Below, piece by piece: positions 1-64,000 of a DNA stretch of 64,000 bases. The stretch's first letter is position 1. The number at the start of each line of letters is the position of its first letter. The position numbers were made by a program, and so were the translations under genes. The stretch is from positions 105,770-169,769 of the forward strand of contig MFUV01000004.1 of NCBI GenBank assembly GCA_001787005.1, written 5' to 3'. The notes under the pieces were generated by a model, which saw only the letters and a program-made list of their open reading frames with translations, searched no databases and had not been told where the DNA came from. The stretch is from Candidatus Nomurabacteria bacterium RIFCSPLOWO2_01_FULL_39_18 (GTDB lineage: Bacteria; Patescibacteriota; Minisyncoccia; Phycocordibacterales; UBA9973).

Positions 1-102
1 ATAAAACGCGGCTGCTTTCTTCGCTTCTTTGTCGAACCAAAAATGTGGAATTATTTTTTGCATATATAAAATACTACCACACTCGCAGACACGAAAAAAC
101 CC

Positions 103-130
103 TTGCAAAAATTACTTTTCGTAGTATAAT
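103..130 (+). promoter_or_regulatory. sigma70-like promoter TTGCAA-N16-TATAAT upstream of pilB
   Basis: TTGCAA at 103-108 and TATAAT at 125-130, about 17 nt before the ATG at 148. Confidence 0.4.
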
Positions 131-147
131 TTTCTTCTAGTGATTTT

Positions 148-1377
148 ATGGATGAATTTAATTCAATTATTGAAAAGGAGCTGGCGACTGGAGTAAATCT
201 TTCTATTATTAATTTAATAGATCACCTGTTACGGCATGCCTGCAATATTCATGCATCCGATATTCATATAGACCCGCAGGATAAAGTGGTTCGTATTCGA
301 TTTCGTATCGACGGCGTGCTTGAAGATGCGCATACACTTCCTAAAGATATTCACGGAGAAATAATTTCAAGAATAAAAGTTCTCTCTGGTCTTCGCACTG
401 ATGAACATAATGCCGCGCAGGATGGGCGCTTTCGTAGTATTATTTCCGATTCGGAAAACTCTAGCAGTGTCGATGTGCGTGTTTCTATTGTGCCTACCTA
501 TCATGGAGAAAACGCTGTCCTTCGTCTTCTCTCGGACAACGCGGAAAATTTTACACTTGAAACACTTGGCTTTACGGGAACAGACCAAAGAAAGATTTTA
601 AATGCCGTTAAGAAACCGTCGGGTATGATTTTAGTTACTGGCCCGACAGGATCCGGGAAAACTACTACTCTTTATACATTGATTAAAATGTTAAATTCCA
701 AAGATATATCTATTGTTACCATCGAAGACCCGATCGAATATGCAGTGGAAGACGTGGAACAGATACAGGTTAATACTCGCACGGGGCTAACATTTGCCAA
801 TGGACTTCGTTCGATATTGCGCCAAGACCCGAATGTTATAATGGTGGGTGAAATTAGAGATGTGGAAACTGCTGGTATCGCAGTCAATACTGCTCTTACC
901 GGGCACTTACTCCTTTCCACGCTCCACACCAATGATGTCTCAACCACCCTTCCTAGACTGCTCGATATGAAGATAGAATCATTTCTCGTAGCCTCGACTG
1001 TATCTGTAGCTATCGGGCAGAGATTGGTACGAAAGATCTGCGAAAAGTGCAAAGAAAGAAAAACTGTAACTGATGAAGAATACAAATGGCTCTCTGAAAC
1101 TCTTTCAGATCAGACCCTGTTGCAGAATAGAAATTATTTTCAGGGTAAAGGATGTGAATCGTGTAACGGCAGTGGCTATCGAGGACGAATCGTTATTGCT
1201 GAAGTACTAGTCGCTGATGAAGAAATTCGAACAGCAATCTTGCGCAAAGCTTCGGCGAGCGAAATTAAGCAGATTGCAATGAAGAACGGGATGACAACGA
1301 TGCTCGTCGACGGTTTCAAAAAAGCAGTTCTAGGGCTTACTACCATAGAAGAGGTTCTTCGTGTTACGCACGAATAA
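148..1377 (+). CDS. pilB: type IV pilus / T2SS assembly ATPase, GspE/PilB family (short N-terminus)
   Basis: Walker A GPTGSGKTT, Asp and His boxes, C-terminal tetracysteine CxxC...CxxC; followed by pilC and pilins. Confidence 0.85.
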   Translation: MDEFNSIIEKELATGVNLSIINLIDHLLRHACNIHASDIHIDPQDKVVRIRFRIDGVLEDAHTLPKDIHGEIISRIKVLSGLRTDEHNAAQDGRFRSIISDSENSSSVDVRVSIVPTYHGENAVLRLLSDNAENFTLETLGFTGTDQRKILNAVKKPSGMILVTGPTGSGKTTTLYTLIKMLNSKDISIVTIEDPIEYAVEDVEQIQVNTRTGLTFANGLRSILRQDPNVIMVGEIRDVETAGIAVNTALTGHLLLSTLHTNDVSTTLPRLLDMKIESFLVASTVSVAIGQRLVRKICEKCKERKTVTDEEYKWLSETLSDQTLLQNRNYFQGKGCESCNGSGYRGRIVIAEVLVADEEIRTAILRKASASEIKQIAMKNGMTTMLVDGFKKAVLGLTTIEEVLRVTHE

Positions 1378-1380
1378 ATT

Positions 1381-2562
1381 ATGGCTAAAAAATATTTAGA
1401 TTTTTTTAAAAAAAAGAGTCCAGTACACCCGATACACAAGGTAGATACCACAAAGGATAAAAAGTCCCCCGCCAAGAAAAACAGATGGCAAGATATTAGC
1501 TTTTTTTCCTACTCAAAATTTTCAGTAAAGAAACAGACATTTTTCGCCAAACGGTTGTCTTTCCTGATCAAAGCCGGAGTGCCGATGCTTGAGAGCATGT
1601 ATGTAATTAAAAAACAAGCAAAATCAAAATCCGAGATAGGTGTTTTTGAAAAAATCATTGCTGATATCGCCAATGGGCAATCTCTGGCCACATCCTTGGG
1701 GCGTTTCAAGGGAGTATTTGGAAATTTTGCCCTAAATATCATAAAGGCCGGCGAATCTAGCGGAACTTTGATGCAAAACTTGAGTTACCTAGCTGATGAA
1801 TTAAAGAAGAAAGAATTGCTCCGTAAAAAAATAATGAGCGCCCTCCTCTACCCTATCATCATCACGATAGCGACTCTTGGCATCACCGGACTTCTGGTAA
1901 TTTATATTTTCCCTAAAATTCTTCCAATCTTTCAAAATTTGGGCGCGGAGCTTCCCCTTTCCACCAGAATTGTCATATTTGTCAGCGATGGAGTGCGCAA
2001 CTATGGTTTTTATATTCTTCTGGGATTGATCGTGTTCGTTATAATTTCTTATTTTTTAAATAAAAAGTTGCCACCGTTCAGATTCTTTCTTCACGGATTG
2101 ATTCTCCGACTTCCATTTACTGGAGCGGTTGCCAAACACTACAACCTTACGAACTCTACCCGAACATTGGGACTTCTACTTAAAAGTGGACTGTCTCTAA
2201 CGGAGTCGCTCCATGTTACAGCCGATACTACGGAGAATGTGCAGTACAAAAAAGCTTTTGAAAATATTTCTCGTGGAGTAATGAAAGGCAAGAGTATGTC
2301 TGACATCATGGGTCAGTCCCCCCACCTTTTCCCCGACATGTTGGAGCACATGCTCTCAATTGGAGAAAAAAGCGGCAACTTGTCAACTACGCTTATTTAC
2401 CTATCTGAATATTACGAGAACGAATTTGATGAACTGACAAAAAACCTTTCTACTTCTATCGAGCCAGTACTGATGATTGTAATGGGAATTTTGGTAGGGT
2501 TCATCGCAATCTCTGTCATCACTCCGATATATGGCATTACCCAACACCTCAATCCAAAATAA
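1381..2562 (+). CDS. pilC: type IV pilus platform protein PilC/GspF
   Basis: 393 aa polytopic membrane protein with two T2SSF-like repeats, immediately after pilB. Confidence 0.85.
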   Translation: MAKKYLDFFKKKSPVHPIHKVDTTKDKKSPAKKNRWQDISFFSYSKFSVKKQTFFAKRLSFLIKAGVPMLESMYVIKKQAKSKSEIGVFEKIIADIANGQSLATSLGRFKGVFGNFALNIIKAGESSGTLMQNLSYLADELKKKELLRKKIMSALLYPIIITIATLGITGLLVIYIFPKILPIFQNLGAELPLSTRIVIFVSDGVRNYGFYILLGLIVFVIISYFLNKKLPPFRFFLHGLILRLPFTGAVAKHYNLTNSTRTLGLLLKSGLSLTESLHVTADTTENVQYKKAFENISRGVMKGKSMSDIMGQSPHLFPDMLEHMLSIGEKSGNLSTTLIYLSEYYENEFDELTKNLSTSIEPVLMIVMGILVGFIAISVITPIYGITQHLNPK

Positions 2563-2567
2563 ATTTT

Positions 2568-3032
2568 ATGGCGACTTTGTATAAAACAAAACAAGGACTC
2601 ACTCTGATCGAAATACTAGTAGTGGTGGCAATAATCGGGATCATCATTAGTTTTGGGATGTCCATTGATTTGAATGCTTTTAGGCGCGACACTTTCCAAG
2701 CCGAAGAGTCTACTATCGTTGCTCTTTTAGGAAAGGCTCGTAGTCGAGCGATGAGCAATATGTTTGACACAGCTCATGGAGTGTGTTACATTGCACCTAA
2801 CTACATTGTTTTCCGTGGTACTTGTGTTGCTGGAATACCAACCAATGAACTCACTCCAGCCAATGCGGCCATTGCTACAGCTTCCGACTTCTCCAATCCC
2901 GCAAAATTTCCTTCCGTTGTTTTTAATAGACTTGCGGGAACAGTAACTGGTAGTACTATTGATATAACAGTAACTGATGGGCTCAAAACAGAACATATAA
3001 TAATAAACAATGAAGGCACAATCAACTGGTAA
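2568..3032 (+). CDS. prepilin-type (class III signal) pilin/pseudopilin
   Basis: N-terminus KQGLTLIEILVVVAIIGII matches the G|FTLIE prepilin cleavage/methylation motif. Confidence 0.7.
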   Translation: MATLYKTKQGLTLIEILVVVAIIGIIISFGMSIDLNAFRRDTFQAEESTIVALLGKARSRAMSNMFDTAHGVCYIAPNYIVFRGTCVAGIPTNELTPANAAIATASDFSNPAKFPSVVFNRLAGTVTGSTIDITVTDGLKTEHIIINNEGTINW

Positions 3033-4458
3033 CAAATACATAAAAGGTATGGCAACCCTGGAGCTACTCATAGCTTTCGTGATACTTATACTATGCACCA
3101 GCGCCGTCATTATGGTTGCCTTCGGCAATCAGTCTTTCGCGGTTGATTCAGAAACGAACAATGAAGCTATCCAAAAAGCGCAGAAAGCACTGGAAGATAC
3201 AAGAGCTCTCTCTAGGCAGGATTTTGATTTAGTAGTTTCTGACCCAAATCCCATCCAAGATGGTATCTATACTAAACAAATTATAGTTGATCCATTTGCA
3301 GCCACGGAATGCAGTAGGCAGATCGAGTCTAAAATCACATGGGATACTGATATGAATCAGCCTCAAAGTATCAACCTATTCAGTCGTGTTGGAGATATTC
3401 CGGAGGCATTAGACTTGGGGGGAGACTGCTCGGCATCGCCACCCGGACCAGGATTCACTGTAGGTGGAGGACTGAATATGGGAGGTGCTAAAACAAATGG
3501 TTTAGATGTGTTAAATAAAAAAGTTTTCATCGCTCTTCAAGATCCTCCCGGGTTAGCATATGTAGACGCCACAAACTATGCGGCTCCCGTTCAAATAATG
3601 AATAGTTACGATGTTGGTTCTGAAGTAAATGATGTAGATATTGCCCGTGATCTAGATACCGGAGAAATCTATGCATATGTTGCTAGAGAAACAAATACCA
3701 ATCAGCTTCAAATTATTGATGTGACAGATATTAATAACCCGATTTTTGTTAGAAATGTAGATTTACCAGAAGTTGGAGGTAGTTCCGAACCGGAAGGATA
3801 CCGAGTTTATTATTATAAAAATAGACTCTATATGACCACCAAAGAAACTGCAGGTCCAGAACTCCATATATTCGATGCTTCGGACCCAGTAACTTCTTTC
3901 CCAAAGTTTGGAATAAAAGAATTAAACAGAACAGTGAATGATCTTGTGGTAGTTGATCAAAATATTGGTGGCACGAATTATTCTGTCGCTTACATGGTGG
4001 CCGATTCAGATCTAAAAGAGATTGGAGTATTTGATGTTACTACTGCAGGAACTGCAAACGAAATGTTTTCACTGAATATGACAGGTGGTGCCGATGCTTA
4101 TTCTTTATTTTTCTCTTCTACATCCAAACTTTTGTATGTAGGACGACAGGCGAACGCTGGTCAAGAATTTTTTGCATATGATGCATCTAACTCCTTTTCC
4201 ACACTTATTGAAAGAGCAAAGAGAGAAGTTGGTGAACATCCTATCGGTCTTCGTATTGCTGGTGCCTATGCATACATGGTTACAAATGATAGTAATGAAG
4301 ATTTTCAAACTTACAATGCTGATCCAGCGACTGGTCTTTCACATATTCGTACTTATAATGCTTCAAATAAAGGCACAGGCATAGATTACGAAGATCAGTT
4401 TATTTATGAAACTATGGAACAAGGAAGCGAAACTCTTCAAATCTACTATGCTCCCTAG
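3010..4458 (+). CDS. large pilin-like protein with LVIVD-repeat (beta-propeller-like) C-terminal domain; putative pilus tip adhesin
   Basis: Leader MKAQSTGNKYIKG|MATLELLIAFVIL is prepilin-like; repeated YAYVA..LQIIDVTD / YSVAYMVADSDLKEIGVFDVT / AYAYMVTND motifs typical of LVIVD repeats. Confidence 0.6.
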   Translation: MKAQSTGNKYIKGMATLELLIAFVILILCTSAVIMVAFGNQSFAVDSETNNEAIQKAQKALEDTRALSRQDFDLVVSDPNPIQDGIYTKQIIVDPFAATECSRQIESKITWDTDMNQPQSINLFSRVGDIPEALDLGGDCSASPPGPGFTVGGGLNMGGAKTNGLDVLNKKVFIALQDPPGLAYVDATNYAAPVQIMNSYDVGSEVNDVDIARDLDTGEIYAYVARETNTNQLQIIDVTDINNPIFVRNVDLPEVGGSSEPEGYRVYYYKNRLYMTTKETAGPELHIFDASDPVTSFPKFGIKELNRTVNDLVVVDQNIGGTNYSVAYMVADSDLKEIGVFDVTTAGTANEMFSLNMTGGADAYSLFFSSTSKLLYVGRQANAGQEFFAYDASNSFSTLIERAKREVGEHPIGLRIAGAYAYMVTNDSNEDFQTYNADPATGLSHIRTYNASNKGTGIDYEDQFIYETMEQGSETLQIYYAP

Positions 4459-4930
4459 GTCATTAAATAAAGGTTTCACTCTTATAGAGGTCTTAATTTA
4501 CATAGTCCTTTTTTCCATTCTCATGGGAGGTGGTTTTATAACTGCATATCAAATGATTGATGGTTCCAGGAAATTGAGCGCGAAAGATACTTTACAAGAA
4601 GAGGGTAATTTTATTATGCGAAAAATCAGCTGGGCACTGACAAGTGTTGATCCTACGGTTGCCACAATACCCTCAGCAGGAACTTCCCCCAACCTTAGAG
4701 TGACGAAATACGACGGAAATCAAATTGACGTTCAACTTAATGGAACAAAAATAGAAATGAAGCAAAGTATTAATGGCAGCACTTTTCGCCCGATAACGAC
4801 TGACAATGTTTCTGTCAGTAGTCTGCAATTTACATATATAACACCAGTGGGATTAGAGCCCGCGGGTATTACGGCAGCAGCAGTTATAAATGGAATAAAC
4901 TTTACCATTACAAAATACATGAGAAAATAA
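4448..4930 (+). CDS. minor pilin-like protein (prepilin N-terminus)
   Basis: MLPRSLNKG|FTLIEVLIYIVLFSIL; ORF track starts at 4406 but the internal Met gives a canonical short leader. Confidence 0.6.
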   Translation: MLPRSLNKGFTLIEVLIYIVLFSILMGGGFITAYQMIDGSRKLSAKDTLQEEGNFIMRKISWALTSVDPTVATIPSAGTSPNLRVTKYDGNQIDVQLNGTKIEMKQSINGSTFRPITTDNVSVSSLQFTYITPVGLEPAGITAAAVINGINFTITKYMRK

Positions 4931-4931
4931 T

Positions 4932-5348
4932 GTGAAAATGATTATTCTAAATAAAAGAAGAAATAAAGGATTCATCGCTCTCATATCTGCCATTGTCATT
5001 TCGGTGATTTTGTTACTCATTGCAGCCAACTTAAGCTTGACTTCATTTTATGGCCGCTCGAATATTTTAGATTCAGAACTTAAAGAAAGAAGTTCTGCCT
5101 TGGCTGAAGCTTGCGCAGATACAGCAATTTTAAAATTAGCAAACAATAAAGATTATGTATTAGTTGCCGCTGATCACAGCATCTCCGTGGGAACGGGACA
5201 ATGTGATATTGTTTCTTATTCTTTTCCCCGAACTGGAAACATAACCATCATAACAAAAGCTAATTATAATAATACTTATTTTACTACTCTACAGATTGTA
5301 GTTAATTCAGCAGCGAACATGGCTGTTGTTTCTTGGGAAGAAATATAA
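4932..5348 (+). CDS. minor pilin-like protein
   Basis: RRNKG|FIALISAIVISVILLLIA hydrophobic pilin-like N-terminus (no Glu5). Confidence 0.5.
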   Translation: MKMIILNKRRNKGFIALISAIVISVILLLIAANLSLTSFYGRSNILDSELKERSSALAEACADTAILKLANNKDYVLVAADHSISVGTGQCDIVSYSFPRTGNITIITKANYNNTYFTTLQIVVNSAANMAVVSWEEI

Positions 5349-5457
5349 ACATCATATCAACAGTCCCCCCTTTACAAACTGGCTACTATGTAGTAGTCTA
5401 CGGGACATATTATTAATATAAATAAGTCGAATATTATAAGTAAGTTATTATAAATTT

Positions 5458-5916
5458 ATGAAAAAAATCGTTAAAAATAAGGGTTTTACGTTGATTGAGA
5501 TTTTGGTCGTTATCGCTATCATTGCCATTTTGGCAGCTATAGTGCTTGTTGCTATCAATCCTGCTAAGAGATTCCAGGATGCTAGAAACACACAACGAAG
5601 AGCAAATGTGGAATCTATCTTGAGCGCAGTTCAACAGAATATGGTTGACAATAAAGGAATCTTTACATGCGCTGGCCCAGGAGCAATTCCTGCTGTCGCA
5701 ACTGTCATGGAGGACACAGGGGGCTATGATATAGCAGAATGTATTAGTGCTTACCTTTTAGTTCTTCCGGTTGATCCACAAAATGGTTCATGGACCGACG
5801 ATGACAATTATGATACAGACTACACTATTAAACAGGATGCTACTACTAAACAAGTAACTATCAATGCTCCGTCTGCTCCCGGAGACGGTGGAGGAACAAT
5901 TTCTGTCACTCGCTAA
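5458..5916 (+). CDS. pilA: type IV major pilin (PilA-like)
   Basis: MKKIVKNKG|FTLIEILVVIAIIAILAAIVL canonical class III signal; followed by a strong terminator. Confidence 0.8.
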   Translation: MKKIVKNKGFTLIEILVVIAIIAILAAIVLVAINPAKRFQDARNTQRRANVESILSAVQQNMVDNKGIFTCAGPGAIPAVATVMEDTGGYDIAECISAYLLVLPVDPQNGSWTDDDNYDTDYTIKQDATTKQVTINAPSAPGDGGGTISVTR

Positions 5917-5935
5917 ATAAATCCGATCTAGTTGC

Positions 5936-5972
5936 AAAAATCCCTCACATGCACGCATGTGAGGGATTTTTG
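5936..5972 (+). terminator. rho-independent terminator after the pilin gene
   Basis: CCCTCACATG-CACG-CATGTGAGGG stem followed by ATTTTT. Confidence 0.8.
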
Positions 5973-6043
5973 AATTTAATTATTTCACCTTTTTATTTTT
6001 CTCTCTCCTCTTCCCCTCCTCAACCCACTTTCCCCCTTTTCCC

Positions 6044-6065
6044 CATCTACGCCATGGCGTAGATG
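6044..6065. repeat. palindrome A copy 1 (CATCTACGCCATGGCGTAGATG)
   Basis: Perfect self-complementary 20-22-mer; identical copies at 9979-9998 and 10393-10412. Confidence 0.9.
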
Positions 6066-6091
6066 TAGTTAGTATGACAAATAATTATTCT

Positions 6092-6130
6092 TTTAGAGAG
6101 TTTAGAGAGAGTCTAAGGCTCTATCTACGT
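6092..6130. repeat. partial copy of the GAGTCTAAAGCTCTATCTGCG hairpin family
   Basis: gagagtctaaggctctatctacg has 2 mismatches versus the arm of the 31263 and 35747 hairpins. Confidence 0.5.
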
Positions 6131-6172
6131 CTTTATCCCTCTTGTCCTTTTATTTTATTACTTTATTTTTCC

Positions 6173-6559
6173 CTAATTCTTACCAACTTTTCTGTTTTTA
6201 AACAATTGCACGATAAAATAAATTATAGAAATAAAAGAATATAGTCCAGCGAAAAACAATGTTAGATCTTTACCATCAAAGCTTACTATGGCTCCACTCC
6301 CACCTCCTGTTTCATATGCAAGCAGAATAGATATGAGAACATATACAAGGGTGATAAGTGAATATATTTTATACTTCTTGGTGTCAAGCACAAAAGCAAA
6401 AAGACTCACAATAAACAATACTACACCCCAGTAAAATAAATATCCAATAAATTGAGCTGTATTATAATCGAATGGACCTTTTGTATATGACGAATACCCC
6501 AAAAATATTCCCACTGATAATAAAAGTAACGAAAAACTTATTATTTTTTTCATATTCAT
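6173..6559 (-). CDS. small membrane protein (3-4 TM), hypothetical
   Basis: Hydrophobic segments; co-oriented immediately downstream of the large secreted protein. Confidence 0.45.
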   Translation of the reverse strand: MNMKKIISFSLLLLSVGIFLGYSSYTKGPFDYNTAQFIGYLFYWGVVLFIVSLFAFVLDTKKYKIYSLITLVYVLISILLAYETGGGSGAIVSFDGKDLTLFFAGLYSFISIIYFIVQLFKNRKVGKN

Positions 6560-6599
6560 ATTAACCTATTATCTAATAACCCTCTTGAAATAACAACCT

Positions 6600-9500
6600 C
6601 TATTTCAACCCTATTGTTACAGAATAAACATTTCCATCATCAAGTTTGGTAGAAATGGTATACCAATATCCGGCTGGTAATTTTTTCGTACTCCAGTTAT
6701 AGATATACTGCTGACTTTCAGGATCCCATTTGTATGTGTTGCCAGTTGTCGCAGTGTCATTATAAACAGATTCAGTGGCGGAAACATTCATTTTCGCACC
6801 CATTTGCGCACCGAGCCATATAGGCGCCGAATCTGCTTGCATAATTGTGCCATCATATTTTCTAAGTTGAAATTTAACAGGGACTGTACTGCCAGCTTTG
6901 AATATGCTTTTCTCTTGATCAATTTGATGTGCTGTATCGTTTATTGGTTGGAGAAAACCAGAGAAAACATATGGCATAGTAACGGTTCTACCTTCAGGGG
7001 CAATAATATCTGTCTCTGGGACCCCATCTCCATTTTGATCAAGTTGTAATAATAAAGCTCCCGCAGAATTCAGTGTAACTTCTGCGATTGTCTCCGGGGT
7101 CACTGGAATATCTTTAAAGATTGTTGTCGTCGTTGTTCCATTGGTTAGAACCTTTTCTGATTCATATGTGAATATACCGGTATCTATACCTTTTATTTCT
7201 ATACTCCCCATTTCGTCTTCGGGGAGGTTTAAGTACTTACCCTCACCGAATTCCATATATGATGAATTCGTAATATTTTCTTCTACATAACAAAAGTCAA
7301 AATCTGGCGGGCAAATTTTACCAGTGTGATTAGGTACTGTAGCATAATCATAAGCATCGAGAGTAACCGGTGAGTGAATTGAAATACGAAAACGATTTTC
7401 TGTGTCTATTGGTTCGTTGTCTTTTACCACATTGTCTAATGCAACATCTCCAGCTTCAATTATTGATTTAATAAAATTATTCAGTGAATCGACTTCTAAA
7501 ATATCTTTATGTTCTCTGTTGAGTCTCAATATAGTATTATAATTTTTAAAATCTACCCAATATTTTTCCGCATTTCCAAGAAAATTCATATATTGCGCAC
7601 TAGGCACAACTACAGTTCCATCCCCATCCGAGGTAAAACGAGGTCTTTCGTCTAATGCATACGGAGGACATGTTACAGCTCCGGGTGGGCAAGACACTGA
7701 TTTTGGGTAGTACTCCATACTTGCGACAGTTTCGAGTCCCCAGCCAGCCACTTCAATCACTCGCATGTCTTCAGGCGGAGTCCATGCGTCTATATTGTCG
7801 TGCAAACTTTCTGCTTGAGAAAATAAATCTTGTGAGAGATTGATAGGCAAATTTGTTTCACCAATCAATGGATTGGTTCGACCTTCATTTCCAAAAAGAA
7901 AATCTTTGTACTCGTCATAGGAATCAATTACGCCACCAAAAGCTTGAACCATTTGTGTTGTAATTCCCGAAGGAATTGCATTATCCACGAATGTCGCAGG
8001 TGAAGCATCGACATGATTTATATATTCTTTACTTGGTAAAAGTCCATAAGCCCCGAGCATATTTCGTCCAAGTTCACGAGCGTGAATTTCGTCCATTAGC
8101 CAGCCACTCAAAATTCTCTGGTCATATCCATGGAGTATTGCTGGTACTGCCTTTGCTGTGCCAATTTCTGGCACGGCAACTAAAATTAATACATCTATAT
8201 TATCAATTAGATTATTTATTCCCGCAACCTTGTCGTCTTGTAATTTTTTCAAAAGCGTTTTAGCTAAAAGTCCACCGTTGCTGTGAGCAACAATGGTAAC
8301 TTTGCCGTTTTTTGATTCCGAGTCGACCAATGATTGTAGAGTATCGATTAACGAGACTGTTTCATTTTGATATTTTGTTCCATTGCTCACAATGTCTTCA
8401 ATGTCTTGTCGCCAGTCATAGGCATATTCTTTCCATTTTTTTATTTTTTGATCAGTAACCAATTGATCCATAGTTTCAGAAAAACTTTTATAGATATTTT
8501 GTCCCAAAGCCCCTGCTGGAAATGGCGTGTTTGTCTCTTTTATGATATCTCTTGTATAAATATCTAGATTCATGCTTGTTCCATCAGGATTCAAATACAA
8601 ATCTTCCACATCGCTGTTTGTATTTGGTTCCCATAACTGGTCTTCATCTCCATTATCTTGCTCGTACAATCTAGAACCCATTATTCCCGGCAAAAAGAGA
8701 ACATTGGAGAAACAGGTGGTGCAAGTCGGAACTTTCCAGCCATCTGGTATTTTCCAAGGGAAATTGTCGGTTACATTGCCAAAGCTAATCGCAGTATCAC
8801 AAATAAAATCATTATTTATATCATTACATCCCTCCTCTGGAGTATCGTGGTTGCGATAATAGTTACCACCTATTGGCATTGGTTGATAAATGAGATTTGC
8901 AGAATTACTAAAGGAAGAAATATTCGGAATGGACATGAAATTATTATTGTAAACTTTATTATTGTTTACATTTGAACTCATTGCGACACCTATATTAGTT
9001 ACAGAAATTGTGTTGTTGCGCACCGTTGTTCTTTGTGTATTCTGAGTTAAAAGTATTCCTGTGCTAATAATGTTTACACCAGGAATATATCCAGCTGTAT
9101 TGGTTACCACATTGCCATCAATGAGATTATCAAAATCATTAAAGGAAAGAAAAAATCCTAAACCGAAGCCACGTGTTTCGTTGTTTAAGAATCGGCTATT
9201 TGTTGTTTGAAACACACCAATCCCACTATCAAAACCTTCAATAATTAAATTTTTTACTGTAATGTTTTTTCTAAAAGCAATATTAATTCCACTTCCAACC
9301 CCAAATCCATTATTCCATTTCACTATTTTTCCATTACCGTCGAGCGTAATATTGTCATTCACAATTTGTATTACTTCGAACACATCCTGTGTCATGGTGC
9401 AAGTAAGGGTGACTTGGTTCCATATGCCAAATGTAGAGCAATCTCCGCCCGTAGTATCATTACGAATGGTTTTTGTACTAGGTTGAGTTTTAATGAAAAT

Positions 9501-9902
9501 TAAATGAGGTTCGTAGCCATTTAAAGTAAAAGTTGTATTTGGGGATTCATTTGCAGAACGTTGCACCACATTTTCCAATGAATCAATATAAAAATAAAGG
9601 TCTTGGTTTGGAAGATTTTCCAATAAAATAGTTATTTCTTCTTTGCCTGCTATTGGAATAAATACCACAGATGATCCTAGCGATATTTCTTTTATAATTT
9701 CAGTTTCGGGGCTAGAAGAAATAGTGATATCTAAAAAGTCTTGTATAAATGGAAGATTGGCTGTTTCCGTTGTCGAGGCAGACTCATTTAGGAGAATAGT
9801 ATCTTCAGCATTTACTGTATGCCCACCCCAAAAAGACACCAAAATGAGGACCACCACCCCAAATTTCAATGCATTTTTCAGTACAGTCATAAATATCTCC
9901 AT
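6600..9902 (-). CDS. large secreted multidomain protein: signal peptide + right-handed beta-helix repeats + LCAT-like lipase domain + C-terminal domains
   Basis: Signal peptide MTVLKNALKFGVVVLILVSFWGGHTVNA; NITLDGNGKIV / NITVKNLIIEG type beta-helix repeats; FLPGIMGSRLY and VTIVAHSNGGLL (GxSxG-type) motifs as in the LCAT family. ORF-track start 9980 overlaps a palindrome and was rejected in favour of MEIFM/MTVLK. Confidence 0.65.
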   Translation of the reverse strand: MEIFMTVLKNALKFGVVVLILVSFWGGHTVNAEDTILLNESASTTETANLPFIQDFLDITISSSPETEIIKEISLGSSVVFIPIAGKEEITILLENLPNQDLYFYIDSLENVVQRSANESPNTTFTLNGYEPHLIFIKTQPSTKTIRNDTTGGDCSTFGIWNQVTLTCTMTQDVFEVIQIVNDNITLDGNGKIVKWNNGFGVGSGINIAFRKNITVKNLIIEGFDSGIGVFQTTNSRFLNNETRGFGLGFFLSFNDFDNLIDGNVVTNTAGYIPGVNIISTGILLTQNTQRTTVRNNTISVTNIGVAMSSNVNNNKVYNNNFMSIPNISSFSNSANLIYQPMPIGGNYYRNHDTPEEGCNDINNDFICDTAISFGNVTDNFPWKIPDGWKVPTCTTCFSNVLFLPGIMGSRLYEQDNGDEDQLWEPNTNSDVEDLYLNPDGTSMNLDIYTRDIIKETNTPFPAGALGQNIYKSFSETMDQLVTDQKIKKWKEYAYDWRQDIEDIVSNGTKYQNETVSLIDTLQSLVDSESKNGKVTIVAHSNGGLLAKTLLKKLQDDKVAGINNLIDNIDVLILVAVPEIGTAKAVPAILHGYDQRILSGWLMDEIHARELGRNMLGAYGLLPSKEYINHVDASPATFVDNAIPSGITTQMVQAFGGVIDSYDEYKDFLFGNEGRTNPLIGETNLPINLSQDLFSQAESLHDNIDAWTPPEDMRVIEVAGWGLETVASMEYYPKSVSCPPGAVTCPPYALDERPRFTSDGDGTVVVPSAQYMNFLGNAEKYWVDFKNYNTILRLNREHKDILEVDSLNNFIKSIIEAGDVALDNVVKDNEPIDTENRFRISIHSPVTLDAYDYATVPNHTGKICPPDFDFCYVEENITNSSYMEFGEGKYLNLPEDEMGSIEIKGIDTGIFTYESEKVLTNGTTTTTIFKDIPVTPETIAEVTLNSAGALLLQLDQNGDGVPETDIIAPEGRTVTMPYVFSGFLQPINDTAHQIDQEKSIFKAGSTVPVKFQLRKYDGTIMQADSAPIWLGAQMGAKMNVSATESVYNDTATTGNTYKWDPESQQYIYNWSTKKLPAGYWYTISTKLDDGNVYSVTIGLK

Positions 9903-9978
9903 ATTAGCAGTATTTCCTAAAACGGCAACTGGGGGCCAGTCTGTAGTAGAGTTAGGGTTAATAAAATCTATAATTACC

Positions 9979-9998
9979 ATCTACGCCATGGCGTAGAT
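9979..9998. repeat. palindrome A copy 2 (ATCTACGCCATGGCGTAGAT)
   Basis: Perfect palindrome exactly between the stop of the 9998-10366 gene and the promoter region of the lipase gene. Confidence 0.9.
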
Positions 9999-10366
9999 TA
10001 GTTTGTATATGATTTAGCTAACTTAAATGTTTTAAATTCTTTCTGCAGGCCAATTCTTTTCAGATAAGCAAGAAAATCCACCGGCAGTGGCGAAGGCCCA
10101 ACCCAGACACTTTTCTGAATCATGACAAAATCAAAATTCTTAAGCTGTCGACGAAACCAATCTCGCTCTTTTTTCCTCGTATACGGAACATCGTACATTA
10201 AAAGTAGGTTCTTTGGCGCATCTTTTTTAAAATCAGAAACAAAAGAACGAAGATACAGCCGTTTGTTTTTTTTAGTATTTTTAAATTTTTTCGAATCACT
10301 GAAACTTGGCAAACCTAGAATATTCACCGGCACACCTTTGTAATAAAATTTCTTTCTTCTCGTCAT
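9998..10366 (-). CDS. small basic protein with Cas2/PaaX_C-like domain (paralog of 29178-29717 C-terminal half)
   Basis: LLLMYDVPYTRKKERDWFRRQLKNFDFVMIQKSVWVGP aligns with WRLVMYDLPIRFKKARDAFRFKLKDLGFFQFQKSAWIYP of the 179-aa paralog; the beta-YDV...R.Q.SV pattern resembles Cas2/VapD. Confidence 0.45.
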   Translation of the reverse strand: MTRRKKFYYKGVPVNILGLPSFSDSKKFKNTKKNKRLYLRSFVSDFKKDAPKNLLLMYDVPYTRKKERDWFRRQLKNFDFVMIQKSVWVGPSPLPVDFLAYLKRIGLQKEFKTFKLAKSYTN

Positions 10367-10392
10367 AAATCGATTATAGCACTTTTTCGTTA

Positions 10393-10412
10393 ATCTACGC
10401 CATGGCGTAGAT
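10393..10412. repeat. palindrome A copy 3 in the divergent region between the Cas2-like gene and recG
   Basis: Identical 20-mer ATCTACGCCATGGCGTAGAT. Confidence 0.9.
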
Positions 10413-10446
10413 GTGGATATAGTGGAAATAATGATATAATCTTTGA

Positions 10447-12666
10447 GTGGAACTTAGCGATAGACTTGAAATAAAATTCCGCTTAGATGTAAACCAAAAA
10501 AGGGCTTTAAATAGGCTCAAACTTTTCTCTATTGCCGACCTTTTGTACCACTTTCCTGTCAGATATTCTCATATTAGTGAAATAAAACCCATTAGCCAGT
10601 TAGTGGCGGGAGAATTTGCGACGGTCTATGGAAGATTTTGGAGTCCGGACATAAAAAGAGGATACAAAAGCAAAGTTTTGCGAGCAGAAGGAGAAGTGAT
10701 AGACGAAACTGGAAAAATAAAAGTTGTCTGGTTTAATCAAGCTTACATCGCGAAAATGATACATTCTGGACAATTCGTAGAACTAACCGGAAAAGTGATG
10801 GAAAGTAAAAGGGGCAAATATCTAGCAAACCCTGAATTCAAAAAGATTGATTTACTGCCGATTGATACACATGATTCTCTATTTAATTTTGAAAAGAAAA
10901 AACAGAGCGAAGTCTTTGGTTTTCCTGTTTATGCAGAGACCCGTGGCATAACTTCTAAATGGTTCTACCATGCAATAGAGAAAATATTGCGAGAAAAAAC
11001 GTTGGATAGAATAGGAGACTACATTCCAGAGGACATTCTTAAAAAATACAACCTCCCCAGCCTGAGGACCGCGCTCATTTGGATTCACAAGCCGAAAAAT
11101 TCGCGAGACGCTGAAAGCGCCAAGAAAAGATTCGCTTTCGAAGAAGTTTTTTGCATTCAGCTGGAGCGCCAGCATGACAAGTTTGAATACAAAAAAAATA
11201 AATCTTTTCAGATTATTCCAGATGAGAAAAACGTTAAGAAATTTTTAGAACGTTTTCCTTTCGAACCAACAAATTCCCAAAAGAAATCTATCGAGGTAGT
11301 CTTGGACGATATGGCGAAGAGTTTCCCCATGTCCCGCCTCCTAGAGGGTGATGTCGGATCTGGAAAGACAGCCGTTGCGGCCACAGCAAGCTATGTGGCA
11401 GTACAACAACGTCCCAATGGACAGACTTTTGGCAACTTACAAGTCGCTTACATGGCACCCACGGAGATCCTGGCGGCACAACACTTCGAATCTTTCATAG
11501 AATATTTTAAATACCTACCGATTAACATCGGGCTCATCACCGGATCAGGTTGCAGAAAATTCCCTTCTAAAGTTAACCCCCTCGGATGGACGAATATATC
11601 CCGCGCGCAGCTTTTGAAATGGGTAGCAAATGGAGAAATTCCCATATTGATAGGCACGCATGCTTTGATCCAAAAAACGGTTAAATTTAAAAATCTGGCG
11701 CTATGCGTGGTGGATGAACAGCACAGATTCGGTACAGCGCAGAGAAGAAAGTTGGTCAGGAAGGATGCAAAAGGAAATATGAGCGCTCCACACTTGCTCT
11801 CGATGACAGCTACCCCTATCCCCCGCACCTTGGCGCTGACCATCTATGGCGACCTAGACCTCTCTCTCCTCGATGAAATGCCTGCTGGCAGAAAGAAAAT
11901 AATAACAGAGATAATCACGCTGAAGGAGCGCGAAGAAACTTATGAAAAAGTCAGACAAGAATTAAAAGCTGGCAGACAGCTCTATGTGATCTGCCCGAGA
12001 ATTTTCGAACCGGATGAAGAGTACCCCTACCCGACCTCCCCCTATATAGGGGGAGGTGCCAAAGGCAGAGGGGGTATAGAAATGAAAGCCGTTACCACTG
12101 AAGCAAAACGACTCAAAAAAGAAGTTTTCAGAGAATACGAAATAGGTGTACTGCACAGCAAGATGAGCAAGGAAAAAAAAGAAAAAGTGATGCAGGAATT
12201 TACGGAAGGCAAAATAAATATTCTCTGCGCCACATCAGTGGTGGAAGTAGGAGTAAATGTGCCGAATGCCACCCTTATAATAATAGAAGGGGCGGAACGA
12301 TTCGGCTTAGCCCAGCTTCACCAGCTTCGCGGACGAGTGCTGAGGAGCACGCATCAAGCGTATTGTTACATCTTCGCTGACGCCAAAAGCGACAAAACTA
12401 TCGCCAGGTTAAAAGCTCTTAAAACCGCCCAAAACGGCTTCGAGCTCGCAGAGCTAGACCTCTCGCTCCGCGGTGCCGGAGAGCTCGGAGGAACGAAACA
12501 ATGGGGCATCACCGACCTCGGCATGGAAGCAATTAAAAATATAAAAATGGTTGAAGCCGCCCGCACCGAAGCTGTCCGCTTGATAGGAGAAGACCCAGAA
12601 CTCACTAAATATCCCCTACTGAAACAGAAAGTCCATCAAAAAGCTGGGGAATTTCATTTTGAATAA
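10447..12666 (+). CDS. recG: ATP-dependent DNA helicase RecG (GTG start)
   Basis: Wedge/OB N-terminus, DVGSGKT Walker A, DEQHRFG, helicase C motifs; TATAAT 9 nt upstream of the GTG. Confidence 0.9.
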   Translation: MELSDRLEIKFRLDVNQKRALNRLKLFSIADLLYHFPVRYSHISEIKPISQLVAGEFATVYGRFWSPDIKRGYKSKVLRAEGEVIDETGKIKVVWFNQAYIAKMIHSGQFVELTGKVMESKRGKYLANPEFKKIDLLPIDTHDSLFNFEKKKQSEVFGFPVYAETRGITSKWFYHAIEKILREKTLDRIGDYIPEDILKKYNLPSLRTALIWIHKPKNSRDAESAKKRFAFEEVFCIQLERQHDKFEYKKNKSFQIIPDEKNVKKFLERFPFEPTNSQKKSIEVVLDDMAKSFPMSRLLEGDVGSGKTAVAATASYVAVQQRPNGQTFGNLQVAYMAPTEILAAQHFESFIEYFKYLPINIGLITGSGCRKFPSKVNPLGWTNISRAQLLKWVANGEIPILIGTHALIQKTVKFKNLALCVVDEQHRFGTAQRRKLVRKDAKGNMSAPHLLSMTATPIPRTLALTIYGDLDLSLLDEMPAGRKKIITEIITLKEREETYEKVRQELKAGRQLYVICPRIFEPDEEYPYPTSPYIGGGAKGRGGIEMKAVTTEAKRLKKEVFREYEIGVLHSKMSKEKKEKVMQEFTEGKINILCATSVVEVGVNVPNATLIIIEGAERFGLAQLHQLRGRVLRSTHQAYCYIFADAKSDKTIARLKALKTAQNGFELAELDLSLRGAGELGGTKQWGITDLGMEAIKNIKMVEAARTEAVRLIGEDPELTKYPLLKQKVHQKAGEFHFE
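12022..12077. repeat. nested palindromic element inserted in-frame in recG
   Basis: TACCCCTACCCGACCTCCCCCTATATAGGGGGAGG...AGGGGGTA; encodes EYPYPTSPYIGGGAKGRGGIE; near-identical copy at 39869-39920. Confidence 0.85.
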
Positions 12667-12671
12667 GTAGT

Positions 12672-13121
12672 TTATTGTACTGTTCCCCCACCCATGTCCC
12701 CTAATTCTTTTTTAAGTTTCAAGTCTTCAGTCTTGGGCACGGGTCGGTAAACTGTGTCCGATTTTGCAGTATCCATTTTTATTAGCTTCTCACCATGCTC
12801 AATCAAAATATTTAAGCGAGCAAATATTTCCTCTACATTTATCATACCTTCTTTTCTTTTCTTTGTTATATCCGCAACTATGTCATCTTGAATTTTGGCT
12901 GGTAAATCGTCAAATCTGTGTAAATAAGTAGCATCCCAATACCCCAGGTTTAACAAAAATTCTCTGGCCGAAAACGGTCTTACTGACTCCGTTGCATGCT
13001 TAATTGTCTCTGAAGCATCTATTCCCCCTTTTCTGTCAGCGATACTTTTTCTATTAAATTTTCTAAACAATCTTTCTAGCATATTTTTATAAAAATTAAC
13101 AATGGTTTGATTATAGCACAA
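12672..13121 (-). CDS. hypothetical protein
   Basis: ORF only; no recognisable motifs. Confidence 0.35.
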   Translation of the reverse strand: MCYNQTIVNFYKNMLERLFRKFNRKSIADRKGGIDASETIKHATESVRPFSAREFLLNLGYWDATYLHRFDDLPAKIQDDIVADITKKRKEGMINVEEIFARLNILIEHGEKLIKMDTAKSDTVYRPVPKTEDLKLKKELGDMGGGTVQ

Positions 13122-13129
13122 TATATTTT

Positions 13130-13423
13130 CTATACCTGGGTTTTACTTAAAAGAACCTCTTTTACCGCTGAAGCTAAAAATAATATATATACTCTCATCT
13201 CATTTGAATCCATATGAAGAGCCTCCCTCGCTCTATCAAATATTGGTCCACCCTCATCCATCTTTGCATTTATACTCAACGTGCCATCGCGCTCTAATTT
13301 TAGATTCTGTGGTGATTTTATTCTCATTAATGCAACATAGTCAAAAGCATCTAGGGTTGCTCTAGCTTTTATAACTTTATCTCTTTGTGTTTCTTTATTT
13401 GTTGTAGATGGATGTTCGGGCAT
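13130..13423 (-). CDS. hypothetical protein
   Basis: ORF only; tight operon with 12672-13121, immediately downstream of a tRNA. Confidence 0.35.
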   Translation of the reverse strand: MPEHPSTTNKETQRDKVIKARATLDAFDYVALMRIKSPQNLKLERDGTLSINAKMDEGGPIFDRAREALHMDSNEMRVYILFLASAVKEVLLSKTQV

Positions 13424-13428
13424 ATTTG

Positions 13429-13502
13429 TCCGTCCTCTTGGATTCGAACCAAGGACCCCAGAGGTATAAGCTCTGTGCTCTAACCAACTGAGCTAAGGAC
13501 GG
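13429..13502 (-). tRNA. tRNA-Ile (anticodon UAU)
   Basis: Manual fold: acceptor CCGTCCT/AGGACGG, D-arm GCTCAGTTGGTTAGAGC, anticodon stem CAGAG/CTCTG with loop CTTATAC, T-arm CTTGGTTCGAATCCAAG, discriminator A; CCA not encoded. Confidence 0.8.
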
Positions 13503-13530
13503 AGGTTAAGAACATTTCAATATTACAAGA

Positions 13531-14010
13531 TTAATCTTGTTTTCGCAAAGATTTAATTGCTTTTTTGATTGTATCGTAGATTACCGGAAGCTCTAAATAG
13601 TCTATCGATATAGCAATCCAGGAGAGCCATACGGGTATCGCCACGAGAGCTGTGCCAGTAAACTGCGCATAAATTACTTCATCGGTAATCCAAAATAAAT
13701 GGAGCCACTGTGAATTAATAAAAAAAAGAAAAAGAATACTCCGCCACTCTAAACTTTTATCTTGCATGTATTGATAAATATAGAAGATAGAGCTTGTCAC
13801 AATGGCTGGTATTTCTGTATAGTCCACCAACGCAATGACAGTATCCCAAAAGCTACTCGGATCCCAGAGGGAGTGCCCGAATGTTTTGGAGAAAACAACA
13901 TTGGTCGTCATCCAATACAGATGCACCAGCTGTAACAGAAACAATAGAGCTGTAAGTGGAGCAATGACCCGATATTTGTCCTTGTACCATTTCCAAAATG
14001 TATTTAACAT
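13531..14010 (-). CDS. polytopic membrane protein, hypothetical
   Basis: Four or more hydrophobic helices. Confidence 0.45.
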   Translation of the reverse strand: MLNTFWKWYKDKYRVIAPLTALLFLLQLVHLYWMTTNVVFSKTFGHSLWDPSSFWDTVIALVDYTEIPAIVTSSIFYIYQYMQDKSLEWRSILFLFFINSQWLHLFWITDEVIYAQFTGTALVAIPVWLSWIAISIDYLELPVIYDTIKKAIKSLRKQD

Positions 14011-14126
14011 CTTTTATTAAAAAATTTTAAAATATAACTTTTTGTAGGAGTTTCGAGGCTGACGAGCCGAGAACTTCAGGATTTTTTAAGCTTCAAAAAA
14101 TCCGTACCGAAAAAAGTTGATATTTT

Positions 14127-16040
14127 TTAAATTTTTGTTTCACCTTCTTTTTTCTTCAGCACTATTCCATGCGCAGTTAGTATTTTCTCGTACTCTTCTT
14201 GTTCCAATGTCTCTACCTCTATAAGCTTACTGGCAATGGCAACAAAAGCCTTTTTGTTCTCTGTCAGAACCTTCTCTGCTGATTTCAATCCATCATTTAT
14301 TATTCTGGAAACTTCAGCATCCACCTTCGTAGAAACTGCCTCAGAATATTCTTTCTCGACTATTTCTCCGAACTGTGCCCTGCCCAAAGCACCTGCTAGG
14401 GCAATGGGGCCAATGGCGTCTGACATTCCCCAGCGTGTGACCATAGCTCGAGCTAGATTTGTGGCCACTTGCAAGTCAGAAGAAGGACCTGTGGTAATGT
14501 CACCAAAAATCATCTGTTCAGCAACATACCCGCCGAGCGACATAGCGATGTCGTCTATGAATTCTCTCTTGGACTGAAGCCGGCGCTCTTCGAGGGGCAA
14601 TTTTAATGTGTACCCCCCAGCATTGCCTCGCGCAATGATAGATACTTTATGTACTGGATCGGCATAGGGCAAGACTGAAGCCACCAGCGCATGACCTGCT
14701 TCATGATACGCAGTAATTTCTTTTTCTTTCTTTGAAAGCAAATGGCTCTTTCTCTCGGGACCGAGCAATACCTTCTCAATCGCGCGAATTAAATCAAATT
14801 GAAAAACTTTCTTGCGATTTTCTCGTGCGGCAAGTATTGCGCCCTCATTCATTAGCGAGTATAAATCAGCGCCAGAGAATCCTGGGGTACGTTCCGCAAT
14901 TAATTTCAAATTAATGTCTTCCGCAAGGGGTTTCTTGGTCGCGTGTATCATGAGTATCGCCTCGCGATCAGCGCGATCTGGCAAATCAAGTAATACTTTC
15001 CTGTCGAAACGCCCAGGACGGATAAGCGCCGGGTCGAGCACGTCAGGCCTGTTAGTAGCCGCCATGACTATCACCTTGTCGTTTGGCTCAAAGCCATCCA
15101 TCTCCACCAATATTTGATTTAGCGTCTGTTCACGTTCGTCGTTTCCCCCGCCGAACCCGCCTCCGCGAGTACGCCCTATGGCATCTATCTCATCCACGAA
15201 GATGATTGCAGGCGCCGCCTTTTTGGCCATTTTAAAGAGATCCCGTACTCGGGAAGCTCCAACACCCACGAACATCTCCACAAATTCGCTTCCTGACAAG
15301 TGGAAGAATGGGACGCTTGCTTCGCCTGCCACAGCCCTCGCGAGCAGGGTCTTGCCTGTGCCCGGAGCACCAGTCAATATGACGCCTTTCGGAATTCTCG
15401 CTCCAATATCTAAAAATTTCTTAGGGCTTTTAAGGAAATCCACAATTTCTTTCAATTCTTCTTTGGCTTCTTTACAGCCAGCCACGTCCTTGAAGGTGAC
15501 TTTATTATTTTTATCGTTTGGGTCGGTAATGCGCGCCTTGGACTGACCGAAGGTCATCGCTTGAATGCCAGCGCCCTTCACTTGCCGAGACAAATACCAG
15601 AAGAAAAGCAAAATAAAAACAATCGGCAATAAAAAGGGCAGAAGATTTAAAAGCCAGAAACCAAATCCGCCTTCATCTTTTATCTCTATTTCGGTTTTAG
15701 AAAGCGCGTCGCTCGTGACTCCATAATTAAAAAGTGTCTGAGAAAGCGATGAGCCGACTTCTTTTTTAGATTTTTTAGTTTCATCACTCTGGTAAGTAAT
15801 AGTTAGCTTGTCTCCCGCGACAACTATCTTCTTCACTTCTCCCCCAGATACGCCCTTGGCTAAGTCTGAAATAGGAATTTCGGGAGTTATTTTACTATCT
15901 CCAGAAATCGCCAAATAAGCTCCCGAGATAAGCATGAAAATGAGTATTGCTCCAGCGGCGTTCCCTAAAAAATTGTTTTTTTCTTTGCCCTTTTTGCCGT
16001 TACCCTGTTCAGTTTTTTTATTAAGAAAATTAAAATCCAT
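14127..16040 (-). CDS. ftsH: ATP-dependent zinc metalloprotease FtsH
   Basis: N-terminal TM, AAA module [18 protein letters not shown], second region of homology, HEAGHA zinc motif. Confidence 0.95.
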
Positions 16041-16114
16041 CTAACAATGGTAGCATAAAAAGTCCAAAAATCAAAGAAGAAAAATTAAATAAATTATTTC
16101 AAAAGAATCTTCTA

Positions 16115-16471
16115 TTATTTTCTATTTTGGACTTCGTATTGTTTTTTTAAGTCTTTAATCTGTTTAAGTTTAAGCTGCATTTCTCTAATAATCCTCGAAC
16201 ATTCTTCAAAATTTTCCTCATTGATCCCCACATCCACTGAACCCCAAGACCCATCGGGATTCCTCGTCTCGCCAATACTGGGGTCTATACTGGTTGGAGC
16301 CATATTTATACCACCACGATTAAGGTTCCCAGAAAGATGAAGTTCTTCAAGTAAACTTTCAAATTCTTTGCCTAAATCCAATAATTTGGATTCTATCTCA
16401 GTTCTAGGAACTTCTGCCATATTCATTCTCCTTTGATCCTCGGGGCGAAAACCTGCATTCATTATTCCCAT
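16115..16471 (-). CDS. hypothetical protein
   Basis: ORF only. Confidence 0.35.
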   Translation of the reverse strand: MGIMNAGFRPEDQRRMNMAEVPRTEIESKLLDLGKEFESLLEELHLSGNLNRGGINMAPTSIDPSIGETRNPDGSWGSVDVGINEENFEECSRIIREMQLKLKQIKDLKKQYEVQNRK

Positions 16472-16577
16472 GGTATTTTTATATTATTTATTAAAAGTAT
16501 AATTTCGACAAAAAAGCAAAACCTAATTATCCATGATTATAGTACTTAACGCATTAATAGCAAAGTTGTCTTGTATC

Positions 16578-16977
16578 TGTGGAGATGGGGGAAATCGAAT
16601 CCCCGTGCAGAAGGTTATTGCTAAGAAGTCTACATACATAGCGCGCTTGTGGGTTTAAATTAAAAAATTTAGAAACGAGCCAAATATTTTTTAATCGATT
16701 CTCTTTGTTTTGCTGTGACATCGAGAAAGTCGCCACAGCTATCCCGATAATATTATGCCCGCTCTTATATATCGGAAGTCTATAAGAGAGACATCAGTTA
16801 GGCGTAAGCCGAGACTGAAGCGAAAGCAAAGTCCGCCTCACCGAAGTAAGGAGAAATTGAAGCTTTCACTTTAGAAGCTAATTTTGCAATTAACATTTAG
16901 ACAAATTTTTACGAGATTATGTCTATGCTCGGTATGCATCAATAACAAATGACCAACTGTCTATGCCTTGCATCCCC
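16578..16977 (-). ncRNA. ssrA: tmRNA (ssrA)
   Basis: 5' GGGGAUG pairs with 3' CAUCUCC-ACA; T-arm GGGGAUUCGAUUUCCCC; internal ORF ...ADFAFASVSAYA-UAA; lies directly downstream of smpB. Confidence 0.7.
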
Positions 16978-17000
16978 ATGTTTTTCACGTCTTTCTTTTG

Positions 17001-17447
17001 TCAACGTCCTTTGTATTCCCTACGAATCTCTCGATCCGTCTCTCGTTTTTTTATAGTTTCGCGTTTATCGAATTTTTTCTTGCCTTTGACTGCCGCAATT
17101 CCCACCTTTATTTTTCTCCCTCTATTATACACTGAAATTGGTACGATTGTCAAACTTTTACTTTTCTCATTTCCCGCGAGCTCGCTGATTTCTTTTTTAG
17201 TTAGCAGAAGTCTCCTATTGCGCAATGGATCATAGTCCTTCTCCGCATTTTTCGGCTGATATGGCGGAATACTTGCATTGATTAAATATGCTTCACCTCC
17301 CCGCACAATAACAAAGGCCCCCTCGAACGACATTTGCCCCCCTCTTACAGATTTAACCTCGGAGCCCAAGAGCTCAATACCTGCTTCGTATTTTTCCAAG
17401 ATTTCGTAGTTAAAACGCGCTTTTCTGTTTTCGGCATAGTGAGACAT
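17001..17447 (-). CDS. smpB: SsrA-binding protein SmpB
   Basis: ARFNYEILEKYEAGIELLGSEVKSVR... is a typical SmpB. Confidence 0.9.
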   Translation of the reverse strand: MSHYAENRKARFNYEILEKYEAGIELLGSEVKSVRGGQMSFEGAFVIVRGGEAYLINASIPPYQPKNAEKDYDPLRNRRLLLTKKEISELAGNEKSKSLTIVPISVYNRGRKIKVGIAAVKGKKKFDKRETIKKRETDREIRREYKGR

Positions 17448-17525
17448 ACGTATATATTAGCATAATGTTGACTTCAAGCTTAAAATACGCTATTATCCTG
17501 TAATCAAAACATATTTATATATCAA

Positions 17526-18029
17526 TTGCGTGAAAGAATAAACAATCAAATACGGGCGAAGGAGCTCCGAGTGTTGGATCAGGAAAATAAGAATCTAGGT
17601 ATTTTAAGTATAAAAGATGCCTTAGAAATGGCGCAAAATGCCTGCTTAGACTTAATTGAGATAGGTCCCAATGCCAATCCGCCGCTAGCCAAGGTGATGG
17701 ATTTTGGCAAATATAAATATGAAGTAAGCAAGAAGTTGAAGAAACAAAAGGGTGGAGCAAAGCATACAGAAACCAAGTCAATCCAGATAAAAATAGGCAC
17801 GGGAGACCACGACTTGGAGCTCAAGGCGAAAACTGCTTCCAAATGGTTGAAGGAAGGGCACAGAATCAAAGTTGAACTTTTCCTTGCCGGACGCGCAAAG
17901 TATATGGATGAGAAATTTTTGAAAGAACGTTTGGACAGGGTGCTACATTTAATTACCGAAGATTATAAAATATCCGATGCGTATAAAAAGGGTCCGAAGG
18001 GTTTAACCACAACAATTGAAAAGAAATAG
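17526..18029 (+). CDS. infC: translation initiation factor IF-3 (non-ATG start)
   Basis: INNQIRAKELRVLDQENKNLGILSIKDALEMAQ...GKYKYE; infC-rpmI-rplT order. Confidence 0.9.
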   Translation: MRERINNQIRAKELRVLDQENKNLGILSIKDALEMAQNACLDLIEIGPNANPPLAKVMDFGKYKYEVSKKLKKQKGGAKHTETKSIQIKIGTGDHDLELKAKTASKWLKEGHRIKVELFLAGRAKYMDEKFLKERLDRVLHLITEDYKISDAYKKGPKGLTTTIEKK

Positions 18030-18060
18030 TTATAAAGTTTATAAAGTAGAATACAAATAC

Positions 18061-18255
18061 ATGAAAGGAATGAAAACAAATAAATCATATAGCAAAAGAC
18101 TGAAGCTTACCAAAAATGGCAAGGTTTTGTCTCGCAAGCCGGGCTTCAACCACTTCAATGCTAAACAATCCCGCACCACACAGCTAGCCGGACGCAAGGG
18201 ACAAAATTTTATTATCAAGAGCAAGCCGAGGAGCCACCTTTTACCGTTCAATTAA
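18061..18255 (+). CDS. rpmI: 50S ribosomal protein L35
   Basis: MKGMKTNKSYSKRLKLTKNGKVLSRKPGFNHFNAK...; ORF-track start 18016 is probably too early. Confidence 0.75.
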   Translation: MKGMKTNKSYSKRLKLTKNGKVLSRKPGFNHFNAKQSRTTQLAGRKGQNFIIKSKPRSHLLPFN

Positions 18256-18263
18256 AAATTAAT

Positions 18264-18316
18264 AATTACGAATTAAGAATTGGATTCGTAATCGTAAATT
18301 GACAACTCGTAATTTA
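18264..18316 (+). promoter_or_regulatory. conserved leader element (hairpin ATTACGAAT-N10-ATTCGTAAT + AACTCGTAATTTA) upstream of rplT
   Basis: The same module occurs in the same sense upstream of nusG (60324-60370). Confidence 0.5.
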
Positions 18317-18320
18317 TTAT

Positions 18321-18674
18321 ATGACCAGAGTAAAGAAGGGAGTACATGCATTAAAAAGAAGGAGAAGCATTCTAAAACAGACCAAGGGTTTTCGCCATGG
18401 AAGAAAGAGTAAAGAAAGGCAGGCTAAAGAGGCGCTTCTGCACGCTGGTAATTATTCTTTTGCCCACAGAAAAGACAAAAAGTCGCACAACAGGAAACTC
18501 TGGAATATAAAAATAAATGCAGGCACTCGTGAACTCGGAATGTCTTATTCTAGATTTATTGATGCACTGAAAAAGAAGAATGTATTGCTCGACCGTAAAA
18601 TCCTCGCTGATCTCGCGGAACACAATCCATCAACTTTTGCTAAGGTTCTGGAAAGCGTACAAGCAAAGGTCTAA
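18321..18674 (+). CDS. rplT: 50S ribosomal protein L20
   Basis: MTRVKKGVHALKRRRSILKQTKGFRHGRKS... Confidence 0.9.
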   Translation: MTRVKKGVHALKRRRSILKQTKGFRHGRKSKERQAKEALLHAGNYSFAHRKDKKSHNRKLWNIKINAGTRELGMSYSRFIDALKKKNVLLDRKILADLAEHNPSTFAKVLESVQAKV

Positions 18675-19282
18675 ATTTTATACTCTCCTATCTTGCTTTC
18701 TTCTATAAGAGTAATGATGCCTGCCACAAGTTTCTTAGGGTCTCCACTTACTGCGACCTTGGGAAAAGGACGGTGGCTTTTCTTTATAATATCTTTTAAT
18801 TCATCATCCATTTCCCACGGTCCCTCAAAAATGCCGATAGGTTTATTGTCCTCAAAGGCAACGGTAAATTCATGAATAGTCCCCACGCGACCACAGCCGC
18901 AAATAACCGCGTCTACAGAACGAGTCAACAGCAGATCTCTGCCTGGATAGCCGAAACCCGTATAAATAATCAAATCTAGATAGTCTACTGGAAGCTTATA
19001 AACTTCTACATGTTCACGCTCAGAGGCCGCCGGAGAAAAACCGATGGAAGTCCCCCCCATTTCTTTAGCTCCCATTGCAACCCAAAGCGGAAATCCCGTA
19101 GTTGCCCCTGTCACCAAGATAGCTCCCTGGCGCGCAATTTCACGCCCCAATTCTTTCGCTTTTTCCAGCGCATCCACTCCGCAATGACCCGTCTCAGCCG
19201 CGCCAGAAACACAGATTTTAATCTGGCTATGACCATGCTTTTTAGGGAAAATTGAGAGAGGATCCATATTTTCATTATACAT
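18671..19282 (-). CDS. LOG-family / TIGR00725-like Rossmann-fold nucleotide-binding protein
   Basis: ICVSGAAETGHCG...GAILVTGATTGFP motif arrangement. Confidence 0.5.
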   Translation of the reverse strand: MYNENMDPLSIFPKKHGHSQIKICVSGAAETGHCGVDALEKAKELGREIARQGAILVTGATTGFPLWVAMGAKEMGGTSIGFSPAASEREHVEVYKLPVDYLDLIIYTGFGYPGRDLLLTRSVDAVICGCGRVGTIHEFTVAFEDNKPIGIFEGPWEMDDELKDIIKKSHRPFPKVAVSGDPKKLVAGIITLIEESKIGEYKI

Positions 19283-19328
19283 AAATACAAAACTCTTTAC
19301 AATATAATTTTCGGTTAGAAAGATTTTT

Positions 19329-20693
19329 CTAACACTCTAGTTTGATACTATCGCCCACCTCTGGCGCATACACGTCAATGCCCAAATTGTCTCGGAGCTT
19401 TTGCACTAGAAACATCGCGGACTTCGGCTCTCCCATAACTACAAAAACTTTTTTAACTGTGTCTTGCATATCCCCGACGAAATCGAGCAGTCCATCCGAA
19501 TCTTTATGTCCTGAATATCCAGAAATTGTCACAATATGCGACCTCACTATTACATCTTCTCCTGTGATGCGCACGGTCTTCACTCCTTCTTGGATTAAAC
19601 GCCCCGGGGTGCCTACTGATTGATAGCCAGTTAAGAGCAAGGTATTGTTCGGATCCGGCAAATAATGCCTTTCGTGATGCACCACCCGCCCGCCAGAAGA
19701 CATTCCGCTGCCCGCAATAACTATCTTTGGGTTAGGCACAGTAGCAATCATTTTTGACTCCTCCGACTTTAGCGTATTGTGGAGTCCTGGAAAATCAAAT
19801 AAATATTTGTCGCTTCTCATTGCCTTCCGCGCATCGTTATTTAAATAATTTTTATAGTGTTTGAAAACTTCGGTGAGGCGAATAGCCAGCGGAGAATCTA
19901 GGAAAATAGGCATTATTGGTATGCGGTTATTCTCTACCAAGGAGTCAAGCTCGAAAAGAAGCTCCTGCGAGCGCTCTAATGAGAAAGTCGGTATGATGAG
20001 TGTGCCCTTCCTTTTATGATTGTCCTCAATCGTTTTCTCTAGGAACCTCCTGCGGTCATCTTTGGATTCATGATTTCTGTCGCCATAAACAGACTCCATT
20101 ATTAGATAATCCACATCGGCAACCTTTTCAGTATCAGGAAGTATGGGCGAGGGACTATTGCCCAAATCCCCCGTAAAAAGGATTTTCTTACCATTGAAAA
20201 CGAATAAAATCATTGCCGAACCTAAGATATGTCCAGCATTCAAAAAGGAAACTTCGAGATTTAGAGTTAATTTTATTTTCTCGTGATAGTCAAACCCTTC
20301 CCAGAGAGAAAGCGCTTTTTTTATATTTTCGGGCGTGTAGATTTTGTCCAGAGAAAGTTCTGTGTTTTTGGACAAAATACCCATGGTGTCTTCAAGCATG
20401 AGAGAGGCAAGCGGCTTGGTGGGTTTTGTGGAATAAATTTTTCCATGAAATCCTTCATGAATTAGTTTCGGAATACGACCCACGTGGTCAACGTGCGCGT
20501 GAGTAATGAAAAGAATATCGATATCTTTCCCAGCATAAGGAAAGGGATCCCAGTTTACATCGTCCGCCAATTTCATTCCCTGAACAAGGCCGCAGTCAAT
20601 CAGAACTCTCTTGCCGTCAGCTTCTAAAAGAAAATTGGCTCCCGTCACTGAGCCTACTCCCCCGCAGAATGTTATTTTAGCAGTACTTTGCAT
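19329..20693 (-). CDS. metallo-beta-lactamase-fold beta-CASP family ribonuclease (RNase J/CPSF-like)
   Basis: HAHVDH (HxHxDH) motif, beta-CASP-like C-terminal half. Confidence 0.6.
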   Translation of the reverse strand: MQSTAKITFCGGVGSVTGANFLLEADGKRVLIDCGLVQGMKLADDVNWDPFPYAGKDIDILFITHAHVDHVGRIPKLIHEGFHGKIYSTKPTKPLASLMLEDTMGILSKNTELSLDKIYTPENIKKALSLWEGFDYHEKIKLTLNLEVSFLNAGHILGSAMILFVFNGKKILFTGDLGNSPSPILPDTEKVADVDYLIMESVYGDRNHESKDDRRRFLEKTIEDNHKRKGTLIIPTFSLERSQELLFELDSLVENNRIPIMPIFLDSPLAIRLTEVFKHYKNYLNNDARKAMRSDKYLFDFPGLHNTLKSEESKMIATVPNPKIVIAGSGMSSGGRVVHHERHYLPDPNNTLLLTGYQSVGTPGRLIQEGVKTVRITGEDVIVRSHIVTISGYSGHKDSDGLLDFVGDMQDTVKKVFVVMGEPKSAMFLVQKLRDNLGIDVYAPEVGDSIKLEC

Positions 20694-20704
20694 TATGCCA
20701 GTAA

Positions 20705-21112
20705 TTATACCAGATCTTCTTTGATTGGTTTAAGACTTTTCAGATAATAAAATGAGAAATAAAATATTGCAAAAATTCCGCCAGCTAAATCAAGCAAGAC
20801 ATCAGAGACAGTGTCTAGGACATTGAAAGGATTTTGAATATTGACTTTGTCGACAAAAAATTCAAATATCTCCCAGCAAATGCCCATGGCTAGCACAAAG
20901 AATAAAATTTTAAAAATTAATCTAAAAGAGATGGTGCCGAGCGCAAAGAAATAAATGTATGCCAGCCCAAGCCAGATCCCGCCCAGAAAATGCATAATCA
21001 TATCAAAATACCAAATAGAAGAATACCAGTAGAATTTATTTGCGGAAAAATTCACTAAAAAGATAAAAAAGATGAGGTACGCCAGGTGTTTGAAAAGCTT
21101 TTTTCTATCCAT
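20705..21112 (-). CDS. small polytopic membrane protein, hypothetical
   Basis: Hydrophobic helices; start codon embedded in an inverted-repeat element. Confidence 0.4.
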   Translation of the reverse strand: MDRKKLFKHLAYLIFFIFLVNFSANKFYWYSSIWYFDMIMHFLGGIWLGLAYIYFFALGTISFRLIFKILFFVLAMGICWEIFEFFVDKVNIQNPFNVLDTVSDVLLDLAGGIFAIFYFSFYYLKSLKPIKEDLV

Positions 21113-21240
21113 CCCGTTAGAAGTAGGAAATCTTTAGATTTCCGTAGTTAAATTTATTAATAACAACTATAAGAAACTGGTCCATTATAACATTTCTGTA
21201 ACTTTAATTAACTAAATGACTTCTAACGGGATCCATATCT
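21104..21240. repeat. MITE-like element with terminal inverted repeats ATCCCGTTAGAAGT ... ACTTCTAACGGGAT
   Basis: 14-bp perfect inverted repeats about 95 bp apart; second copy at 40568-40670; the left arm contains the ATG of the downstream gene. Confidence 0.65.
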
Positions 21241-21505
21241 ATAAAAGTAAGAAAAAATCCGCCCGAAGCGGAATCCTTCTTAGGACTATTTCCAATGTAT
21301 TACCGTAGCTCAAAGCTAGGTGGGTGTCAGACAAGCTTGACCAAGGTCAAACCCGATCGAGACTCCCTAAAATTAGTGTTCTAGGTAATAATTGGAAATA
21401 ACCCTACTTTCAGTATAGCAAAATTATGGCGAGGAGCAACTGGACAGAAAGAATTTTTTGTTTCTGAATTAATTATAGAATTTTTGTCGTGATCCTGCTT
21501 AAGAA

Positions 21506-21541
21506 TTGTACATATATACGCTATAGCGTATATATGTACAA
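21506..21541. repeat. 36-bp perfect palindrome TTGTACATATATACGCTATAGCGTATATATGTACAA
   Basis: Self-complementary; directly abuts the stop codon of the last CYTH gene. Confidence 0.85.
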
Positions 21542-22084
21542 TTAAAAACGCATATTAAACCAGTCTAATTCGTATTCTTTTTTAATTAAAACTCTCTCCC
21601 CTTCACCAATACTTTTGTGATCTTCCAATCCGAGTATTTTTATTGCTTCTTGCACATGTTCATGACTTTTCCCTTCAATTTCCAGATAAGCGGGCATCCC
21701 TGGGTACTGATCCAGGTCAAATTGCCAATCCTTTAGGAGGAAAGATGCACGATCTTTTTCTTGATGGGCATAGTGCTCTATCCCGACATTTTCAAAAAGC
21801 TTCCCGGCAAGGATAGCATCACCAACACTTATATTTATCTCGTCAGAATGTCTGGTATTGCCTGTTATTTCTGGTAATGACTTCCAACTTATTTCAGACT
21901 TCCCACCCGTACTAGTTCGAATTCTTAAATACCATGGATCGTCGCCTTCATGGGTCAAACCTTTGGGTCCGTACCAATCGATAACAAGTCTTGTGTTCTG
22001 TATCTCTTTCGCGCCAAGTGCTTTTAACTTTTCTTTTACTTCTTCCTTATCTACATTTAAAACTTTCGTTTCAATTTCGTGCAT
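21542..22084 (-). CDS. CYTH-domain protein (triphosphate tunnel metalloenzyme / CyaB-like)
   Basis: N-terminal HEIETKVL (ExExK), LRIR and C-terminal YLEIE motifs. Confidence 0.7.
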   Translation of the reverse strand: MHEIETKVLNVDKEEVKEKLKALGAKEIQNTRLVIDWYGPKGLTHEGDDPWYLRIRTSTGGKSEISWKSLPEITGNTRHSDEINISVGDAILAGKLFENVGIEHYAHQEKDRASFLLKDWQFDLDQYPGMPAYLEIEGKSHEHVQEAIKILGLEDHKSIGEGERVLIKKEYELDWFNMRF

Positions 22085-22093
22085 AAAATCTAT

Positions 22094-22501
22094 TTAATCA
22101 ACAGGGCTTTCTACTTGCTCGTTTGTAAAGATAAAACTAGTTAAACCAGAATAGTACTGACTTTTAAACCATTTGACAGCTTCAGGGTCAACTTTGTTTA
22201 AAGCTGACAAGAGAGCATCCATTCTTACTTGATAAGTATAATTATCATTAGAATGTAATCTACTGTGACCACCCCCTACTTTTGGCGACACTAATGATCC
22301 GCCTGTAAACTCGGGCTCACCTGGGTCTAATGGGACTTTTATTTTGCCTAATGCTTCCTTAACAAAATCTGGAACAAAATCTGGAAAATTCTGAGGATTT
22401 AAAGTGATGTGCATATTATGTACTTGTTTCCCATGAAGTACCTCCGTAGGGAATTTTTCCTTCCCATATTCTTTTTTCCATGCTTCTGCTCTTGGATCCA
22501 T
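22094..22501 (-). CDS. hypothetical protein
   Basis: ORF only; embedded in the CYTH/ndk operon. Confidence 0.4.
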   Translation of the reverse strand: MDPRAEAWKKEYGKEKFPTEVLHGKQVHNMHITLNPQNFPDFVPDFVKEALGKIKVPLDPGEPEFTGGSLVSPKVGGGHSRLHSNDNYTYQVRMDALLSALNKVDPEAVKWFKSQYYSGLTSFIFTNEQVESPVD

Positions 22502-22509
22502 ACTAGTTA

Positions 22510-23064
22510 TTATAACTCATTTAATTTACTGTAAAGCATGATGTCATACTTGCCATCGATGACTTGATCTTCTTTTGAAACACCAAGGGTACTGAGAAAA
22601 TCGAATAATTCCTCTTGAATTTTCTTTCTGTCTTCGTAATCCTCGTGCTTTACCATCTTCTCTACTTCGATAAACTCTCCAAGTTGTTCCACAACATCAA
22701 GTACTATCTCCATATCTTTAAAGCTTGTCTTGATTCTCTTTTTATCCACGGTGGGGAGCTTATCCCATTTCATAAGTTCTAGAATCTCAACCATCATCGC
22801 CCCGTCCTTAATTTCCATTTCTCTTTCAATGCAATCCTGGTGACTACTCTGCGGAATCTTTAGGGTAAAAAAATATTTATCATTCTGTTTACGCACGCGT
22901 AAAACAGTCGCGCCCATAGGAACATCAGGATAAGGGGTTCCTTTTGGTGCAAACACATAATCAATTTGATGAAGCTCTTCGGAAAATTTACACCCAAGAT
23001 TTTGAAGTTTCTCCTTTACGGCTTCTCTATCCTTCAAAACCGCTTTTACTTCAACTTCATACAT
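22510..23064 (-). CDS. CYTH-domain protein (second paralog)
   Basis: YEVEVKAVL (ExExK), LRVR, FIEVE motifs. Confidence 0.7.
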   Translation of the reverse strand: MYEVEVKAVLKDREAVKEKLQNLGCKFSEELHQIDYVFAPKGTPYPDVPMGATVLRVRKQNDKYFFTLKIPQSSHQDCIEREMEIKDGAMMVEILELMKWDKLPTVDKKRIKTSFKDMEIVLDVVEQLGEFIEVEKMVKHEDYEDRKKIQEELFDFLSTLGVSKEDQVIDGKYDIMLYSKLNEL

Positions 23065-23069
23065 AAATT

Positions 23070-23663
23070 TTACTCATCCACTCCGAAACGTTTGTAGTCG
23101 TAAGTCGTGTCATCGCCGAACCAGTGTTTTATTTCATGCTCTGCTTCTTCGGGAGTTTCGGAACAATGAACAATATTCATTACTGCCCGTTTTTCTTTAT
23201 TCGCTAATGCCGGAGAATCAATCGAGAAATCCCCACGAATCGTCCCCACTTCTGCCAGATACGGCATCGTCGGTCCCGCAATTTTTCTCACCACATCTAC
23301 TGCATGCACGCCCTGCACAACCATTTTTACCAGCGGGGCAGATTTCATGTAGTCAACTAGCCATTTGCGAATTTCGGGACCAATTTGCGCAGGATCAATT
23401 GTGCCAAAATCAGCCAGCGCATCATAGCCATATTTTTCATAAGTTGAAAGAGTCTTGTGTCCAAGCCGAGTAATCCATTCTTCATTTTTTGGATAATGAG
23501 TGTCGAGCTGGTCATGAGATGGCTGGAACATTTCCAATGCCACAATCTTCAAATCTCGCTGTTCAAAACGACGGATAATCTCCCCCGTCAAGCCCTTGCG
23601 GACTCCGTCCGGCTTTATCATCACATATGTCTTTTCCTCTTTTGGATGTTTCATATTAACCAA
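23070..23663 (-). CDS. ndk: nucleoside diphosphate kinase (long form)
   Basis: TYVMIKPDGV ... NIVHCSET (NxxHxSD-like active-site His region). Confidence 0.75.
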   Translation of the reverse strand: MVNMKHPKEEKTYVMIKPDGVRKGLTGEIIRRFEQRDLKIVALEMFQPSHDQLDTHYPKNEEWITRLGHKTLSTYEKYGYDALADFGTIDPAQIGPEIRKWLVDYMKSAPLVKMVVQGVHAVDVVRKIAGPTMPYLAEVGTIRGDFSIDSPALANKEKRAVMNIVHCSETPEEAEHEIKHWFGDDTTYDYKRFGVDE

Positions 23664-23691
23664 TATAACAGAAAAAAATAATTTTGCAAAA

Positions 23692-24255
23692 TTATTTTTT
23701 TCTCATTCCTTTGAAAGTTATAGAGGAATAGTCGTCTATATTAATTCCATATCTTAGATAGCCTTCTTTGGCAGAAAAAATAAGACCATCTTTTGGATCA
23801 AGACCTATTTTTTGCGCAGAATTCTGTGCTTCTTTTATTGATGTTGATTCAACTTCAAGATAAGTGGGAATCTCCGGCCAAGAATCAATATCAAAAACTG
23901 TTTTTCCTTTCCTATATCTTATCTTTTTATTCTCTTCTTCCCTCTTTATCACAAGTCTGATAGATTTGAGTAATTCATAAGTTTTCTCATAATCATCTAC
24001 TATTACTTCTATTTCTTTCATTCCGGCATTGTCTCCATATCTTCCTTTTACACTTTCTTTGTAAGCTAGTGTTATTTCTTTCCCGTTGGTTCGTAACCTC
24101 AGCCATCGATCTCTCCGATTCATCCGAAAGTCTGGATAATCAAAAAGAGCTCGGCGGTAATCGTACTCTCCCACTTTCTCTGCGCTGATTTCTGCAAGCT
24201 TCTTCTCAAGTTTCGGGACGTCAACCTCTAAAAATGTAATTTCAAATTCTTCCAT
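23692..24255 (-). CDS. CYTH-domain protein (third, divergent paralog)
   Basis: EEFEITFLEVD, WLRLR, TYLEVE motifs; same size as the other two. Confidence 0.6.
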   Translation of the reverse strand: MEEFEITFLEVDVPKLEKKLAEISAEKVGEYDYRRALFDYPDFRMNRRDRWLRLRTNGKEITLAYKESVKGRYGDNAGMKEIEVIVDDYEKTYELLKSIRLVIKREEENKKIRYRKGKTVFDIDSWPEIPTYLEVESTSIKEAQNSAQKIGLDPKDGLIFSAKEGYLRYGINIDDYSSITFKGMRKK

Positions 24256-24257
24256 AA

Positions 24258-27023
24258 TTATTCCATCGTCTGATACCTCGCCATAATCTCCGCCTCCACT
24301 TCTTCTCGGTCGCGGCCGTATTTCACATAAGAAAGTTCTTTCAGAGAATCCACGATGTCGGGATTGCCTTTTTCTGGGGCTAGAGTTATCAAATTAAAAG
24401 GTTTAGTTGGTTGACCTTTTATTAGCATGCTCATGTAGGCATTGTAGTTGTCGAGCTTGGTGATGTCGGCCGCGGTAAATTGGGGCTTGAATTTCGGCTC
24501 GAGAAATGTCGCGTCCTCAGTGCCGACACGGAAGACGGCCATGGAACCGACATTGCCGAAGACTGCATTTTTAATATTGTCTTCGAGCTGAGTGATGTAT
24601 TGATGCGCAATATTAAGCGAGAGTCTATATTTGCGAGCTTCAGATAAAATAGAAGCGATGGAGTCAGTCGTAACATTCTGAAACTCGTCAATGTAGAGAT
24701 AGAAATCATTCATCGGCTTGCCAAACATGTCTACTCGCGAGAGCGCCGCCATCTGGATTTTGCCGACTAAGACAAGCCCGATCAGATTCGCATTGATATC
24801 CCCGAGTCTACCCTTCGAGAGGTTCACTAGAAGAATTTTCTTCTCATCCATAATCTTGCGGAAATTAAAAACAGAGTTCTGCTGAAGCACCACTGGGCGC
24901 ATAATGTCATTGGAAATAAAATTATCAAATTTTGAAGAAATATACGGCACGAAGTTCGCCAAAGATTGGTCTCCTGTTGTTTGCTCGGCGGAAATCCAGA
25001 ATTGTTTGATTATTGGATTCTTGCATCTCTCGAGCTTCATGTCGCGGAATTCTTTGTCAGCCAAAACACGGGTAATCTCGAGTAAGGTTGAGCCGGACTC
25101 GGGATTTTCCATCACTAAAAAGGCGCTATTTCTGAAATATTGTTCAAACATCGCCCCGCCTCCGACCTTCATGTCGAAGAGTTTATTGAAAATTCCCATC
25201 AGTTCGTTCACTACGAAAGTTTTCTGCTCTGGATATTTCGGATCATACTCGAGCATATTGAGCCCCATTGGGCGGGCAGTATAAGCCGGATCGAAATAGA
25301 TCACGTCATCGATACGCTCTTTCGGAATCCTGGACAAGATTGTCTGGATGTCTGTACCGTGCGGGTCTATATAACAGCAACCATCGCCAGCCTTTATATC
25401 CTGCGTAATCATATTGAGCATGATGTTGGTCTTTCCTGTACCCGTCTGACCGATGACATAGAAATGCCTCATGCGATCTTCGCGTGCCAGATGAATTATC
25501 GTATCGCGCCCCCGATAACTGTTAACTCCTAAAATCACACCCTCTTGTCCCATTTCGAGTGGCGCCGGCGCAATGCCAGCTTTGGCTTCTTTAAGCTGTG
25601 GCTGACTCCCGATACCAACCGGGAAATGAAAGACTGAAGAGAGTTCTTTCAAATTCATCGGCAAAATCTTATCATGGGAAAAAGAGCGGAAAGAAAAGTC
25701 TTGAAAAAGTTTTTTCAAATCATTTCCTTGCATTTCTTCAAAAAAGAAAGAATTGCTAGCCGCTTCAGAAAATTGGTGAAAGGAAGATTCTATCTCTTTC
25801 AAAATCGCCCCTGCGCGTTCTTTCGTCTCGGCAGAGGCTATCACTCGAATATTTGCCTTCATGATAGTGCTTTTTATTTTGTTGCCTATTTTCTCAGCTG
25901 CACCTTCGTCTACTGCCCGTCTGCCCTTCATATATTTTTCTTTTTTTTCTTCCGGCTCTTTCTTCACTCCAAAAACAAGTTCTTTGCCCGCTTTCAGCAG
26001 GGCATGATTGAATTTGTAGAAATTATCAGCCGCGTGTTTGACGGATACGCCATCCTTTACATCATCTAGGATCTTATGGAATTCATTTATGAATTTGTCT
26101 CCAGCCGGCGCGATAACAAGCTGAATCGCCGCGCCTTCTCCCACTGTTTGCAGTTTGGAAAAAACATTAAGTATTGGATTCATCGGATCGTGTTCGATAT
26201 TGTCATAGGTCTTGATCGGCATCACTGCTCGCTCGGTAAAGCTCGCATAAGCCCCGACTGACCCGCCAGAAACATTGAAAATATTATAGTCGTCGGTGAC
26301 CTCTCGAATTTTCGCATCATGATAAAATGCTAAAATTTGTTTTTCAAATAGCGTTAGATGTTTGTTGGGGATGGCGGCATAGACCACCACTTCATCGCTC
26401 TCTCCCGAAAGCGCCACTTCCAGGGTGAAATAATTTTCTTTTTCATTATTTTTACCGATGGAGATAGAATGCATGCCGGCATAAAATTGCTCCATCGCGC
26501 CGATGAATTCTTTGAACCCTTTTGATTTGTCAGCCTCATCGGTAGGTGGCGGAAGCGTTATTTCAAACAGGGTCATATTGAGCGATTTGTACAGTGGTGA
26601 GTCTTCTTTAAAATCGGACACAACTTGGCCGGTCTTTAAATATTGAATTAAGAGTCGGTGGAAATCGTCTTCAATATGCGGACTCCCCATCGCTTCCATC
26701 ACCGAGAGCGCATTTTTAATTCCTTTGGTAATAACAACGCCCAAAAGCTCTTCCATCACCACGTCGTGGGCTTCGGGCTTGAGCGCAAGCACGATACCCT
26801 CTTTGTCCTTCTTGTCTAGGAGAATACTTTCATATAAAGCCTGCCCTGCTGGCACATCCCTATACGCTTCTACAACTTCGCCGGCCGCATTTTCTTTAGC
26901 ATTTTCAAAATGTCCTATTTTAATTAATTCTTGCTCTCTTTTAGCAACATGCGCCCGCAAGTAGTCAAGCTCCTCTTCTGGAGTCTTAAACTTCGGCATT
27001 TCCTTAAAGAAGGATGGTTCCAT
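24258..27023 (-). CDS. FtsK/HerA-superfamily P-loop ATPase with VirD4/TraG-like (AAA_10/TraG-D_C-like) C-terminal half and long unique N-terminal region
   Basis: Walker A GQTGTGKTN, Walker B LYIDEFQ, SEARKYRLSLNIAHQ; no N-terminal TM helices. Confidence 0.5.
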   Translation of the reverse strand: MEPSFFKEMPKFKTPEEELDYLRAHVAKREQELIKIGHFENAKENAAGEVVEAYRDVPAGQALYESILLDKKDKEGIVLALKPEAHDVVMEELLGVVITKGIKNALSVMEAMGSPHIEDDFHRLLIQYLKTGQVVSDFKEDSPLYKSLNMTLFEITLPPPTDEADKSKGFKEFIGAMEQFYAGMHSISIGKNNEKENYFTLEVALSGESDEVVVYAAIPNKHLTLFEKQILAFYHDAKIREVTDDYNIFNVSGGSVGAYASFTERAVMPIKTYDNIEHDPMNPILNVFSKLQTVGEGAAIQLVIAPAGDKFINEFHKILDDVKDGVSVKHAADNFYKFNHALLKAGKELVFGVKKEPEEKKEKYMKGRRAVDEGAAEKIGNKIKSTIMKANIRVIASAETKERAGAILKEIESSFHQFSEAASNSFFFEEMQGNDLKKLFQDFSFRSFSHDKILPMNLKELSSVFHFPVGIGSQPQLKEAKAGIAPAPLEMGQEGVILGVNSYRGRDTIIHLAREDRMRHFYVIGQTGTGKTNIMLNMITQDIKAGDGCCYIDPHGTDIQTILSRIPKERIDDVIYFDPAYTARPMGLNMLEYDPKYPEQKTFVVNELMGIFNKLFDMKVGGGAMFEQYFRNSAFLVMENPESGSTLLEITRVLADKEFRDMKLERCKNPIIKQFWISAEQTTGDQSLANFVPYISSKFDNFISNDIMRPVVLQQNSVFNFRKIMDEKKILLVNLSKGRLGDINANLIGLVLVGKIQMAALSRVDMFGKPMNDFYLYIDEFQNVTTDSIASILSEARKYRLSLNIAHQYITQLEDNIKNAVFGNVGSMAVFRVGTEDATFLEPKFKPQFTAADITKLDNYNAYMSMLIKGQPTKPFNLITLAPEKGNPDIVDSLKELSYVKYGRDREEVEAEIMARYQTME

Positions 27024-27046
27024 TAAACTAATTATACAACAAAAAA

Positions 27047-27832
27047 TTAAACTTTGGTCAAAATTTCTGGTTCACCTTCGGTGATGAGGATCGTGTGTTC
27101 GAAGTGCGCGCTACGCTTTCCATCCGCCGTGCGAAAAGTGTAGCCATCGGCGTCGAGTGTTACATTCTTTGTGCCATTGTTAATCATTGGCTCGAGTGCG
27201 ATAACCATGCCCGGAATTAATTTTTCTCCTTTCCCCCTTTTACCAAAATTCGGAATATATGGATCTTCGTGCACATAACGCCCCACGCCATGTCCGGACA
27301 GAACCTCCACAATGCCATATTTGCCACCTCCCTTGGAGCGAATGAAGCTCTCTACCGCATAGCCTATATCTCCCACCGTGTTGCCTGTTTTGCCCCCCTG
27401 GGCTACGTCAATGCCTACTTGTAACGCCTGCTCTGTAATTTCAAGAAGTGCCTTGCTACCATCGCTTACAACACCCACGGGCACAGTCATGGCCATATCA
27501 GTAAAAAGTCCATTGTGCTTTAACCCTAAATCAATAGAGACAATATCGCCTTCTTTCAATATTCTGTCCTTCCTAGGAATCCCATGGACCACTTCATCGT
27601 TTACAGATACACAAAGTGCGGCTGGAAAAGGAATTTCTGCCCCAGCTGGTCGATAATTTAAAAAGGCTGGAGTGTCACCCATCTCTTTGATTAAATTCTG
27701 CGCATATGTGTCCAAGTCTTTCGTAGAAACTCCTGGAGCAACTTTTTCTTTCACCTTATGAAGCACAGTCGCCAGACGCCTGCCCCCTTCGCGCAGAATT
27801 TCTATTTCTTTTGGTGTCTTAATGATTATCAT
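27047..27832 (-). CDS. map: methionine aminopeptidase type I
   Basis: Pita-bread fold metal ligands (D..D..H..E..E pattern); adk-map linkage. Confidence 0.9.
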   Translation of the reverse strand: MIIIKTPKEIEILREGGRRLATVLHKVKEKVAPGVSTKDLDTYAQNLIKEMGDTPAFLNYRPAGAEIPFPAALCVSVNDEVVHGIPRKDRILKEGDIVSIDLGLKHNGLFTDMAMTVPVGVVSDGSKALLEITEQALQVGIDVAQGGKTGNTVGDIGYAVESFIRSKGGGKYGIVEVLSGHGVGRYVHEDPYIPNFGKRGKGEKLIPGMVIALEPMINNGTKNVTLDADGYTFRTADGKRSAHFEHTILITEGEPEILTKV

Positions 27833-27838
27833 AGCGTG

Positions 27839-28426
27839 CTAGAACCCAATGGCAGAAATTATGTCTTTGTGCACATCTTCAATACTTTGCTCACCATTTA
27901 TGGTATAAATTGTATACCCAGCTTTCCCTTTGAAATAATTCATAGCGGGAATAACACTGTTTATATATTCATCAAATCTTTTTTCAATACCTTCTTTTGT
28001 GTCATCATGTCTACCACGTAAAAGATTTCTTTTCATGGCTTCTTCCTTCCCCACTTCTATATAAATAATTTTTATATCATTTCTTTTATACCATTCCATC
28101 ATCACTTCAAAAGTTTGAGATTGAGGTATGGCACGAGGCCATCCGTCGGTGATCAAATGACTGTCTTTGGTAAGAAAATTTATAAGCATATTCGTGACCA
28201 TAGCATCAGGGAAAAACCCGGGTTGGAGTTCTCCTCGCGAAACGGAGTCTCTCATAAGAGTAGCTGTATAAGTATCAGATTCGATAATCTTTCGAAACTC
28301 ATTTCCTGGATAGGCATATAGACAATGTTTGCTATCCTTCTTTTTCAGAAAATCCATCAAAAGTTTAACCTGAGTGCCCTTGCCAGAACCCACTATTCCA
28401 AAAAATACAAAAGTCTGCGGTTGCAT
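27839..28426 (-). CDS. adk: adenylate kinase
   Basis: P-loop GIVGSGKGTQ; LID and NMP regions. Confidence 0.85.
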   Translation of the reverse strand: MQPQTFVFFGIVGSGKGTQVKLLMDFLKKKDSKHCLYAYPGNEFRKIIESDTYTATLMRDSVSRGELQPGFFPDAMVTNMLINFLTKDSHLITDGWPRAIPQSQTFEVMMEWYKRNDIKIIYIEVGKEEAMKRNLLRGRHDDTKEGIEKRFDEYINSVIPAMNYFKGKAGYTIYTINGEQSIEDVHKDIISAIGF

Positions 28427-28487
28427 CTTTTAACAATACAAAATTTAGCTTGAATAATCAAGGGTTTTATAATAGAATGGTCTCATT

Positions 28488-29096
28488 ATGAAAAGACTTG
28501 GATTTAACATAGTGCTTCTTGGGATGATAGCTTCCGGCAAAGAAACACAGGCTAATATTTTAAAAAAGAAATACGCGCTAAAATTCGTGGAGTCTGGTGT
28601 GTATTGGCGAAAACTTTTGAAAGAAAAAAGTGTTGATGGAGACTGGGTAAGAAGAACAACTGGAAAAGGAAGCCCAGCCCCGGTTGCTTTGATGAAAAAA
28701 TTCCTAGTTAGAGAGATTGCAAAAAAACCGAAGAATAAAGATTTGCTTTTTTTGGGCAATCCTAGATTGAAACCTGAAGCACAACTTTTGAAAAAGATAT
28801 TGAGTAAAAAGAGACAAGATTTTTTCGCTTTATACATCTCTCTGCCCGACAAAGAAGTTTATAAACGATCTCTGAAAAGGAGAACTGGAAAAATGAAAGG
28901 AATTTATAAGGTATTTGATACAAAAAAAATTATCGGCACTAGAATCAAGTGGCACAAAGATCAAGTGGGTAAAACAGTGAAATATTTTCAAAGCCTAAAA
29001 AAATTAAAAATAATCAATGGCAATCAACCCATCCCTAAAGTTACCAAGGATGTCCTAAAAGAAATTGAGGAGTATAAAAAACGGAGAGAAAATTAA
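28488..29096 (+). CDS. adenylate/nucleoside-monophosphate kinase-like paralog with degenerate P-loop
   Basis: LLGMIASGKETQANIL (Gly-to-Glu in GKGT); basic C-terminus. Confidence 0.45.
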   Translation: MKRLGFNIVLLGMIASGKETQANILKKKYALKFVESGVYWRKLLKEKSVDGDWVRRTTGKGSPAPVALMKKFLVREIAKKPKNKDLLFLGNPRLKPEAQLLKKILSKKRQDFFALYISLPDKEVYKRSLKRRTGKMKGIYKVFDTKKIIGTRIKWHKDQVGKTVKYFQSLKKLKIINGNQPIPKVTKDVLKEIEEYKKRREN

Positions 29097-29124
29097 CAGG
29101 AACGTATGTTTAAAAACTTCTGTT

Positions 29125-29162
29125 CTGTTGTGAAATCACGCATATGCGTGATTTCACAACAG
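29125..29162. repeat. 38-bp perfect palindrome CTGTTGTGAAATCACGCATATGCGTGATTTCACAACAG (putative operator)
   Basis: Self-complementary; TGTGA..TCACA half-sites; 15 nt downstream of the wHTH gene stop. Confidence 0.85.
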
Positions 29163-29177
29163 AGAGTTTAAATAAAA

Positions 29178-29717
29178 TTAAAGTCCAAAGTGAACTTTTA
29201 ATTTTGTTTCATCTAAAACTTTACTTACTTCTAAAATCTCTATATGCTTACGAACTCCATAAAAATCCGCTACGAACAGAATCTCCCCTTCGCATGGATA
29301 TGGATAGATCCAAGCACTCTTTTGAAATTGGAAAAATCCTAAATCTTTTAATTTGAATCTGAAAGCATCACGAGCTTTCTTGAATCTTATAGGAAGATCA
29401 TACATAACTAGACGCCACTTACCATCCCATTTTTTAGAGTTCTTGATTACAACTTCATCAATTAAGATTTCTCGTAACTTATTTTCCCCCTTTGGAGTGA
29501 TTATATATTTTTCTTTACCCTCTACTCTCACATGTCTAACAAATCTATATCTCCTCAAGCCGTGAAAAATCTGTTGTGTTTTTCGATTATTGTTGATGAT
29601 CGGCGATAATTTTTCTCCCAAAGCAACAGCGCAAAGTAAGCTTTGCGCTAGATTCATACCCTCCCCACCAGAGCTAAAAAATTTCTTTAATTTTGCTAAA
29701 TGTTCTAGTTTAACCAT
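29178..29717 (-). CDS. putative transcriptional regulator: N-terminal winged-helix + C-terminal Cas2/PaaX_C-like domain
   Basis: wHTH-like GLRRYRFVRHVRVEGKEKYIITPKGENKL; C-terminal WRLVMYDLPIRFKKARDAFRFKLKDLGFFQFQKSAWIYP. Confidence 0.5.
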   Translation of the reverse strand: MVKLEHLAKLKKFFSSGGEGMNLAQSLLCAVALGEKLSPIINNNRKTQQIFHGLRRYRFVRHVRVEGKEKYIITPKGENKLREILIDEVVIKNSKKWDGKWRLVMYDLPIRFKKARDAFRFKLKDLGFFQFQKSAWIYPYPCEGEILFVADFYGVRKHIEILEVSKVLDETKLKVHFGL

Positions 29718-29718
29718 A

Positions 29719-29754
29719 TGTTGTGAATTTTAGCATATGCGAAATTTCACCACA
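29719..29754. repeat. imperfect palindrome TGTTGTGAATTTTAGCATATGCGAAATTTCACCACA abutting the regulator start codon
   Basis: Shares TGTTGTGAA / GCATATGC / TTTCAC..ACA with the 29125-29162 palindrome. Confidence 0.7.
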
Positions 29755-29980
29755 AGGGAGGGGTGGGTAAACAAGGGAATTAAAGAACAATGGAAGGAAA
29801 TTGAAGAATATCGAAGCAGGTAGAAATTTTATTTTACTTTTACAACATCCTCAATATTATCTAGTGAAAGATTATATTGACTAGAAATTCTTGCATCACC
29901 CATGTCAAAAATCATAAAAAATTTCCTATCGTATCTAAGTCCAACATGGCTTATCTTCTCGCATAAAATAAAATTAATTT

Positions 29981-31252
29981 TTAATACTCCCGCATGGAGA
30001 CTTGCGCGTCGACTTTTTTCAGGAGATCGAGGACGACTGAGACAACGATAAGAAGAGATGTACCACCTATGGCCAGAGAGGCGATGCCCGTGACATGTTG
30101 CATGATGATGGGCAGAACTGCGATAAAACCTAGGAACACTGCGCCTAGGAGGGTGATACGGCTTAAGACTTTCGAAATATAGTCCGAGGTCGATGCGCCT
30201 GGACGAATTCCGGGAATAAACGCGCCATTTTTTTGCAGATTCGTAGAAAGCGCCTCAGGATCGAAGGTGACGGCAGTATAAAAGTAAGTGAAAAGAAAAA
30301 CCAAAATAAAATACAGTATGGCATAAAGTATGGAAGTCTGGGAAAATGACATGAGAACGCTTGAAATTTTCGCAATTATTGTGTTGCCAAAACGAGACAA
30401 GAAAGTGCCAATCATCTGCGGGAAAAGAAGAATAGAGAGAGCAAAAATTATTGGAATAACTCCGGCTTGATTCACTCGAAGAGGCAGATAGGTGGATCCT
30501 CCTCCGTACATTTTCATCCCCCTGACACGCTTAGCATAGGTTACGGGGATCGGTCTCTCCGCCTCTGTCACAAGCACAATCCCTGCCACGATAAGTACTC
30601 CCGCTACAATAAACATCAAGAAGAGAGGGATTTGAGAAGGATCGAAAGTGAAAATGAGCTGGCTGACTTGTGAAGGCAGACTAGAGACAATACCAGCGAA
30701 GATTATGAGCGAAACTCCATTGCCAATGCCGAATTCAGATATAAGTTCACCAATCCACATCAAGAGCACTGCTCCCCCGATGACAATAAATAAATTTGTA
30801 ACTTTATCGAAAGTTGTTAAATTTACCAAAATGCTCTGACTTTCTAAAATAGCCAAAAGGCTGAACCCCTGGATAGCCGCTAGCGGAACAGTCAGCAATC
30901 TCCCGTATTGAGTAAATTTTTTCCTGCCAGCCTCGCCTTCTTCGTGATAAATTTTTTTCAGAGCTGGAACCATGATGGTCAGAAGCTGCATGATGATAGA
31001 GCCAGTGATGTACGGACCGACACCAAGCATTATTATAGAGAGATTGGAAAGCCCACCTCCTGAGAATATATTTAAGATGCCGAAAAATTGATTATTCGCC
31101 AGGAATCGATTAAGCGCTAATGTATCAATCCCAGGAATAGGAATAGCGGAGAGCAATCTAAATACGATAAAAGAAAAGAGCACGAACAAAACCTTCTTTC
31201 GAAGAGAAGTGTCTGTCCAGATCAGTTTAATTTTATTAAAAAAATTCTGCAT
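29981..31252 (-). CDS. secY: preprotein translocase SecY
   Basis: 423 aa, 10 TM, conserved SecY signature regions; downstream of rplO. Confidence 0.95.
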   Translation of the reverse strand: MQNFFNKIKLIWTDTSLRKKVLFVLFSFIVFRLLSAIPIPGIDTLALNRFLANNQFFGILNIFSGGGLSNLSIIMLGVGPYITGSIIMQLLTIMVPALKKIYHEEGEAGRKKFTQYGRLLTVPLAAIQGFSLLAILESQSILVNLTTFDKVTNLFIVIGGAVLLMWIGELISEFGIGNGVSLIIFAGIVSSLPSQVSQLIFTFDPSQIPLFLMFIVAGVLIVAGIVLVTEAERPIPVTYAKRVRGMKMYGGGSTYLPLRVNQAGVIPIIFALSILLFPQMIGTFLSRFGNTIIAKISSVLMSFSQTSILYAILYFILVFLFTYFYTAVTFDPEALSTNLQKNGAFIPGIRPGASTSDYISKVLSRITLLGAVFLGFIAVLPIIMQHVTGIASLAIGGTSLLIVVSVVLDLLKKVDAQVSMREY

Positions 31253-31262
31253 TGCTTTCTTG

Positions 31263-31308
31263 GCAGATAGAGCTTTAGACTCTAGATAGAGTCTAAAGCT
31301 CTATCTGC
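31263..31308. repeat. 46-nt hairpin GCAGATAGAGCTTTAGACTC-TAGATA-GAGTCTAAAGCTCTATCTGC
   Basis: 20-bp perfect stem between the rplO stop and the secY start; related copy at 35747-35791. Confidence 0.85.
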
Positions 31309-31309
31309 G

Positions 31310-31612
31310 TTACTTAATCTTAATCTTTTTACCTTGAAGATTGAGCCTTTTTCTTATTTCAGAAAACTTCTCTCCCTTGGAAGCCAGCTTTGCTTTCGGC
31401 AACAAAAATAACTTCTGGATGGACTTAAACTGATATCCCCGGTTCTTAGGCAACTTCTTAATAATATCACGAAGTTCCGGGCGGCGTTTATTGCCCGCGC
31501 GAGCTGTCTGCCCCTTGCCTCCGCGACCTGAAGTCTTGGCATGTTTGCCCCCACGGCCGACAATGCGATCTTTCTTATTCTTATGAGTTCTTTTTAAATT
31601 ATGTATTTGCAT
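31310..31612 (-). CDS. rplO: 50S ribosomal protein L15 (short form)
   Basis: KNKKDRIVGRGGKHAKTSGRGGKGQTARAG; position between rpsE and secY. Confidence 0.7.
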   Translation of the reverse strand: MQIHNLKRTHKNKKDRIVGRGGKHAKTSGRGGKGQTARAGNKRRPELRDIIKKLPKNRGYQFKSIQKLFLLPKAKLASKGEKFSEIRKRLNLQGKKIKIK

Positions 31613-31625
31613 GGGATTTATTTAT

Positions 31626-32216
31626 TTAATCTGTCGGAATAATTGCGGCTAGAGCTTCTGGGATTATTACTGGAGGAACTTCTTTATTTTCTACGACAAT
31701 ATTTTCAGCCACTCCCTTTATATGCTTGATAGATATAGTGGAAAGCGCCGCCATCACCGCTTTGGCATTGTTTAATTTATTTTTACTATTAGACAGAATT
31801 TTTCCCGTAATGTCCTTCATGCCAGAAAGCTTCACTATATCGCGAACGACTGAACCTGCCACGAGTCCGCGACCCTTATTGGGCAATAGTTCGACATAGG
31901 AACTCGAGAATTTGGCAGAAAGTTCGTGGGGAATAGACATAGTCTTGGTTAAATTTAATTTAACCATGTTCTTCTTCGCATTTCGAACCGCCTTGTTAAT
32001 GGCAAGAGCGGTATCTCCAGCTTTTCCTAGACCCAGACCAACACATCCCTTCTTATCCCCTGCTATGAGCGCCACGCTAAAAGAAAACCTGCGTCCGCCA
32101 GCCACCACTCTGGTCACACGGCGAATATTTATTATTTTTTGATCAAATTCCGGCTTGGGTTTGCCAAAAGAAGAAGATCTTCGCCCGCTATTCTTTTTTT
32201 CGTTTCTTTTTTCCAT
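31626..32216 (-). CDS. rpsE: 30S ribosomal protein S5
   Basis: GLGKAGDTALAINKAVRNAKKNM... Confidence 0.9.
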   Translation of the reverse strand: MEKRNEKKNSGRRSSSFGKPKPEFDQKIINIRRVTRVVAGGRRFSFSVALIAGDKKGCVGLGLGKAGDTALAINKAVRNAKKNMVKLNLTKTMSIPHELSAKFSSSYVELLPNKGRGLVAGSVVRDIVKLSGMKDITGKILSNSKNKLNNAKAVMAALSTISIKHIKGVAENIVVENKEVPPVIIPEALAAIIPTD

Positions 32217-32222
32217 ATAAAA

Positions 32223-32564
32223 TTAAAATTGAAGTCCCAAAGCCCTGGCTTCATCCGCGACTGTTTTGATTCGTCCGGTATATTTAAATCCATTTCGATC
32301 GAAAACGACTTTTTTGATTTTCTTTTCAAGGCAAATTGTTCCGATCAGACGGCCAACCTCTTTGGCTCGCTCCGTCTTTGTTCCTTTTGTATTTTTAACA
32401 TCGCTGGCTGAAGCTATGGTCTTGCCTGAAAGGTCATTAATCACTTGCGCGTAGATAAATTTATTGGAACGGAAAACGGTCAGGCGCGGACGAACATCGG
32501 TGCCCTTTATTTTCACCCTAATTTTCTTCTTCAATCTTATTCTTTTGTTGTTTTTCTTAATCAT
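32223..32564 (-). CDS. rplR: 50S ribosomal protein L18
   Basis: KRIRLKKKIRVKIKGTDVRPRLTVFRSNKFIYAQVI... Confidence 0.9.
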   Translation of the reverse strand: MIKKNNKRIRLKKKIRVKIKGTDVRPRLTVFRSNKFIYAQVINDLSGKTIASASDVKNTKGTKTERAKEVGRLIGTICLEKKIKKVVFDRNGFKYTGRIKTVADEARALGLQF

Positions 32565-32583
32565 TTTTTTTTATTTTCTCCTC

Positions 32584-32638
32584 AAGGTCTTGCCTTGGAA
32601 TCCCTAAAGGCAAGACCTTTTCCCGAAAATTTATACGG
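32584..32638. repeat. hairpin AAGGTCTTGCCTT-N9-AAGGCAAGACCTT + TTCCCGAAAATTTA
   Basis: 13-bp perfect stem; overlaps the rplF stop; second copy at 41805-41858. Confidence 0.8.
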
Positions 32639-33209
32639 TCTTCTTGCCCTGCTTGCGCCTGATAACTTCGTTCTCGTAGCGCATACCTTTGCCCTTGTAA
32701 GGTTCTGGCTTCTTCAGGGCGCGCAATTGAGCTGTGAAGCTCCCCACTAATTCTTTATCGATGCCAAGGATAGTGATGTTATTCTTTTCCGCCGTGGCTA
32801 TGATCCCCTCTGGTATCTGCACAATAACAGGATGAGAAAATCCTAAGGCAAAATTAAATTCTTTGCCCCCGCCTGCGCGGGCAGGCTTGACTTCAGACTT
32901 GAATCCCACGCCTTCTAAGATTAATTTCTTTTGATATGGAGTTACCACCCCACCCATCATATTCTTAATGTGTGAAGCGTAAGTACCCCAAAGAGATTTG
33001 GAAAATTTGTCGTTTCTCTTCGCATTTAAGGTAACCATTTTGTCTGTAATATTGATTGTAATATCATCTCTGAAATCTTTCGTAATGGTGCCCTTTGGCC
33101 CCGCCACCGTTACCGTGGCGCCACTCTGACTCACTTTGACTCCTGCTGGTATTAATATTTCTTGTTTTCCAATTCTTGACATAAAATTTATTTTACAACT
33201 ATTTACCAA
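32631..33209 (-). CDS. rplF: 50S ribosomal protein L6
   Basis: SRIGKQEILIPAGVKV... Confidence 0.9.
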   Translation of the reverse strand: MVNSCKINFMSRIGKQEILIPAGVKVSQSGATVTVAGPKGTITKDFRDDITINITDKMVTLNAKRNDKFSKSLWGTYASHIKNMMGGVVTPYQKKLILEGVGFKSEVKPARAGGGKEFNFALGFSHPVIVQIPEGIIATAEKNNITILGIDKELVGSFTAQLRALKKPEPYKGKGMRYENEVIRRKQGKKTV

Positions 33210-33592
33210 ATTCTAAACAACGCTTCGCCTCCGACTTGCTCCTGCCTGGCAACCTTACCTGATAAAATTCCCTTCGGTGTTGAAAGTATGAGCAACCCAG
33301 CGCCGTTTCTAACTTTATGAATATCTTTAATCCTGAAATAAACACGACGAGACTGTTTGGAGACTCTTTCCGCTTCTGTGATTTTGGGTTTTTTGTTTAG
33401 ATAAGCAAGCTCTACTTCGAGCACTGGCTGATCCTTCTTGATTTTCTTCGAAACAGAATTTATGAAACCTTCTTTTTTCAAACATTCTAAAATCGCGTAT
33501 TTCATCTTGGAATATGGCAAGACCACAGACTCCTTGCCAGCGAGCGATCCATTCTTCATTATAATTATCATGTTTGAAATTGAATCCATGGC
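33203..33592 (-). CDS. rpsH: 30S ribosomal protein S8
   Basis: MDSISNMIIIMKNGSLAGKESVVLPYSKMK...; start moved to an internal Met. Confidence 0.85.
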   Translation of the reverse strand, partial: AMDSISNMIIIMKNGSLAGKESVVLPYSKMKYAILECLKKEGFINSVSKKIKKDQPVLEVELAYLNKKPKITEAERVSKQSRRVYFRIKDIHKVRNGAGLLILSTPKGILSGKVARQEQVGGEALFRIW

Positions 33593-33633
33593 TAAAAGTT
33601 GAAAGTTTGTAAAGTTATAAAGTTCATAAAGAA

Positions 33634-33819
33634 TTACCAAGAAGATTTTCTTACTCCTGGCAACATTCCCTCATTTGCTAATTCCCTGAAACAAATACGG
33701 CAAATGCCAAAATCTCTCATAAAGGCATTGCCTCGGCCACAGCGAAAACATCGATTTTTAGCCCGAGTGCTAAATTTCGGCAACTTTCTCGCTCTAGCTT
33801 TTACTGATGTTTTTGCCAT
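33634..33819 (-). CDS. rpsN: 30S ribosomal protein S14 type Z (zinc-binding)
   Basis: 61 aa with CFRCGR...CRIC. Confidence 0.9.
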
Positions 33820-33975
33820 AGATAATTAAATGGGAGCGCCCTGTTAATATCTCACTTTTTTTCTTTAACCCTTTATCAAATAAGACTATAAGAAAGGCTT
33901 AAAGGAGAAAAGCAGATTAATCAGAGACCTATTCCCTTACTGCCATATTATCAAATAAAAACAAAAGAGTCAATT

Positions 33976-34539
33976 TTATTTGACCTTCCCCTCTTCCTTC
34001 TTAAAAGGAACGCCCAAGAGTTCGAAGAAAGCTGTGCCTTCTTTTTTATTTTTCGCGGTTGAGACGAGGGTTACAGACATACCGAAAATATCTTTGATGT
34101 CTTCGTCCGCTGTTTCTGGAAAGATTGTGTGTTCTTTTATGCCGATAGTGAGATTGCCCACATTATCCACAGCCCCGCGAGAAATTCCCCTGAAGTCCTT
34201 CGTGCGAGGCAAGGCAACGTTTATCAACTTTTCCAAGAAAGCATACATCCTTTTCCCCCGCATGGTAACTACAACCCCGATAGGGTCACCCTGGCGAACC
34301 TTGAAGGATGAGATTGATTGTTTCGCGCCTCGGAGCGCTGACTTTTGTCCAGTAATCTTTGCTAGGCGATCCCCTATCGCTTCATTTTTGTTTTTATCTT
34401 TCTTGATAGCAGTGCCCGTACCCACGTTCATCACGATCTTCTGCATCTTGGGCGCAGCCAGGGCATTTTTATAATGAAAGATAACTCTCATTTTCTCAAA
34501 TGCTCCGCTTTCTTTTTCTTTTACGGTTGAATGTTTCAT
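33976..34539 (-). CDS. rplE: 50S ribosomal protein L5
   Basis: KMQKIVMNVGTGTAIKKDKNK ... typical L5. Confidence 0.9.
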   Translation of the reverse strand: MKHSTVKEKESGAFEKMRVIFHYKNALAAPKMQKIVMNVGTGTAIKKDKNKNEAIGDRLAKITGQKSALRGAKQSISSFKVRQGDPIGVVVTMRGKRMYAFLEKLINVALPRTKDFRGISRGAVDNVGNLTIGIKEHTIFPETADEDIKDIFGMSVTLVSTAKNKKEGTAFFELLGVPFKKEEGKVK

Positions 34540-34550
34540 GGAAATTTTAT

Positions 34551-34769
34551 TTATTTTTCTTTTCTGACATTAGAAGCATGTATCGGCATCGCGATATTTA
34601 TCATTGAACCTTTTTCTCCGGATTTTCTTGGGCGCTGGTGCTTCTTCATCATATTCAATCCTTCCACTATCACTTTATTCTGTAGAGTTAAAATACGGAC
34701 AATTTTGCCCCCTTTGCCTTTGTCCTTGCCTGTTATTATTATTACATTATCTCCTTTCTTGATTTTCAT
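34551..34769 (-). CDS. rplX: 50S ribosomal protein L24 (short)
   Basis: MKIKKGDNVIIITGKDKGKGGKIVRIL (KOW motif). Confidence 0.8.
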   Translation of the reverse strand: MKIKKGDNVIIITGKDKGKGGKIVRILTLQNKVIVEGLNMMKKHQRPRKSGEKGSMINIAMPIHASNVRKEK

Positions 34770-34788
34770 AATTTATATTTGCAATTAA

Positions 34789-35160
34789 CTAAATCACCTC
34801 CTGCGCCAAAGAAATTATTTTCTGAAATCCTTTTTCAGCGAGCTCTCTCGGAATAGGTCCGAACACGCGCCCAGCCTTTGGATCTTGTTTGCCTTTTTCT
34901 AAAATAACCACGGCATTGTCATCAAAACGAATATAAGACCCATCGCGCCTACGGTACGCGCTACGAGTACGCACTACCACAGCCTGATGCACATCCTTTT
35001 TCTTAACAGCCTTTCGTGGACTTGCGACTTTGACAGAAATGATCACGATCTCGCCCAGGGTCGCATATCTCTTTTTTGAAGAGCCCAATATTTTAAATAC
35101 CTTTCCTACGGTACCTCCGGCATTGTCTGTTATTTTTACTAATGTTTCATTTTGAATCAT
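34789..35160 (-). CDS. rplN: 50S ribosomal protein L14
   Basis: MIQNETLVKITDNAGG... Confidence 0.95.
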   Translation of the reverse strand: MIQNETLVKITDNAGGTVGKVFKILGSSKKRYATLGEIVIISVKVASPRKAVKKKDVHQAVVVRTRSAYRRRDGSYIRFDDNAVVILEKGKQDPKAGRVFGPIPRELAEKGFQKIISLAQEVI

Positions 35161-35165
35161 AAAAT

Positions 35166-35438
35166 TTAGATCACAGTAAATCTTTTATCTTTCGAAATTG
35201 GTCGCGTTTCTATTATTTCTACGGTATCTCCTATTTTATATTTGTTTTCTTCGTCGTGCGCTTTGTATTTTTTGCTGACTTTATAGAATTTTCCATATAG
35301 GGGGTGCTTTATAAATCTGGAAACAGAAACAACGATAGTTTTATCCATCTTGTCACCCACAACTACGCCCTTCAGGGTGCTATTCTTTTTTATTTTTCCT
35401 GTCTGCGCAGGCAGATCTTTTTTATTTTCTGTTTTCAT
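35166..35438 (-). CDS. rpsQ: 30S ribosomal protein S17
   Basis: [29 protein letters not shown]. Confidence 0.9.
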
Positions 35439-35540
35439 CCCAGTACTAAAATTTTATTTATAATCATTATTGTTAATCTATATTATTATCCCCTTTTTGT
35501 CTATTTTCTTAATTTTAATTAATCAAAAATTTAGTACGGG
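35439..35540. repeat. imperfect inverted-repeat pair (CCCAGTACTAAAATTTT / AAAAATTTAGTACGGG) flanking an AT-rich spacer between rpsQ and rpmC
   Basis: About 13-bp inverted repeats roughly 70 nt apart. Confidence 0.4.
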
Positions 35541-35548
35541 ACAAGTAT

Positions 35549-35737
35549 TTATTTATTATTGAGTGCTGTCAGAATTCTGGCTATTTGCTTTCGCAGGGTC
35601 GATTCTTCTTTTGTATTCTTTGACTTCGATCCTTCGGCTTTAAACCTGATAACCCTTATTTTCTCTCTAAAAGTTACAAGTTCTTTTTTTAACTCTTCTT
35701 CTTTCATTCCTTTTAAATTCTCTTTATTTTTTTTCAT
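35549..35737 (-). CDS. rpmC: 50S ribosomal protein L29
   Basis: 62 aa, LKGMKEEELKKELVTFREK. Confidence 0.8.
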   Translation of the reverse strand: MKKNKENLKGMKEEELKKELVTFREKIRVIRFKAEGSKSKNTKEESTLRKQIARILTALNNK

Positions 35738-35746
35738 GATTTTTTA

Positions 35747-35791
35747 CAGATAGAGTTTTAGACTCTAGATAGAGGCTAAACCTCTATCTGC
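35747..35791. repeat. hairpin CAGATAGAGTTTTAGACTC-TAGATA-GAGGCTAAACCTCTATCTG (variant copy)
   Basis: Same family as 31263-31308; between the rplP stop and the rpmC start. Confidence 0.8.
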
Positions 35792-36219
35792 TACTGCTTA
35801 TGTTCTCTGGAAATTATCCTGGCTTTGATCGGCAGTTTGGTGCCAGCTTTTCGGAGTGCTTCACGGGCGACCGGCTCTGGAGCCCCATCTACTTCGAAAA
35901 TAATGCGCCCGGGTAAAACATCGAAGCAATAGCCTTGCGGATCTCCCTTCCCCTTTCCCATGCCCACCTCTGCCGCCTTGGCAGTGAAGGGACGGTCTGG
36001 AAAAATACGAATCCAGTATTTGCCACTCTTGGTAAGAGTGCGGGATATTACTTTGCGAGCAGCTTCAAGCTGAGTAGACTTAACACGCGCTTGAGTTTCA
36101 GATTTAAGACCGAAAGAACCAAAGGAAAGCTTACTTCCCCTGGTGTCTGGCGTCATTGCCTTCGGATTGCTACGCATGGTCTGCCATTTTCTAAATTTTA
36201 CTTTTTTCGGTAACAACAT
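35791..36219 (-). CDS. rplP: 50S ribosomal protein L16
   Basis: MLLPKKVKFRKWQTMR...; start adjusted from 36240. Confidence 0.85.
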   Translation of the reverse strand: MLLPKKVKFRKWQTMRSNPKAMTPDTRGSKLSFGSFGLKSETQARVKSTQLEAARKVISRTLTKSGKYWIRIFPDRPFTAKAAEVGMGKGKGDPQGYCFDVLPGRIIFEVDGAPEPVAREALRKAGTKLPIKARIISREHKQ

Positions 36220-36223
36220 ATAT

Positions 36224-36943
36224 TTAATCGATCTTATCATTTCCCGATGCTTGCAGTCGGAATCCCGACTCCTCTGGACTTCGGGACTTGTCAGTAAAAA
36301 TCTTGCCGCGATAAATCCAAACCTTTATGCCGACAACGCCGTAGGGCAAAGTCGCACGTTCACGCTTGAAATCCACATCAGCTCGAAAGCTCTGAAGTGG
36401 TACAGAACCTCTTTTGAGCTCTTCAGTACGAGCAATATCCGCTCCACCCAGTCTGCCGCCTAAGACTATTCTTGCTCCCTCAACTCCGCGAGCCGACATT
36501 ACTTTCTCAATAATTGTTTTGATGACTCGGCGATAAGGCATTCTTTTCTCAAGTCCTTCGGCGATCATGTATGCTACTATAGCGGCATCGGCTTCTGGAT
36601 TCGTTACTTCAACAATCTCGAGTTTAAAATCTTCTGGCTTGGGGAGTTTCAGTTTCCCCATTTTATTTAAAATATCTTCCTTCAGTTTGGCTGCTCCGGC
36701 GCCCTCACGTCCTATAATAAGTCCGGGACGAGAAGTTTTAATAATGAACCTGGTAGCCTTCCTACTCCTTTCAATTTCAATAGTAGATATATACATCCCG
36801 CGCAATTTCTTTTCTAAATACTGACGTATCAAGACATCGCCCTTTAAATAAGAGACATATTTTTTCGGATCAGCAAACCAGCGAGATTTCCAATCTCTTA
36901 ATATAATCAATCTATGCGCGTATGGATGAACTATTTTACTCAT
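36224..36943 (-). CDS. rpsC: 30S ribosomal protein S3
   Basis: KIVHPYAHRLIILRDWKSRWF ... GGADIARTEELKRGSVPLQSFRADVD; start uncertain (36943 or 36958). Confidence 0.85.
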   Translation of the reverse strand: MSKIVHPYAHRLIILRDWKSRWFADPKKYVSYLKGDVLIRQYLEKKLRGMYISTIEIERSRKATRFIIKTSRPGLIIGREGAGAAKLKEDILNKMGKLKLPKPEDFKLEIVEVTNPEADAAIVAYMIAEGLEKRMPYRRVIKTIIEKVMSARGVEGARIVLGGRLGGADIARTEELKRGSVPLQSFRADVDFKRERATLPYGVVGIKVWIYRGKIFTDKSRSPEESGFRLQASGNDKID

Positions 36944-36944
36944 G

Positions 36945-37340
36945 TTATTTTGAATCAAGGGGAACCCTTGGGGAAACTCTTTTAAGGGTTCCCCTTTTAC
37001 TATCTTTAACTGCTACTACTTTTTCTCCCAATAATAAATTTACATTGCTGGTTCGTTTGTTTATTCGGTGCCCGGTGCCCATGGCCCTAGGCATCATCCT
37101 CTTCATAGTAACTCCTTTATCTACTCGTAATTCCTTTATAAATAAATTATCTCTTTCGATCCCCTTTTGTCTTGCATTAGCCACCGCTCCCAGCAAAAGC
37201 TTTTTTATGGGTAACCCGGCGCGCTTAGCTAGAAAATCAAGCTCAGCAATAGCTTCCGCTACTTTTTTACCCCTTATCAGCCTCGCAACCAAACGAACTT
37301 TCCTCGGAGACTGTCTATAATTTTTTAAAAATGCTTTCAT
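36945..37340 (-). CDS. rplV: 50S ribosomal protein L22
   Basis: AFLKNYRQSPRKVRLVARLIRGKKVAEAIAEL. Confidence 0.9.
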   Translation of the reverse strand: MKAFLKNYRQSPRKVRLVARLIRGKKVAEAIAELDFLAKRAGLPIKKLLLGAVANARQKGIERDNLFIKELRVDKGVTMKRMMPRAMGTGHRINKRTSNVNLLLGEKVVAVKDSKRGTLKRVSPRVPLDSK

Positions 37341-37352
37341 CTTATTTTTATT

Positions 37353-37706
37353 TTATTTTTTTGCGCCCTTCGCATCCGCTGCGGCAGCTGTCGCGCCCTT
37401 GGCGGCTGTTATCTCCGCTTCTTTCTTCTTCTGTTCAAGTTCTTTCTGCATCTTTCCCCCATGTTTCATAAATTTCTTAGTTCCTGAAAATTCCCCCAGC
37501 CTGTGCCCCACCATGTCTTCGGTCACCAAGACATCAATGTGCGTCTTGCCATTGTGGACACCGAAAGTGAAGCCGAGCATCTCGGGAGAGATGGCGGAAG
37601 CCCTTTTCCAGGTTTTGATAGCTCCTGTTGAAAGCGGATTTTTGCCGGCAATCTTTTTCAAGAGCCCTTCATCCACGTATATACCTTTTTTGATTGACCG
37701 AGTCAT
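37353..37706 (-). CDS. rpsS: 30S ribosomal protein S19 with Lys/Ala-rich C-terminal extension
   Basis: SIKKGIYVDEGLLKKI...GHRLGEF; about 25 extra C-terminal residues. Confidence 0.9.
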   Translation of the reverse strand: MTRSIKKGIYVDEGLLKKIAGKNPLSTGAIKTWKRASAISPEMLGFTFGVHNGKTHIDVLVTEDMVGHRLGEFSGTKKFMKHGGKMQKELEQKKKEAEITAAKGATAAAADAKGAKK

Positions 37707-37759
37707 GATTGATTTTTAACGAAACGAGCATTAAAAAAGCTCCTGACGAGCTTGGTTTT

Positions 37760-37787
37760 ATATTAGCAAATAAGAGTAAAAAGTCAA
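37760..37787 (-). promoter_or_regulatory. internal sigma70-like promoter (TTGACT-N16-TAATAT) driving rpsS and downstream genes
   Basis: -35 at 37787-37782, -10 at 37765-37760 on the minus strand; hairpin plus U6 (37752-37732) immediately downstream. Confidence 0.4.
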
Positions 37788-37922
37788 TTGTCGGGTAAAA
37801 ATAGTGATGGGGGACAAATCGGTCTCGAGTGCCGATCGTCCCCCTTAGATACCTCCTTTCTGTCAGCGTTAGCTGACCCTACATTCGCCGCCACCATGGA
37901 TGACGGTATTTCCTCCGCGCCC

Positions 37923-38024
37923 TCACTTTTTCTTCCCCATACGCTTTTTGGCGCGTAATGCTTTTTCGTTTTCAGCTTTACGCCGAAGCTCAGCCCGCTC
38001 AGCGGGCGTGTAGTGGTGTCCCAA
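37923..38024 (-). CDS. candidate 33-aa Lys/Arg-rich peptide (TTG start)
   Basis: AAAGGAG-N7-TTG; (M)GHHYTPAERAELRRKAENEKALRAKKRMGKKK. Confidence 0.25.
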   Translation of the reverse strand: MGHHYTPAERAELRRKAENEKALRAKKRMGKKK

Positions 38025-38130
38025 GGTGCATCTCCTTTCATCTACAACCTTAAAAGAAATATATATATAAAGCAAGATCTGGGTGTGAATAAAAATACAC
38101 AGGCGTTGCCTGTGTATTGGTTATTTGTGA

Positions 38131-38173
38131 GAAAAAATACGAGGGGCTCCGGAGGTAGCAGTGTCCGGAGCCC
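38131..38173 (-). terminator. intrinsic terminator inside the cassette (minus sense)
   Basis: GGGCTCCGG-N10-CCGGAGCCC followed by CTCGTATTTTTT on the minus strand. Confidence 0.6.
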
Positions 38174-38226
38174 GATGATAACTTTTTTTTGCCCCGACCT
38201 TCCTTCGGTCGGGGCTGGACGAGAGG

Positions 38227-38286
38227 CTAATAACAGCCTCTTCGCCCTTCGCGGCGCCTTCGGCGCCGCCCCAGGCGGAACCTCAT
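38227..38286 (-). CDS. candidate 19-aa poly-Arg peptide MRFRLGRRRRRREGRRGCY
   Basis: Promoter-like TTGCGT-N16-TATCAT, RBS AAAGGAGGTG 7 nt before the ATG. Confidence 0.3.
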   Translation of the reverse strand: MRFRLGRRRRRREGRRGCY

Positions 38287-38421
38287 CTGGGTACACCTCC
38301 TTTCATTTTTAATGATACCATAGTTGCGCAACTACGCAACTATGGTGTGGAAAAGTCAGTATAATATGAAATAAAAATAGTGATGGGGGCTTGGTCTGTG
38401 TTAGACCTCACCCCCGTAATC

Positions 38422-38589
38422 TCACCGTTTGTGGTTTTGCTCCTTGACGCCCTTTCGGGCGTCCCCCTTAAAGAGGCGACGAATCCACCGTTGCCGGCGG
38501 TCCACCACCCCTTTGTCTCTCGTGGTTTCCTCGTCGTCCCGTACCACGACGGGGCGATGCAACTTTATTCTTGTTGCCAAAACTCTCAT
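38422..38589 (-). CDS. candidate 55-aa basic protein MRVLATRIKLHRPVVVRDDEETTRDKGVVDRRQRWIRRLFKGDARKGVKEQNHKR
   Basis: RBS GAAAGGAGG 7 nt upstream of the ATG; followed by a module-A hairpin plus T-tract. Confidence 0.35.
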   Translation of the reverse strand: MRVLATRIKLHRPVVVRDDEETTRDKGVVDRRQRWIRRLFKGDARKGVKEQNHKR

Positions 38590-38739
38590 GCGAAACCTCC
38601 TTTCACTTAGGAGCTTAAAAGAAATATATATATAAAGCAAGTTCTGGGTGTGGAGAAATACAACCCCTCCAAACCTCCCCTTATCAGGGGAGGTACAAAA
38701 AATCCCCCTGACAAGGGGGACTTAGGGGGTTATTTTTTT

Positions 38740-39597
38740 TTATTTATTCTTTCCAGTTTTCCTGCGAGAGATGATAAATATATTCGAGTATTTTTTGGGT
38801 CCGCGGGTTTTGCGTCCGCCAGTAACTTTGCCCCACATCGTCTTTGGTCTCTTGGTTCCTCTGCCCTGTCTGCCTTCCCCGCCTCCGTATGGATGGTCTA
38901 CTGGGTTCATGGCAGTGCCTCGCACTGTTGGTCGAATTCCTTTCCAGCGGCTCTTGCCGGCCTTGCCGTAATTTTCCAAATGATGCTCTTCGTTTGAGAC
39001 TGTGCCGACAGATGCCCAGCAGTTTTCATTTATTTTTCTTATTTCTGTCGAAGGCATTCTAAGGTTCGAATATCCATCAGCATTGGCAACCACTTGGGCG
39101 AAGATTCCGGCCGAACGCCCGATCTTGGCCCCGCCATTTGGTTTGATTTCGATATTGTAGACGAAAGTTCCAAGTGGAATATTCCGTAATGGCAATCTAT
39201 TACCTGGCGAAAGCGGCGCCTTAGCAGATACGATGAAAGAGTCGCCGGGCTTAATGGATTTTGGCAACACTACATATCTTTTTTCCCCATCTTTATAGAC
39301 AGAGAGCCCGATAAAAGCTGAACGGTTCGGATCATATTCTACTGATTTTATTTTTGCGGGGATTTCTTTCTTGTCATATAGAAAGTCTACGTCTCGGAAA
39401 AGGCGCTTGTGCCCACCGCCTTTGTGCCTCATGGTGATGCGCCCTGCGCTATTGCGCCCCACAGAACGCCTGAAGCCATAAGTCAGAGACTTAGTCGGTC
39501 GAGACTTCGTCAAAACATGACTATAATTTACGTTAGTCATCTGCCTTCTTGATTTGCTTGTGGGTTTGTATGTCTTCATTGTCTCGTGATTAAACAA
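38740..39597 (-). CDS. rplB: 50S ribosomal protein L2
   Basis: 285 aa; GRNSAGRITMRHKGGGHKR. Confidence 0.95.
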   Translation of the reverse strand: MFNHETMKTYKPTSKSRRQMTNVNYSHVLTKSRPTKSLTYGFRRSVGRNSAGRITMRHKGGGHKRLFRDVDFLYDKKEIPAKIKSVEYDPNRSAFIGLSVYKDGEKRYVVLPKSIKPGDSFIVSAKAPLSPGNRLPLRNIPLGTFVYNIEIKPNGGAKIGRSAGIFAQVVANADGYSNLRMPSTEIRKINENCWASVGTVSNEEHHLENYGKAGKSRWKGIRPTVRGTAMNPVDHPYGGGEGRQGRGTKRPKTMWGKVTGGRKTRGPKKYSNIFIISRRKTGKNK

Positions 39598-39859
39598 ACT
39601 CTATTTTATCGCCCTTCTTTAAATAAACTAGGGCTTTCTTGCCCCCTCCTCTCTTGCCGGGCTTGCCTCTCGAAATAATATGCTTTACCGGAACTTTTAA
39701 AACATTTATCTTAATCGGGTGTACTTTGTAAAGGGCAAAAATAGCTTTATCTATTTCTTTTTTGTTGGCAGAAGAAGCTACATCGAAAGTGTAGACATTC
39801 TGCTCCTGCATAAAGGAAGCTTTCTCGGTAACTCTTGGATTTTTGATAATGGTTGTCAT
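39590..39859 (-). CDS. rplW: 50S ribosomal protein L23
   Basis: 89 aa; IIKNPRVTEKASFMQEQNVYTFDV. Confidence 0.9.
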   Translation of the reverse strand: MTTIIKNPRVTEKASFMQEQNVYTFDVASSANKKEIDKAIFALYKVHPIKINVLKVPVKHIISRGKPGKRGGGKKALVYLKKGDKIEFV

Positions 39860-39868
39860 GTTGTTTTT

Positions 39869-39920
39869 TACCCCCTCCTTTCTCCTCCCCCTATATAGGG
39901 GGAGGCTGGGTAGGGGTATT
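39869..39920. repeat. nested palindromic element, intergenic copy (rplD stop / rplW RBS)
   Basis: TACCCCTACCCAGCCTCCCCCTATATAGGGGGAGG..AGGGGGTA (minus sense); supplies AAAGGAGG upstream of the rplW ATG; matches the recG insert. Confidence 0.85.
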
Positions 39921-40575
39921 ACCCTCTCGATTCTAAGAATTTTGCACTTTCTGTGGAGTTTTCTATTATGAGATATTTGTAATTTAAAACGTCTAATGGA
40001 TTTATGTTTTTAATAAATATTATATCTAGGATCGGGATATTTCTAAAGCTCTTTTCTGTGTTTTTATTTCGTTCATACAAAGCCAATAAAATTTTTGGTT
40101 TTCTCGTTTCTAGATTTTTCAAGTTCCCCGCCCTTGCCAGATTTTTCATCACTTCTACCGCAAACTTTGTATTTATTCTTGACATTTCAAGTGAATCAAT
40201 AAAAAGTATTTCGTTGTCTTTCAGCTTACGAGATAGGACTGAGAAGAGCGCCTGCGCGCGCATTTTCTTGGAGATTTTTCTTTTATAATTCTTCTCGGCA
40301 AGCGGACCATGAGTTACGCCTCCGCCAACCCAGATGGGGCTCCTCGAAGAGCCGTGTCGCGCTCGTCCTGTGCCCTTTTGCTTCCAGGGCTTTCTGCCTC
40401 CGCCTCGGACTTCCCCACGGCCTTTCGTGTCAGCAGTGCCTGCGCGCTTGTTACTGCGCATTCCTTCTACCACCTGGTGCACTAAGTCACTGCGCCATTT
40501 AGCACCAAAAACTTTCGGGGACAGTGTGATTGTTCCTGATTCTTTTCCTTTTTGATTATGTATTTTTGCTTCCAT
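39919..40575 (-). CDS. rplD: 50S ribosomal protein L4
   Basis: 218 aa; TKGRGEVRGGGRKPWKQKGTGRAR. Confidence 0.9.
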   Translation of the reverse strand: MEAKIHNQKGKESGTITLSPKVFGAKWRSDLVHQVVEGMRSNKRAGTADTKGRGEVRGGGRKPWKQKGTGRARHGSSRSPIWVGGGVTHGPLAEKNYKRKISKKMRAQALFSVLSRKLKDNEILFIDSLEMSRINTKFAVEVMKNLARAGNLKNLETRKPKILLALYERNKNTEKSFRNIPILDIIFIKNINPLDVLNYKYLIIENSTESAKFLESRG

Positions 40576-40670
40576 CCCGTTAGAAGTAGATCGCGATCAA
40601 CTCGCTTTCCTTATATTTAATGTTCTTAATTTTACTAATGGTTAATTTCATACTTTTTTTATTTTTAAAT
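40568..40670. repeat. MITE-like element copy 2 (inverted repeats ATCCCGTTAGAAGT / ACTTCTAGCGGGAT)
   Basis: The left arm contains the rplD ATG; about 63-nt AT-rich interior; one mismatch versus the 21104-21240 copy. Confidence 0.6.
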
Positions 40671-40699
40671 TGCGATCGCGACTTCTAGCGGGATCCATT

Positions 40700-41323
40700 T
40701 TATCTACTTATTATTTCAACCAAACTTCCACGCTTACCTGCAATTGCTCCCTTTATAAGCATAATGTTGCTTTCCAAGTCAACTAAAACGACTTTCAAAT
40801 TCTTCTGGGTGATGCGGTCTCCGCCCATTCTGCCTGCCATTCGCATGCCCTTCGGAACATGGGTTCGCAGTCCTCCGCCGATGCTTCCTGGCTCTCTTTC
40901 CGAATGCTTCTGACCATGAGTGCGGGGACCGCCATGGAATCCGTGCCGCTTCACAACACCCTGGAAACCCTTACCCTTGGAGACGCTCGTGACCTGCAAA
41001 TTATCTCCTGGGGCAAAAGCTGAAACATTAATTTCATCACCAACTTTCACGTCGCTAGTGTCGGCAGGTTTCAACCTAAATTCCTTGAGAGTCTTAAAAA
41101 GTTTATCGGAAACTAGAGCCATTGTTCCTATCTGGGCTTTATTGATCCTCTGTTTCTTACCTCTCCCGAAACCCAACTGAATTGCATTGTAGCCATCTTT
41201 TGATTTCTCGAAGATTCTCGTCACTGTCACAGGCGGAGTAAAAACTGCGGTTACTGGAACAACCTTGCCGTCTTCGGAAAAATATTCCGTCATATTCTCT
41301 TTTGTTCCTAAGATGAACTTCAT
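40700..41323 (-). CDS. rplC: 50S ribosomal protein L3
   Basis: 207 aa; GFQGVVKRHGF. Confidence 0.9.
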   Translation of the reverse strand: MKFILGTKENMTEYFSEDGKVVPVTAVFTPPVTVTRIFEKSKDGYNAIQLGFGRGKKQRINKAQIGTMALVSDKLFKTLKEFRLKPADTSDVKVGDEINVSAFAPGDNLQVTSVSKGKGFQGVVKRHGFHGGPRTHGQKHSEREPGSIGGGLRTHVPKGMRMAGRMGGDRITQKNLKVVLVDLESNIMLIKGAIAGKRGSLVEIISR

Positions 41324-41338
41324 AAAATCCCTTTATTC

Positions 41339-41767
41339 CTACAACATCTTCACGTCAATATCCACTCCAGAAGGAAGCGACAAATTAGTAAGAGCCTCTA
41401 TTGTCTTAGTATTTGGATTTATAATATCAATCAATCTCTTGTGTACTCGGATCTCGAACTGTTCCCTCGTGTTTTTATAAATAAAGGGAGAACGATTGAC
41501 TGTATATTTTTTTATTTCGGTTGGTAGTGGCACAGGTCCAACAACACTCGCATCATGACGCGCCGCAGTATCCATAATTTGTTTGACAGAGCTATCAAGA
41601 ATCTTGCTCTCATACGCTCGTACACGTATGCGAAGCACTACCTTGCCATCCCCTCCTTCCTTGTTAGATTTCTCTTTTTTCACGGAAATCTTTGGCGGTT
41701 TGGGAGTTTTCGCCACTGTCGCCTTTACTGCTTTGGGCTTTTTCACTTTTATATCTCTTGTTGTCAT
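41339..41767 (-). CDS. rpsJ: 30S ribosomal protein S10 with Lys-rich N-terminal extension
   Basis: KVVLRIRVRAYESKILD...; ATG (MTTRDIK) preferred over the upstream TTG that lies inside the hairpin repeat. Confidence 0.8.
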   Translation of the reverse strand: MTTRDIKVKKPKAVKATVAKTPKPPKISVKKEKSNKEGGDGKVVLRIRVRAYESKILDSSVKQIMDTAARHDASVVGPVPLPTEIKKYTVNRSPFIYKNTREQFEIRVHKRLIDIINPNTKTIEALTNLSLPSGVDIDVKML

Positions 41768-41804
41768 GGATTTATTTAAAAGGACAATTTGGATTTTTCT
41801 CCCC

Positions 41805-41858
41805 AAGGTCTTGCCTTAAGGAACCCAAAGGCAAGACCTTTTCCCGAAAAATTTAACC
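41805..41858. repeat. hairpin AAGGTCTTGCCTT-N10-AAGGCAAGACCTT + TTCCCGAAAAATTTA (copy 2)
   Basis: Overlaps the tuf stop codon; identical stems to 32584-32638. Confidence 0.8.
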
Positions 41859-43046
41859 TAAGATCTTCGTAACCACTCCAGCCCCAACCGTCTTGCCTCC
41901 TTCACGGATAGCGAATCGTTGAGATTCCTCGAGCGCGACAGGAGTAACTAATTTAACTGTAATCTTCACTGTATCTCCAGGCATCACCATCTCTGTTCCA
42001 TCAGCTAGAGTAACGTCACCTGTCACATCTGTCGTTCGAACATAAAACTGCGGCTTATAACCCTTGAAGAAAGGAGTGTGTCGTCCGCCTTCTTCTTTTT
42101 TCAGAACATAAATTTCGCAAGTGAAATTGTCATGCGGAGTTACGGTTCCGGGCTTTGCGAGAACTTGCCCTCGAGTAATATCTTCTTTCTTAAGACCTCG
42201 GAGAAGTATGCCAGCGTTGTCTCCAGCCATTCCTTCTTGCAGATTTTTATTAAACATTTCAATCCCGGTGACTGTGGTCTTTTGAGTTGCCTTAATTCCG
42301 ACAATTTCCACATCTTCGCCGACTTTCACTACGCCTCTTTCGATTTTCCCAGTGACAACAGTCCCGCGACCTTCAATAGAGAAGATATCTTCAACTGGCA
42401 TAAGAAAGGGCTTGGCAATATCGCGGACTGGAATGGGGATGTAAGTGTCGAGCGCATTTACGAGCTCAAGCACTTTCTTCGCCCATTCATCATCAACCGA
42501 CTTTGCTTCAAGGGCCTTTAATCCTGAACCCCTGATAACAGGAGCGCCAGCGCCATCAAAGCCTTGCTTAGTAAGGAGTTCACGTATTTCTTCTTCCACC
42601 AAGTCAATCATGTCTTTATCGTCAACCATGTCGCACTTATTGAGGAAAACGATTATTTTCGGCACGCCAACTTGCTTCGCAAGCAAAACATGTTCACGAG
42701 TTTGAGGCATCGCGCCGTCAGTCGCCGCAACCACAAGAATAGCTCCATCCATTTGAGCCGCACCGGTGATCATGTTCTTGATGTAGTCAGCGTGTCCAGG
42801 AGCATCAATGTGCGCGTAGTGGCGAGCATCGGTCGAATACTCGTTGTGAGAAATATTAATAGTAATTCCGCGAGCCTTTTCTTCTGGAGCATTGTCAATC
42901 TGATCAACACCCCGAAGTCTAACTTGCTTTCCAGCCATGTTTAGCACATGGAGGATTGCCGCAGTTAATGTGGTCTTACCATGGTCAACGTGACCAATAG
43001 TGCCTACGTTAATATGCGGTCGATCTCTTTTAAATTCTTCTGCCAT
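41853..43046 (-). CDS. tuf: elongation factor Tu
   Basis: [21 protein letters not shown] motifs; 397 aa. Confidence 0.97.
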
Positions 43047-43288
43047 AATCTTTTTAAGCCCTACCAGTGGCGGGCAAGCTAATAGTTAAGACTCAACGTA
43101 CGAGAACCAGTCGCTAAGGCTTAATTACTAACAATATATTAACTAATAATTGCTATTTGTTTTAAAAACCTCAACCTAAGGCTGATCCGCCTTTGGCGGA
43201 AATAGAAAAACTGCAAAAGTGCAGTTGTTTACATACTAACAAATTAAAAAGGATTGTCAATTAACCCCCATTGTAATAGACTTCAAGT

Positions 43289-43972
43289 ATGAGCATAGGA
43301 GCATTGGGAAGTTTCCCACACATAGAAAAACCTGCAAAAGGTTTAAGCAGGAGGGAAGTCGTGGAGCAAGTTTTTAATAGATACCATAAAAATCTTATTA
43401 ATTGGTGTATATATAAATTAAAAACAAAAAATTTAGGCTTTGACCACCAGAGTGATGCGGAGGAAATAGTCGCAGAAGTTTATGCGACATTGTTAGACGA
43501 GAAAAAAAGTCCTATTGATTTAAATAACCCAAACATTGAAGCATATCTGAACACTGCTTTACAACATGCAATTGGTCACTATATTAGAGAAAAAAATACA
43601 AAAAAGAGAAGACCGGAGGGATTGCTCTTGTCTTTAGAAGAAGTTGAGGATAGGAAAGATATTGCTCCTCAGTTGACACAATATTTTGCTGAACATACAT
43701 CTCAGCATACAAGTGATAAAGAAGAAATGTACGAAAAAATTGAGCAAGCATTAAAAAGATTGGGGAGTAGGAATCCAAAAATGGCTAAGATAATTAAAGA
43801 AAGATATGGATTGGGAAAAACCCAAGTACAGATAGCTGAATCTTATGGTGAAAAAAAACAAAACATACAGTATTTGGAAAAGCAGGCTTTGGGATTTTTG
43901 TATGGTATTATCACCGGCAGAATCATGAGCGATTTATCTATACCAAAAGGGAAAATCAAGAAACAGGGATAG
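43289..43972 (+). CDS. sigma-70 family RNA polymerase sigma factor (ECF-like)
   Basis: Region 2-like VVEQVFNRYHKNLINWCIY and region 4 HTH KTQVQIAESYGEKKQNIQYLEKQAL. Confidence 0.6.
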   Translation: MSIGALGSFPHIEKPAKGLSRREVVEQVFNRYHKNLINWCIYKLKTKNLGFDHQSDAEEIVAEVYATLLDEKKSPIDLNNPNIEAYLNTALQHAIGHYIREKNTKKRRPEGLLLSLEEVEDRKDIAPQLTQYFAEHTSQHTSDKEEMYEKIEQALKRLGSRNPKMAKIIKERYGLGKTQVQIAESYGEKKQNIQYLEKQALGFLYGIITGRIMSDLSIPKGKIKKQG

Positions 43973-43974
43973 TT

Positions 43975-44799
43975 CTAGCTGGTGTATTTTCTTATCTCCT
44001 CACAAAGTTTTTTAGCCTCTGCCTTGGGATTATCGGAGAAAATCACTCCCCGAGAGGAGTTGATGATGAGTCCAAGACCTTCGCTATTCAACCCCGCCTT
44101 CATAACAGCTTTTAGGTCTCCACCTTGCGCCCCTATTCCTGGCACAAGGAAAGTCATGTCGCCTGTAATTTCTCGAATTTTTTTCATCTCTTTGGGATAA
44201 GTTGCGCCAACCACGAGCATGCAATTATTATTTTTATTCCAACTTTTTGAAACTTTTTCTGCCATCACCAGCCAAAGAGCCTTGCCGGCAAGAGCATTCA
44301 AGGGCCAGGAGCGTTGAATATATAAATCTTGAATTTCCTTTGCACCTGGATTGGAAGTACGGCAAAGAAGGATGCAACCTTTGTCTTTCCGATCTAAAAA
44401 GGGTTTCAGCGCTTCACTCCCCAAATATGGATGAAGCGTAATCGCGTCGAAGCCAAACCAATCAAAAAGCGAATCCACATAACCCTGGTTGGTGTTCCCG
44501 ATGTCCGCCCTCTTGCAATCACAAATGGTAAAAATATCTGGATATTTTTTTTGTAGATATTCCATAGTCATTTTTAATTCTTTTATTCCCTTATCCCCAT
44601 GCGCTTCATAAAAAGCAATATTGGGCTTGAACGCGGAGGCGTATTCGTGTGTCTCTTCTATAATCCATTTATTGAATTCAAATTGTGGGAATTCTAATTT
44701 AAAAAATCTTTCAGGAATTTTTGAAATATCCGCATCCAACCCCACGCAAAGAAGAGAATTTATTTTCTTAGCTCTTTTGTTGTATTTATTGATAATCAT
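43975..44799 (-). CDS. pyrF: orotidine 5'-phosphate decarboxylase (type 2)
   Basis: LCVGLDAD...KRADIGNT...VPGIGAQGG. Confidence 0.8.
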   Translation of the reverse strand: MIINKYNKRAKKINSLLCVGLDADISKIPERFFKLEFPQFEFNKWIIEETHEYASAFKPNIAFYEAHGDKGIKELKMTMEYLQKKYPDIFTICDCKRADIGNTNQGYVDSLFDWFGFDAITLHPYLGSEALKPFLDRKDKGCILLCRTSNPGAKEIQDLYIQRSWPLNALAGKALWLVMAEKVSKSWNKNNNCMLVVGATYPKEMKKIREITGDMTFLVPGIGAQGGDLKAVMKAGLNSEGLGLIINSSRGVIFSDNPKAEAKKLCEEIRKYTS

Positions 44800-45416
44800 T
44801 TGGTGTGCTCTTTAAACCAATTTTCGACTTTTTTTAGCTTATCGCCTCTTATCATTCCAAGCTTTTTGACTTCATCAAAAATAGTGGGAAAGGAGCTAAT
44901 GTGGTGTAATTTAACTTTTGCCTTACTAAAGGCATCCCTTGCCTCTGGAAAATCATAACTTACAATCACTAAACAATTTTTTACTTTCGCACCCTCTTTC
45001 CTCAAGTTCTCTACTGCGCGAAGACTACTATCCCCCGTTGTTACTAAGTCTTCAATTAGCAAAACATTTTTATTCAAAACGCTTCCTCCTTCTACCATTC
45101 GCTTTGTCCCATGATCCTTTGCCTTTTTGCGCACAAAAACAGAAGGTATTTTAAGTAGAAACCCTAAGGCTGCACTGTGAGGAATCCCCGCTGCTTCTAC
45201 CCCAGCTATCACATCTAGTTTTATTTTTTCTCTTTTAATAATCTCGGCAAAACTTTGAATGATAATTTGCCATTCATTCGGATGAAATGGTAATTTTCTA
45301 TTGTCTATATATATGGGGGAAACGATGCCAGACTTAAAAGTAATGGGGTTATCAGGCATAAATCCAACAGCTCCGATTTTAAGAAGCGCCTTCGCAACCT
45401 TTTGCTCGGTATTCAT
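44796..45416 (-). CDS. pyrE: orotate phosphoribosyltransferase
   Basis: PRTase motif VLLIEDLVTTGDS; start adjusted to an internal Met. Confidence 0.8.
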   Translation of the reverse strand: MNTEQKVAKALLKIGAVGFMPDNPITFKSGIVSPIYIDNRKLPFHPNEWQIIIQSFAEIIKREKIKLDVIAGVEAAGIPHSAALGFLLKIPSVFVRKKAKDHGTKRMVEGGSVLNKNVLLIEDLVTTGDSSLRAVENLRKEGAKVKNCLVIVSYDFPEARDAFSKAKVKLHHISSFPTIFDEVKKLGMIRGDKLKKVENWFKEHTK

Positions 45417-46528
45417 ACTTTTGATTTTAACCCCTCCTTTATCTCTTTCGCAAGATAGGGATTCCACATTGCTCCTGTTGCGGACATGACAATGTCCGCC
45501 CCGGCATCTCGGTATTCAAAAAAGTCATCGGCATTCATAACTCCTCCCACGCCGATAATGGTATATGAGAAGCTAAGCTCCTCACGAATTTTCTTCAATC
45601 GCCTTACCATTTCGAGCCCAGCCCATTTGATAGCATGCCCGCATACTCCACTCCGCAGTCTGCCCTTGCCGGGCAGGGCTTGATTGCCTTTTTCATCCAC
45701 AATCTCTGCAGAAATAGTATTGATGGCAGAGATGGCTTGTATAATATTTCCAATTTCTTTTACAAAATTTCGCAACATTTCGCCATCTTTAAAATAAGCG
45801 ATTTTTATAATAAGAGGAGTATTACCTACAACTTCCTTTATGGCTTTAGCAACCATCACGCTCCTTTGCGTATCATAACAAAGTAAATTATTCGTGCCTT
45901 CGTTGGGGCAACTTAAGTTGACTTCAACTATTTTAACCCCGGTATTTTTCAAAAACTCGGCAGTTTTTTTAAAATCGTCAATAAAATCATCTACGCTTTG
46001 CATTTCTTTCTTGGTATCTTGGAAGCTCCCAATAACTACCTGACCTTCGCGTGTATTTTTAACTACATTGCCTAAATCTTTTTGCCAGAATTCCGGCTCA
46101 AAAGATGGTACTCCGAATGAGTTTGTAATTGAAAGGGGTTTGTCGTATTCACGACTCGCGATTAGTTTATTGTTTGCTTTTTCCAGAGTTAAGTCACCTT
46201 CAACTTTAACCGATAAAACATTTGGCCACGGATGGCAGGGATACTTAAGACTGCGAACAGTTTTATAAGTAACGATATCAAAACCTTTATCTAGTGCTGC
46301 TTGCACAAAATTACCATTGAGTAATGGTCCCGCCGGAATTCCAAAAGGCGAATTTACTTTAAAACCCAGAAAATCATACCTCTTACCAAGGGGAACCCTT
46401 GGTATTTGTATTCCATCGGCAAAAGCACCAAAAGGACCTTGCTCGAAGTTCTCTTCATATGATTTCCCTGGATCGTAGAATGGGGTAAGAAGCATATTTA
46501 GTATAGTAGCAATAAATCGCCAAAACAA
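45413..46528 (-). CDS. pyrD: dihydroorotate dehydrogenase-family protein
   Basis: FGIPAGPLLNGNFVQAALDKGF, VNLSCPN, IIGVGGV motifs. Confidence 0.7.
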   Translation of the reverse strand: MFWRFIATILNMLLTPFYDPGKSYEENFEQGPFGAFADGIQIPRVPLGKRYDFLGFKVNSPFGIPAGPLLNGNFVQAALDKGFDIVTYKTVRSLKYPCHPWPNVLSVKVEGDLTLEKANNKLIASREYDKPLSITNSFGVPSFEPEFWQKDLGNVVKNTREGQVVIGSFQDTKKEMQSVDDFIDDFKKTAEFLKNTGVKIVEVNLSCPNEGTNNLLCYDTQRSVMVAKAIKEVVGNTPLIIKIAYFKDGEMLRNFVKEIGNIIQAISAINTISAEIVDEKGNQALPGKGRLRSGVCGHAIKWAGLEMVRRLKKIREELSFSYTIIGVGGVMNADDFFEYRDAGADIVMSATGAMWNPYLAKEIKEGLKSKV

Positions 46529-46537
46529 AAACTGTCT

Positions 46538-47575
46538 TTATAGATTCGCTTTCTGCTCTTTTTGTAGAACGGGTAAATAATATTTTTTAGCCAAGCCAAT
46601 TATCCAATCATGCATTTCGGCAATCACATTCCTGTGGCTTGATCCAATTGAATAAATCGCAGGGCAACCAGTTCGGTCCCTTTCGTCTAAGACAAAAGGG
46701 GTTACGCTTGATAAAACTTCTGGTTTTATTTCGATAAGTAGTTCCCCACTGTCAGTCTCTCTGAAATAAAATTTATCTAATTTAAAATCGCTGGCTTCAT
46801 CAGAATCAAGCATGTTGAGATCACTATATTTACTTTCGATGTTTGCAAATAAATGTATGTGGGAGCTTGCTAGGGCATAAATTAAATGTAGAGAGCCATT
46901 GGCTAATTTTTCGAATTTATCAATTGGCATTTTCTCCCTAAACTGATTTTCATAAACCTTGGGCAAGATCTTGATGGTTCCCCATAAAGTATTGATGGCA
47001 GTTAAAATTCCTGAACGTATCTGTGCATGAGGGTCTTTAACCCCTCCAACCCCTCCCTCAAGCATTAGAAGCTTACTATACCTGTCATAGGCCATTGATT
47101 TTAGATCTTCACCCGAAAGATAATCGTATCTCTTTTTTCTCTTATCTTGCTGCCACTCTACTAGCACTCGTTTCATGAAAGTTTTATTGTTATTCATTAA
47201 AAAATTGGCAACGTCTTTGGAATTTTTCAAACTTGATAATAAGAACTTGATTACGGAGTCTGGTAAAAAAACATCCGGCATCGCCACTCTAACCAGACCT
47301 GGAGAATGAGCCTTGATACCCTCAAGTGTCTTTAGCCAAATTTCTTCAATAAATATAGCAAGTAGAGCATTAATTTCGGCTTTCACCCTATTTGGCTTTT
47401 CTAATGATCCAAGATGTTCAGCCGCTTCAAACTCACCCTTCTCAAAACCTTTTTTAATAGGACGAATACCAATTTTATCAACACCTGCTATTGTGTGTAG
47501 ATGATCAATGATTTCCTTGTTCGGTTTTGGCTCACCAGGCATTACCAATATAATAGCAGAAACCAAGGAAATCAA
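46538..47575 (-). CDS. hypothetical protein
   Basis: ORF only. Confidence 0.35.
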   Translation of the reverse strand: MISLVSAIILVMPGEPKPNKEIIDHLHTIAGVDKIGIRPIKKGFEKGEFEAAEHLGSLEKPNRVKAEINALLAIFIEEIWLKTLEGIKAHSPGLVRVAMPDVFLPDSVIKFLLSSLKNSKDVANFLMNNNKTFMKRVLVEWQQDKRKKRYDYLSGEDLKSMAYDRYSKLLMLEGGVGGVKDPHAQIRSGILTAINTLWGTIKILPKVYENQFREKMPIDKFEKLANGSLHLIYALASSHIHLFANIESKYSDLNMLDSDEASDFKLDKFYFRETDSGELLIEIKPEVLSSVTPFVLDERDRTGCPAIYSIGSSHRNVIAEMHDWIIGLAKKYYLPVLQKEQKANL

Positions 47576-47615
47576 AAACTTGGTTTGAAATGATTTTTAT
47601 TACAAAGGTCAGATG

Positions 47616-47996
47616 TTAGGGAATTATATTCAGCCTAGAGCTATTTTCTTTGGACTTTATCAAATTATTTAATCCCTCCGATATATAATGGGTTAAAAGC
47701 CTCTTTCTTGATAATTCTTCCCACTTTTTCTTCCCTGTTTCTCTTGCTGGCTGATCTGCCATTTTCAAGAAACCATCAAATTCATCTAATTCTTTTTTGG
47801 CTTTTTCCATCTCTATCTGCGCTTCTTCTGCTTCGGTCTTCAAATCCTCAAGACCCATATCACTAGTCTCTTTTTTAAGATAATCTTCCACTTCAACTCT
47901 AAATTCTTCAGACTCAGCGTCTAGCCCCGCTTGTCCTGCCCCAATCCTCGCCCCTAGTCTAGCACGATACCGAATATCTGAAAGTGCCCCAGTCAT
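47616..47996 (-). CDS. hypothetical acidic coiled-coil protein
   Basis: ORF only. Confidence 0.35.
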   Translation of the reverse strand: MTGALSDIRYRARLGARIGAGQAGLDAESEEFRVEVEDYLKKETSDMGLEDLKTEAEEAQIEMEKAKKELDEFDGFLKMADQPARETGKKKWEELSRKRLLTHYISEGLNNLIKSKENSSRLNIIP

Positions 47997-48234
47997 TAAT
48001 ACTTCTAAGAATTTTTTAAAACCTTTTGGCTCGGCACCTAATTTTCTTTTTCAGCTTCTCTTGTCCTGAATCTATCTGAAGCACGGGCCATATCTTCGGC
48101 CAACTCTTTGTCTTTTACCGGCTCTTCATCTGGTCTAAATGGTCGCATTTTCATAAATTTAAAAATATTAAAACCTGATAATATTGTTAATATTATCACG
48201 ACATTAAATATTGACAATGTTAGTTGTGAACTTT

Positions 48235-50406
48235 TTACTTCCTCGCCGCAATGATAGTTTCAGCCACATTATTAGGTACTATATCGTACCTGAAGAATTC
48301 CATGGTGAAAGAGGCGCGGCCTTCGGTCATTGAGCGTAGTCCGGTCATGTACCCGAACATTTCTGAAAGAGGCACAATGGCGCGAATAACTTTATTCATT
48401 CCTCTGTCTTCCATGCCTTCGATGAGTGCGCGCTTACTCGAGAGGTTGCCGGTGACGTCTCCCATGAATTTGTCTGGAGTAACAACCTCCACCTTCATCA
48501 TTGGCTCTAGAATTACTGGGCTTGCTCTACGGCATGCATCTTGTATCGCCATTGAAGCGGCTATTTTGAACGCCATTTCGTTTGAGTCAACTTCGTGATA
48601 ACTTCCATCCCAGAGATCCACTGAAACATTGACCATCTTAAATCCAGCCAGAACTCCACGGTCGAGCCCCTCTTTAAATCCTTTCTCACAAGGCGCGATA
48701 TATTCCTGCGGAATTACTCCCCCTTTGATGCTATTTATAAATTCAAAACCAGGAGACCTCTTGGTGTTCTTTGGCAAATCTTCAAGTTCTTCTTTAGTCA
48801 GAACTTCCATCGGCTTAACTTTGATCTTCACATGTCCGTAGTTTCCGCGTCCGCCTGACTGTTTGATATATTTGCCTTCAGCTTCAGAGGTGCCACTGAT
48901 CGTCTCACGATAAGCTACTTGCGGCTTGCCGACGTTCGCCTCCACAGTAAATTCGCGCTTCATTCGATCCACAATGATTTCCAAATGTAGCTCCCCCATG
49001 CCGGCAATGATGGTCTCGCCCGTCTCTTGATCTGTAGAAACTTTAAAAGTTGGATCTTCTTGCGCTAGACGATTGAGCGCCATACCCATTTTTTCTTGGT
49101 CTGCTTTTGTCTTCGGCTCAATACGGAGCGAGATGACTGGTTCTGGGAAAACAATTCTGTCTAGAATGATAGCGTTGTCCTCATCACAGAGAGTGTCTGA
49201 AGTAATGGTATCTTTCAGCCCCACCGCGGCGGCAATTTCTCCAGCGAAAACTTTTTTCACTTCTTCACGGTCGTTAGCATGCATTCTTAAAATTCGCCCA
49301 ATTCTCTCTTTGTTACGCGTACGAGGATTGTAGACATAGCTTCCAGCAGAAAGAGTCCCTGAATATACACGGAAGAAAATGAGCTGACCGACGAATGGAT
49401 CGGTGGCAACTTTGAAGGCAAGAGCGGCAAAAGGCTCGGCGTCTGATGCGTTTCTAACGATTGGCTTTTCGTCATTCGGATCAATGCCTGGAATGGGGGG
49501 GATGTCTGTGGGAGCTGGCAAATAATCCACCACGGCATCGAGCACTAGCTGGACACCTTTATTCTTGAGCGCGCTTCCGGCGAAGACTGGGAAAATTTCA
49601 TTCGAAATTACAGCTTTGCGCAAAGTCTTTTTTAATACATCGATGTCGGGAATCATCCCCTCTAAATACTCCGTCATCATCACTTCATCCGTCTCCACTA
49701 TTTTTTCAACAAGTTCACTGTGATACTTCACTGCATCGGCTTTTAGATTCTCGGGGATTTCTTTCTCCACTACTTTATTGCCCATGTCTCCCTCAAAGTA
49801 GAAAGCCTTCATGGTCAGCAAGTCGACAACTCCTTCGAACTTCTCTTCGAGGCCAATAGGAATCTGCACGCGGACAGCCTTCTTGCTAAGCCGGTCTAGA
49901 ATCGTAGCATAAGAATGTTCAAAAGAAGCGCCGGTTCTGTCTAGTTTGTTCACGAAGCAAATGCGAGGCACCTTAGCTTCATCAGCATAACGCCAATTTG
50001 TTTCAGATTGAGGCTCTACTCCGGCCACTCCGTCGAAAACAACTACCGCGCCATCGAGCACACGGAGAGATCTCTTCACTTCTACAGTGAAATCAATGTG
50101 CCCAGGAGTATCGATGATGTTGAAACGATGCTTCAATGGATGTTGAGCACCCGCCTTCGCCAAGGTTTCGGCGGGCACGTATGTTGGTGTCCAGAAACAC
50201 GTGACCGCTGCCGAGGTGATAGTGATGCCACGTTCGCGTTCTTGCTCCATCCAGTCCGTCACCGTTTCTCCTTCATGCACTTCACCTATTTTGTGTGACA
50301 CCCCAGTATAAAAAAGCACGCGTTCAGTCGTGGTTGTCTTGCCCGCGTCAATGTGCGCGATAATTCCAAAATTTCTAACTTTTTCTAGAGGATAATCTCG
50401 TTCCAT
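48235..50406 (-). CDS. fusA: elongation factor G
   Basis: [14 protein letters not shown], domain IV/V; str operon order rpsL-rpsG-fusA. Confidence 0.97.
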
Positions 50407-50415
50407 ATAATTCTC

Positions 50416-50886
50416 TTACCAAGCAAGATGGGCGAAGGCTTTGTTAGCTTCTGCCATTTTATGCGTATCTTCTTTCTTTTTAATAGCTGAACCTTCGTTC
50501 TTGGAAGCAGCAATGAGCTCATCTGCGAGTTTGAGATACATTGGTTTGCCTTTAGTATTACGAGCGGCGTCGCGAATCCATCGCATAGCTAGAGCCATTT
50601 TCCTTTCCGCCCGCACTTCGATGGGCACCTGATAATTCGCGCCTCCGATACGCTTAGAACGCACCTCCGTTGAAGGACCGGCATTTCTCATTGCTAAATC
50701 GAAAATCTCAAGCGGATTTGGATTACTTGTTTTTTCTTTTATCACGTCAAAAGCGGCATACATAACTTTCCTGGCAGTTTCTTTCTTGCCAGACCACATG
50801 ATGTAATTAATAAACTTCTCTAACTTTTGAGAGTTATATACGAAGTCTGGTCCCACCATATTTCGATTTTTTACTTTTCTGCGCAT
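50416..50886 (-). CDS. rpsG: 30S ribosomal protein S7
   Basis: 156 aa, typical S7. Confidence 0.95.
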   Translation of the reverse strand: MRRKVKNRNMVGPDFVYNSQKLEKFINYIMWSGKKETARKVMYAAFDVIKEKTSNPNPLEIFDLAMRNAGPSTEVRSKRIGGANYQVPIEVRAERKMALAMRWIRDAARNTKGKPMYLKLADELIAASKNEGSAIKKKEDTHKMAEANKAFAHLAW

Positions 50887-50895
50887 AATTATTTT

Positions 50896-51312
50896 TTACT
50901 TACTTTTTGGTTTCTTGTTGCCATAGAGAGATCTACCTTGCCGTCTCTTCTCAACTCCTTGTGTGTCGAGCACCCCACGCACGATGTGATATCTCACCCC
51001 GATTAAATCCTTCACGCGCCCTCCGCGGAGCATTACCACAGAGTGTTCTTGCAAATTGTGACCTTCGCCGGGGATATAAGCTGTGACTTCCATGCCATTG
51101 GTCAGACGTACTCTGGCGATCTTTCTTAAAGCTGAGTTTGGTTTCTTGGGAGTGGTTGTTGAAACTTTTATACAAACACCCCTCTTGAACGGAGCTGGTG
51201 AAAAAACTGGCCTATTTTTCAAGACATTAAATCCCTTCGCCAGAGCAACTGTTTTGTGCTTGGAGTGGACTTTGACTCTATTTTTCTTAATTAATTGGTT
51301 TATCGTTGGCAT
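50896..51312 (-). CDS. rpsL: 30S ribosomal protein S12
   Basis: [11 protein letters not shown]...[10 protein letters not shown]. Confidence 0.95.
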
Positions 51313-51384
51313 TTTAATGTCTTATATAAAATAAAAGAGTCCGAAGACTCCAAAAGACACTAGAATAATTTACTATAAATAGGC

Positions 51385-52005
51385 CTAAAATGCAATACCA
51401 GTAAACAAACGGAAGAGAAGGGAAAGTATCGGGTACAAATAGCTTGGGAAAAAGACAATGAAAATGAGCAGTAGAACTAGTGAGTACTGTTCGAGGAGTT
51501 TGACGACAGGATCAAAAGAATAGGGCAAAAAAGAAAAAAGTATTTTAGAACCATCAAGCGGTGGAATGGGAACAAGATTAAATATACCTAAAGCTAGATT
51601 TACGATGACAATGGTGGAAGTTATGAAATAAAAATCTGGAGAAACAGACGCGTGAGATGCTAAACGAATGACAATACCAAAAATAAAAGCAATCAAAAAG
51701 TTCGCCAACACACCCGCCACCGCTACGGCCATAGTTCCCCACCTCTTGTTGCTTAAATTATCTGGATTATAAGGCACAGGCTTCGCCCATCCAAATAAAA
51801 ATGGGGAGTGCGCTACTACTAAAATGATTGGTAAAATTATTGAGCCGAAAATATCCAAATGTTTGAGTGGGTTGAGGGTCAGACGTCCGGCAAAACGTGC
51901 TGTTTTATCTCCGAAATACTCCGCCGCGAAACCGTGAGAAACTTCATGAATGACAATGGACATCACGAGTATAGCTATATAGAAAATGGTATTTGTTGCG
52001 CCCAT
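51385..52005 (-). CDS. M50-family site-2 protease-like membrane metalloprotease
   Basis: HEVSHG (HExxH) within a TM helix; polytopic. Confidence 0.6.
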   Translation of the reverse strand: MGATNTIFYIAILVMSIVIHEVSHGFAAEYFGDKTARFAGRLTLNPLKHLDIFGSIILPIILVVAHSPFLFGWAKPVPYNPDNLSNKRWGTMAVAVAGVLANFLIAFIFGIVIRLASHASVSPDFYFITSTIVIVNLALGIFNLVPIPPLDGSKILFSFLPYSFDPVVKLLEQYSLVLLLIFIVFFPSYLYPILSLLFRLFTGIAF

Positions 52006-52047
52006 ATAGATTCTATGATAACATGTGGGGACTAAGAATAAAATAAG

Positions 52048-52293
52048 ATGAAAATATGCGCAATAACAAAGAAGGGTTCAATCGTCGGCGGAGGATATTC
52101 CAACAGGACCCGCGCGACCAAATTCAATCCGACTGGCAAGAAACGAAAATACTTAAATCTTCAAAGGAAGAAAGTTTTTATTCCTGAATTAAATAAATCT
52201 ATCAACATAGAAGCATCTGTTCAAGGTTTCCGCACTATGAAGAAGCGGGGCGCTTACGCCACTCTCCTAAAAGCTGGATTAATAAAAGCTTAA
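52048..52293 (+). CDS. rpmB: 50S ribosomal protein L28
   Basis: ICAITKKGSIVGGGYSNRTRATKFNPTGKKRKY...NLQ pattern. Confidence 0.7.
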   Translation: MKICAITKKGSIVGGGYSNRTRATKFNPTGKKRKYLNLQRKKVFIPELNKSINIEASVQGFRTMKKRGAYATLLKAGLIKA

Positions 52294-53591
52294 GCTGGCA
52301 CAAAAGTAAGCGCAGTTCCCTTCTTGCCCGAACGGCCGGTTCGACCGATGCGGTGCACGTAGGTGTCGTAGGTTTGTGGTACATCGTAGTTTATAACGTG
52401 GGTTACATCTGGGATATCAAGCCCCCTCGCCGCTACATCAGTCGCAATCAAGACATTTATGCGATCTTTTTTAAATGAATCAAGAATTCGAATTCTCTCG
52501 CGACTCCTTTTGTCTCCATGAATTGCGCCTACTTTGAAGCCCATATGCCCAAGCTCTTTCGCTAAAGTATCCACACTGTGTTTCATCTCACGGAAGATTA
52601 GTGTTTTCATTGGACGACCGCCTGCCTGCGCAGACAGGTCTTTTTTCAAAACTTCGTGTAATTTCTCTAATTTTTCTTCTTTGCTTTTAACGCGAATCAC
52701 ATCTTGGTCAATATTCTTTGCTGTTTCGCCAGATACCACAGAAATAAAGACGGGATCTTTCAGATATTGTTCGGTCAACTTTTTAATTTCCGGAGACAAA
52801 GTCGCTGAGAAAAAAAGAGTTTGCCTTTCTTTTGCAGTTTTGCCGATTATATAAACCATATCGTCTCGAAAACCCATATCGAGCATCCTGTCCGCTTCAT
52901 CAAGCACAACAGAATGGCACCCTGACAAATCCAAAACTTTTTTTTCTATCAGATCGCGGAGTCTGCCCGGTGTACCAATAACAAATGAGACACCAAGCTT
53001 TATTTCTCTGATTTGTTTCACGATTGGAAGACCTCCCACGCAAGCCACAGAGAACATCCCGAAACCAAAAGCAAGGGTTTTAAAATCATTTTCTATCTGC
53101 AGAGCGAGTTCGCGGGTCGGAGCCATAATCAAAACAGTTTCTTTTTTATTTTGCCCCTTGGTCTTGAAAATTTTTTCTATCAAGGGCAAAAGAAAGGCCG
53201 CGGTTTTGCCTGTGCCAGTGTTTGCCATACCGAAAACATCTCTGCCTTCTAAAACTATCGGTATTGCTTGGTCTTGAATGGGTCGAGGATGAAGAAACCC
53301 CACCCCTGTGATATTTTTGTGAAGTTGAGAATTAAAGGGAAAATCTAGAAAAGTATGCTTTGAAACATACGGCTTCTCCTCCATGTGTTGACCCTTTTTA
53401 ATGAAACGAGAAAAATCTATCCGCTCGCCCCGCCTAATGCGGGGCGAGCCACTGGATCTGCTTTTATTTTTATTGCCCCCAAAACGAGGACGAGAATTAT
53501 TAAATTTTCCGCTACCGAAGCGGGGTTTTGCCTTTGAGGCAAATTTAGGTCGTCCGAATTTACTCGGAGTGGCCGAATGAGTCTTGTACAT
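52290..53591 (-). CDS. DEAD-box ATP-dependent RNA helicase with Arg/Gly-rich N-terminus
   Basis: Q-motif, ANTGTGKT, DEAD, SAT, HRIGRTGR. Confidence 0.85.
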   Translation of the reverse strand: MYKTHSATPSKFGRPKFASKAKPRFGSGKFNNSRPRFGGNKNKSRSSGSPRIRRGERIDFSRFIKKGQHMEEKPYVSKHTFLDFPFNSQLHKNITGVGFLHPRPIQDQAIPIVLEGRDVFGMANTGTGKTAAFLLPLIEKIFKTKGQNKKETVLIMAPTRELALQIENDFKTLAFGFGMFSVACVGGLPIVKQIREIKLGVSFVIGTPGRLRDLIEKKVLDLSGCHSVVLDEADRMLDMGFRDDMVYIIGKTAKERQTLFFSATLSPEIKKLTEQYLKDPVFISVVSGETAKNIDQDVIRVKSKEEKLEKLHEVLKKDLSAQAGGRPMKTLIFREMKHSVDTLAKELGHMGFKVGAIHGDKRSRERIRILDSFKKDRINVLIATDVAARGLDIPDVTHVINYDVPQTYDTYVHRIGRTGRSGKKGTALTFVPA

Positions 53592-53693
53592 AATGGGTCA
53601 TCCCCAAAATGCAAAAAGAGTGCAAGAAGTGAGAATGATGTCAGAAGAGTAGCATTTTGCTACTAATTTGTCAATTGTTCCGTAATTGTAAAT

Positions 53694-54497
53694 TTATCTA
53701 CCCTCTTGCAAGGGTTTAATTATGCTAAAAATATATTTATTTATTTCACTAGCGTTACTAAGAATAAATTTAGTATTTGTATAATCTTTTTCTTCTTCAC
53801 CGGAGAAATCAATGATTTTCGCCCCAGCCTCAAGGGCAATGAGCTTACCTGCAGCAAAATCGTGAAACTCAATATTATCAGTAATTATTGATTCAATCTT
53901 TCCCAAAGCAAGTAGACAGTAATCATGAGCCCCAGACCAGTTGTAAAGAACCCTCTTACAACCTGCACCAACTAAAGAAAACATTAGTTTGCCCAAATAA
54001 TCACGGTCAATTTTGTAGCCACAAATATAGGCAACGGTTGTCTTATTTTTATCAATAACATTATTAACTTTTATTCGCCTGCCGTTTACATATGTCCCAC
54101 CATTTTTTATGGCAGAATAAGTCTGATCTATTATTGGCTGATAAATAACACCCGCAACAGATTCATTTTTATAGAGTAAGGCGATTGAAATAGAAAAATT
54201 AGGGATACCTATTACAAAATTATTTGTGCCATCCATGGGATCTATAACTAGGGTATAGTCAGAATTTTTATTAGTTTTACCTTCTTCCTCGGAGTGAATG
54301 TTATACCGGGGAAATTCTTTCTTTAAGATTTTTAAAATACTTTTTTCAGAATTTAAATCCGCTTTCGTTTGAAAATCCGCTAAAGTTGATTTCTCGGTTA
54401 CATCCATAACCTGACCAAAATATTTTCTTAAGACCCTCCCTCCGGCATGAGCAGCTTTTATTAAAATTTGCAGATCTTTACTTGCTGTCCTTTTCAT
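53694..54497 (-). CDS. inositol monophosphatase family protein (SuhB/CysQ-like)
   Basis: VIDPMDGTNNF and FHDFAAG motifs; start adjusted to an internal Met. Confidence 0.7.
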   Translation of the reverse strand: MKRTASKDLQILIKAAHAGGRVLRKYFGQVMDVTEKSTLADFQTKADLNSEKSILKILKKEFPRYNIHSEEEGKTNKNSDYTLVIDPMDGTNNFVIGIPNFSISIALLYKNESVAGVIYQPIIDQTYSAIKNGGTYVNGRRIKVNNVIDKNKTTVAYICGYKIDRDYLGKLMFSLVGAGCKRVLYNWSGAHDYCLLALGKIESIITDNIEFHDFAAGKLIALEAGAKIIDFSGEEEKDYTNTKFILSNASEINKYIFSIIKPLQEGR

Positions 54498-54498
54498 A

Positions 54499-54990
54499 TT
54501 ATTCAAATTGCCTTCCAATAATATTGTTCGGGCTCTCTTTGTTAAAAAGCATCTCGCTATTTTCCAATAAGTAAACACTTTTAATGCCGGCAGAAGTCAT
54601 TTGCTTCCAACACGGCTCACAGCACCACCAGTGACCCCATAGATATAAATCTGCCCCTTCGGGATCTTCTCCATTCTCCTTTGCATTAGCGATTGCTTTG
54701 GGCTCACTATGATTTTTGGGATGGCAGCCCTCACAGAGTTCATACCCCTGGCCCGTTGGAATTCCCCGCTTTACCCTTTCACATTCATGAGTCTCATGGT
54801 AGGTGCTACCGTTTGCCCCTCTACCAATAATTTTCCCGTCTTTCACTACAACGCTTGATGTAGGCATTGTTTTGTCTAATGAATTCAATCTTCCGAATTC
54901 TTTAGCTTCGGCCATAAATGGATTCGATAGTGGAACGTATAAAACAAAACGTCCTTCTGGTTGATATGGATATTTGATATTTTTATTCAT
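54499..54990 (-). CDS. dCMP/cytidine deaminase zinc-binding protein
   Basis: HSEPKAI ... CCEPC zinc ligands; divergent from thyA; ORF-track start 55176 rejected. Confidence 0.7.
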   Translation of the reverse strand: MNKNIKYPYQPEGRFVLYVPLSNPFMAEAKEFGRLNSLDKTMPTSSVVVKDGKIIGRGANGSTYHETHECERVKRGIPTGQGYELCEGCHPKNHSEPKAIANAKENGEDPEGADLYLWGHWWCCEPCWKQMTSAGIKSVYLLENSEMLFNKESPNNIIGRQFE

Positions 54991-55008
54991 TCCACTATAC
55001 TCTACTAC

Positions 55009-55842
55009 ATGACATCTTTTGACACAATATATCAGGGAATTATCAAAAAAATAATGGACGAAGGTATTGAAGAGCTGAATGAACGAACGGGTCATAAGAC
55101 AAAAGCTCTGCCCGGAATCACATTTTCTCTTGATATTGAAAAAGATGGTTTCCCCATTCTCACGCTTCGCAAGCAACCGTTAAAATCTCCAATCGCCGAA
55201 CAGGTTTGGTTTGTACAGGGAGAGAAAGATACAACATTTCTGCGAAAATTTACCAAAATGTGGGACCCTTTTATGGAACCCGATGGCACACTGCCATTCT
55301 CCTACGGCTGGAGGTGGCGCAACCACTTCGGTCGCAATCAGCTCGGAAACACAATCGAGCTTCTGGAAAAAGAACCAAGTTCGCGCCATGGGGTGATCAT
55401 CACTTGGGATCCAAAAGACGATGGACATGGCGGAACACCTAAGAAAAATATCCCTTGCCCTTTTGCCTATACTATAAATATAATCGGTGGCAGACTGCAC
55501 ATGCACAACATTGTCCGCTCTAACGACATGATACTTGGCTGTCCATTTGATGTTTTTGGATTTGCTCTGCTACAATGCATGATCGCGCAGAGACTCGGCG
55601 TTCGTCCGGGAATTTACACCCACACAATATCCAATGCCCATGTTTATGACAATCACTACGAGGGAGCAAGGGAAATAATAAAAAGAACGAATGATCACAA
55701 AAAGGTAGAATTGCATCTGCCAAAAGATTCATTAAAACGAGCAGAGCAAAAAGATGAAGATTTGGTGGGAGAAATTCTGGCAGATTTACAAGCTCAATAT
55801 AACCCCCTTCCGCCAATCAGTGGACTAGAAATTGCTTTATGA
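55009..55842 (+). CDS. thyA: thymidylate synthase
   Basis: IPCPFAYT (Cys nucleophile region), RSNDMILGCPFDVFGFALLQCMIAQ. Confidence 0.85.
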   Translation: MTSFDTIYQGIIKKIMDEGIEELNERTGHKTKALPGITFSLDIEKDGFPILTLRKQPLKSPIAEQVWFVQGEKDTTFLRKFTKMWDPFMEPDGTLPFSYGWRWRNHFGRNQLGNTIELLEKEPSSRHGVIITWDPKDDGHGGTPKKNIPCPFAYTINIIGGRLHMHNIVRSNDMILGCPFDVFGFALLQCMIAQRLGVRPGIYTHTISNAHVYDNHYEGAREIIKRTNDHKKVELHLPKDSLKRAEQKDEDLVGEILADLQAQYNPLPPISGLEIAL

Positions 55843-56372
55843 TTTCCCTTATTGCGGCAATTGGCAGAAATAATGAACTTGGTAAAGGAAATGATTTAGT
55901 CTGGAAATTTCCTGCTGATCAAAAGTTTTTTCGAGAGACCACTTCTGGACATCCGATAATTATGGGACGAAAGACTTTCGAATCCCTCGGGCGTAGCCTT
56001 ACGGGCGAGCCTATCGGCAGGCCCCTGCCGAATCGACAAAATATAGTAATTACTAGAGACAAAAACTATCTACGGAATGGCCTGCCTGCGCAGGCAGGCG
56101 TAGATGTTGTACATTCATTGGACGAAGCATTAAAATTGGTTTCTAAGGAAGAAGAGGTTTTTATAATCGGCGGCGCGGAAATTTTCAGACAAGCCATGTC
56201 CACTGCTGACAGGCTCTACATTACCCACTTTGACGCGGAAGATAAGGGTGCGGATGTGTTTTTCCCAGAAATTGTTCCGGTAGTCTGGAATGAAATATCC
56301 CACCAAGAATTCAAACCGGACTCAGAAAATCCAATCCCTTATATTTTTTCAGTCTATGAAAAATTTACTTGA
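55839..56372 (+). CDS. folA: dihydrofolate reductase
   Basis: MISLIAAIGRNNELGKGNDLVWKFPADQKFFRETT... Confidence 0.85.
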   Translation: MISLIAAIGRNNELGKGNDLVWKFPADQKFFRETTSGHPIIMGRKTFESLGRSLTGEPIGRPLPNRQNIVITRDKNYLRNGLPAQAGVDVVHSLDEALKLVSKEEEVFIIGGAEIFRQAMSTADRLYITHFDAEDKGADVFFPEIVPVVWNEISHQEFKPDSENPIPYIFSVYEKFT

Positions 56373-56446
56373 TAAATTTTAAGGAGCGGAGGATTCCGCC
56401 CCGTAGGGGAAGGACTGTAGCGGGAGAAAATTTATCAAGTAAATTT
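56361..56446. repeat. long hairpin: 20-bp perfect AT-rich inverted repeats flanking a 46-nt GC-rich core (bidirectional terminator-like)
   Basis: AAATTTACTTGATAAATTTT ... AAAATTTATCAAGTAAATTT; the first arm overlaps the folA stop. Confidence 0.7.
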
Positions 56447-56448
56447 TT

Positions 56449-56778
56449 CTAGGGATCTTCGGGTGTTCTGATCCTGATAAAAACATCTTCGCCCTCGGGA
56501 GATTTCTCTTTTTTATATTTTCTTTTTTTATTTATTTCAATTTTTCTAATTAATTCTTTCTCCAGATCAAAACCCATGTTCTCACACATACCGAGAATGA
56601 ATATCATCACATCTGCAAATTCCTCTGCCACGCCCGGCTGATTTTTGTTGTGTTTAGAAAAGGCTTCGGAGAGTTCTTCGTGCGCTCGGCAAAATTCCAG
56701 CGCCACATTGGTGAGGTTGAACCCCTTTTCCACTTTGTTCCGCATTACTTCTTTTTGTAATTCTTTCAAGTCAACCAT
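56449..56778 (-). CDS. MazG-like nucleotide pyrophosphohydrolase
   Basis: All-alpha, EExxE...D pattern: EFCRAHEELSEA ... AEEFADVMIFIL. Confidence 0.6.
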   Translation of the reverse strand: MVDLKELQKEVMRNKVEKGFNLTNVALEFCRAHEELSEAFSKHNKNQPGVAEEFADVMIFILGMCENMGFDLEKELIRKIEINKKRKYKKEKSPEGEDVFIRIRTPEDP

Positions 56779-56805
56779 TCTCTATAATATAGCATTTATG
56801 CGAAG

Positions 56806-56882
56806 CTTCTTGCAATTTTTTGATCCCGAGGGGTCCCACCCGGTACTCCGGGAAGGGCGTAGGGACGAAAAATTGCAAGAAG
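56806..56882. repeat. hairpin: 15-bp AT-rich inverted repeats (CTTCTTGCAATTTTT/AAAAATTGCAAGAAG) flanking a 47-nt GC-rich core related to the 56381-56426 core
   Basis: Cores share CC.CCC.GTA...GGGAAGG..GTAG.GGGA. Confidence 0.6.
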
Positions 56883-56891
56883 CGAAGCTAT

Positions 56892-57896
56892 TTAATCTTT
56901 TTTGCCGAGTGCCTTCAAAATCTTCAAATACATTGCTTCAACAATCTTTTTCTGTTTTCCCCCAGTCGTCACATAATGGTCTAACCCAGGTGCGGCGTTG
57001 ATTTCGATTACGTAATATCTAGAGTTTTTAGGGTTTTTGGCAATATCGCCTTTTGTAACCATAATATCTACACCTGCAATCCGAAGCCCCATATCTCTTG
57101 TGAGCTTTATCGCAATTTTACAAAAATCAGGGTGGATAGTATTTGTCATATCAACGGCATCTCCGCCAGTGGACAAATTGGCATTGTCTAACAAAAATAT
57201 TTTTTCACCTTTGGCAGGGATGCTGCCAAAAGTATAGCCAAGTTTTTTTAATTTAATTTTTATTCTTCTGTCTTCGAAATTTATTCTCGTGTCTCGCTCT
57301 GTTTTTTCAAAAAGTTTTTGCTTTTTCTTTAGCAAGCTAAATATAGAATTTTTACCATCCCCCGTCACAGAAAGCGGGATGCGTTCATATGCAGAAATTA
57401 TTTCTTTATCCAAAACAACAATCCGATAATCCCGGCCCGGTAAATATTTTTCGATGATAGCAACTCTGTCTATTTTGAATACCTCAAGGAGCGCATGACG
57501 CAGTTTTACGGCATCAGAAACAAGGCACACTCCAAGACCTTGGCTTTGGCTGTTGGGTTTTACGATAAGTGGATAGCCAAGTTTCTTTGCATAACTTATC
57601 CCATAGGGAATAGTACGTTTACTTTTTATTATCTTAGCCCAGCTGTCTTTGAAAATAGTTTTGCCTTCTGCCACCGGATAGCCCTTCTTTTTCATGAAAA
57701 ATTTCGCATAATCCTTGTCGCGAGCTATGTCGGAAGAAGCGATGTGATTGAGGTCGAGGGAATACATTCGCAAGGACCGCACCACACCATTTTTATATAT
57801 TATCTGAGCAGCGATCCCCCACTCTGGTTCTACTATCGCTCTCGCTCCGACTTTCGATGCAAGTTTTTTAATTAAGTTTGTTAAATAAGGGAGCAT
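56892..57896 (-). CDS. ATP-grasp ligase, RimK/CofF-like
   Basis: YPLIVKPNSQSQGLGV, EINAAPG ATP-grasp signatures. Confidence 0.65.
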   Translation of the reverse strand: MLPYLTNLIKKLASKVGARAIVEPEWGIAAQIIYKNGVVRSLRMYSLDLNHIASSDIARDKDYAKFFMKKKGYPVAEGKTIFKDSWAKIIKSKRTIPYGISYAKKLGYPLIVKPNSQSQGLGVCLVSDAVKLRHALLEVFKIDRVAIIEKYLPGRDYRIVVLDKEIISAYERIPLSVTGDGKNSIFSLLKKKQKLFEKTERDTRINFEDRRIKIKLKKLGYTFGSIPAKGEKIFLLDNANLSTGGDAVDMTNTIHPDFCKIAIKLTRDMGLRIAGVDIMVTKGDIAKNPKNSRYYVIEINAAPGLDHYVTTGGKQKKIVEAMYLKILKALGKKD

Positions 57897-58566
57897 AAAT
57901 ATCTTTGCTAGCTTTTATTCTTAATTCTTTTTTATTTATTTTGTTGGTGAACACAACTGGAGCTCCGGTTATGATCGCGAGCGGTGTTCTTTCATCTCCC
58001 TCCCCCGTGGAGAGCACTGCCGCGGTGGCCAGGCTGTCAGCAACGTCCGTCCTTGAGAATCTCAATATTCTGCCAAAAATATCTTTTCTGCCGATATAAT
58101 TTCTAACGCCCTTAAATCCAGCATAGCCCAGAGCCAAACCTATTGCTCCCATGCGAAATGGCAAAAACCCCGAATCTGTTATTAGAACTCCTAGATTTTT
58201 CAGCCGGAATTTTTGCGCCAATTTTTTACGTAAAAATTCCGCACTCTTAAAACTATCTTTGGGTAGAAGCATGAGCTTCCCGTTACCATTTGATTCATCA
58301 ATGCCAGAAGCAGCCATAACCATCCCGTCTTTAATGGTGAACCAAGTATTTTTAGTTTTAATAGCAAGAGTGCTTTCTTGTTTTATTAAAGCAATTTTCT
58401 GTTTTTCATTTCTATGCACTACTGTTCTGCCTTCTGACAATGCGACGATCTTAGAAGTTACAACAAGAATGGACTTGTCGGGAATTTTCTTGATATGCTT
58501 AAAAATAAATTCTGGTAAATTTTCATTCTCACGAAAAATACTGGTCCTAGCCGTTTTTATTTCCAT
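57868..58566 (-). CDS. CofE-like (F420-0:gamma-glutamyl ligase family) protein
   Basis: VVTSKIVALSEGR, Gly-rich loops; overlaps the ATP-grasp gene. Confidence 0.5.
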   Translation of the reverse strand: MEIKTARTSIFRENENLPEFIFKHIKKIPDKSILVVTSKIVALSEGRTVVHRNEKQKIALIKQESTLAIKTKNTWFTIKDGMVMAASGIDESNGNGKLMLLPKDSFKSAEFLRKKLAQKFRLKNLGVLITDSGFLPFRMGAIGLALGYAGFKGVRNYIGRKDIFGRILRFSRTDVADSLATAAVLSTGEGDERTPLAIITGAPVVFTNKINKKELRIKASKDIYAPLFNKLN

Positions 58567-58594
58567 TATTATATTTTAATATAATTGCGATAAT

Positions 58595-59302
58595 TTATAT
58601 TTTTGGTTCATGACGAAGCGCACCAAAGAGATATTTGTGTTCTATCATAAAACCAAGATTCAGGATATGCTTCTTTTCCAAGAAGGACAGAAGGTTGTTG
58701 ACTAATACAAAAGAGACACAGATACCAATCGCAAATAATGTGCGCTCAAGTGCCACAATTGGTATAAGCGATATCCAAACCGGCGCTGGTAGTGCAAAAA
58801 ACCATATCCACAAAGCACCACCGACTGCGTGAGCACTAAAAGTAGCACCAAGCGCTCGCGCTAGAAGAAATCTGTCGCGGAAAAAATAGGCAACAATCGG
58901 AATTGTCCAGAAAAGAGCAAAGTACCAAACGGTTCGGCCAATGGGATGAACAACGAAAGCAATAATCGCAAGCATTGGAATAATTAGATTTAATTTTCCT
59001 TTCCGGGTAAAATACAGCACTGCAAAAAGCATCGGCAAAAAACGAATAATTGTTCCAACATCCTCTATCATCGCTCCATGAAATAAAAAGTTGATAAACT
59101 GCATCAAAAACACTGCTATTACGCCTGGTAAACTGCCTATAAAAGCTCCTGCTACTGGTGCAAAAGCATCATACACCATGAATTTCGCTTTTGATCCTTC
59201 CAATTGGGTTATTGGAATTTGTAAAGCAATAAATCCTAAAACTGTAAAAATAACAACAAAAAGAATGTTTCTTTTTGTAAAATATTGTTTAATGTTTGAC
59301 AT
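58595..59302 (-). CDS. polytopic membrane protein (possible small transporter component)
   Basis: 6-7 hydrophobic helices. Confidence 0.35.
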   Translation of the reverse strand: MSNIKQYFTKRNILFVVIFTVLGFIALQIPITQLEGSKAKFMVYDAFAPVAGAFIGSLPGVIAVFLMQFINFLFHGAMIEDVGTIIRFLPMLFAVLYFTRKGKLNLIIPMLAIIAFVVHPIGRTVWYFALFWTIPIVAYFFRDRFLLARALGATFSAHAVGGALWIWFFALPAPVWISLIPIVALERTLFAIGICVSFVLVNNLLSFLEKKHILNLGFMIEHKYLFGALRHEPKI

Positions 59303-59327
59303 ATTGATATATTAGCACAATTACTTG

Positions 59328-59753
59328 CTATTTTACTACCTCAATGCCCATTGATCGAGCAGAACCGGCGATGATGTTAATGGCGCCCTCGTCGTCTTTA
59401 GCATTCAGATCTGCCCTTTTCTTATTGGCAATTTCTAGTGCTTGCGCTCGAGTAATTTTTCCAGCTTTCATCGCAATGTTTTTGCCGGAACCTTTTTCTA
59501 CCCCAGCCACTTTTAGAATAAGCCCTGTAACGGGCGGAGTTTTCACCACGAAATCATAGCTTCGATCTTCATAGACAGTAATAGAAACTCCCACTTTGTC
59601 TCCTGCCATCTTTGATGTTGCCGCATTGAATTTAGTGACGAAATCACCAATATTAATACCAGCCTGACCAAGCGCGGGGCCCAAGGGCGGCGCAGGAGTA
59701 GCTTTTGCAGCCTGAATTTGAAGTTTTATTTTTTTGGTTATCTTTTTTGCCAT
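59328..59753 (-). CDS. rplK: 50S ribosomal protein L11
   Basis: 141 aa; [14 protein letters not shown]. Confidence 0.95.
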
Positions 59754-59771
59754 TTAAGTTTAAAGATTAGC

Positions 59772-60317
59772 TTATATTTTCTTAACTTGCAAGAAATCTA
59801 ATTCAACTGGGGTTTCACGACCAAACATTGAGACAAGTACCTTTATCTTGCCTCGTTCTTGATCCACGGAATTAATTTTCCCTTCTAGATCTTTAAACGG
59901 ACCATCTATGATTAGAATACTTTCTCCGGGGGCCATATCAATGTTGTGCTTAATAGTGCCAGCATTCATTTTCTTAAATAAATAATCCACTTCTTCCCCT
60001 TTAAGAGGAACGGGGTTGACTCCCGCGCCAACGAAACCAGTAACCCTAGGGGTGTTGCGTACAACATACCAAGAGTCGTCGGTGACGATCATATCTACCA
60101 ATACGTAACCTGGATAAATTTTTTCTTCCACTTCCACGCGCTTGCTTCCCTTTATTTTTATCTTTTTTTCAACTGGCACAATAACGTTGAAAATTTTATC
60201 GTGCATGCCCAAAGAATCAATACGCTGTTTTAGATTTCGCAAAACAACATTTTCATAACCAGCATATGTATGGATTGCGTACCAATTTCTCGCTCCCTGT
60301 GTTTCTTGTTTTGACAT
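59772..60317 (-). CDS. nusG: transcription termination/antitermination factor NusG
   Basis: NGN + KOW domains; WYAIHTYAGYEN. Confidence 0.9.
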   Translation of the reverse strand: MSKQETQGARNWYAIHTYAGYENVVLRNLKQRIDSLGMHDKIFNVIVPVEKKIKIKGSKRVEVEEKIYPGYVLVDMIVTDDSWYVVRNTPRVTGFVGAGVNPVPLKGEEVDYLFKKMNAGTIKHNIDMAPGESILIIDGPFKDLEGKINSVDQERGKIKVLVSMFGRETPVELDFLQVKKI

Positions 60318-60323
60318 GAATTT

Positions 60324-60370
60324 AAATTACGAGTTATTAATTACGAATTTCAAATTATTAATTCGTAATT
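60324..60370 (-). promoter_or_regulatory. conserved leader element upstream of nusG (same module as upstream of rplT)
   Basis: On the minus strand: AATTACGAAT-N12-ATTCGTAATT then ACTCGTAATTTA 8 nt before the ATG. Confidence 0.5.
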
Positions 60371-60371
60371 C

Positions 60372-60557
60372 TTAATTGCCAATCAACTTCTCTAAGCCCT
60401 TTGAAAAAATAAAGTCAAAAATACCCAGATAATAAGCAACTAGAACAGACAGCACGATAACTATCAGAGTATAAGAAAAGATTTGGCTTTTTTTCGGCCA
60501 TATTACATGCTTCAGTTCTGTTTTTGTTTCTTTCAAATATTCAGTAATTTTTGACAT
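60372..60557 (-). CDS. secE: preprotein translocase SecE
   Basis: 61 aa, single TM; secE-nusG-rplK order. Confidence 0.7.
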   Translation of the reverse strand: MSKITEYLKETKTELKHVIWPKKSQIFSYTLIVIVLSVLVAYYLGIFDFIFSKGLEKLIGN

Positions 60558-60680
60558 TTTTTAAAAAAGCCCCCTTCAGGGCTTTCTTAAGAGTAACATT
60601 CTGAAGATTAAAAAGCAAATACTCAACTCACCTCACCCCTCCGCCCCTCTCCTTGCCAAGGAGAGGGGTTGGGGAGAGGT

Positions 60681-61478
60681 CTACCTTATTTCATAAGTAA
60701 TATTCACATCCGAACTTATGGTATTCTCCCCCTTCGGAACTTCTGCCGGAGCAGATGCCCCGCTATCAGAGGACATCATTTCAGCCTTGCCATAATACAT
60801 TGGCATCGGATAATTGCCATTCTCGCTAAAATTTACAATTTTTCCTAATTTCACACCCAAATCCCTCGATAAAACTTTGGCTTTTTCTTTTGCGTCATTA
60901 ATCGCTTCTTTTCTTGCTTGCGCCTTCAATGCATCTTCATCATCTATGGAAAAATTAGGACCGCTTAAATCACTGACACCCAAGCCCCCCAGCCCTTGCA
61001 TGATTTTGCCAACATCGTCAGTGTTGCGAACTTTCACCGTGATACTTTCATACGCTTCATAACCGGAAATCACATTCTTCCCCGGACGAGGCGGACAACC
61101 CCACTCACTACAAGGTATCATTATTTGATTGTCATATTTATATTCATATTTTGGATTAAAAGAAACATTTGTGGTTTTGATATCTTTTTCCGCTATGCCG
61201 TTCGCCTTCAAAAAATCCAGCGAATTTTTCTCAACTTTCGCTACGGCTTCCTGCGCTTCTTTGACCGTTTTGCCATCTTTTCTGATAGTGAAATAAACAT
61301 TGGCAATGTCGGGCACGGCAGAAATCTCTCCATGTCCCGAGAGGGTAATGCTGTTATATCCACCCGACATGCGATAAGACTTCCATTCAGAAACTAGTTT
61401 CACTGCAAAAAACAATGAAATAATAATAATAAAACCCAAGCCCGCTCTATATAGATTTTTTATGTATTCATTCGGCAT
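60681..61478 (-). CDS. SIMPL-domain (DUF541) protein
   Basis: N-terminal TM followed by a SIMPL-like repeat architecture. Confidence 0.6.
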   Translation of the reverse strand: MPNEYIKNLYRAGLGFIIIISLFFAVKLVSEWKSYRMSGGYNSITLSGHGEISAVPDIANVYFTIRKDGKTVKEAQEAVAKVEKNSLDFLKANGIAEKDIKTTNVSFNPKYEYKYDNQIMIPCSEWGCPPRPGKNVISGYEAYESITVKVRNTDDVGKIMQGLGGLGVSDLSGPNFSIDDEDALKAQARKEAINDAKEKAKVLSRDLGVKLGKIVNFSENGNYPMPMYYGKAEMMSSDSGASAPAEVPKGENTISSDVNITYEIR

Positions 61479-61504
61479 ACAAGTAATTATATATAGCTAA
61501 AAAA

Positions 61505-62536
61505 TTAAATCAAGTTGACTTCTGGAATAAGTTTAATCTTAAATTTATCGAAAACTGAATTAGTTATCTTCTCCGCCAAATTTTTAATTTCTTCTCCGCT
61601 TGCTCCGCCATAATTCACAATCACTAACGCTTGTCTCTCGTGTACCCCCACATTGCCTAACTTATACCCCTTCCAGCTTGTCCCATTTGCGGGACCGCAT
61701 TGTTCAATCAACCAAGCAGATGGAATTTTTGTCAGGTTGTCTTCTCTAAAATGCGGCATATCCGGATATTTCTGGAGAAGGTTTTTTAACTTTTCCTGTT
61801 CCATAAAAATATTTTTGAAAAAACTGCCGGCATTGCCGATAATTTTAGGATCTGGTAATTTGTTTTTACGAATCATTGTTACCGCATCGCTTATGTCTCT
61901 GGGGCTTTTTATTATAATTTTGTTTTTTTCTAGATATTCTTGTAGAATTTTATAGCTTATATTTTTCTTCTCAATTTTGCTTAATTTTAAAGTTATGGCA
62001 AAAATAAAATACTTCTCTTTTAATTCATTTTTAAAAATGCTGTCTCGATAGCCTAATTCACATTCGTCTCTAGTAAAAATTCTTTTTGTCCCGTCCTCGG
62101 TAGAAAAAGTCTCTACATTTTCTAAAATATTTTTGAGTTCTGCCCCGTAGGCACCAACATTCTGCATCGGGGCGGCTCCTACGGTTCCTGGAATAAATGC
62201 TAAATTTTCAATCCCCCAATACTCACGATCAACAGCAAAGAGAACTAGATCATGCCAGATTTCTCCAGACATCGCGCGGATCAAAACCTCGGTCGTAGTT
62301 TCGCTTAAAACTTCAATGCCTTTCAGGTTATTTAGAACAACCAAGCCATCAAGATCACCGGTGAATAGAACATTGCTACCTCCGCCAAGAAATATTTTCT
62401 TATTTTCTTTAAACTCCGGCAGGGCAAAAAGCTCCGTCAGGTCTGCGGGATCGTTTATTTCGGTAAAAAGTTTGGCACGAGCAGACACCCCAAAAGTATT
62501 TAATTCAGTCAGATCGTAATCTCGGTAAATTTTCAT
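61505..62536 (-). CDS. murB: UDP-N-acetylenolpyruvoylglucosamine reductase
   Basis: FAD-binding GGGSNVLF; C-terminal MurB domain. Confidence 0.85.
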   Translation of the reverse strand: MKIYRDYDLTELNTFGVSARAKLFTEINDPADLTELFALPEFKENKKIFLGGGSNVLFTGDLDGLVVLNNLKGIEVLSETTTEVLIRAMSGEIWHDLVLFAVDREYWGIENLAFIPGTVGAAPMQNVGAYGAELKNILENVETFSTEDGTKRIFTRDECELGYRDSIFKNELKEKYFIFAITLKLSKIEKKNISYKILQEYLEKNKIIIKSPRDISDAVTMIRKNKLPDPKIIGNAGSFFKNIFMEQEKLKNLLQKYPDMPHFREDNLTKIPSAWLIEQCGPANGTSWKGYKLGNVGVHERQALVIVNYGGASGEEIKNLAEKITNSVFDKFKIKLIPEVNLI

Positions 62537-62537
62537 A

Positions 62538-63068
62538 TTACAAGATCTCTTTTTCCAGTCTTTTTTCTATCTCTTCTTCACTCAGTGGGCGTAGCATCTT
62601 CCGCAGCTCTGGATCTTCTGATAAATCTATTCCTTGCTTCTCGAGCAGGAGAGACATCATCTTCATAAGTTTGGTAACTTCTCGTTCTGAAATGAGATTT
62701 AATTGCAGATGAGTTTCTTCTCGCAAGTCGTCTACTTTGGCCGTGCGGTTTTGCGAGATAAGCACGAAAATCGCGAGGATGATCGCCTCGAGGGACACTA
62801 TGTTGGTCAGTAGATTGAAAGGAAAAGGATCAAATGGGGGGACAGACGCTATTTGGTTAGTATTGATAAGTATCCAACCAATGAATAAAAATACGTTGAA
62901 CAATAAAAAGGTGTTGCTCCCGAAATTCTCCGTCATGAAGTCCGCCATTTTTTCCGTAATCGTCCGCCGGGCATCTGCCTTCGCCTTAATGCTACGAAAG
63001 ACTCTTTTACGGGCTTCTTCATTCTCGCCAAAGAGTAACTTCAAAAATGAAATATTATTATTAGCCAT
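62538..63068 (-). CDS. DUF1003-family membrane protein
   Basis: Two TM helices, then charged coiled-coil C-terminus. Confidence 0.5.
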   Translation of the reverse strand: MANNNISFLKLLFGENEEARKRVFRSIKAKADARRTITEKMADFMTENFGSNTFLLFNVFLFIGWILINTNQIASVPPFDPFPFNLLTNIVSLEAIILAIFVLISQNRTAKVDDLREETHLQLNLISEREVTKLMKMMSLLLEKQGIDLSEDPELRKMLRPLSEEEIEKRLEKEIL

Positions 63069-63074
63069 TATTCT

Positions 63075-64000
63075 CTAATTATACAATTTCTGTATCTTTT
63101 CAGCCAGCTCATAACTATTCCCGTGCCCAATTAACCCTAAATAAGATTGAATCGTTTCTGGTTTTGGATCGTCGCCCACATTTTTTAACATTCTTCGCTT
63201 TGTACTCGTCCTTAAAACTCTATGATGAGCAAAGTGTACCCAACCAAGGAAATCAATGCCGGAAGCAATGGTTTTGATAAAAACTTTATCTGGATGTAAT
63301 TGTAATTTAAGCTTTTCTTCTAAAAATTTAGAGATTTTAGGTAAAATATTTTCTAGACACATTCTGTTCGGCCCTAAAATGACAAAATCATCTGCGTATC
63401 GGATATAGTATTTCACTTTCAATTCCCTTTTCATGAACTGATCAAATTCATTCATGTAGATATTCACAAGAAGCTGACTGGTAAGATTCCCGAGTGGCAA
63501 CCCCTTTTTGCATATATCAGCTAAAGCGTAAATGTGTATTTTGGAAGAAAAACTATCTAAAACTTGCGACAGTAACCAAAGAAGGTTTTTGTCTCTTATA
63601 TGTTTTTCTAAAATTTTCTTCAAAATTCGATGATCAATATTCGCAAAGAATTTTTTAATGTCGCATTTCAATACCCAACATGTTTGTGTATTGTTTTTTG
63701 AAACTTTTCGGAAAAAGCTTCGAAACCTGTTTATGGCCTTGTGTGTACCTTTATTTATCCTGCAAGAATAGGAGTCATAGATAAACTTGGAGTCGAAATA
63801 TTCATAAAGCTCCTGGTATATTAGATGGTGAAGTATTCTATCTCTAACCGTCGCTTTGTGTATTTGCCTCGGTTTCGGATCAGAAATGTTGAAAGCTGTA
63901 TAGCTCCCATGTTTATAGGTTTTGTTTTTTAAGTCATTATATAAATCAAAAATATTGTCCATCAACTTAGCTTGAAATAAGATAACATCTTTGCGACCTT
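63075..64000 (-). CDS. diversity-generating retroelement (DGR) reverse transcriptase, Brt-like; N-terminus runs off the window
   Basis: KTYKHGSYTAFNISDPKPRQIHKATVRDRILHHL (near Brt N-term), DIKKFFANIDH, GLPLGNLTSQLLVNIYM (DGR-specific SQ motif 4), YIRYADDFVIL; frame stays open to 64000. Confidence 0.8.
   Translation of the reverse strand, partial: GRKDVILFQAKLMDNIFDLYNDLKNKTYKHGSYTAFNISDPKPRQIHKATVRDRILHHLIYQELYEYFDSKFIYDSYSCRINKGTHKAINRFRSFFRKVSKNNTQTCWVLKCDIKKFFANIDHRILKKILEKHIRDKNLLWLLSQVLDSFSSKIHIYALADICKKGLPLGNLTSQLLVNIYMNEFDQFMKRELKVKYYIRYADDFVILGPNRMCLENILPKISKFLEEKLKLQLHPDKVFIKTIASGIDFLGWVHFAHHRVLRTSTKRRMLKNVGDDPKPETIQSYLGLIGHGNSYELAEKIQKLYN

Follow-up and report, generated by a model that had tools for sequence, protein, structure and literature searches.

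The window analysed here is the whole stretch of 64,000 nucleotides from Candidatus Nomurabacteria bacterium RIFCSPLOWO2_01_FULL_39_18, an uncultured bacterium of groundwater. Within it, the genes for the ribosomal proteins uL2 (rplB) and uS19 (rpsS) are separated by a gap of 1033 nt; the 279-aa product of rplB is an exact match to OGI64998.1 of this organism. The gap holds three units (A, B and C), each consisting of a putative promoter, a Shine-Dalgarno (SD)-like motif, a micro-ORF and a terminator; downstream of them lie the promoter of rpsS, which is conserved, and a 5' hairpin. The features of the region, from rplB to rpsS, are the following:

38740..39579, minus strand: rplB (uL2), with matches to Pfam Ribosomal_L2_N/C; closes the upstream transcription unit
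38670..38718, minus strand: two tandem terminator hairpins after rplB, CCCCCTTGTCAGGGGG with a U-tract and ACCTCCCCTGATAAGGGGAGGT with UUU, from the terminator scan and the sequence
38612..38658, minus strand: promoter module of unit A, CACACCC-N4-CTTGCTTTATATATATATTTCTTTTAAGCT, with putative -35 TTGCTT (38640..38635) and putative -10 TAAGCT (38617..38612)
38596..38604, minus strand: SD-like motif of unit A, GAAAGGAGG, 6 nt ahead of the ATG; kept in the related loci L168 and L171
38422..38589, minus strand: ORF of unit A, 55 aa, MRVLATRIKLHRPVVVRDDEETTRDKGVVDRRQRWIRRLFKGDARKGVKEQNHKR, 33% K+R
38373..38415, minus strand: terminator of unit A, a GGGGG...CCCCC hairpin with the conserved tail ATCACTATTTTT
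38312..38346, minus strand: promoter region of unit B, with putative -35 TTGCGT (38339..38334), a 16-nt spacer and a putative extended -10 TGgTATCAT (ending at 38312)
38304..38294, minus strand: SD motif of unit B, GAAAGGAGGTG
38286..38227, minus strand: 19-codon ORF of unit B, MRFRLGRRRRRREGRRGCY
38094..38226, minus strand: structured 3' region of unit B, with hairpin H4 (38191..38215), hairpin H5 with U-tract (38132..38173) and terminator H6 (38094..38118)
38047..38093, minus strand: promoter module of unit C, the second copy of the module, with putative -35 TTGCTT (38075..38070) and putative -10 TAAGGT (38052..38047)
38039..38032, minus strand: SD motif of unit C, GAAAGGAG
38024..37923, minus strand: 33-codon ORF of unit C, starting with TTG, MGHHYTPAERAELRRKAENEKALRAKKRMGKKK
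37797..37922, minus strand: 3' region of unit C, with small hairpins, an orphan SD-like GAAAGGAGG (37860..37852) and a terminator (37797..37844) with the tail ATCACTATTTTT
37760..37787, minus strand: rpsS promoter from the consensus scan, TTGACT, 16-nt spacer and TAATAT, with TG upstream
37731..37753, minus strand: 5' leader hairpin of rpsS, AAGCTC-GTCAG-GAGCTT with U-tract
37353..37706, minus strand: rpsS (uS19), with a match to Pfam Ribosomal_S19 and no SD; opens the downstream transcription unit

The GenBank record appears to hold just one ORF of 85 aa in this spacer, which is probably spurious. The region was 100% identical between the ENA and JGI assemblies, which derive from different samples; since independent assemblies carry the identical sequence, the spacer is not a chimera. 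One strain variant showed an in-frame deletion of 45 nt, which falls in the 55-aa ORF. The GC-enriched spacer of about 1 kb splitting rpsS and rplB, on which the original prediction was based, was confirmed, with a GC content of 48.3% compared to 40.4% for the window and only 1.9% of all 1033-nt windows being equally GC-rich; as the flanking ribosomal-protein genes have a GC content of 47-49%, the enrichment is only modest. Both composition and codon usage of the micro-gene units were atypical with respect to the surroundings.

As predicted, the spacer turned out to be modular, with its own expression signals and with small basic ORFs behind exceptional SD-like motifs. Both anticipated types of duplicated module were found, namely a 62-nt module with copies at 38032-38093 and 38597-38658 (87% identity with an identical core of 28 nt, matched by 0 of 100 shuffles), and an 18-nt terminator tail, CCCCCATCACTATTTTTA, at 37796-37813 and 38372-38389. 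The promoter core of the module of units A and C was invariant in six copies from three genomes, though the dS of the adjoining ORF exceeds 1.5; the terminator tail was conserved among its copies, and the stem varied with compensating changes. Scanning for terminators yielded nine terminator-like sites in 37300-39000, compared to 2.2 +/- 1.6 expected. Three hairpin plus U-tract terminators had been proposed; their presence stands, but not their number, as at least six can be recognised by eye on the minus strand. Hairpins homologous to the two terminators behind rplB also follow rplB in L180. With regard to the promoter-like sequences, the consensus scan of the spacer recovered the one of rpsS and missed those of units A, B and C, which are readings by eye, and no antisense promoter was found in it. 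We infer that the module of units A and C acts as a promoter.

The motif GAAAGGAGG occurs four times in the 64 kb, and three of these copies lie inside the spacer. The proposal that all three ORFs are preceded by an identical motif holds for the 55-aa and the 19-aa ORFs, the only ones with the exact 9-mer ahead of them, but not for the 33-aa ORF, where the motif reads GAAAGGAGA and the start is TTG; behind the remaining exact copy of the spacer (37852-37860), there is no start codon. The SD/anti-SD duplex energies amounted to -15.6, -18.2 and -11.5 kcal/mol for units A, B and C, respectively. For comparison, the 75 ORFs of the window gave a median of -1.3 kcal/mol at the first start and of -4.8 kcal/mol at the best start, and energies of -11 kcal/mol or lower were reached at 13 sites in the window, most of the others being located inside genes. 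In the window, the SD-like motifs of the spacer are the strongest by a wide margin (-11.5 to -18.2 versus a median of -1.3 kcal/mol). The anti-SD motif is reportedly missing from part of the Parcubacteria (PMC9297842). That the motifs of the spacer function as SD sequences in this genome is therefore an assumption.

An exhaustive HMMER search with the 55-aa protein detected two homologues of 57 and 59 aa with 53-56% identity (P0002, E=3.6e-8, and P0003, E=4.2e-6), both encoded in the rplB|rpsS slot of two other Nomurabacteria. Pairwise comparisons within this family gave pS values of 0.66-0.70, pN values of 0.24-0.33 and a dN/dS of 0.18-0.21. With homologues of similar length, purifying selection and synteny, the 55-aa ORF is, on these comparisons, a genuine gene under selection, and for this ORF the suggestion of a micropeptide was correct. 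The family is confined to the species of the window, L168-L170 and L171, and is missing from about 170 other loci. AlphaFold modelled the 55-aa protein as a single long helix with a pLDDT of 60, which was too weak for a fold search. A likeness of the N-terminus to bL36/YkgO, noticed by eye, was dropped as nothing supported it, and no rpmJ-like ORF for comparison turned up within the window.

The closest relative found (L168-L170) carries a homologous array that is rearranged, with the unit order B-A-C instead of A-B-C, and a partial array is present in L171, whereas no DNA homologue of the spacer interior was detected in about 170 related loci. The check on whether the cassette is absent or unconserved in relatives, as suggested with the original prediction, thus gave a divided answer. 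Taken by itself, the lack of DNA homologues at so many loci, together with the many contigs that break inside the region, could suggest that the spacer is functionless filler, i.e. an assembly artefact, foreign junk or decaying remnants. This explanation is largely refuted, and we regard it as extremely unlikely, because the independent assemblies agree, the points at which contigs break fall on the repeated 60-nt modules, homologous arrays were found in two further genomes, the dN/dS of the 55-aa ORF is about 0.2, and the promoter module has remained invariant despite saturated synonymous sites.

In unit B, the promoter is overlapped by a perfect inverted repeat of 12 nt and by a palindrome of 14 bp, TAGTTGCGCAACTA (38334..38321). 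The sequence AGTTGCGCAACTATG of this promoter is conserved in L168, and a related palindromic promoter is found in L173; the palindrome may be an operator of the repressor-site kind. The stop codon of the unit B ORF aligns with that of its counterpart in L168 (MVKGYRRGRGGRGRRNGSRK), and L173 contains a unit-B-like, Arg-rich cassette (MPKMKIKALRRKRRRMASGQIRAWLGK). Arginine accounts for 10 of the 19 codons of unit B and for 8 of the 20 codons in L168, and the Arg codons of unit B include CGG, which is rare in this genome. In the L168 counterpart of unit C (MSPKHKKAGEGGKKQVWKWKKKKGKR), SD and TTG are retained, the stop aligns, and an in-frame indel of 21 nt is present; in addition, L168 has an SD-like GAGAGGAGGTG at the position of the orphan GAAAGGAGG. 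For both the 19-aa and the 33-aa ORF, of which two to three diverged sequences were available, the SD, the start type, the stop column and the richness in K/R are kept and the interior has diverged, with no similarity to the counterparts detectable by BLASTP. For this reason, the 33-aa ORF is only probably coding. An open frame of 20-30 codons is easily kept by chance in GC-rich DNA, which counts against the coding of the ORFs of units B and C.

Alternatively, the units (unit B in particular) could represent structured small RNAs, in which the ORFs would be incidental and the SD-like 5' part would serve as a motif for RNA-RNA or ribosome interaction. The transcript of unit B (38094-38312) folds with a z-score of -8.5, those of units A and C with -6.0 and -3.9, respectively. 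Hairpins H4 and H5 are retained in L168 with compensating changes, in L168 and L173 the stop codon of unit B likewise lies within a hairpin, though one with another stem sequence, and one copy of GAAAGGAGG lacks an ORF. A permissive Rfam scan additionally matched the Caulobacter RNA CC2171 (RF01867, E=0.006), which likewise has a 5' GAAAGGAGGUG followed by GC-rich hairpins; the score of 25 bits is, however, far below the gathering threshold of 75 bits, and the match is driven mainly by this SD-like stretch. As only two to three sequences are available, covariation of the unit hairpins is beyond statistical test, and consensus folding of unit B from two sequences was misaligned and uninformative. 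Considering that unit A is clearly under selection at the protein level, and that units B and C retain their start and stop positions as well as their richness in Arg/Lys despite nucleotide divergence, we judge the reading as small RNAs unlikely. Sequestration of the unit B SD by the loop CUACCUCC was discarded because this pairing is not conserved in L168. Terminator H6 matches the terminator directly after rplB in L015 and L009.

The same unit could also be read as a leader-peptide attenuator, in which stalling of the ribosome on the Arg run would set the read-through toward rpsS. Its ORF of 19-20 codons is indeed enriched in Arg codons (8-10, including the rare CGG), and several hairpins and two hairpin plus U-tract terminators lie downstream. 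The hairpins are, however, self-contained in both the MFE and the centroid folds, no antiterminator pairing was seen, and the downstream unit and rpsS each have their own conserved promoter. The position of unit B differs between the two unit orders, and most relatives lack such a unit, which makes attenuation very unlikely.

The split between rplB and rpsS is ancestral to a wide clade of Paceibacteria, across which this site serves as a hotspot for cargo, with spacer lengths between 66 nt and more than 3 kb. The original notion of a unique cassette inserted into a contiguous operon had to be abandoned accordingly. The cargo in this slot differs among the related species and comprises unrelated small, SD-led, K/R-rich ORFs (with further examples of SD-led basic ORFs in L180 and L182), pairs of HicA/HicB (L010 and L172-174), a NUDIX gene (L176) and other genes. 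Its turnover is rapid and its distribution patchy, and closer relatives sought via the members of the uL2 and uS19 clusters showed other cargo types only. Among the clade members sharing 82% or more uL2 identity, the SD-led sense ORFs of the spacer contain 27% K+R compared to 12.5% in other ORFs of the same DNA (p=5e-8). Since the distribution is patchy and the cassette is missing from most relatives, a core ribosomal role of the micro-ORF products is unlikely.

Database searches assigned no family to the micro-ORFs. There was no match at E<=1 in Pfam and NCBIfam, no family for them or for ten micro-ORFs of relatives in Pfam, NCBIfam, PHROGs and PADLOC, and nothing at E<=10 among all PDB chains, ribosome structures included (phmmer and profile searches). 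Neither homology to the ribosomal-protein families bL36, bS21, bL34, bL35, Thx and bS22 nor a lineage-wide presence was found. Word-indexed protein searches with the 55-aa and 85-aa ORFs returned self-matches only. At the gathering thresholds, Rfam gave nothing within the spacer; permissive matches to Phe/His/Trp leaders were sub-threshold and merely terminator hairpins, and the tRNA/tmRNA and tandem-repeat scans revealed nothing relevant. As a DNA pattern, the promoter module had no match in metagenome_contigs or viral_contigs, collections in which the source samples are apparently not included. By eye, we saw neither an integrase nor an attC-like motif that would suggest integron cassettes.

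The presence of HicA/HicB, NUDIX and other cargo in the slot, the rapid turnover and patchy distribution, the atypical codon usage and the palindromic, operator-like promoter of unit B would all be in line with conflict or accessory genes, such as cationic toxins or anti-phage or anti-host peptides, residing in a generic hotspot with no link to the ribosome. Toxin, antitoxin and defence models of PADLOC and Pfam, however, did not match, BLAST against phages gave no match, and no phage DNA, protein or PHROG context was found for the units; the plasmid BLAST matches, to Moraxella, comprised only terminator hairpins and were judged to be chance or low complexity. Moreover, the peptides are hydrophilic, unlike small membrane toxins with their typical hydrophobic segment; neither an antitoxin partner nor an antisense promoter was detected, and no mobility gene lies nearby. 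We consider it improbable that the micro-ORFs are conflict or accessory genes of this kind.

On the downstream side, the rpsS promoter is conserved among 50 related loci, including some whose uL2 identity is as low as about 63%. In 45 distinct sequences of the leader hairpin, 91.8% of the cells are paired and four of the six pairs show compensatory changes; the covariation score was reached by 0 of 500 shuffles. These results support the predicted restart of transcription for rpsS by an internal promoter and leader hairpin, and the two elements mark a lineage-specific split of the S10 operon.

We favour, with moderate confidence, the interpretation that three short genes, each expressed independently, make up the spacer as an array and encode polycationic, nucleic-acid-binding peptides. 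The site of the array would be permissive, bounded on one side by the terminator that ends the S10-to-rplB unit and on the other by the conserved promoter that starts the rpsS-led unit. Each unit would have its own promoter, i.e. a common invariant module of about 40 nt in units A and C and the palindrome-overlapped promoter in unit B, followed by a very short leader with a perfect complement of 8-11 nt to the canonical 16S 3' end, an ORF of 19 to 55 codons for a strongly cationic peptide (33-53% K+R) and a closing terminator composed of a GC-rich hairpin and a U-tract. The common promoter and terminator chassis would probably permit duplication and reshuffling by homologous recombination. According to this interpretation, the promoters would fire and the ORFs would be translated, and the products would be nucleic-acid-binding polycations, either accessory binders of the ribosome or rRNA or binders of RNA hairpins of the arginine-rich-motif kind. 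With their super-strong SDs, these messages would be initiated preferentially or under special regulation, in a genome otherwise without SD use. A bolder version, which we deem quite unlikely, assumes a dedicated SD-dependent channel for rapidly evolving polycationic peptides that would be made only with a free 16S 3' tail and would subsequently attach to the ribosome or to structured RNA, thereby forming an accessory, strain-variable ribosome-associated layer from recombining cassettes in the S10 cluster.

The ribosomes of CPR bacteria (Patescibacteria) are reduced, many of their genes are unknown, and annotation systematically overlooks their small proteins. The locus yields a new family of small proteins of 55-59 aa and shows that very basic micro-ORFs with strong SDs reappear at a single defined hotspot of the ribosomal-protein cluster; it also lends itself as a test case to asking what use a lineage poor in SDs makes of a perfect one. 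Should the peptides prove to bind ribosomes, they would count as accessories of the ribosome that vary between strains; otherwise, the locus would still illustrate cleanly how fast small genes turn over, or are born, in a minimal genome.

Thermus (Thx), actinobacteria (bS22 and bL37) and E. coli (Sra) possess tiny basic proteins that are specific to their lineages and belong to, or associate with, the ribosome. The micro-ORF products resemble these proteins in their size of 20-60 aa, extreme K/R richness and restriction to narrow lineages, and their genes are similarly placed, in like orientation among ribosomal-protein genes. In contrast to them, they have no similarity to PDB chains, occur in only a few close species and are missing from sister species. 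In the SD-poor Bacteroidia, the strong SD of rpsU (bS21) supports autoregulation. Common to both cases is that a few messages have a near-perfect SD and other genes, including those for ribosomal proteins, have none; the cassette products differ in having no match to bS21 of Pfam. Lambda N as well as HIV Tat and Rev are RNA-binding peptides with arginine-rich motifs, and the peptide of unit B, with its 19-26 aa, its Arg runs and its location beside conserved GC-rich hairpins with purine-rich loops, is reminiscent of them. This resemblance is compositional, with neither homology nor domains for contacts to NusA or RNA polymerase. Finally, phage morons are promoter-gene-terminator units inserted between the genes of operons. 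Of these elements, terminators were found, the modules are conserved and the promoters were read by eye; the units, which would be self-contained like morons, also lie between co-oriented genes and deviate from the surroundings in composition and codon usage. They differ from morons in being located in a ribosomal-protein cluster of a bacterial chromosome with no prophage or phage matches, and in having a common conserved chassis.

The cassette splitting rplB (uL2) from rpsS (uS19) that was described in the original prediction was confirmed. Window proteins exactly match OGI64998.1 and OGI64996.1 of Candidatus Nomurabacteria bacterium RIFCSPLOWO2_01_FULL_39_18, the ribosomal-protein cluster is oriented along the minus strand, and the gap between the two genes measures 1033 nt. 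With 48.3% GC, compared to 40.4% for the window, this spacer ranks in the top 2% among windows of equal length; the adjoining ribosomal-protein genes likewise have 47-49% GC. The duplicated modules also proved real: a 62-nt module occurs twice (87% identical, with a 28-nt core identical in both copies), as does an 18-nt terminator tail (two identical copies), and hairpins of terminator type are found at four times the expectation. The reading with the best support is that the spacer consists of autonomous micro-genes, arrayed in three units, A, B and C, between rplB and rpsS and encoding small polycationic proteins:

38740..39579, minus strand: rplB (Pfam)
after rplB and before unit A, minus strand: two terminator hairpins
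unit A, minus strand: inferred promoter module TTGCTT, 17-nt spacer, TAAGCT
unit A, minus strand: Shine-Dalgarno (SD)-like motif GAAAGGAGG
unit A, minus strand: ORF of 55 codons, 6 nt downstream of GAAAGGAGG
unit A, minus strand: terminator, GGGGG...CCCCC hairpin with tail ATCACTATTTTT
unit B, minus strand: inferred promoter TTGCGT, 16-nt spacer, TGgTATCAT
unit B, minus strand: 12-nt perfect inverted repeat and 14-bp palindrome TAGTTGCGCAACTA, overlapping the promoter
unit B, minus strand: SD-like motif GAAAGGAGGTG
unit B, minus strand: Arg-rich ORF of 19 codons
unit B 3' part, minus strand: string of GC-rich hairpins, then two hairpin-plus-U terminators
unit C, minus strand: inferred promoter, second copy of the promoter module
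unit C, minus strand: SD-like motif GAAAGGAG
unit C, minus strand: Lys/Arg-rich ORF of 33 codons with TTG start
unit C 3' part, minus strand: small hairpins over about 60 nt, the third GAAAGGAGG (not followed by a start codon), second terminator copy
before the leader hairpin, minus strand: rpsS promoter TTGACT, 16-nt spacer, TAATAT
between the rpsS promoter and rpsS, minus strand: rpsS leader hairpin, 6 bp plus U-tract
37353..37706, minus strand: rpsS (Pfam)

Units A and C can be aligned at both ends and hardly in the middle; they are paralogous 'chassis' carrying different cargo. In blastn, the rplB terminator hairpins (38669-38732, minus strand) gave matches of 79-82% to unannotated stretches of Moraxella plasmids, which were judged to be due to chance or low complexity.

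The spacer is not an assembly artefact: its sequence recurs with 100% identity in assemblies (ENA and JGI) made from different samples. Several contigs begin or stop within it, at the repeated modules, as 60-nt repeats are expected to break short-read assemblies. A strain variant on an ANAN16 scaffold (L003, 684-1672) differs by a 45-nt deletion relative to 38539-38583 of the window, which is in frame with the 55-aa ORF and takes out residues 3-17 of the protein, including the most conserved N-terminal motif.

A word-indexed protein search with the 55-aa ORF returned only the self match. Searching 1.84 billion representatives exhaustively with HMMER added two proteins, P0002 (E=3.6e-8; 57 aa, 56% identity) and P0003 (E=4.2e-6; 59 aa, 53% identity). 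Both are encoded directly downstream of rplB, P0002 in GCA_964367415.1 and Hainich groundwater contigs with a uL2 94.7% identical to that of the window, and P0003 on a 1.1-kb Logan contig with a uL2 89% identical. Nei-Gojobori counts gave pS of 0.66-0.70, pN of 0.24-0.33 and dN/dS of 0.18-0.21 for this family, compared to a dS of 0.76 and a dN of 0.03 for rplB of the same genome pair. These values indicate a fast-evolving protein under purifying selection, by which we regard the unit A ORF as demonstrated to be a gene. The three sequences share the invariant residues M-R-V-L-x-x-x-I-K...P...R-W-x-R-R-L-F-x-x-D-A-R, and their profile detected no additional member in 5.8 billion proteins or in the ORFs of the loci fetched by then; the three proteins form a new and very narrow small-protein family. 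AlphaFold predicted, with low confidence, a single helix spanning residues 18-54.

The translation signals of the three units are unusually strong. Duplex energies with the canonical anti-SD were -15.6, -18.2 and -11.5 kcal/mol for the 55-aa, 19-aa and 33-aa ORFs, respectively, compared to a window median (75 ORFs) of -1.3 kcal/mol at the first start and -4.8 kcal/mol at the best nearby start. A scan of the whole window yielded only 13 sites at or below -11 kcal/mol that lead into a start codon with an open frame of 10 or more codons, and the other sites were mostly intragenic. The claim of perfect SD sequences before each ORF therefore held in substance, with energies far beyond the window median, but not in detail, as one exact motif lacks an ORF and the motif of the 33-aa ORF matches at 8/9 positions. 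Ribosomal-protein genes, rpsS included, mostly have no SD; a moderate SD-like motif is present at rplW. The fourth GAAAGGAGG of the window (39874-39882, minus strand) precedes the rplW start by 14 nt, too distant for a canonical SD, and a GAGGGGG nearer to this start reaches -11.6 kcal/mol. Tsurumaki et al. 2022 (PMC9297842) report an anti-SD motif for no more than 48% of Parcubacteria, its absence being found mainly in the subgroup without uL1; no rRNA is encoded within the window. We assume that SD pairing operates at these starts, which is argued for by the consistent motif-to-start spacing of 4-8 nt and by the selection acting on one of the ORFs.

In the closest relative found (L168), all three units are present in the order B-A-C, with unit B beginning right at the rplB stop codon. 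In L171, the unit that comes after A shares its promoter module and has a new ORF, MAKPRPLPRWCKK.... The promoter core CTTGCTTTATATATATATTTCTTTTAA is invariant in 6/6 copies while neighbouring synonymous sites are saturated, and a diverged core, CACAC...ACTTGCGTTATATATATAT, is the putative promoter of another small basic ORF that it precedes in L173. Unit B of L168 has kept the palindrome of the promoter, its SD, the alignment column of the stop codon and both hairpins, H4 (with a compensating double deletion) and H5. Between the two genomes, the interior of the ORF has diverged (MRFRLGRRRRRREGRRGCY in the window, MVKGYRRGRGGRGRRNGSRK in L168). A B-like unit in L173 comprises the palindrome GTTGCAAAATTTTGCAAC, an SD and MPKMKIKALRRKRRRMASGQIRAWLGK, its stop codon again being enclosed by a hairpin. 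The strong structure of unit B keeps alive an action at the RNA level; a role as attenuator is unlikely, given that each unit further downstream has a conserved promoter of its own. Unit C has kept the SD, the TTG start at equal spacing and the stop column, with an in-frame indel of 21 nt, and its product in L168 (MSPKHKKAGEGGKKQVWKWKKKKGKR) gave no BLASTP alignment with the window peptide. Units B and C are probable micro-genes. GenBank annotates instead an 85-aa hypothetical protein, A3A95_02500 (37784-38041, minus strand), whose ATG lies inside the SD motif and is absent in L168; it lacks its own SD (-3.8 kcal/mol), homologue searches found none, and it is probably a gene-caller artefact masking the 33-aa ORF.

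The same slot was compared in 160 rplB loci, taken from metagenomes and from species-representative genomes, plus loci obtained via exact-protein look-ups. Below about 60% uL2 identity, rplB and rpsS are 0-40 nt apart; clade members above about 63% have spacers as short as 66 nt and as long as more than 3 kb. Only the last 60-85 nt of the window spacer are conserved clade-wide. This part, the rpsS promoter and leader (37731-37787, minus strand), is kept in 50 related loci of Paceibacteria (L008-L168) down to about 63% uL2 identity as TTGAC[AT], N17 and TAnnAT with TTTGCT upstream, followed by a 5-9-bp 5' hairpin and a U-tract. Among 45 distinct leader sequences, 91.8% of cells were paired and compensatory changes occurred in 4/6 pairs, a covariation reached by 0/500 shuffles; for the rpsS-led operon, the element is either an undescribed leader/attenuator or a 5' stabiliser. 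We conclude that the split of the operon is ancestral, comprising a terminator behind rplB and, for rpsS, a promoter of its own with the 5' hairpin; the slot in between is a cargo hotspot.

This cargo includes HicB/HicA toxin-antitoxin pairs (L010:4700-5300, by eye; L172:1648-2161, L173:1493-2006 and L174:921-1434, with HicA Pfam matches), the L173 pair sitting behind a duplicate of the rpsS promoter that is read as driving it, a NUDIX gene in opposite orientation (L176) and, in the 67-73% subclade, recurrent larger genes resembling by eye a small membrane protein and pyrimidine-pathway enzymes. A small basic ORF led by an SD is very frequent cargo. At uL2 identities of at least 82%, strong-SD sense ORFs have a median of 27% K+R vs 12.5% in other ORFs of the same DNA (p=5e-8); the basic SD-led ORFs are thus non-random. 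These ORFs are mostly unrelated: spacer interiors of relatives have no DNA similarity to one another, and an all-against-all search of slot ORFs returned only one detectably homologous pair. In that search, a 67-100-aa protein in the L099 and L102 spacers (E about 1e-5) was the sole other spacer-encoded family common to two relatives; it has no counterpart in the window.

The window spacer is what a clade-wide hotspot contains locally, with one new narrow family and two probable micro-genes, rather than the single odd insertion or junk considered in the original prediction, of which the interpretation is partly supported (micro-gene demonstrated for A, probable for B and C). The shared promoter/terminator chassis and the altered unit order suggest that the array arose by duplication and reshuffling, which would proceed by recombination between repeated modules. 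The terminator closing unit B (AATACACAGGC..GCCTGTGTATTTTT, 38094-38118, minus strand) is near-identical to the hairpin found immediately behind rplB in L015 and L009, which have minimal spacers. It probably marks the ancestral rplB terminator, upstream of which units A and B, and downstream of which unit C, probably entered.

Composition, size and neighbourhood of the peptides point to RNA or ribosome binding. Their patchy distribution and fast evolution would exclude a core ribosomal role and are equally compatible with accessory or conflict-related roles. The feature belongs to no described family; it is closest in kind to lineage-specific small basic proteins and moron-like autonomous units. 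Anatomy and evolution of the array are unusual and testable, its function being inferred only.

Across the whole window, Rfam matches at gathering thresholds were limited to a tmRNA gene (113 bits; 16577-16977, minus strand) and a tRNA gene (13429-13502, minus strand). An ECF-type sigma-factor-like gene (weak Pfam match; 43289-43972, plus strand) immediately precedes tuf and the S10 cluster in divergent orientation and might bear on the unusually conserved cassette promoter module. The Ala/Lys-rich C-terminal extension of uS19 (...KKKEAEITAAKGATAAAADAKGAKK; 37353-37430, minus strand) agrees with the Parcubacteria-specific extension described previously (PMC9297842).

Follow-up and report, generated by a model that had tools for sequence, protein, structure and literature searches.

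CofF adds an alpha-linked glutamate to gamma-F420-2 and MptN adds one to tetrahydromethanopterin; both are RimK-family ATP-grasp enzymes. E. coli has an activity that forms alpha-linked folylpolyglutamates, to which, to our knowledge, no gene has been assigned. Among gamma-glutamate ligases, the Chlamydia COG1478 protein CT611, or FolC2, complements E. coli folC (PMC1971073, de Crecy-Lagard et al. 2007; PMC4161248, Adams et al. 2014), and F420 is contacted in the A. fulgidus CofE protein (Af-CofE) by F92, G153-C155, and R234 of the dimer partner (PMC10861534). For the G domain of TeCphA1, the catalytic and substrate residues are K261, H267, R309, R323, N394, S396, E450, G456, and R458, the last of which binds, in CphA1, the alpha-carboxylate of the amino acid that comes in, Asp (PMC9427784).

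A study of folate metabolism in CPR covered folA, glyA, and folD and, for the CPR genomes that it examined, reported that transporters for folate were absent (PMC11974145). CPR is not among the producers named in a review of how F420 is distributed. In the literature that we searched, we found no description of a CPR gene pair consisting of a CofE-like ligase and an ATP-grasp ligase. Here we describe such a pair and propose that it probably belongs to a folate acquisition-and-retention module inside a thymidylate-synthesis island.

Gene organization of the locus

The window, a 64,000-nucleotide stretch of DNA from Candidatus Nomurabacteria bacterium RIFCSPLOWO2_01_FULL_39_18, an ultra-small CPR bacterium of the Patescibacteria/Parcubacteria group, carries on its minus strand the two open reading frames that a first-pass annotation had paired. 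One encodes a CofE-superfamily (PF01996/COG1478) ligase of 232 aa (57868-58566) and the other a stand-alone ATP-grasp ligase of 334 aa (56892-57896). Both frames are present as that annotation had placed them, as is the 29-nt overlap between them (57868-57896, minus strand; sequence read directly), a dual-coding stretch in which the CofE-like gene ends and the ATP-grasp gene starts. A gene for a polytopic membrane protein of 235 aa (58595-59302, minus strand) lies 28 nt upstream of the CofE-like gene, and secE-nusG-rplK runs directly into this candidate transporter gene with a gap of 25 nt, rplK (ribosomal protein L11; 59328-59753, minus strand; Pfam Ribosomal_L11 on the source contig) being the conserved upstream anchor.

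On the other side of the pair are genes for a MazG-like nucleoside triphosphate pyrophosphohydrolase of 109 aa that is assigned to the dTMP-supply block (56449-56778, minus strand; PF12643, 29.3 bits), dihydrofolate reductase FolA of 177 aa (55839-56372, plus strand; PF00186, 181.6 bits), thymidylate synthase ThyA (55009-55842, plus strand; PF00303, 177.9 bits; TIGR03284, 122 bits, over the cutoff of 108), and, divergent from thyA, a dCMP deaminase-family protein of 163 aa as called (54499-54990, minus strand; PF00383, 35.8 bits). ThyA has 277 aa on the source contig, and the longest ORF starts at 54961. The Pfam matches and the source-contig gene calls bear out the four neighbors that had been named in the first-pass annotation, and folA and thyA lie 1.5 to 3 kb from the CofE-like gene. 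A scan from rplK to the ATP-grasp gene gave two weak intragenic matches as the only terminator-like sites and no convincing intra-operon terminator, with promoter and terminator counts at or under the shuffled expectation. In a search for a phage origin, scanning IMG/VR with both protein profiles recovered no relatives.

Family and residues of the CofE-like protein

The 232-aa protein matched the Pfam profile PF01996 (F420_ligase) with 128.9 bits (E = 2.5e-37; gathering cutoff, 25), residues 7 to 201 aligning with positions 3 to 218 of the 218-position profile, so that its proposed membership in the CofE family is upheld by profile search. The best NCBIfam model was TIGR04132 (intra_fol_E_lig, "putative folate metabolism gamma-glutamate ligase," of the Chlamydia FolC2 type), which scored 195 bits over the full length of the protein (residues 1 to 230 of 232 on model positions 1 to 236 of 241). 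This model ranked ahead of TIGR01916, the model for true CofE, in 26/26 relatives tested (best E values of 1.2e-68 versus 5.6e-43). Since 195 bits falls under the TIGR04132 trusted cutoff of 350 bits, the CofE-like protein, as judged from its profile scores, is a member of a clade distinct from the FolC2 proteins of TIGR04132.

Most homologues are named coenzyme F420-0:L-glutamate ligase by PGAP and JGI, and, among the matches listed, all are close CPR relatives. Such names, PF01996 membership, and a score of 139.5 bits to TIGR01916 speak for an alternative in which the CofE-like protein would be a true F420-0:L-glutamate ligase whose substrate, F420 or F420-0, is obtained by scavenging from hosts such as methanogens or actinobacteria, with the ATP-grasp ligase adding a CofF-like alpha-glutamate cap. 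However, 139.5 bits is under the CofE equivalog cutoff of 180.65 and is lower than the score of the FolC2-type model. The nearest solved structure is that of Af-CofE (86.7 bits, E = 1.5e-23). With CofE and the FbiB N-terminal domain (TIGR01916; PDB 2g9i and 7uld), the CofE-like protein shares the fold and the retained catalytic motifs GIDxSN, ITD, and GEG, and the chemistry is presumably the same, namely NTP-dependent formation of an acyl phosphate followed by addition of a gamma-glutamate.

The deazaflavin residues, in contrast, are deleted, replaced, or unalignable. By pairwise alignment only, F92 of Af-CofE falls in a 9-residue segment that is deleted in the CofE-like protein, and G153-R154-C155 is replaced, again by pairwise alignment only, by F134-L135-P136; the C-terminal region around R234 could not be aligned. 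On this alignment, the F420 chromophore pocket of Af-CofE is not conserved in the CofE-like protein, which argues against scavenged F420 as the substrate.

Conserved gene order around the CofE-like gene

We assessed synteny in 80 species-representative genomes. In 62/71 loci, rplK lies no more than 2 kb upstream of the CofE-like gene. Within 6 kb downstream, DHFR and ThyA were each encoded in 52/63 loci and a MazG-like protein in 44/63. In one locus (L004), ThyX replaces both ThyA and DHFR, and the link is therefore to folate-dependent dTMP synthesis and not to DHFR as such.

The slot between rplK and the CofE-like gene holds a transporter in 61/65 loci (Vut_1 in 51 and the window type in 10), and 23 of these 61 also have a RibD_C/DHFR-fold reductase. 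FolP together with CADD was found in this slot in 2/65 loci and FolB in 1/65 (L058, with the order folB-CofE-like). In the two loci with FolP and CADD, L029 and L073, the order is rplK-folP-CADD-CofE-like, with neighbor scores of 294 bits for DHPS and 194 to 198 bits for fol_rel_CADD. The CADD (ct610)/folC2 adjacency of Chlamydia recurs in these two loci, and their cluster also holds folP. As far as a role can be predicted from gene order, this conserved synteny strongly supports folate glutamylation for retention over F420.

Gene context also bears on both sides of the F420 alternative. In its favor, a transporter adjoins the CofE-like gene in 61/65 loci, and some Paceibacteria are reported to live on methanogens. 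Against it, the transporter gives way to folP and CADD or to folB in some lineages, while the cluster otherwise contains folA, thyA, or thyX; gene calls on about 85 kb of the source contig and on 160 related loci (up to 17 kb) included no cof genes; and the ATP-grasp protein scored 31.7 bits to the CofF model TIGR04443, for which the cutoff is 300. We regard scavenging of F420 by such a pair as highly improbable, and an F420-ligase role for the CofE-like protein as very unlikely.

Taken with its profile matches, this gene neighborhood suggests that the CofE-like enzyme very probably uses folate as a substrate. The first-pass annotation had proposed a non-F420, folate-like substrate, and this proposal gains weight from TIGR04132 as the best profile, from the folate gene order, and from the Chlamydia CT611/FolC2 precedent; a peptide or protein, which it had offered in addition, found no support from gene context. 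Like Chlamydia FolC2, the CofE-like protein belongs to the COG1478 superfamily, finds in TIGR04132 its best curated model from end to end, and is of similar size, around 240 aa. Its gene lies in a folate cluster near folA, directly after folP and a gene for a CADD-type pABA synthase in some relatives, and it is likewise carried by a reduced-genome host in which no canonical folC was seen nearby, the gene calls on about 85 kb of the source contig including no Mur-ligase folC. Unlike the Chlamydia enzyme, it is known here from sequence and is separated from the TIGR04132 members by the shortfall from the 350-bit cutoff; most CPR lineages couple its gene to an uptake protein, as for salvage, and not to a complete de novo cluster; and it is frequently coupled translationally, by prediction, to an ATP-grasp gene, which is not among the genes of the Chlamydia operon as described (PMC4161248).

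The membrane protein in the transporter slot

No Pfam or NCBIfam model matched the 235-aa membrane protein, even at E = 10. Its homologues carry the UniRef name "ECF transporter S component," and the top six Foldseek matches of its AF2 model (pLDDT 65, low confidence) were ECF S components, including RibU, FolT, BioY, and ThiT; these matches were weak (E values of 0.06 to 0.4 and query-normalized TM scores of 0.39 to 0.48). On this model, the protein is a candidate that possibly has an ECF S-component-like fold. It takes the same slot as the Vut_1 transporter of 51/65 related species loci, and we consider it a candidate vitamin (folate/pteroate) uptake protein. The Vut_1 partner itself scores 126.8 bits to the NCBIfam equivalog model named "queuosine precursor transporter," well over the cutoff of 50.95, and folate uptake is for this reason not predicted by the Vut_1 family name. 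No THF or preQ1 riboswitch was found at 52 to 64 kb of the window (E <= 0.1), and 8 related loci gave tRNAs only.

Identity and residues of the ATP-grasp ligase

The 334-aa protein had been called RimK/CofF-like. At the level of the ATP-grasp superfamily this name holds (PF08443 RimK, 53.9 bits; PF07478, 45.8 bits), but by both profile and structure search the subfamily is that of the cyanophycin synthetase (CphA) G domain and of GshF. Among NCBIfam models, the cyanophycin synthetase model TIGR02068 scored 184.8 bits (over model positions 206 to 466 only) and GshAB scored 157.7 bits, whereas the RimK-type models stayed under their cutoffs, as seen for CofF above and for the RimK family (TIGR00768, 53.4 versus 143.4) and MptN (NF040720, 42.5 versus 350). 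A profile search of the PDB gave CphA2 (132 bits), CphA1 (127 bits), and GshAB (121 bits) ahead of Ddl (~40 bits) and RimK (~28 bits). The AF2 model (pLDDT 76) matched CphA1 (7wae) in Foldseek with an E value of 6e-22, only the G domain being aligned, and RimK structures ranked 19th or lower.

A RimK or CofF identity was accordingly rejected, as the two models scored 53 and 32 bits where that of cyanophycin synthetase reached 185 bits, and a D-Ala-D-Ala ligase was rejected on scores of 45 to 62 bits against cutoffs of at least 243. A true cyanophycin synthetase was rejected as well. The protein has 334 aa and lacks the N domain and the Mur-ligase M domain of CphA, and its 184.8 bits compare with a cutoff of 850, so the name "cyanophycin synthetase" that PGAP gives to its homologues is a misnomer. 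The gamma-Glu-Cys ligase domain of GshF (GshAB), whose C-terminal module is with the G domains of CphA1 and CphA2 its closest relative in sequence and structure, is also missing.

Of the nine TeCphA1 residues listed above, seven are kept (K261=K113, R309=R158, R323=R172, N394=N240, S396=S242, E450=E298, and G456=G304). Retained features that are shared with CphA and GshF thus include the Lys that binds ATP, the Arg that holds the alpha-carboxylate of the C terminus (R309, here R158), R323, N394 and S396 in the large loop "ANLSTGG," and E450, a ligand of Mg. Unlike CphA, the protein has Gln in place of the P-loop residue H267 (Q119) and Asp in place of R458 (D306). Since neither replacement varies within the CPR family, and R458 contacts the incoming amino acid in CphA1, the nucleophile may be something other than a standard acidic amino acid.

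Overlap and occurrence of the ATP-grasp gene

In loci with both genes, the CofE-like and ATP-grasp genes overlap by 4 to 41 nt in 67/76 (88%), with modes at 29 and 17 nt, and the residues coded in both overlap frames are invariant in both protein families; the overlap is therefore not a chance ORF artifact. This arrangement implies that the two genes would be translationally coupled. Only in the dual-coded C terminus do alignment columns distinguish CofE-like proteins with an ATP-grasp partner from those without one. Positions in the CofE-like protein that track the presence of the ATP-grasp ligase were for this reason rejected as specificity positions, as they reflect the overlap and not function.

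The ATP-grasp gene follows the CofE-like gene in 29/74 species loci (39%) and is absent from 45/74 (61%). Conversely, it stands alone after rplK, without an adjacent CofE-like gene or transporter, in 16/58 metagenome loci, or about a quarter. The two genes are thus separable, and the ATP-grasp ligase may not depend on the CofE-like product. These counts contradict the obligate pair that the first-pass annotation had envisaged, and since the ATP-grasp protein is neither of the CofF/RimK subfamily nor an obligate partner, the "CofE plus CofF-type pair" is an analogy of logic and not of homology. The ATP-grasp protein is better conserved than its CofE-like partner (74 to 81% identity in the top matches), and every ATP-grasp locus seen, including those without a CofE-like gene, lies inside the same island from rplK to mazG/folA/thyA(thyX). 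The order rplK-ATPgrasp-(comEB)-mazG-folA-thyA, with the ATP-grasp gene only, occurs in about ten distinct lineages.

Separability opens the way to an alternative in which the CofE-like protein is FolC2-like and the ATP-grasp protein is an independent L-amino-acid or peptide ligase that merely shares the operon downstream of rplK; its product would be a dipeptide, a thiol peptide resembling glutathione, or a short oligomer of the cyanophycin kind. The absence of the ATP-grasp gene from 61% of the CofE-like species loci and its occurrence alone after rplK in 16/58 metagenome loci are in keeping with this, as are the size of the stand-alone family (682 representatives of ~330 aa at E <= 1e-30) and the formation of amino-acid peptide bonds by the nearest characterized relatives (CphA1/2, GshF, and NAGGN synthetase). 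Its constant place in the rplK to mazG/folA/thyA(thyX) island and its predicted coupling with the CofE-like gene, in 88% of the loci that carry both, point the other way, and no gamma-Glu-Cys ligase, Mur-ligase M domain, or cyanophycinase was seen nearby. We consider an independent ligase unlikely.

The loci with only the ATP-grasp gene raise a further alternative, that this protein adds glutamate to folate or pteroate on its own, as a third and nonhomologous DHFS/FPGS type that substitutes for the CofE-like enzyme. In about ten lineages such loci keep DHFR and ThyA without a CofE-like gene at the locus, and the ATP-grasp enzymes MptN and CofF do glutamylate pterin and deazaflavin cofactors, although their models match the 334-aa protein weakly. 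Nevertheless, the two enzymes occur together in 39% of the species loci, which would be unexpected for redundant isozymes in such small genomes. One of the loci with folP-CADD-CofE-like (L073) lacks the ATP-grasp gene, so the dihydropteroate step at that locus does not require the ATP-grasp enzyme. Loci with only the ATP-grasp gene have no transporter either, and the CofE-like module may thus sit elsewhere in those genomes. A full substitution of this kind is, in our estimate, quite improbable.

Proposed function of the module

In the folate module that we favor, the small membrane transporter would import folate or a pteroate-type compound, the identity of the compound being conjectural; in the relatives with folP, CADD (pABA synthase), or folB in the transporter slot, pteroate or another folate precursor would be supplied locally. 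The CofE-like enzyme, as a proposed FolC2-type folate/dihydropteroate gamma-L-glutamate ligase, would convert the terminal carboxylate into an activated acyl phosphate with the help of an NTP (GTP in CofE), and would then add a gamma-linked L-glutamate to the folate. This gamma-glutamylation would trap the cofactor in the cell and yield a good substrate for ThyA and DHFR, and the neighboring dCMP deaminase and MazG would contribute to the dUMP supply for ThyA.

The ATP-grasp protein could, as a tentative assignment from its residues and gene context, act on the folate tail, where it would be an accessory second ligase that attaches an alpha-linked residue to the terminal gamma-glutamate. An alpha-linked addition is proposed because the protein keeps the CphA G-domain/GshF machinery that phosphorylates a C-terminal alpha-carboxylate and joins an amino acid to it. 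The logic would be that of CofF acting after CofE on F420, or of the addition of glycine to gamma-Glu-Cys. With CofF and MptN the protein shares the ATP-grasp fold superfamily and the proposed alpha-linked addition after a gamma-glutamyl ligase; it differs from them in subfamily, RimK structures ranking well under CphA and GshF. More speculatively, and on the unlikely side, Paceibacteria might have a folate with a noncanonical tail, in which a CofE-type gamma-glutamyl chain is capped or extended at the alpha-carboxylate by the CphA/GshF-type ATP-grasp ligase, with a residue that might not be glutamate; in lineages lacking the CofE-like gene, the ATP-grasp enzyme might be a third type of folate glutamyl ligase.

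If the folate module is correct, thousands of CPR/Patescibacteria proteins named coenzyme F420-0:L-glutamate ligase or cyanophycin synthetase are misannotated, and these names would falsely suggest F420 or cyanophycin metabolism in CPR. The nonorthologous replacement of FolC by FolC2, so far seen in a few intracellular bacteria, would then also cover a very large radiation, and the module would offer a concrete means of uptake plus trapping by which cofactor-auxotrophic episymbionts retain folate for thymidylate synthesis. The coupled ATP-grasp protein offers a candidate alpha-linked folate-tail ligase that can be tested, and a noncanonical tail, if real, would be a new cofactor variant made by a new class of enzyme acting on folates.

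Domain architectures of ATP-grasp homologues

No fusion of CofE to the ATP-grasp protein was found among the eight proteins scanned for one, up to and including P0509 (547 aa). The N-terminal 217 aa of P0509 had no Pfam match. Six ATP-grasp representatives of ~620 to 650 aa were listed, and the five of these that were scanned each carry two ATP-grasp units in tandem.

Gene layout at the CofE-like/ATP-grasp locus

The overlapping CofE-like and ATP-grasp genes described in the first-pass annotation are present, and the claimed neighbors thyA, folA, dCMP deaminase and MazG are all in place beside them. The ORFs for the CofE-like ligase (232 aa; 57868-58566, minus strand) and the ATP-grasp ligase (334 aa; 56892-57896, minus strand) share 29 nt. 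They are followed by genes for a MazG-like protein (56449-56778, minus strand), DHFR (55839-56372, plus strand), ThyA (55009-55842, plus strand) and a dCMP-deaminase family protein (54499-54990, minus strand). Upstream, a same-strand run of secE, nusG and rplK leads into the gene for a 235-aa membrane protein (58595-59302, minus strand) and then directly into the CofE-like gene, with gaps of only 25 to 28 nt. Directly after the dCMP deaminase gene lies a gene for an inositol-monophosphatase family/HisN-like phosphatase (53694-54497, minus strand; PF00459, 181 bits), which recurs there in several relatives whose ThyA is of the window type and could be a nucleotide phosphatase of the dTMP island.

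Among the papers searched, none describes the pair in CPR. Work from 2025 on CPR folate metabolism covered folA, glyA and folD, and no folate transporter was reported from the CPR genomes it examined (PMC11974145). Homologues of the CofE-like protein numbered 3674 at an E value of ≤1e-5 in the protein collection, and species-representative genomes hold at least 319 matching loci; this scale is the main reason for interest, and the family also points to systematic misannotation. No THF or preQ1 riboswitch was found at 52-64 kb of the window or in eight related loci, and no viral homologue of the pair in IMG/VR.

The CofE-like protein resembles FolC2 more than CofE by profile score

The 232-aa protein belongs to the CofE superfamily by its match to PF01996 (F420_ligase), where it scores 128.9 bits and the gathering score is 25. 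The exact protein is recorded under Candidatus Nomurabacteria bacterium RIFCSPLOWO2_01_FULL_39_18, a CPR organism of the Patescibacteria/Parcubacteria. Its best NCBIfam model was TIGR04132, "putative folate metabolism gamma-glutamate ligase" (195 bits; residues 1-230 aligned to model positions 1-236 of 241), and the CofE model TIGR01916 came second at 139.5 bits. The same ranking held in 26 of 26 aligned relatives, the best E values being 1.2e-68 and 5.6e-43, respectively. The nearest solved structure was Archaeoglobus fulgidus CofE (86.7 bits). The catalytic motifs GIDxSN, ITD and GEG are kept, and in pairwise and profile alignments the residues that grip the F420 chromophore in the A. fulgidus enzyme (PMC10861534) are not: F92 falls within a nine-residue segment absent from the CPR protein, G153-R154-C155 corresponds to F134-L135-P136, and the stretch around R234 does not align.

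Because of this profile ranking, the kept catalytic motifs and the lost chromophore residues, we place the protein, by sequence, in the CofE/FbiB/FolC2 superfamily, where it forms a clade of its own and lies nearer the FolC2-type model than CofE. It scored under the trusted cutoffs of both TIGR04132 (350) and TIGR01916 (180.65), so we treat it as a new clade within a known kind of enzyme and as neither equivalog. That a CofE homologue can act on folate is known from chlamydiae, which lack folC and carry a COG1478 (CofE-family) gene, CT611 or folC2, in a folate cluster; this gene complements an Escherichia coli folC mutant (De Crecy-Lagard et al. 2007, PMC1971073). The proposed role of the CofE-like enzyme is like that of FolC2.

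Given the FolC2-type best model, the loss of chromophore residues and the folate-gene context, the protein is very unlikely to be an F420 ligase, in line with the earlier view that a CPR organism is unlikely to make F420; a review of F420 does not name CPR among its producers. The suggested check for cof genes covered about 85 kb of the source contig, where neither a cof gene nor a Mur-ligase folC was called.

A conserved folate-related gene order surrounds the CofE-like gene

We scanned one genome per species (GTDB) and analyzed the 80 loci among the matches listed, of at least 319 matching loci. Their CofE-like proteins are 57 to 70% identical to that of the window, and almost all are labeled as Patescibacteria group (Parcubacteria, Nomurabacteria, Paceibacterota and similar); one, L086, belongs to a record titled Gammaproteobacteria. 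With the window proteins as tblastn probes, and counting only loci with enough flank, rplK was found within 2 kb upstream of the CofE-like gene in 62 of 71 loci. DHFR and ThyA genes were each present in the 6 kb downstream of it in 52 of 63, and a MazG gene in 44 of 63. In one locus, L004, ThyX replaces ThyA and DHFR.

ORFs between the anchor genes were clustered and representatives were scanned, with 65 loci for the interval from rplK to the CofE-like gene. This interval holds a Vut_1-family transporter gene in 51 loci, the window-type 235-aa membrane protein gene in 10, folP followed by a CADD-family gene in two (L029 and L073; DHPS, 294 bits; fol_rel_CADD, 194 to 198 bits) and folB in one (L058), and it is empty in one. 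An RibD_C/DHFR-fold reductase of about 180 aa, absent from the window, is encoded between the transporter and CofE-like genes in 23 of the 65 loci (for example, L011, 4509-5051); its gene often overlaps both neighbors and is extra to the canonical downstream folA, and the enzyme may reduce imported oxidized folate or pterin.

The pattern is that the CofE-like gene directly follows a candidate source of pteroate or folate, by uptake or synthesis, and is itself directly followed by folate-dependent thymidylate synthesis. In Chlamydia, the cluster folB-folKP-folA-folC2-ct610 is strictly conserved, and ct610 (CADD) is a noncanonical pABA synthase (Adams et al. 2014, PMC4161248); the adjacency of CADD and folC2 is matched in the relatives by rplK-folP-CADD-CofE-like, there with folP as well. 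This conserved order is the strongest evidence that the CofE-like enzyme glutamylates dihydropteroate or folate. The folate-like substrate suggested in the first-pass annotation is accordingly favored, by the TIGR04132 ranking and by folP, CADD and folB upstream and folA and thyA downstream. The Vut_1 protein (for example, L036, 6838-7503, and 50 other loci) scores above the cutoff of an NCBIfam equivalog named "queuosine precursor transporter" (126.8 bits; cutoff, 50.95), and yet its gene lies in a folate/dTMP cluster, at a place taken by folP and CADD in other lineages. Either this clade has pterin or folate specificity or its adjacency to the CofE-like gene is nonfunctional.

The thymidylate synthase genes in the syntenic slot after folA (L007-L166; 55009-55842 in the window) are of different, nonorthologous types, ThyX of L004 among them. 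A ThyA 66 to 91% identical to that of the window occurs in a minority of lineages, always beside a window-type dCMP deaminase, and most lineages have one that is only 26 to 32% identical.

The ATP-grasp protein is of the CphA/GshF type

The best Pfam match of the ATP-grasp protein was the RimK-like ATP-grasp domain, at only 53.9 bits. Among NCBIfam models, cyanophycin synthetase scored 184.8 bits (model positions 206-466 only), GshAB 157.7, N-acetylglutaminylglutamine synthetase 105.7, the RimK family 53.4, MptN 42.5 and CofF 31.7 bits. A profile search of PDB sequences gave CphA2 (132 bits), CphA1 (127), GshAB (121), Ddl (about 40) and RimK (about 28), and Foldseek with the AlphaFold model (pLDDT 76) matched CphA1 (7wae; E value, 6e-22) ahead of the RimK structure 5zct (2e-12). 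The RimK/CofF-like label of the first-pass annotation therefore gives way to the CphA/GshF type: the protein is like CofF in its proposed role only, and by homology it groups with the G domain of CphA and with the GshF module. Many homologues carry the PGAP name "cyanophycin synthetase", which is misleading, since the 334-aa protein lacks the N and M domains of that enzyme as well as the gamma-Glu-Cys ligase domain of GshF.

We compared the protein, by pairwise and profile alignment, with Trichodesmium CphA1, whose residues and their roles have been described (PMC9427784). Conserved are K261 (K113), R309, which binds the C-terminal alpha-carboxylate to be phosphorylated (R158), R323 (R172), E450 (E298) and G456 (G304), as well as N394 (N240) and S396 (S242) of the large loop, which reads LRATANLSTGG in CphA1 and LLDNANLSTGG here. 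The P-loop residue His267 is replaced by Q119, and R458, which binds the alpha-carboxylate of the incoming aspartate, by D306; neither replacement varies within the CPR family. With the seven residues kept, the protein appears to be an active enzyme. Its probable reaction is phosphorylation of a terminal alpha-carboxylate followed by attachment of an amino compound there, and its nucleophile pocket is predicted to differ from that of CphA1.

Pairing of the two genes is facultative

The start of the ATP-grasp gene overlaps the stop of the CofE-like gene by 4 to 41 nt in 67 of 76 paired loci, and the two are predicted to be translationally coupled when both are present. Alignment columns that part paired from unpaired CofE-like proteins lie only in the dual-coded C terminus. 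Of 74 species loci with the CofE-like gene, only 29 have an ATP-grasp gene after it. In the reverse test, with the ATP-grasp protein as the query against metagenome contigs, 58 loci had enough upstream sequence; a CofE-like gene was directly upstream in 42 and not in 16, the latter representing about ten distinct lineages. Of these 16, 14 show nusG, rplK and the ATP-grasp gene, then, where the contig reaches that far, mazG, folA/thyA or both. The partnership is thus facultative, which makes the transporter or folP/CADD genes with the CofE-like gene, on the one hand, and the ATP-grasp gene, on the other, separable modules in the same slot of the same island. No informative fusions of the ATP-grasp protein were found among the homologues scanned.

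The other two of the 16 (L114, Ga0208958_1002012; L115, Ga0208375_1003866) have rplK twice, with about 2 kb between the copies; ATP-grasp-comEB comes after the first copy and Vut_1-CofE-like-comEB-mazG-folA after the second. This layout could stem from duplication within the locus, or from two strains of unlike architecture having been joined in assembly.

Proposed pathway

We propose that a folate- or pteroate-type compound would first be taken up, in the window by the candidate 235-aa membrane protein, whose homologues UniRef names ECF S components, a fold for which support is weak, and in most relatives by the Vut_1 protein, given the caveat of its queuosine precursor match. The CofE-like enzyme would then, probably and as the best-supported step, add a gamma-linked glutamate via an NTP-dependent acyl-phosphate, as CofE does, trapping the cofactor for better use by ThyA or ThyX and DHFR. 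More tentatively, the ATP-grasp protein might act on the terminal gamma-linked glutamate, phosphorylating its free alpha-carboxylate and joining an amino acid to that group, which makes the protein a candidate folate-tail ligase. The Cys carboxylate of gamma-Glu-Cys in GshF is a chemical analogue of this substrate, and CofE followed by CofF in F420-producing archaea has the same two-step logic. The dCMP deaminase, MazG, ThyA and DHFR would complete the dUMP-to-dTMP cycle.

Other features of the window

Genes resembling pyrD (DHO_dh), pyrE (Pribosyltran) and pyrF (OMPdecase), each by a single Pfam match only, lie together at 43975-46495 (minus strand), adjoined by a 334-aa protein without a Pfam match (46538-47542). 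Late steps of de novo pyrimidine synthesis thus appear to be present in this CPR genome, fitting the nearby dTMP island. At 148-5916 (plus strand), a type IV pilus/T2SS-like block encodes a T2SSE ATPase, a T2SSF platform protein, several N_methyl prepilin-like proteins and a 482-aa protein without a Pfam match. At 21542-24255 (minus strand), genes for a nucleoside diphosphate kinase and a 135-aa protein lie in among those of three CYTH-domain proteins; a 913-aa DUF8128 protein is encoded just upstream of this group. At 63075-64000 (minus strand), the edge of the window truncates a reverse transcriptase gene (PF00078 RVT_1; 336 aa) that continues past it (L001, 4118-5492); this gene adjoins one for a bAvd accessory protein (PF22296), a pairing typical of a diversity-generating retroelement.

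Follow-up and report, generated by a model that had tools for sequence, protein, structure and literature searches.

Near one end of a 64,000-nt stretch of DNA, hereafter called the window, a gene for a reverse transcriptase (RT) is cut off by the edge at nt 64000. Does this RT belong to a diversity-generating retroelement (DGR), and if so, where are the remaining parts of the element and what does its arrangement say about how it could work? An earlier reading of the sequence alone (the sequence-only reading) had taken the gene for a DGR RT and had expected the template repeat (TR), an avd gene and the variable target gene just beyond the window. Here we follow the element past the edge, compare it with its relatives and with the Bordetella phage system, and describe a structured leader that precedes the TR.

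The reverse transcriptase gene at the window edge

The RT gene occupies 63075–64000 on the minus strand of the window, where residues 29–336 of 336 and the stop codon were recognized from the open reading frame, an RVT_1 domain, and PDB and PHROG matches. The frame comprises 307 codons and a stop (63075–63077) and, as had been noted, continues without interruption to nt 64000. The full-length protein of 336 aa was read from an identical public contig; the first 28 codons fall outside the window, at window-equivalent positions 64001–64085. RVT_1 (E 4e-25) is the only credible Pfam domain. X/maturase, DNA-binding and endonuclease domains are absent and the protein ends after the thumb region, so that its description as an RT domain and nothing else proved correct. 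The gene next to it (62538–63068, minus strand) encodes a DUF1003 membrane protein (PF06210) and lies outside the DGR. A TR located 3' of the RT was considered and rejected, since the stop codon of the RT is just 6 nt away from the start of the DUF1003 gene.

Two catalytic-core motifs were read directly from the sequence, both on the minus strand: motif 4, GLPLGNLTSQ, at 63474–63503, and YADD at 63387–63398. The SQ variant of motif 4 is diagnostic of DGR RTs, and its presence, already pointed out in the sequence-only reading, was borne out. The same holds for the N-terminal string KTYKHGSYTAFNISDPKPRQI...DRILHH, for which a resemblance to Bordetella Brt had been claimed: the top PDB match of the RT is 8ub7_A (328 aa, 'Reverse transcriptase'; E 1.4e-34, residues 8–317), which we take to be the Bordetella phage bRT. 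In the alignment of the two proteins, GLPLGNLTSQLLVNIY of the RT falls on GIPIGSLTSQLFANVY of bRT, PKPR on PKPR, GLPLGNLTSQ on GIPIGSLTSQ and YADD on YMDD. The second PDB match, 5hhl (E 3e-21), is named 'Retron-type reverse transcriptase' by its depositors and is presumably a group-II-intron-like RT. Among the PHROG families, phrog_1423 matched at 1e-105. These comparisons place the RT in the DGR lineage, nearer to bRT than to group II, retron and other RTs.

The remainder of the cassette lies just past the window edge

The DUF1003 gene served as a handle for finding a public contig that extends the window. This contig, ena:ERZ27254767:k141_625252 (133 kb), here called locus L001, matches the window at every position of the 1,463 nt that were compared (100% identity). 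It comes from a different assembly, and identity beyond those 1,463 nt is assumed. A window position equals 73069 minus the L001 position. The avd gene, the TR and the target gene that bears the variable repeat (VR) were all found within 1.6 kb past the window edge, beginning 87 nt (avd), 489 nt (TR) and about 1 kb (VR) beyond nt 64000, where they had been predicted to lie.

Along L001, the cassette starts with a gene for a 204-aa target protein (7465–8079; window-equivalent 64990–65604), which has its own consensus promoter and whose last 39 codons form the VR (7960–8076; window-equivalent 64993–65109); the VR reaches exactly to the stop codon. It is followed by a non-coding interval of 384 nt (8080–8463), which contains a conserved extended -10 box (8219–8227) and a structured leader of ~230 nt (about 8234–8463), and then by the intergenic TR of 117 nt (8464–8580; window-equivalent 64489–64605) and a terminator-like hairpin with a U-tract (8591–8612). 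A bAvd gene of 120 aa (8620–8982; window-equivalent 64087–64449) comes next, on the strand opposite to the RT gene, which completes the cassette (8984–9994). The avd gene was identified by PF22296 (bAvd, 2.9e-15) and by phrog_3206 ('Avd protein of DGR', 3.6e-17).

The TR and VR form a direct repeat of 117 nt, and all of their mismatches (24/24) fall on the 35 adenines of the TR (hypergeometric P 7.5e-17). The TR contains nine AAC/AAT codons, and 32 of its 35 adenines occupy codon positions 1–2. The search past nt 64000 that had been recommended thus returned both an adenine-only TR/VR pair and a bAvd gene. What did not hold was the gene order: the order target-avd-TR-RT of Bordetella had been assumed as canonical, while the observed order is target..TR-(avd, opposite strand)-RT, with only about 40 nt between TR and avd. 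Nor do the pilin, lipase or other genes of the window carry a VR, which had been raised as a point to check. When the TR was scanned against both strands of the 64-kb window with its adenines ignored, the best match agreed at 38/82 positions, a background level, and no second VR was found there or in L001.

GenBank holds proteins identical to those of the cassette, OGI65471 (RT), OGI65472 (Avd) and OGI65473 (target), all labelled hypothetical proteins. They come from a Rifle groundwater (RIFCSP) genome bin, Candidatus Nomurabacteria bacterium RIFCSPHIGHO2_01_FULL_40_2.., and their name agrees with the CPR host that had been proposed, a lineage of the Patescibacteria / Parcubacteria group. The three entries and the 384-nt non-coding interval can now be labelled as RT, Avd, variable protein, TR and TR-RNA leader. 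The cassette is flanked by murB, secE, nusG and rplK on one side, and by a Sua5-family gene, a VKOR-family gene and rplS on the other; the DUF1003 gene marks its downstream end, and murB comes next. Since housekeeping genes stand on both flanks, the element is chromosomal and not part of a prophage. We conclude that the open reading frame at the window edge is, with high confidence, the RT of a chromosomal DGR in a Candidatus Nomurabacteria bacterium, with the cassette laid out as on L001.

Several features of the gene starts were observed. A perfect sigma-70 consensus promoter (12/12; TTGACA, 18 nt, TG-n-TATAAT; L001 7354–7383) lies about 80 nt 5' of the target start, with an AAGGAG ribosome-binding site after it, and overlaps the final 4 nt, that is the stop codon, of the upstream Sua5/YrdC-family gene. 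The start codons of avd and RT stand head to head, 1 nt apart (CAT-T-ATG; L001 8980–8986, window-equivalent 64083–64089), and therefore the promoter and ribosome-binding site of each gene must be within the other gene. Abutting or overlapping divergent avd/RT starts were also seen in relatives, e.g. L013 and L032. The RT might be expressed by transcription that continues from the TR RNA through avd in the antisense direction. Phase variation at a G8 tract at the 5' end of avd was considered and rejected, because L003 differs there by a G-to-T substitution, with the length of the tract kept.

The target protein

No Pfam or PHROG match was obtained for the target, and neither Foldseek against the PDB nor a profile search against PDB sequences gave a significant fold. 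Its 204 aa contain no convincing signal peptide or membrane segment, and the designation of the target as a surface protein in the sequence-only reading is unsupported. The Kyte-Doolittle maximum over 19 residues is 1.9, at residues 8–26; these residues were rejected as a membrane segment, since they contain E and D and form an amphipathic helix in homologues. In this respect the L001 target agrees with the report that targets of CPR clade 2 are without recognisable transmembrane or conserved domains (Roux et al. 2021).

About 23 homologues of the target were found, of which the four named ones are from CPR taxa. The variable columns of the family match the TR-adenine codons, and are set in an alternating scaffold, FVAxVxFxxxGRLxVxVxxFSxxxVWxAxYRHRxV. 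A C-type lectin (or Ig) fold displays the variable residues of DGR targets, and the C-terminal domain encoded by the VR region may be lectin-like.

The base composition of the target gene was also observed to stand out. In L001, the body of the gene has 61% GC, the locus 39% and the RT 34%. Across 38 loci, the GC content of the 400 nt located 5' of the VR exceeds that of the locus by 9 points on average, and by over 5 points in 29/38; the RTs have less GC than their loci. Amino-acid composition, horizontal transfer and past adenine depletion are possible reasons for this excess.

Relatives and published DGRs of CPR bacteria

CPR bacteria are already known as the most DGR-rich lineage. A scan of one genome per species gave at least 572 related RTs, mostly from CPR-named genomes, and the loci of the best 80 of these, 59–79% identical, were fetched. 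An avd homologue on the opposite strand, abutting the RT, is present in 78/80 of these loci. An adenine-biased TR/VR pair was detected in 59/80, and the layout is VR(+)..TR(+)-avd(-)-RT(+) in 57 of those 59.

The order TR, reverse-strand avd and RT in a CPR host is that of architecture B3, TR-(avd)-RT, in the classification of Wu et al. (2018), who described a 'CPR set' of DGRs mainly from groundwater metagenomes. The element also fits DGR clade 2 of Roux et al. (2021), which is cell-encoded, aquatic and restricted to Patescibacteria. It is like these published CPR DGRs in host group, gene order, cell encoding and aquatic or groundwater setting, with no substantive difference at the level of the element. 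It is an ordinary member of a well-documented CPR DGR clade and has little novelty as a DGR. The biological importance that had been ascribed to a DGR in a CPR organism had been documented before, so that the finding is not new.

Activity of the element

The VR is the same in four independent assemblies from different samples (L001, L002, L004 and L088). This identity implies that its turnover is not rapid, or that one variant dominates. It could also mean that the DGR has decayed or is currently inactive, the divergence of TR and VR being a record of past activity, and two further observations point the same way. The 3' flank of the VR is without the CAA of a CAACT pentamer that is present in the closest relatives, which could impair homing. 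Additionally, metagenome_contigs was scanned with a pattern that allowed any base at the TR adenines, and no further VR variants were obtained; there were no matches at all, known copies included, and this collection is evidently without the source samples.

Decay is nevertheless unlikely. RT, Avd, TR, leader and target are all intact, the YADD and SQ motifs are kept, and a VR variant with the same flank exists in another sample. This variant, on contig L090 (1,190 nt), has 6 differences from L001, all of them in the 3' part of the VR; 5/6 are at TR-adenine positions and one is at a non-adenine site. By our own arithmetic, the chance that all six changes would land in the VR is about 1e-6. The variant suggests diversification in the population, although L090, a short single contig, could be an assembly mosaic.

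A structured leader RNA precedes the template repeat

In eight species, the region between VR and TR is conserved from an invariant TGnTATACT box (L001 8219–8227) onward. This extended -10 box, TGCTATACT, is followed by a leader of ~230 nt that ends 1 nt 5' of the TR (box and leader, L001 8219–8463; window-equivalent 64606–64850). RNAalifold predicted 67 pairs for the leader region in the eight species, 35 of them with compensatory changes. Nine helices were named on this first eight-sequence fold. Two covariance models were then used, one for a TR-proximal domain (L001 8354–8465, 32 bp) and one for a 5' domain (8228–8342, 38 bp), whose alignments contain 5 and 9 helices, respectively.

The TR-proximal model matched 68 and the 5' model 46 of the 80 related loci, plus L001. 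There is one match per locus, on the TR strand, with both domains side by side and directly 5' of the TR; the TR-proximal domain stops 1–4 nt short of the TR in 68/68 matching loci. No match was found elsewhere in 883 kb, nor in the window. Paired cells make up 94.6% (TR-proximal) and 92.1% (5' domain) of the two alignments, compared with 69% and 57% after shuffling and 32–50% when slid, and compensatory changes were found in 27/32 and 36/38 pairs, respectively; the alignments were fitted to the models, a bias in favour of the models, and the margins are large.

A hairpin with a covarying stem, followed by TTTT[C/G]TTTT, stands 3' of the TR in about 50 of the 68 loci checked. In L001 this is the hairpin at 8591–8612, which was also called terminator-like by the scan tool. 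An E-value scan of L001 7300–10100 against Rfam gave no known RNA family, intron and retron RNAs included. The RT-10 spacer motif is among the families of Rfam.

Two apical hairpins of the leader, L001 8253–8262 and 8303–8314, were observed to have common conserved closing pairs (GGn...nCUU), a G-U and a G-C pair that are present in 43/46 and 29–33/46 sequences, respectively. They may be repeated protein-binding sites.

For other DGRs, Handa et al. (bioRxiv 2023.10.23.563531) examined no more than the 40 nt 5' of the TR and the 100 nt 3' of it, and reported stem-loops on the 3' side, CPR included. In the literature that we searched, we found no description of the leader RNA or of the relation between leader and VR flank set out in the next section. 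Judged from sequence comparison, the leader and its relation to the TR and VR flanks may be the only new parts of the element.

A leader pentamer and the flanks of TR and VR

Helix 1 of the leader pairs L001 8361–8372 with 8451–8462 over 12 bp and ends 1 nt 5' of the TR. Just 5' of this helix stands the pentamer AGUUG (A8356–G8360), which can pair 3' of the near-invariant G8577 of the TR. G8577 ends the mutagenised homology, and the flank sites are L001 8578–8582 for the TR and 8074–8078 for the VR. In 54 loci, 76.6% of the cells of the pentamer/TR-flank pairing were paired compared with 66.4% after shuffling (0/500), 16 double-change cells were found compared with 4.2, and the covariation score was 0.21 compared with 0.06 (0.01–0.11 when slid); this pairing was picked after viewing the data.

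The relation to the VR flank is closer. In 28/38 loci, the first 5 nt 3' of the VR are a perfect complement of the pentamer (mean of 8.5 loci after shuffling, maximum 18 in 5,000 shuffles), and six covarying versions of the match occur. The TR flank is a perfect complement in 4/38 loci and usually has one fixed mismatch. The VR flank thus follows the leader and not the TR. A single fixed nucleotide of a non-adenine type distinguishes the TR flank from the VR flank in the relatives (GAAACT and GCAACT; GCAACT and GCAAGT), and the adenines of the VR flank are not mutagenised (38 related loci). Such a pattern would arise if the primer strand recognises the target site or is copied into it.

At the focal locus, the VR flank reads CTGTAA after the G. 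This equals CAACTGTAA, which follows the G in the nearest relatives, minus 3 nt, and the complement of the pentamer is absent; the shortening is an apparent 3-nt deletion. A similar loss in the VR flank is seen in L008. A GC-rich hairpin stands 20 nt 3' of the VR. A GAAAC/GTTTC mini-hairpin at the 3' end of the TR was considered as the priming duplex and rejected, being present in the closest relatives only and not clade-wide.

Could the leader stand apart from the reverse-transcription machinery, as a riboswitch or other regulatory 5' leader that controls the amount of TR RNA, or as a small RNA that happens to be encoded in the same interval? What ties it to RT-Avd is comparison, its 5' domain is present in fewer loci (46) than its TR-proximal domain (68), and at the focal locus the complementarity of leader and VR flank is missing. 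Such independence is nevertheless improbable, and somewhat more so than decay of the element. The leader occurs once per locus, on the TR strand, ends 1–4 nt before the TR in every matching locus and is found nowhere else in the 883 kb; its closing 12-bp helix abuts the 5' end of the TR; and the pentamer beside that helix covaries with the sequence after the TR and, better, with the sequence after the VR, neither of which pairings a riboswitch needs.

Comparison with the Bordetella phage DGR and a possible model for priming and homing

The DGR of Bordetella phage BPP-1 (mtd-avd-TR-brt; structures 8ub7–8ube) is like L001 in the size and motif set of its RT (310 residues aligned), in its bAvd-family accessory protein, in a TR of about 120 nt, in a VR at the 3' end of the target ORF, in TR/VR differences at adenines only and in a hairpin 3' of the VR. 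It is phage-borne whereas the L001 element is chromosomal, and its target is a tail fibre, whereas that of L001 is a 204-aa protein. Unlike in Bordetella, avd is located between TR and RT in L001, on the opposite strand. Since only about 40 nt lie between the TR and avd in L001, there is no room for a 3' spacer (Sp) of the Bordetella type, which is 140 nt long.

In the published Bordetella RNA, Sp53–56 is paired with TR118–121, next to Sp59–70 paired with avd369–379. L001 mirrors these duplexes with a primer-like strand, one nucleotide, and a long helix whose partner abuts the 5' end of the TR; the position equivalent to Sp is 5' of the TR in L001, unlike in Bordetella. We tentatively propose that the RNA scaffold that holds and primes the RT is located 5' of the TR in this CPR DGR clade, as a circular permutation of the Bordetella DGR RNA, a reading that we regard as a serious candidate that falls somewhat short of probable.

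Under this proposal, the invariant extended -10 box would start the ~230-nt leader. The last helix of the leader (12 bp) would abut the 5' end of the TR, like the avd:Sp 'stop' duplex of Bordetella, and the pentamer would pair with nucleotides that directly follow the templated region, as the TR:Sp primer duplex does.

For the mechanism of the element as a whole, homology with the phage DGR of Bordetella suggests that RT-Avd binds a leader-TR RNA of about 385 nt, and that the TR is reverse transcribed with random misincorporation opposite adenines. The cDNA would then replace the VR, rewriting up to about 24 nucleotide positions, including nine AAY codons in the C-terminal domain of the target. 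Where the transcript starts and stops, where synthesis is primed, that retrohoming takes place and what the target does are inferences from this homology.

To our knowledge, priming of cDNA synthesis and target choice in DGRs are unstudied outside the Bordetella phage system. The leader, together with the three-way relation of leader, TR flank and VR flank, provides a testable model of how DGRs of the TR-(avd)-RT type prime and choose their target. If true, the relation between pentamer and flanks would be a sequence-level explanation of the directionality of IMH and IMH*.

Comparison with group II introns and retrons

Retrons, like L001, have a structured non-coding RNA encoded beside the RT. 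They consist of an RT and an msr/msd RNA, with 2'-OH priming from a conserved G. The invariant unpaired G of the leader (L001 8360), between the putative primer strand and the long helix, recalls this branching G. Unlike retrons, L001 has a TR/VR pair and Avd, and is without inverted repeats of the msr/msd type and without an Rfam retron match. Group II intron RTs/maturases have a related fingers-palm-thumb core with an N-terminal extension, and group-II-like RTs are the next-best PDB matches after bRT. L001 differs from group II introns in having neither the X/maturase, DNA-binding and endonuclease domains nor the intron RNA domains.

In NCBIfam, the strongest match of the RT is to a group II RT/maturase model (TIGR04416; E 3e-46), yet with 158 bits compared with a cut-off of 300. 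Weaker matches to Drt3a, Drt2 and retron models are below their cut-offs too (79 bits compared with 200, and for the retron models 57 compared with 235), and the RT is far under the curated cut-offs of all the group II RT/maturase, retron, Drt2/3/5 and AbiA models. It is thus exceedingly improbable that the RT stems from anything other than a DGR, be it a retron, a group II intron or an anti-phage defence RT of the Drt/Abi kind, given these scores, a protein of only 336 aa without a maturase/X or endonuclease domain, a lead of bRT over the other PDB matches by 13 orders of magnitude, the absence of intron and retron RNA in the Rfam scan and, above all, the adjacent Avd gene and adenine-specific TR/VR pair, which refute such an origin.

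Other repeats in the window

The window also contains scattered families of repeats that are unrelated to the DGR, 35–62 nt long and mostly palindromic, e.g. AAGGTCTTGCC...GGCAAGACCTT and CCTCCCCCTATATAGGGGGAGG. Common terminator hairpins or small repetitive elements are possible explanations. Their copies are located at 12022–12056 and 39884–39918, at 29126–29161 and 29719–29754, at 31257–31308 and 35740–35791, at 32574–32632 and 41795–41853, and at 38032–38093 and 38597–38658.
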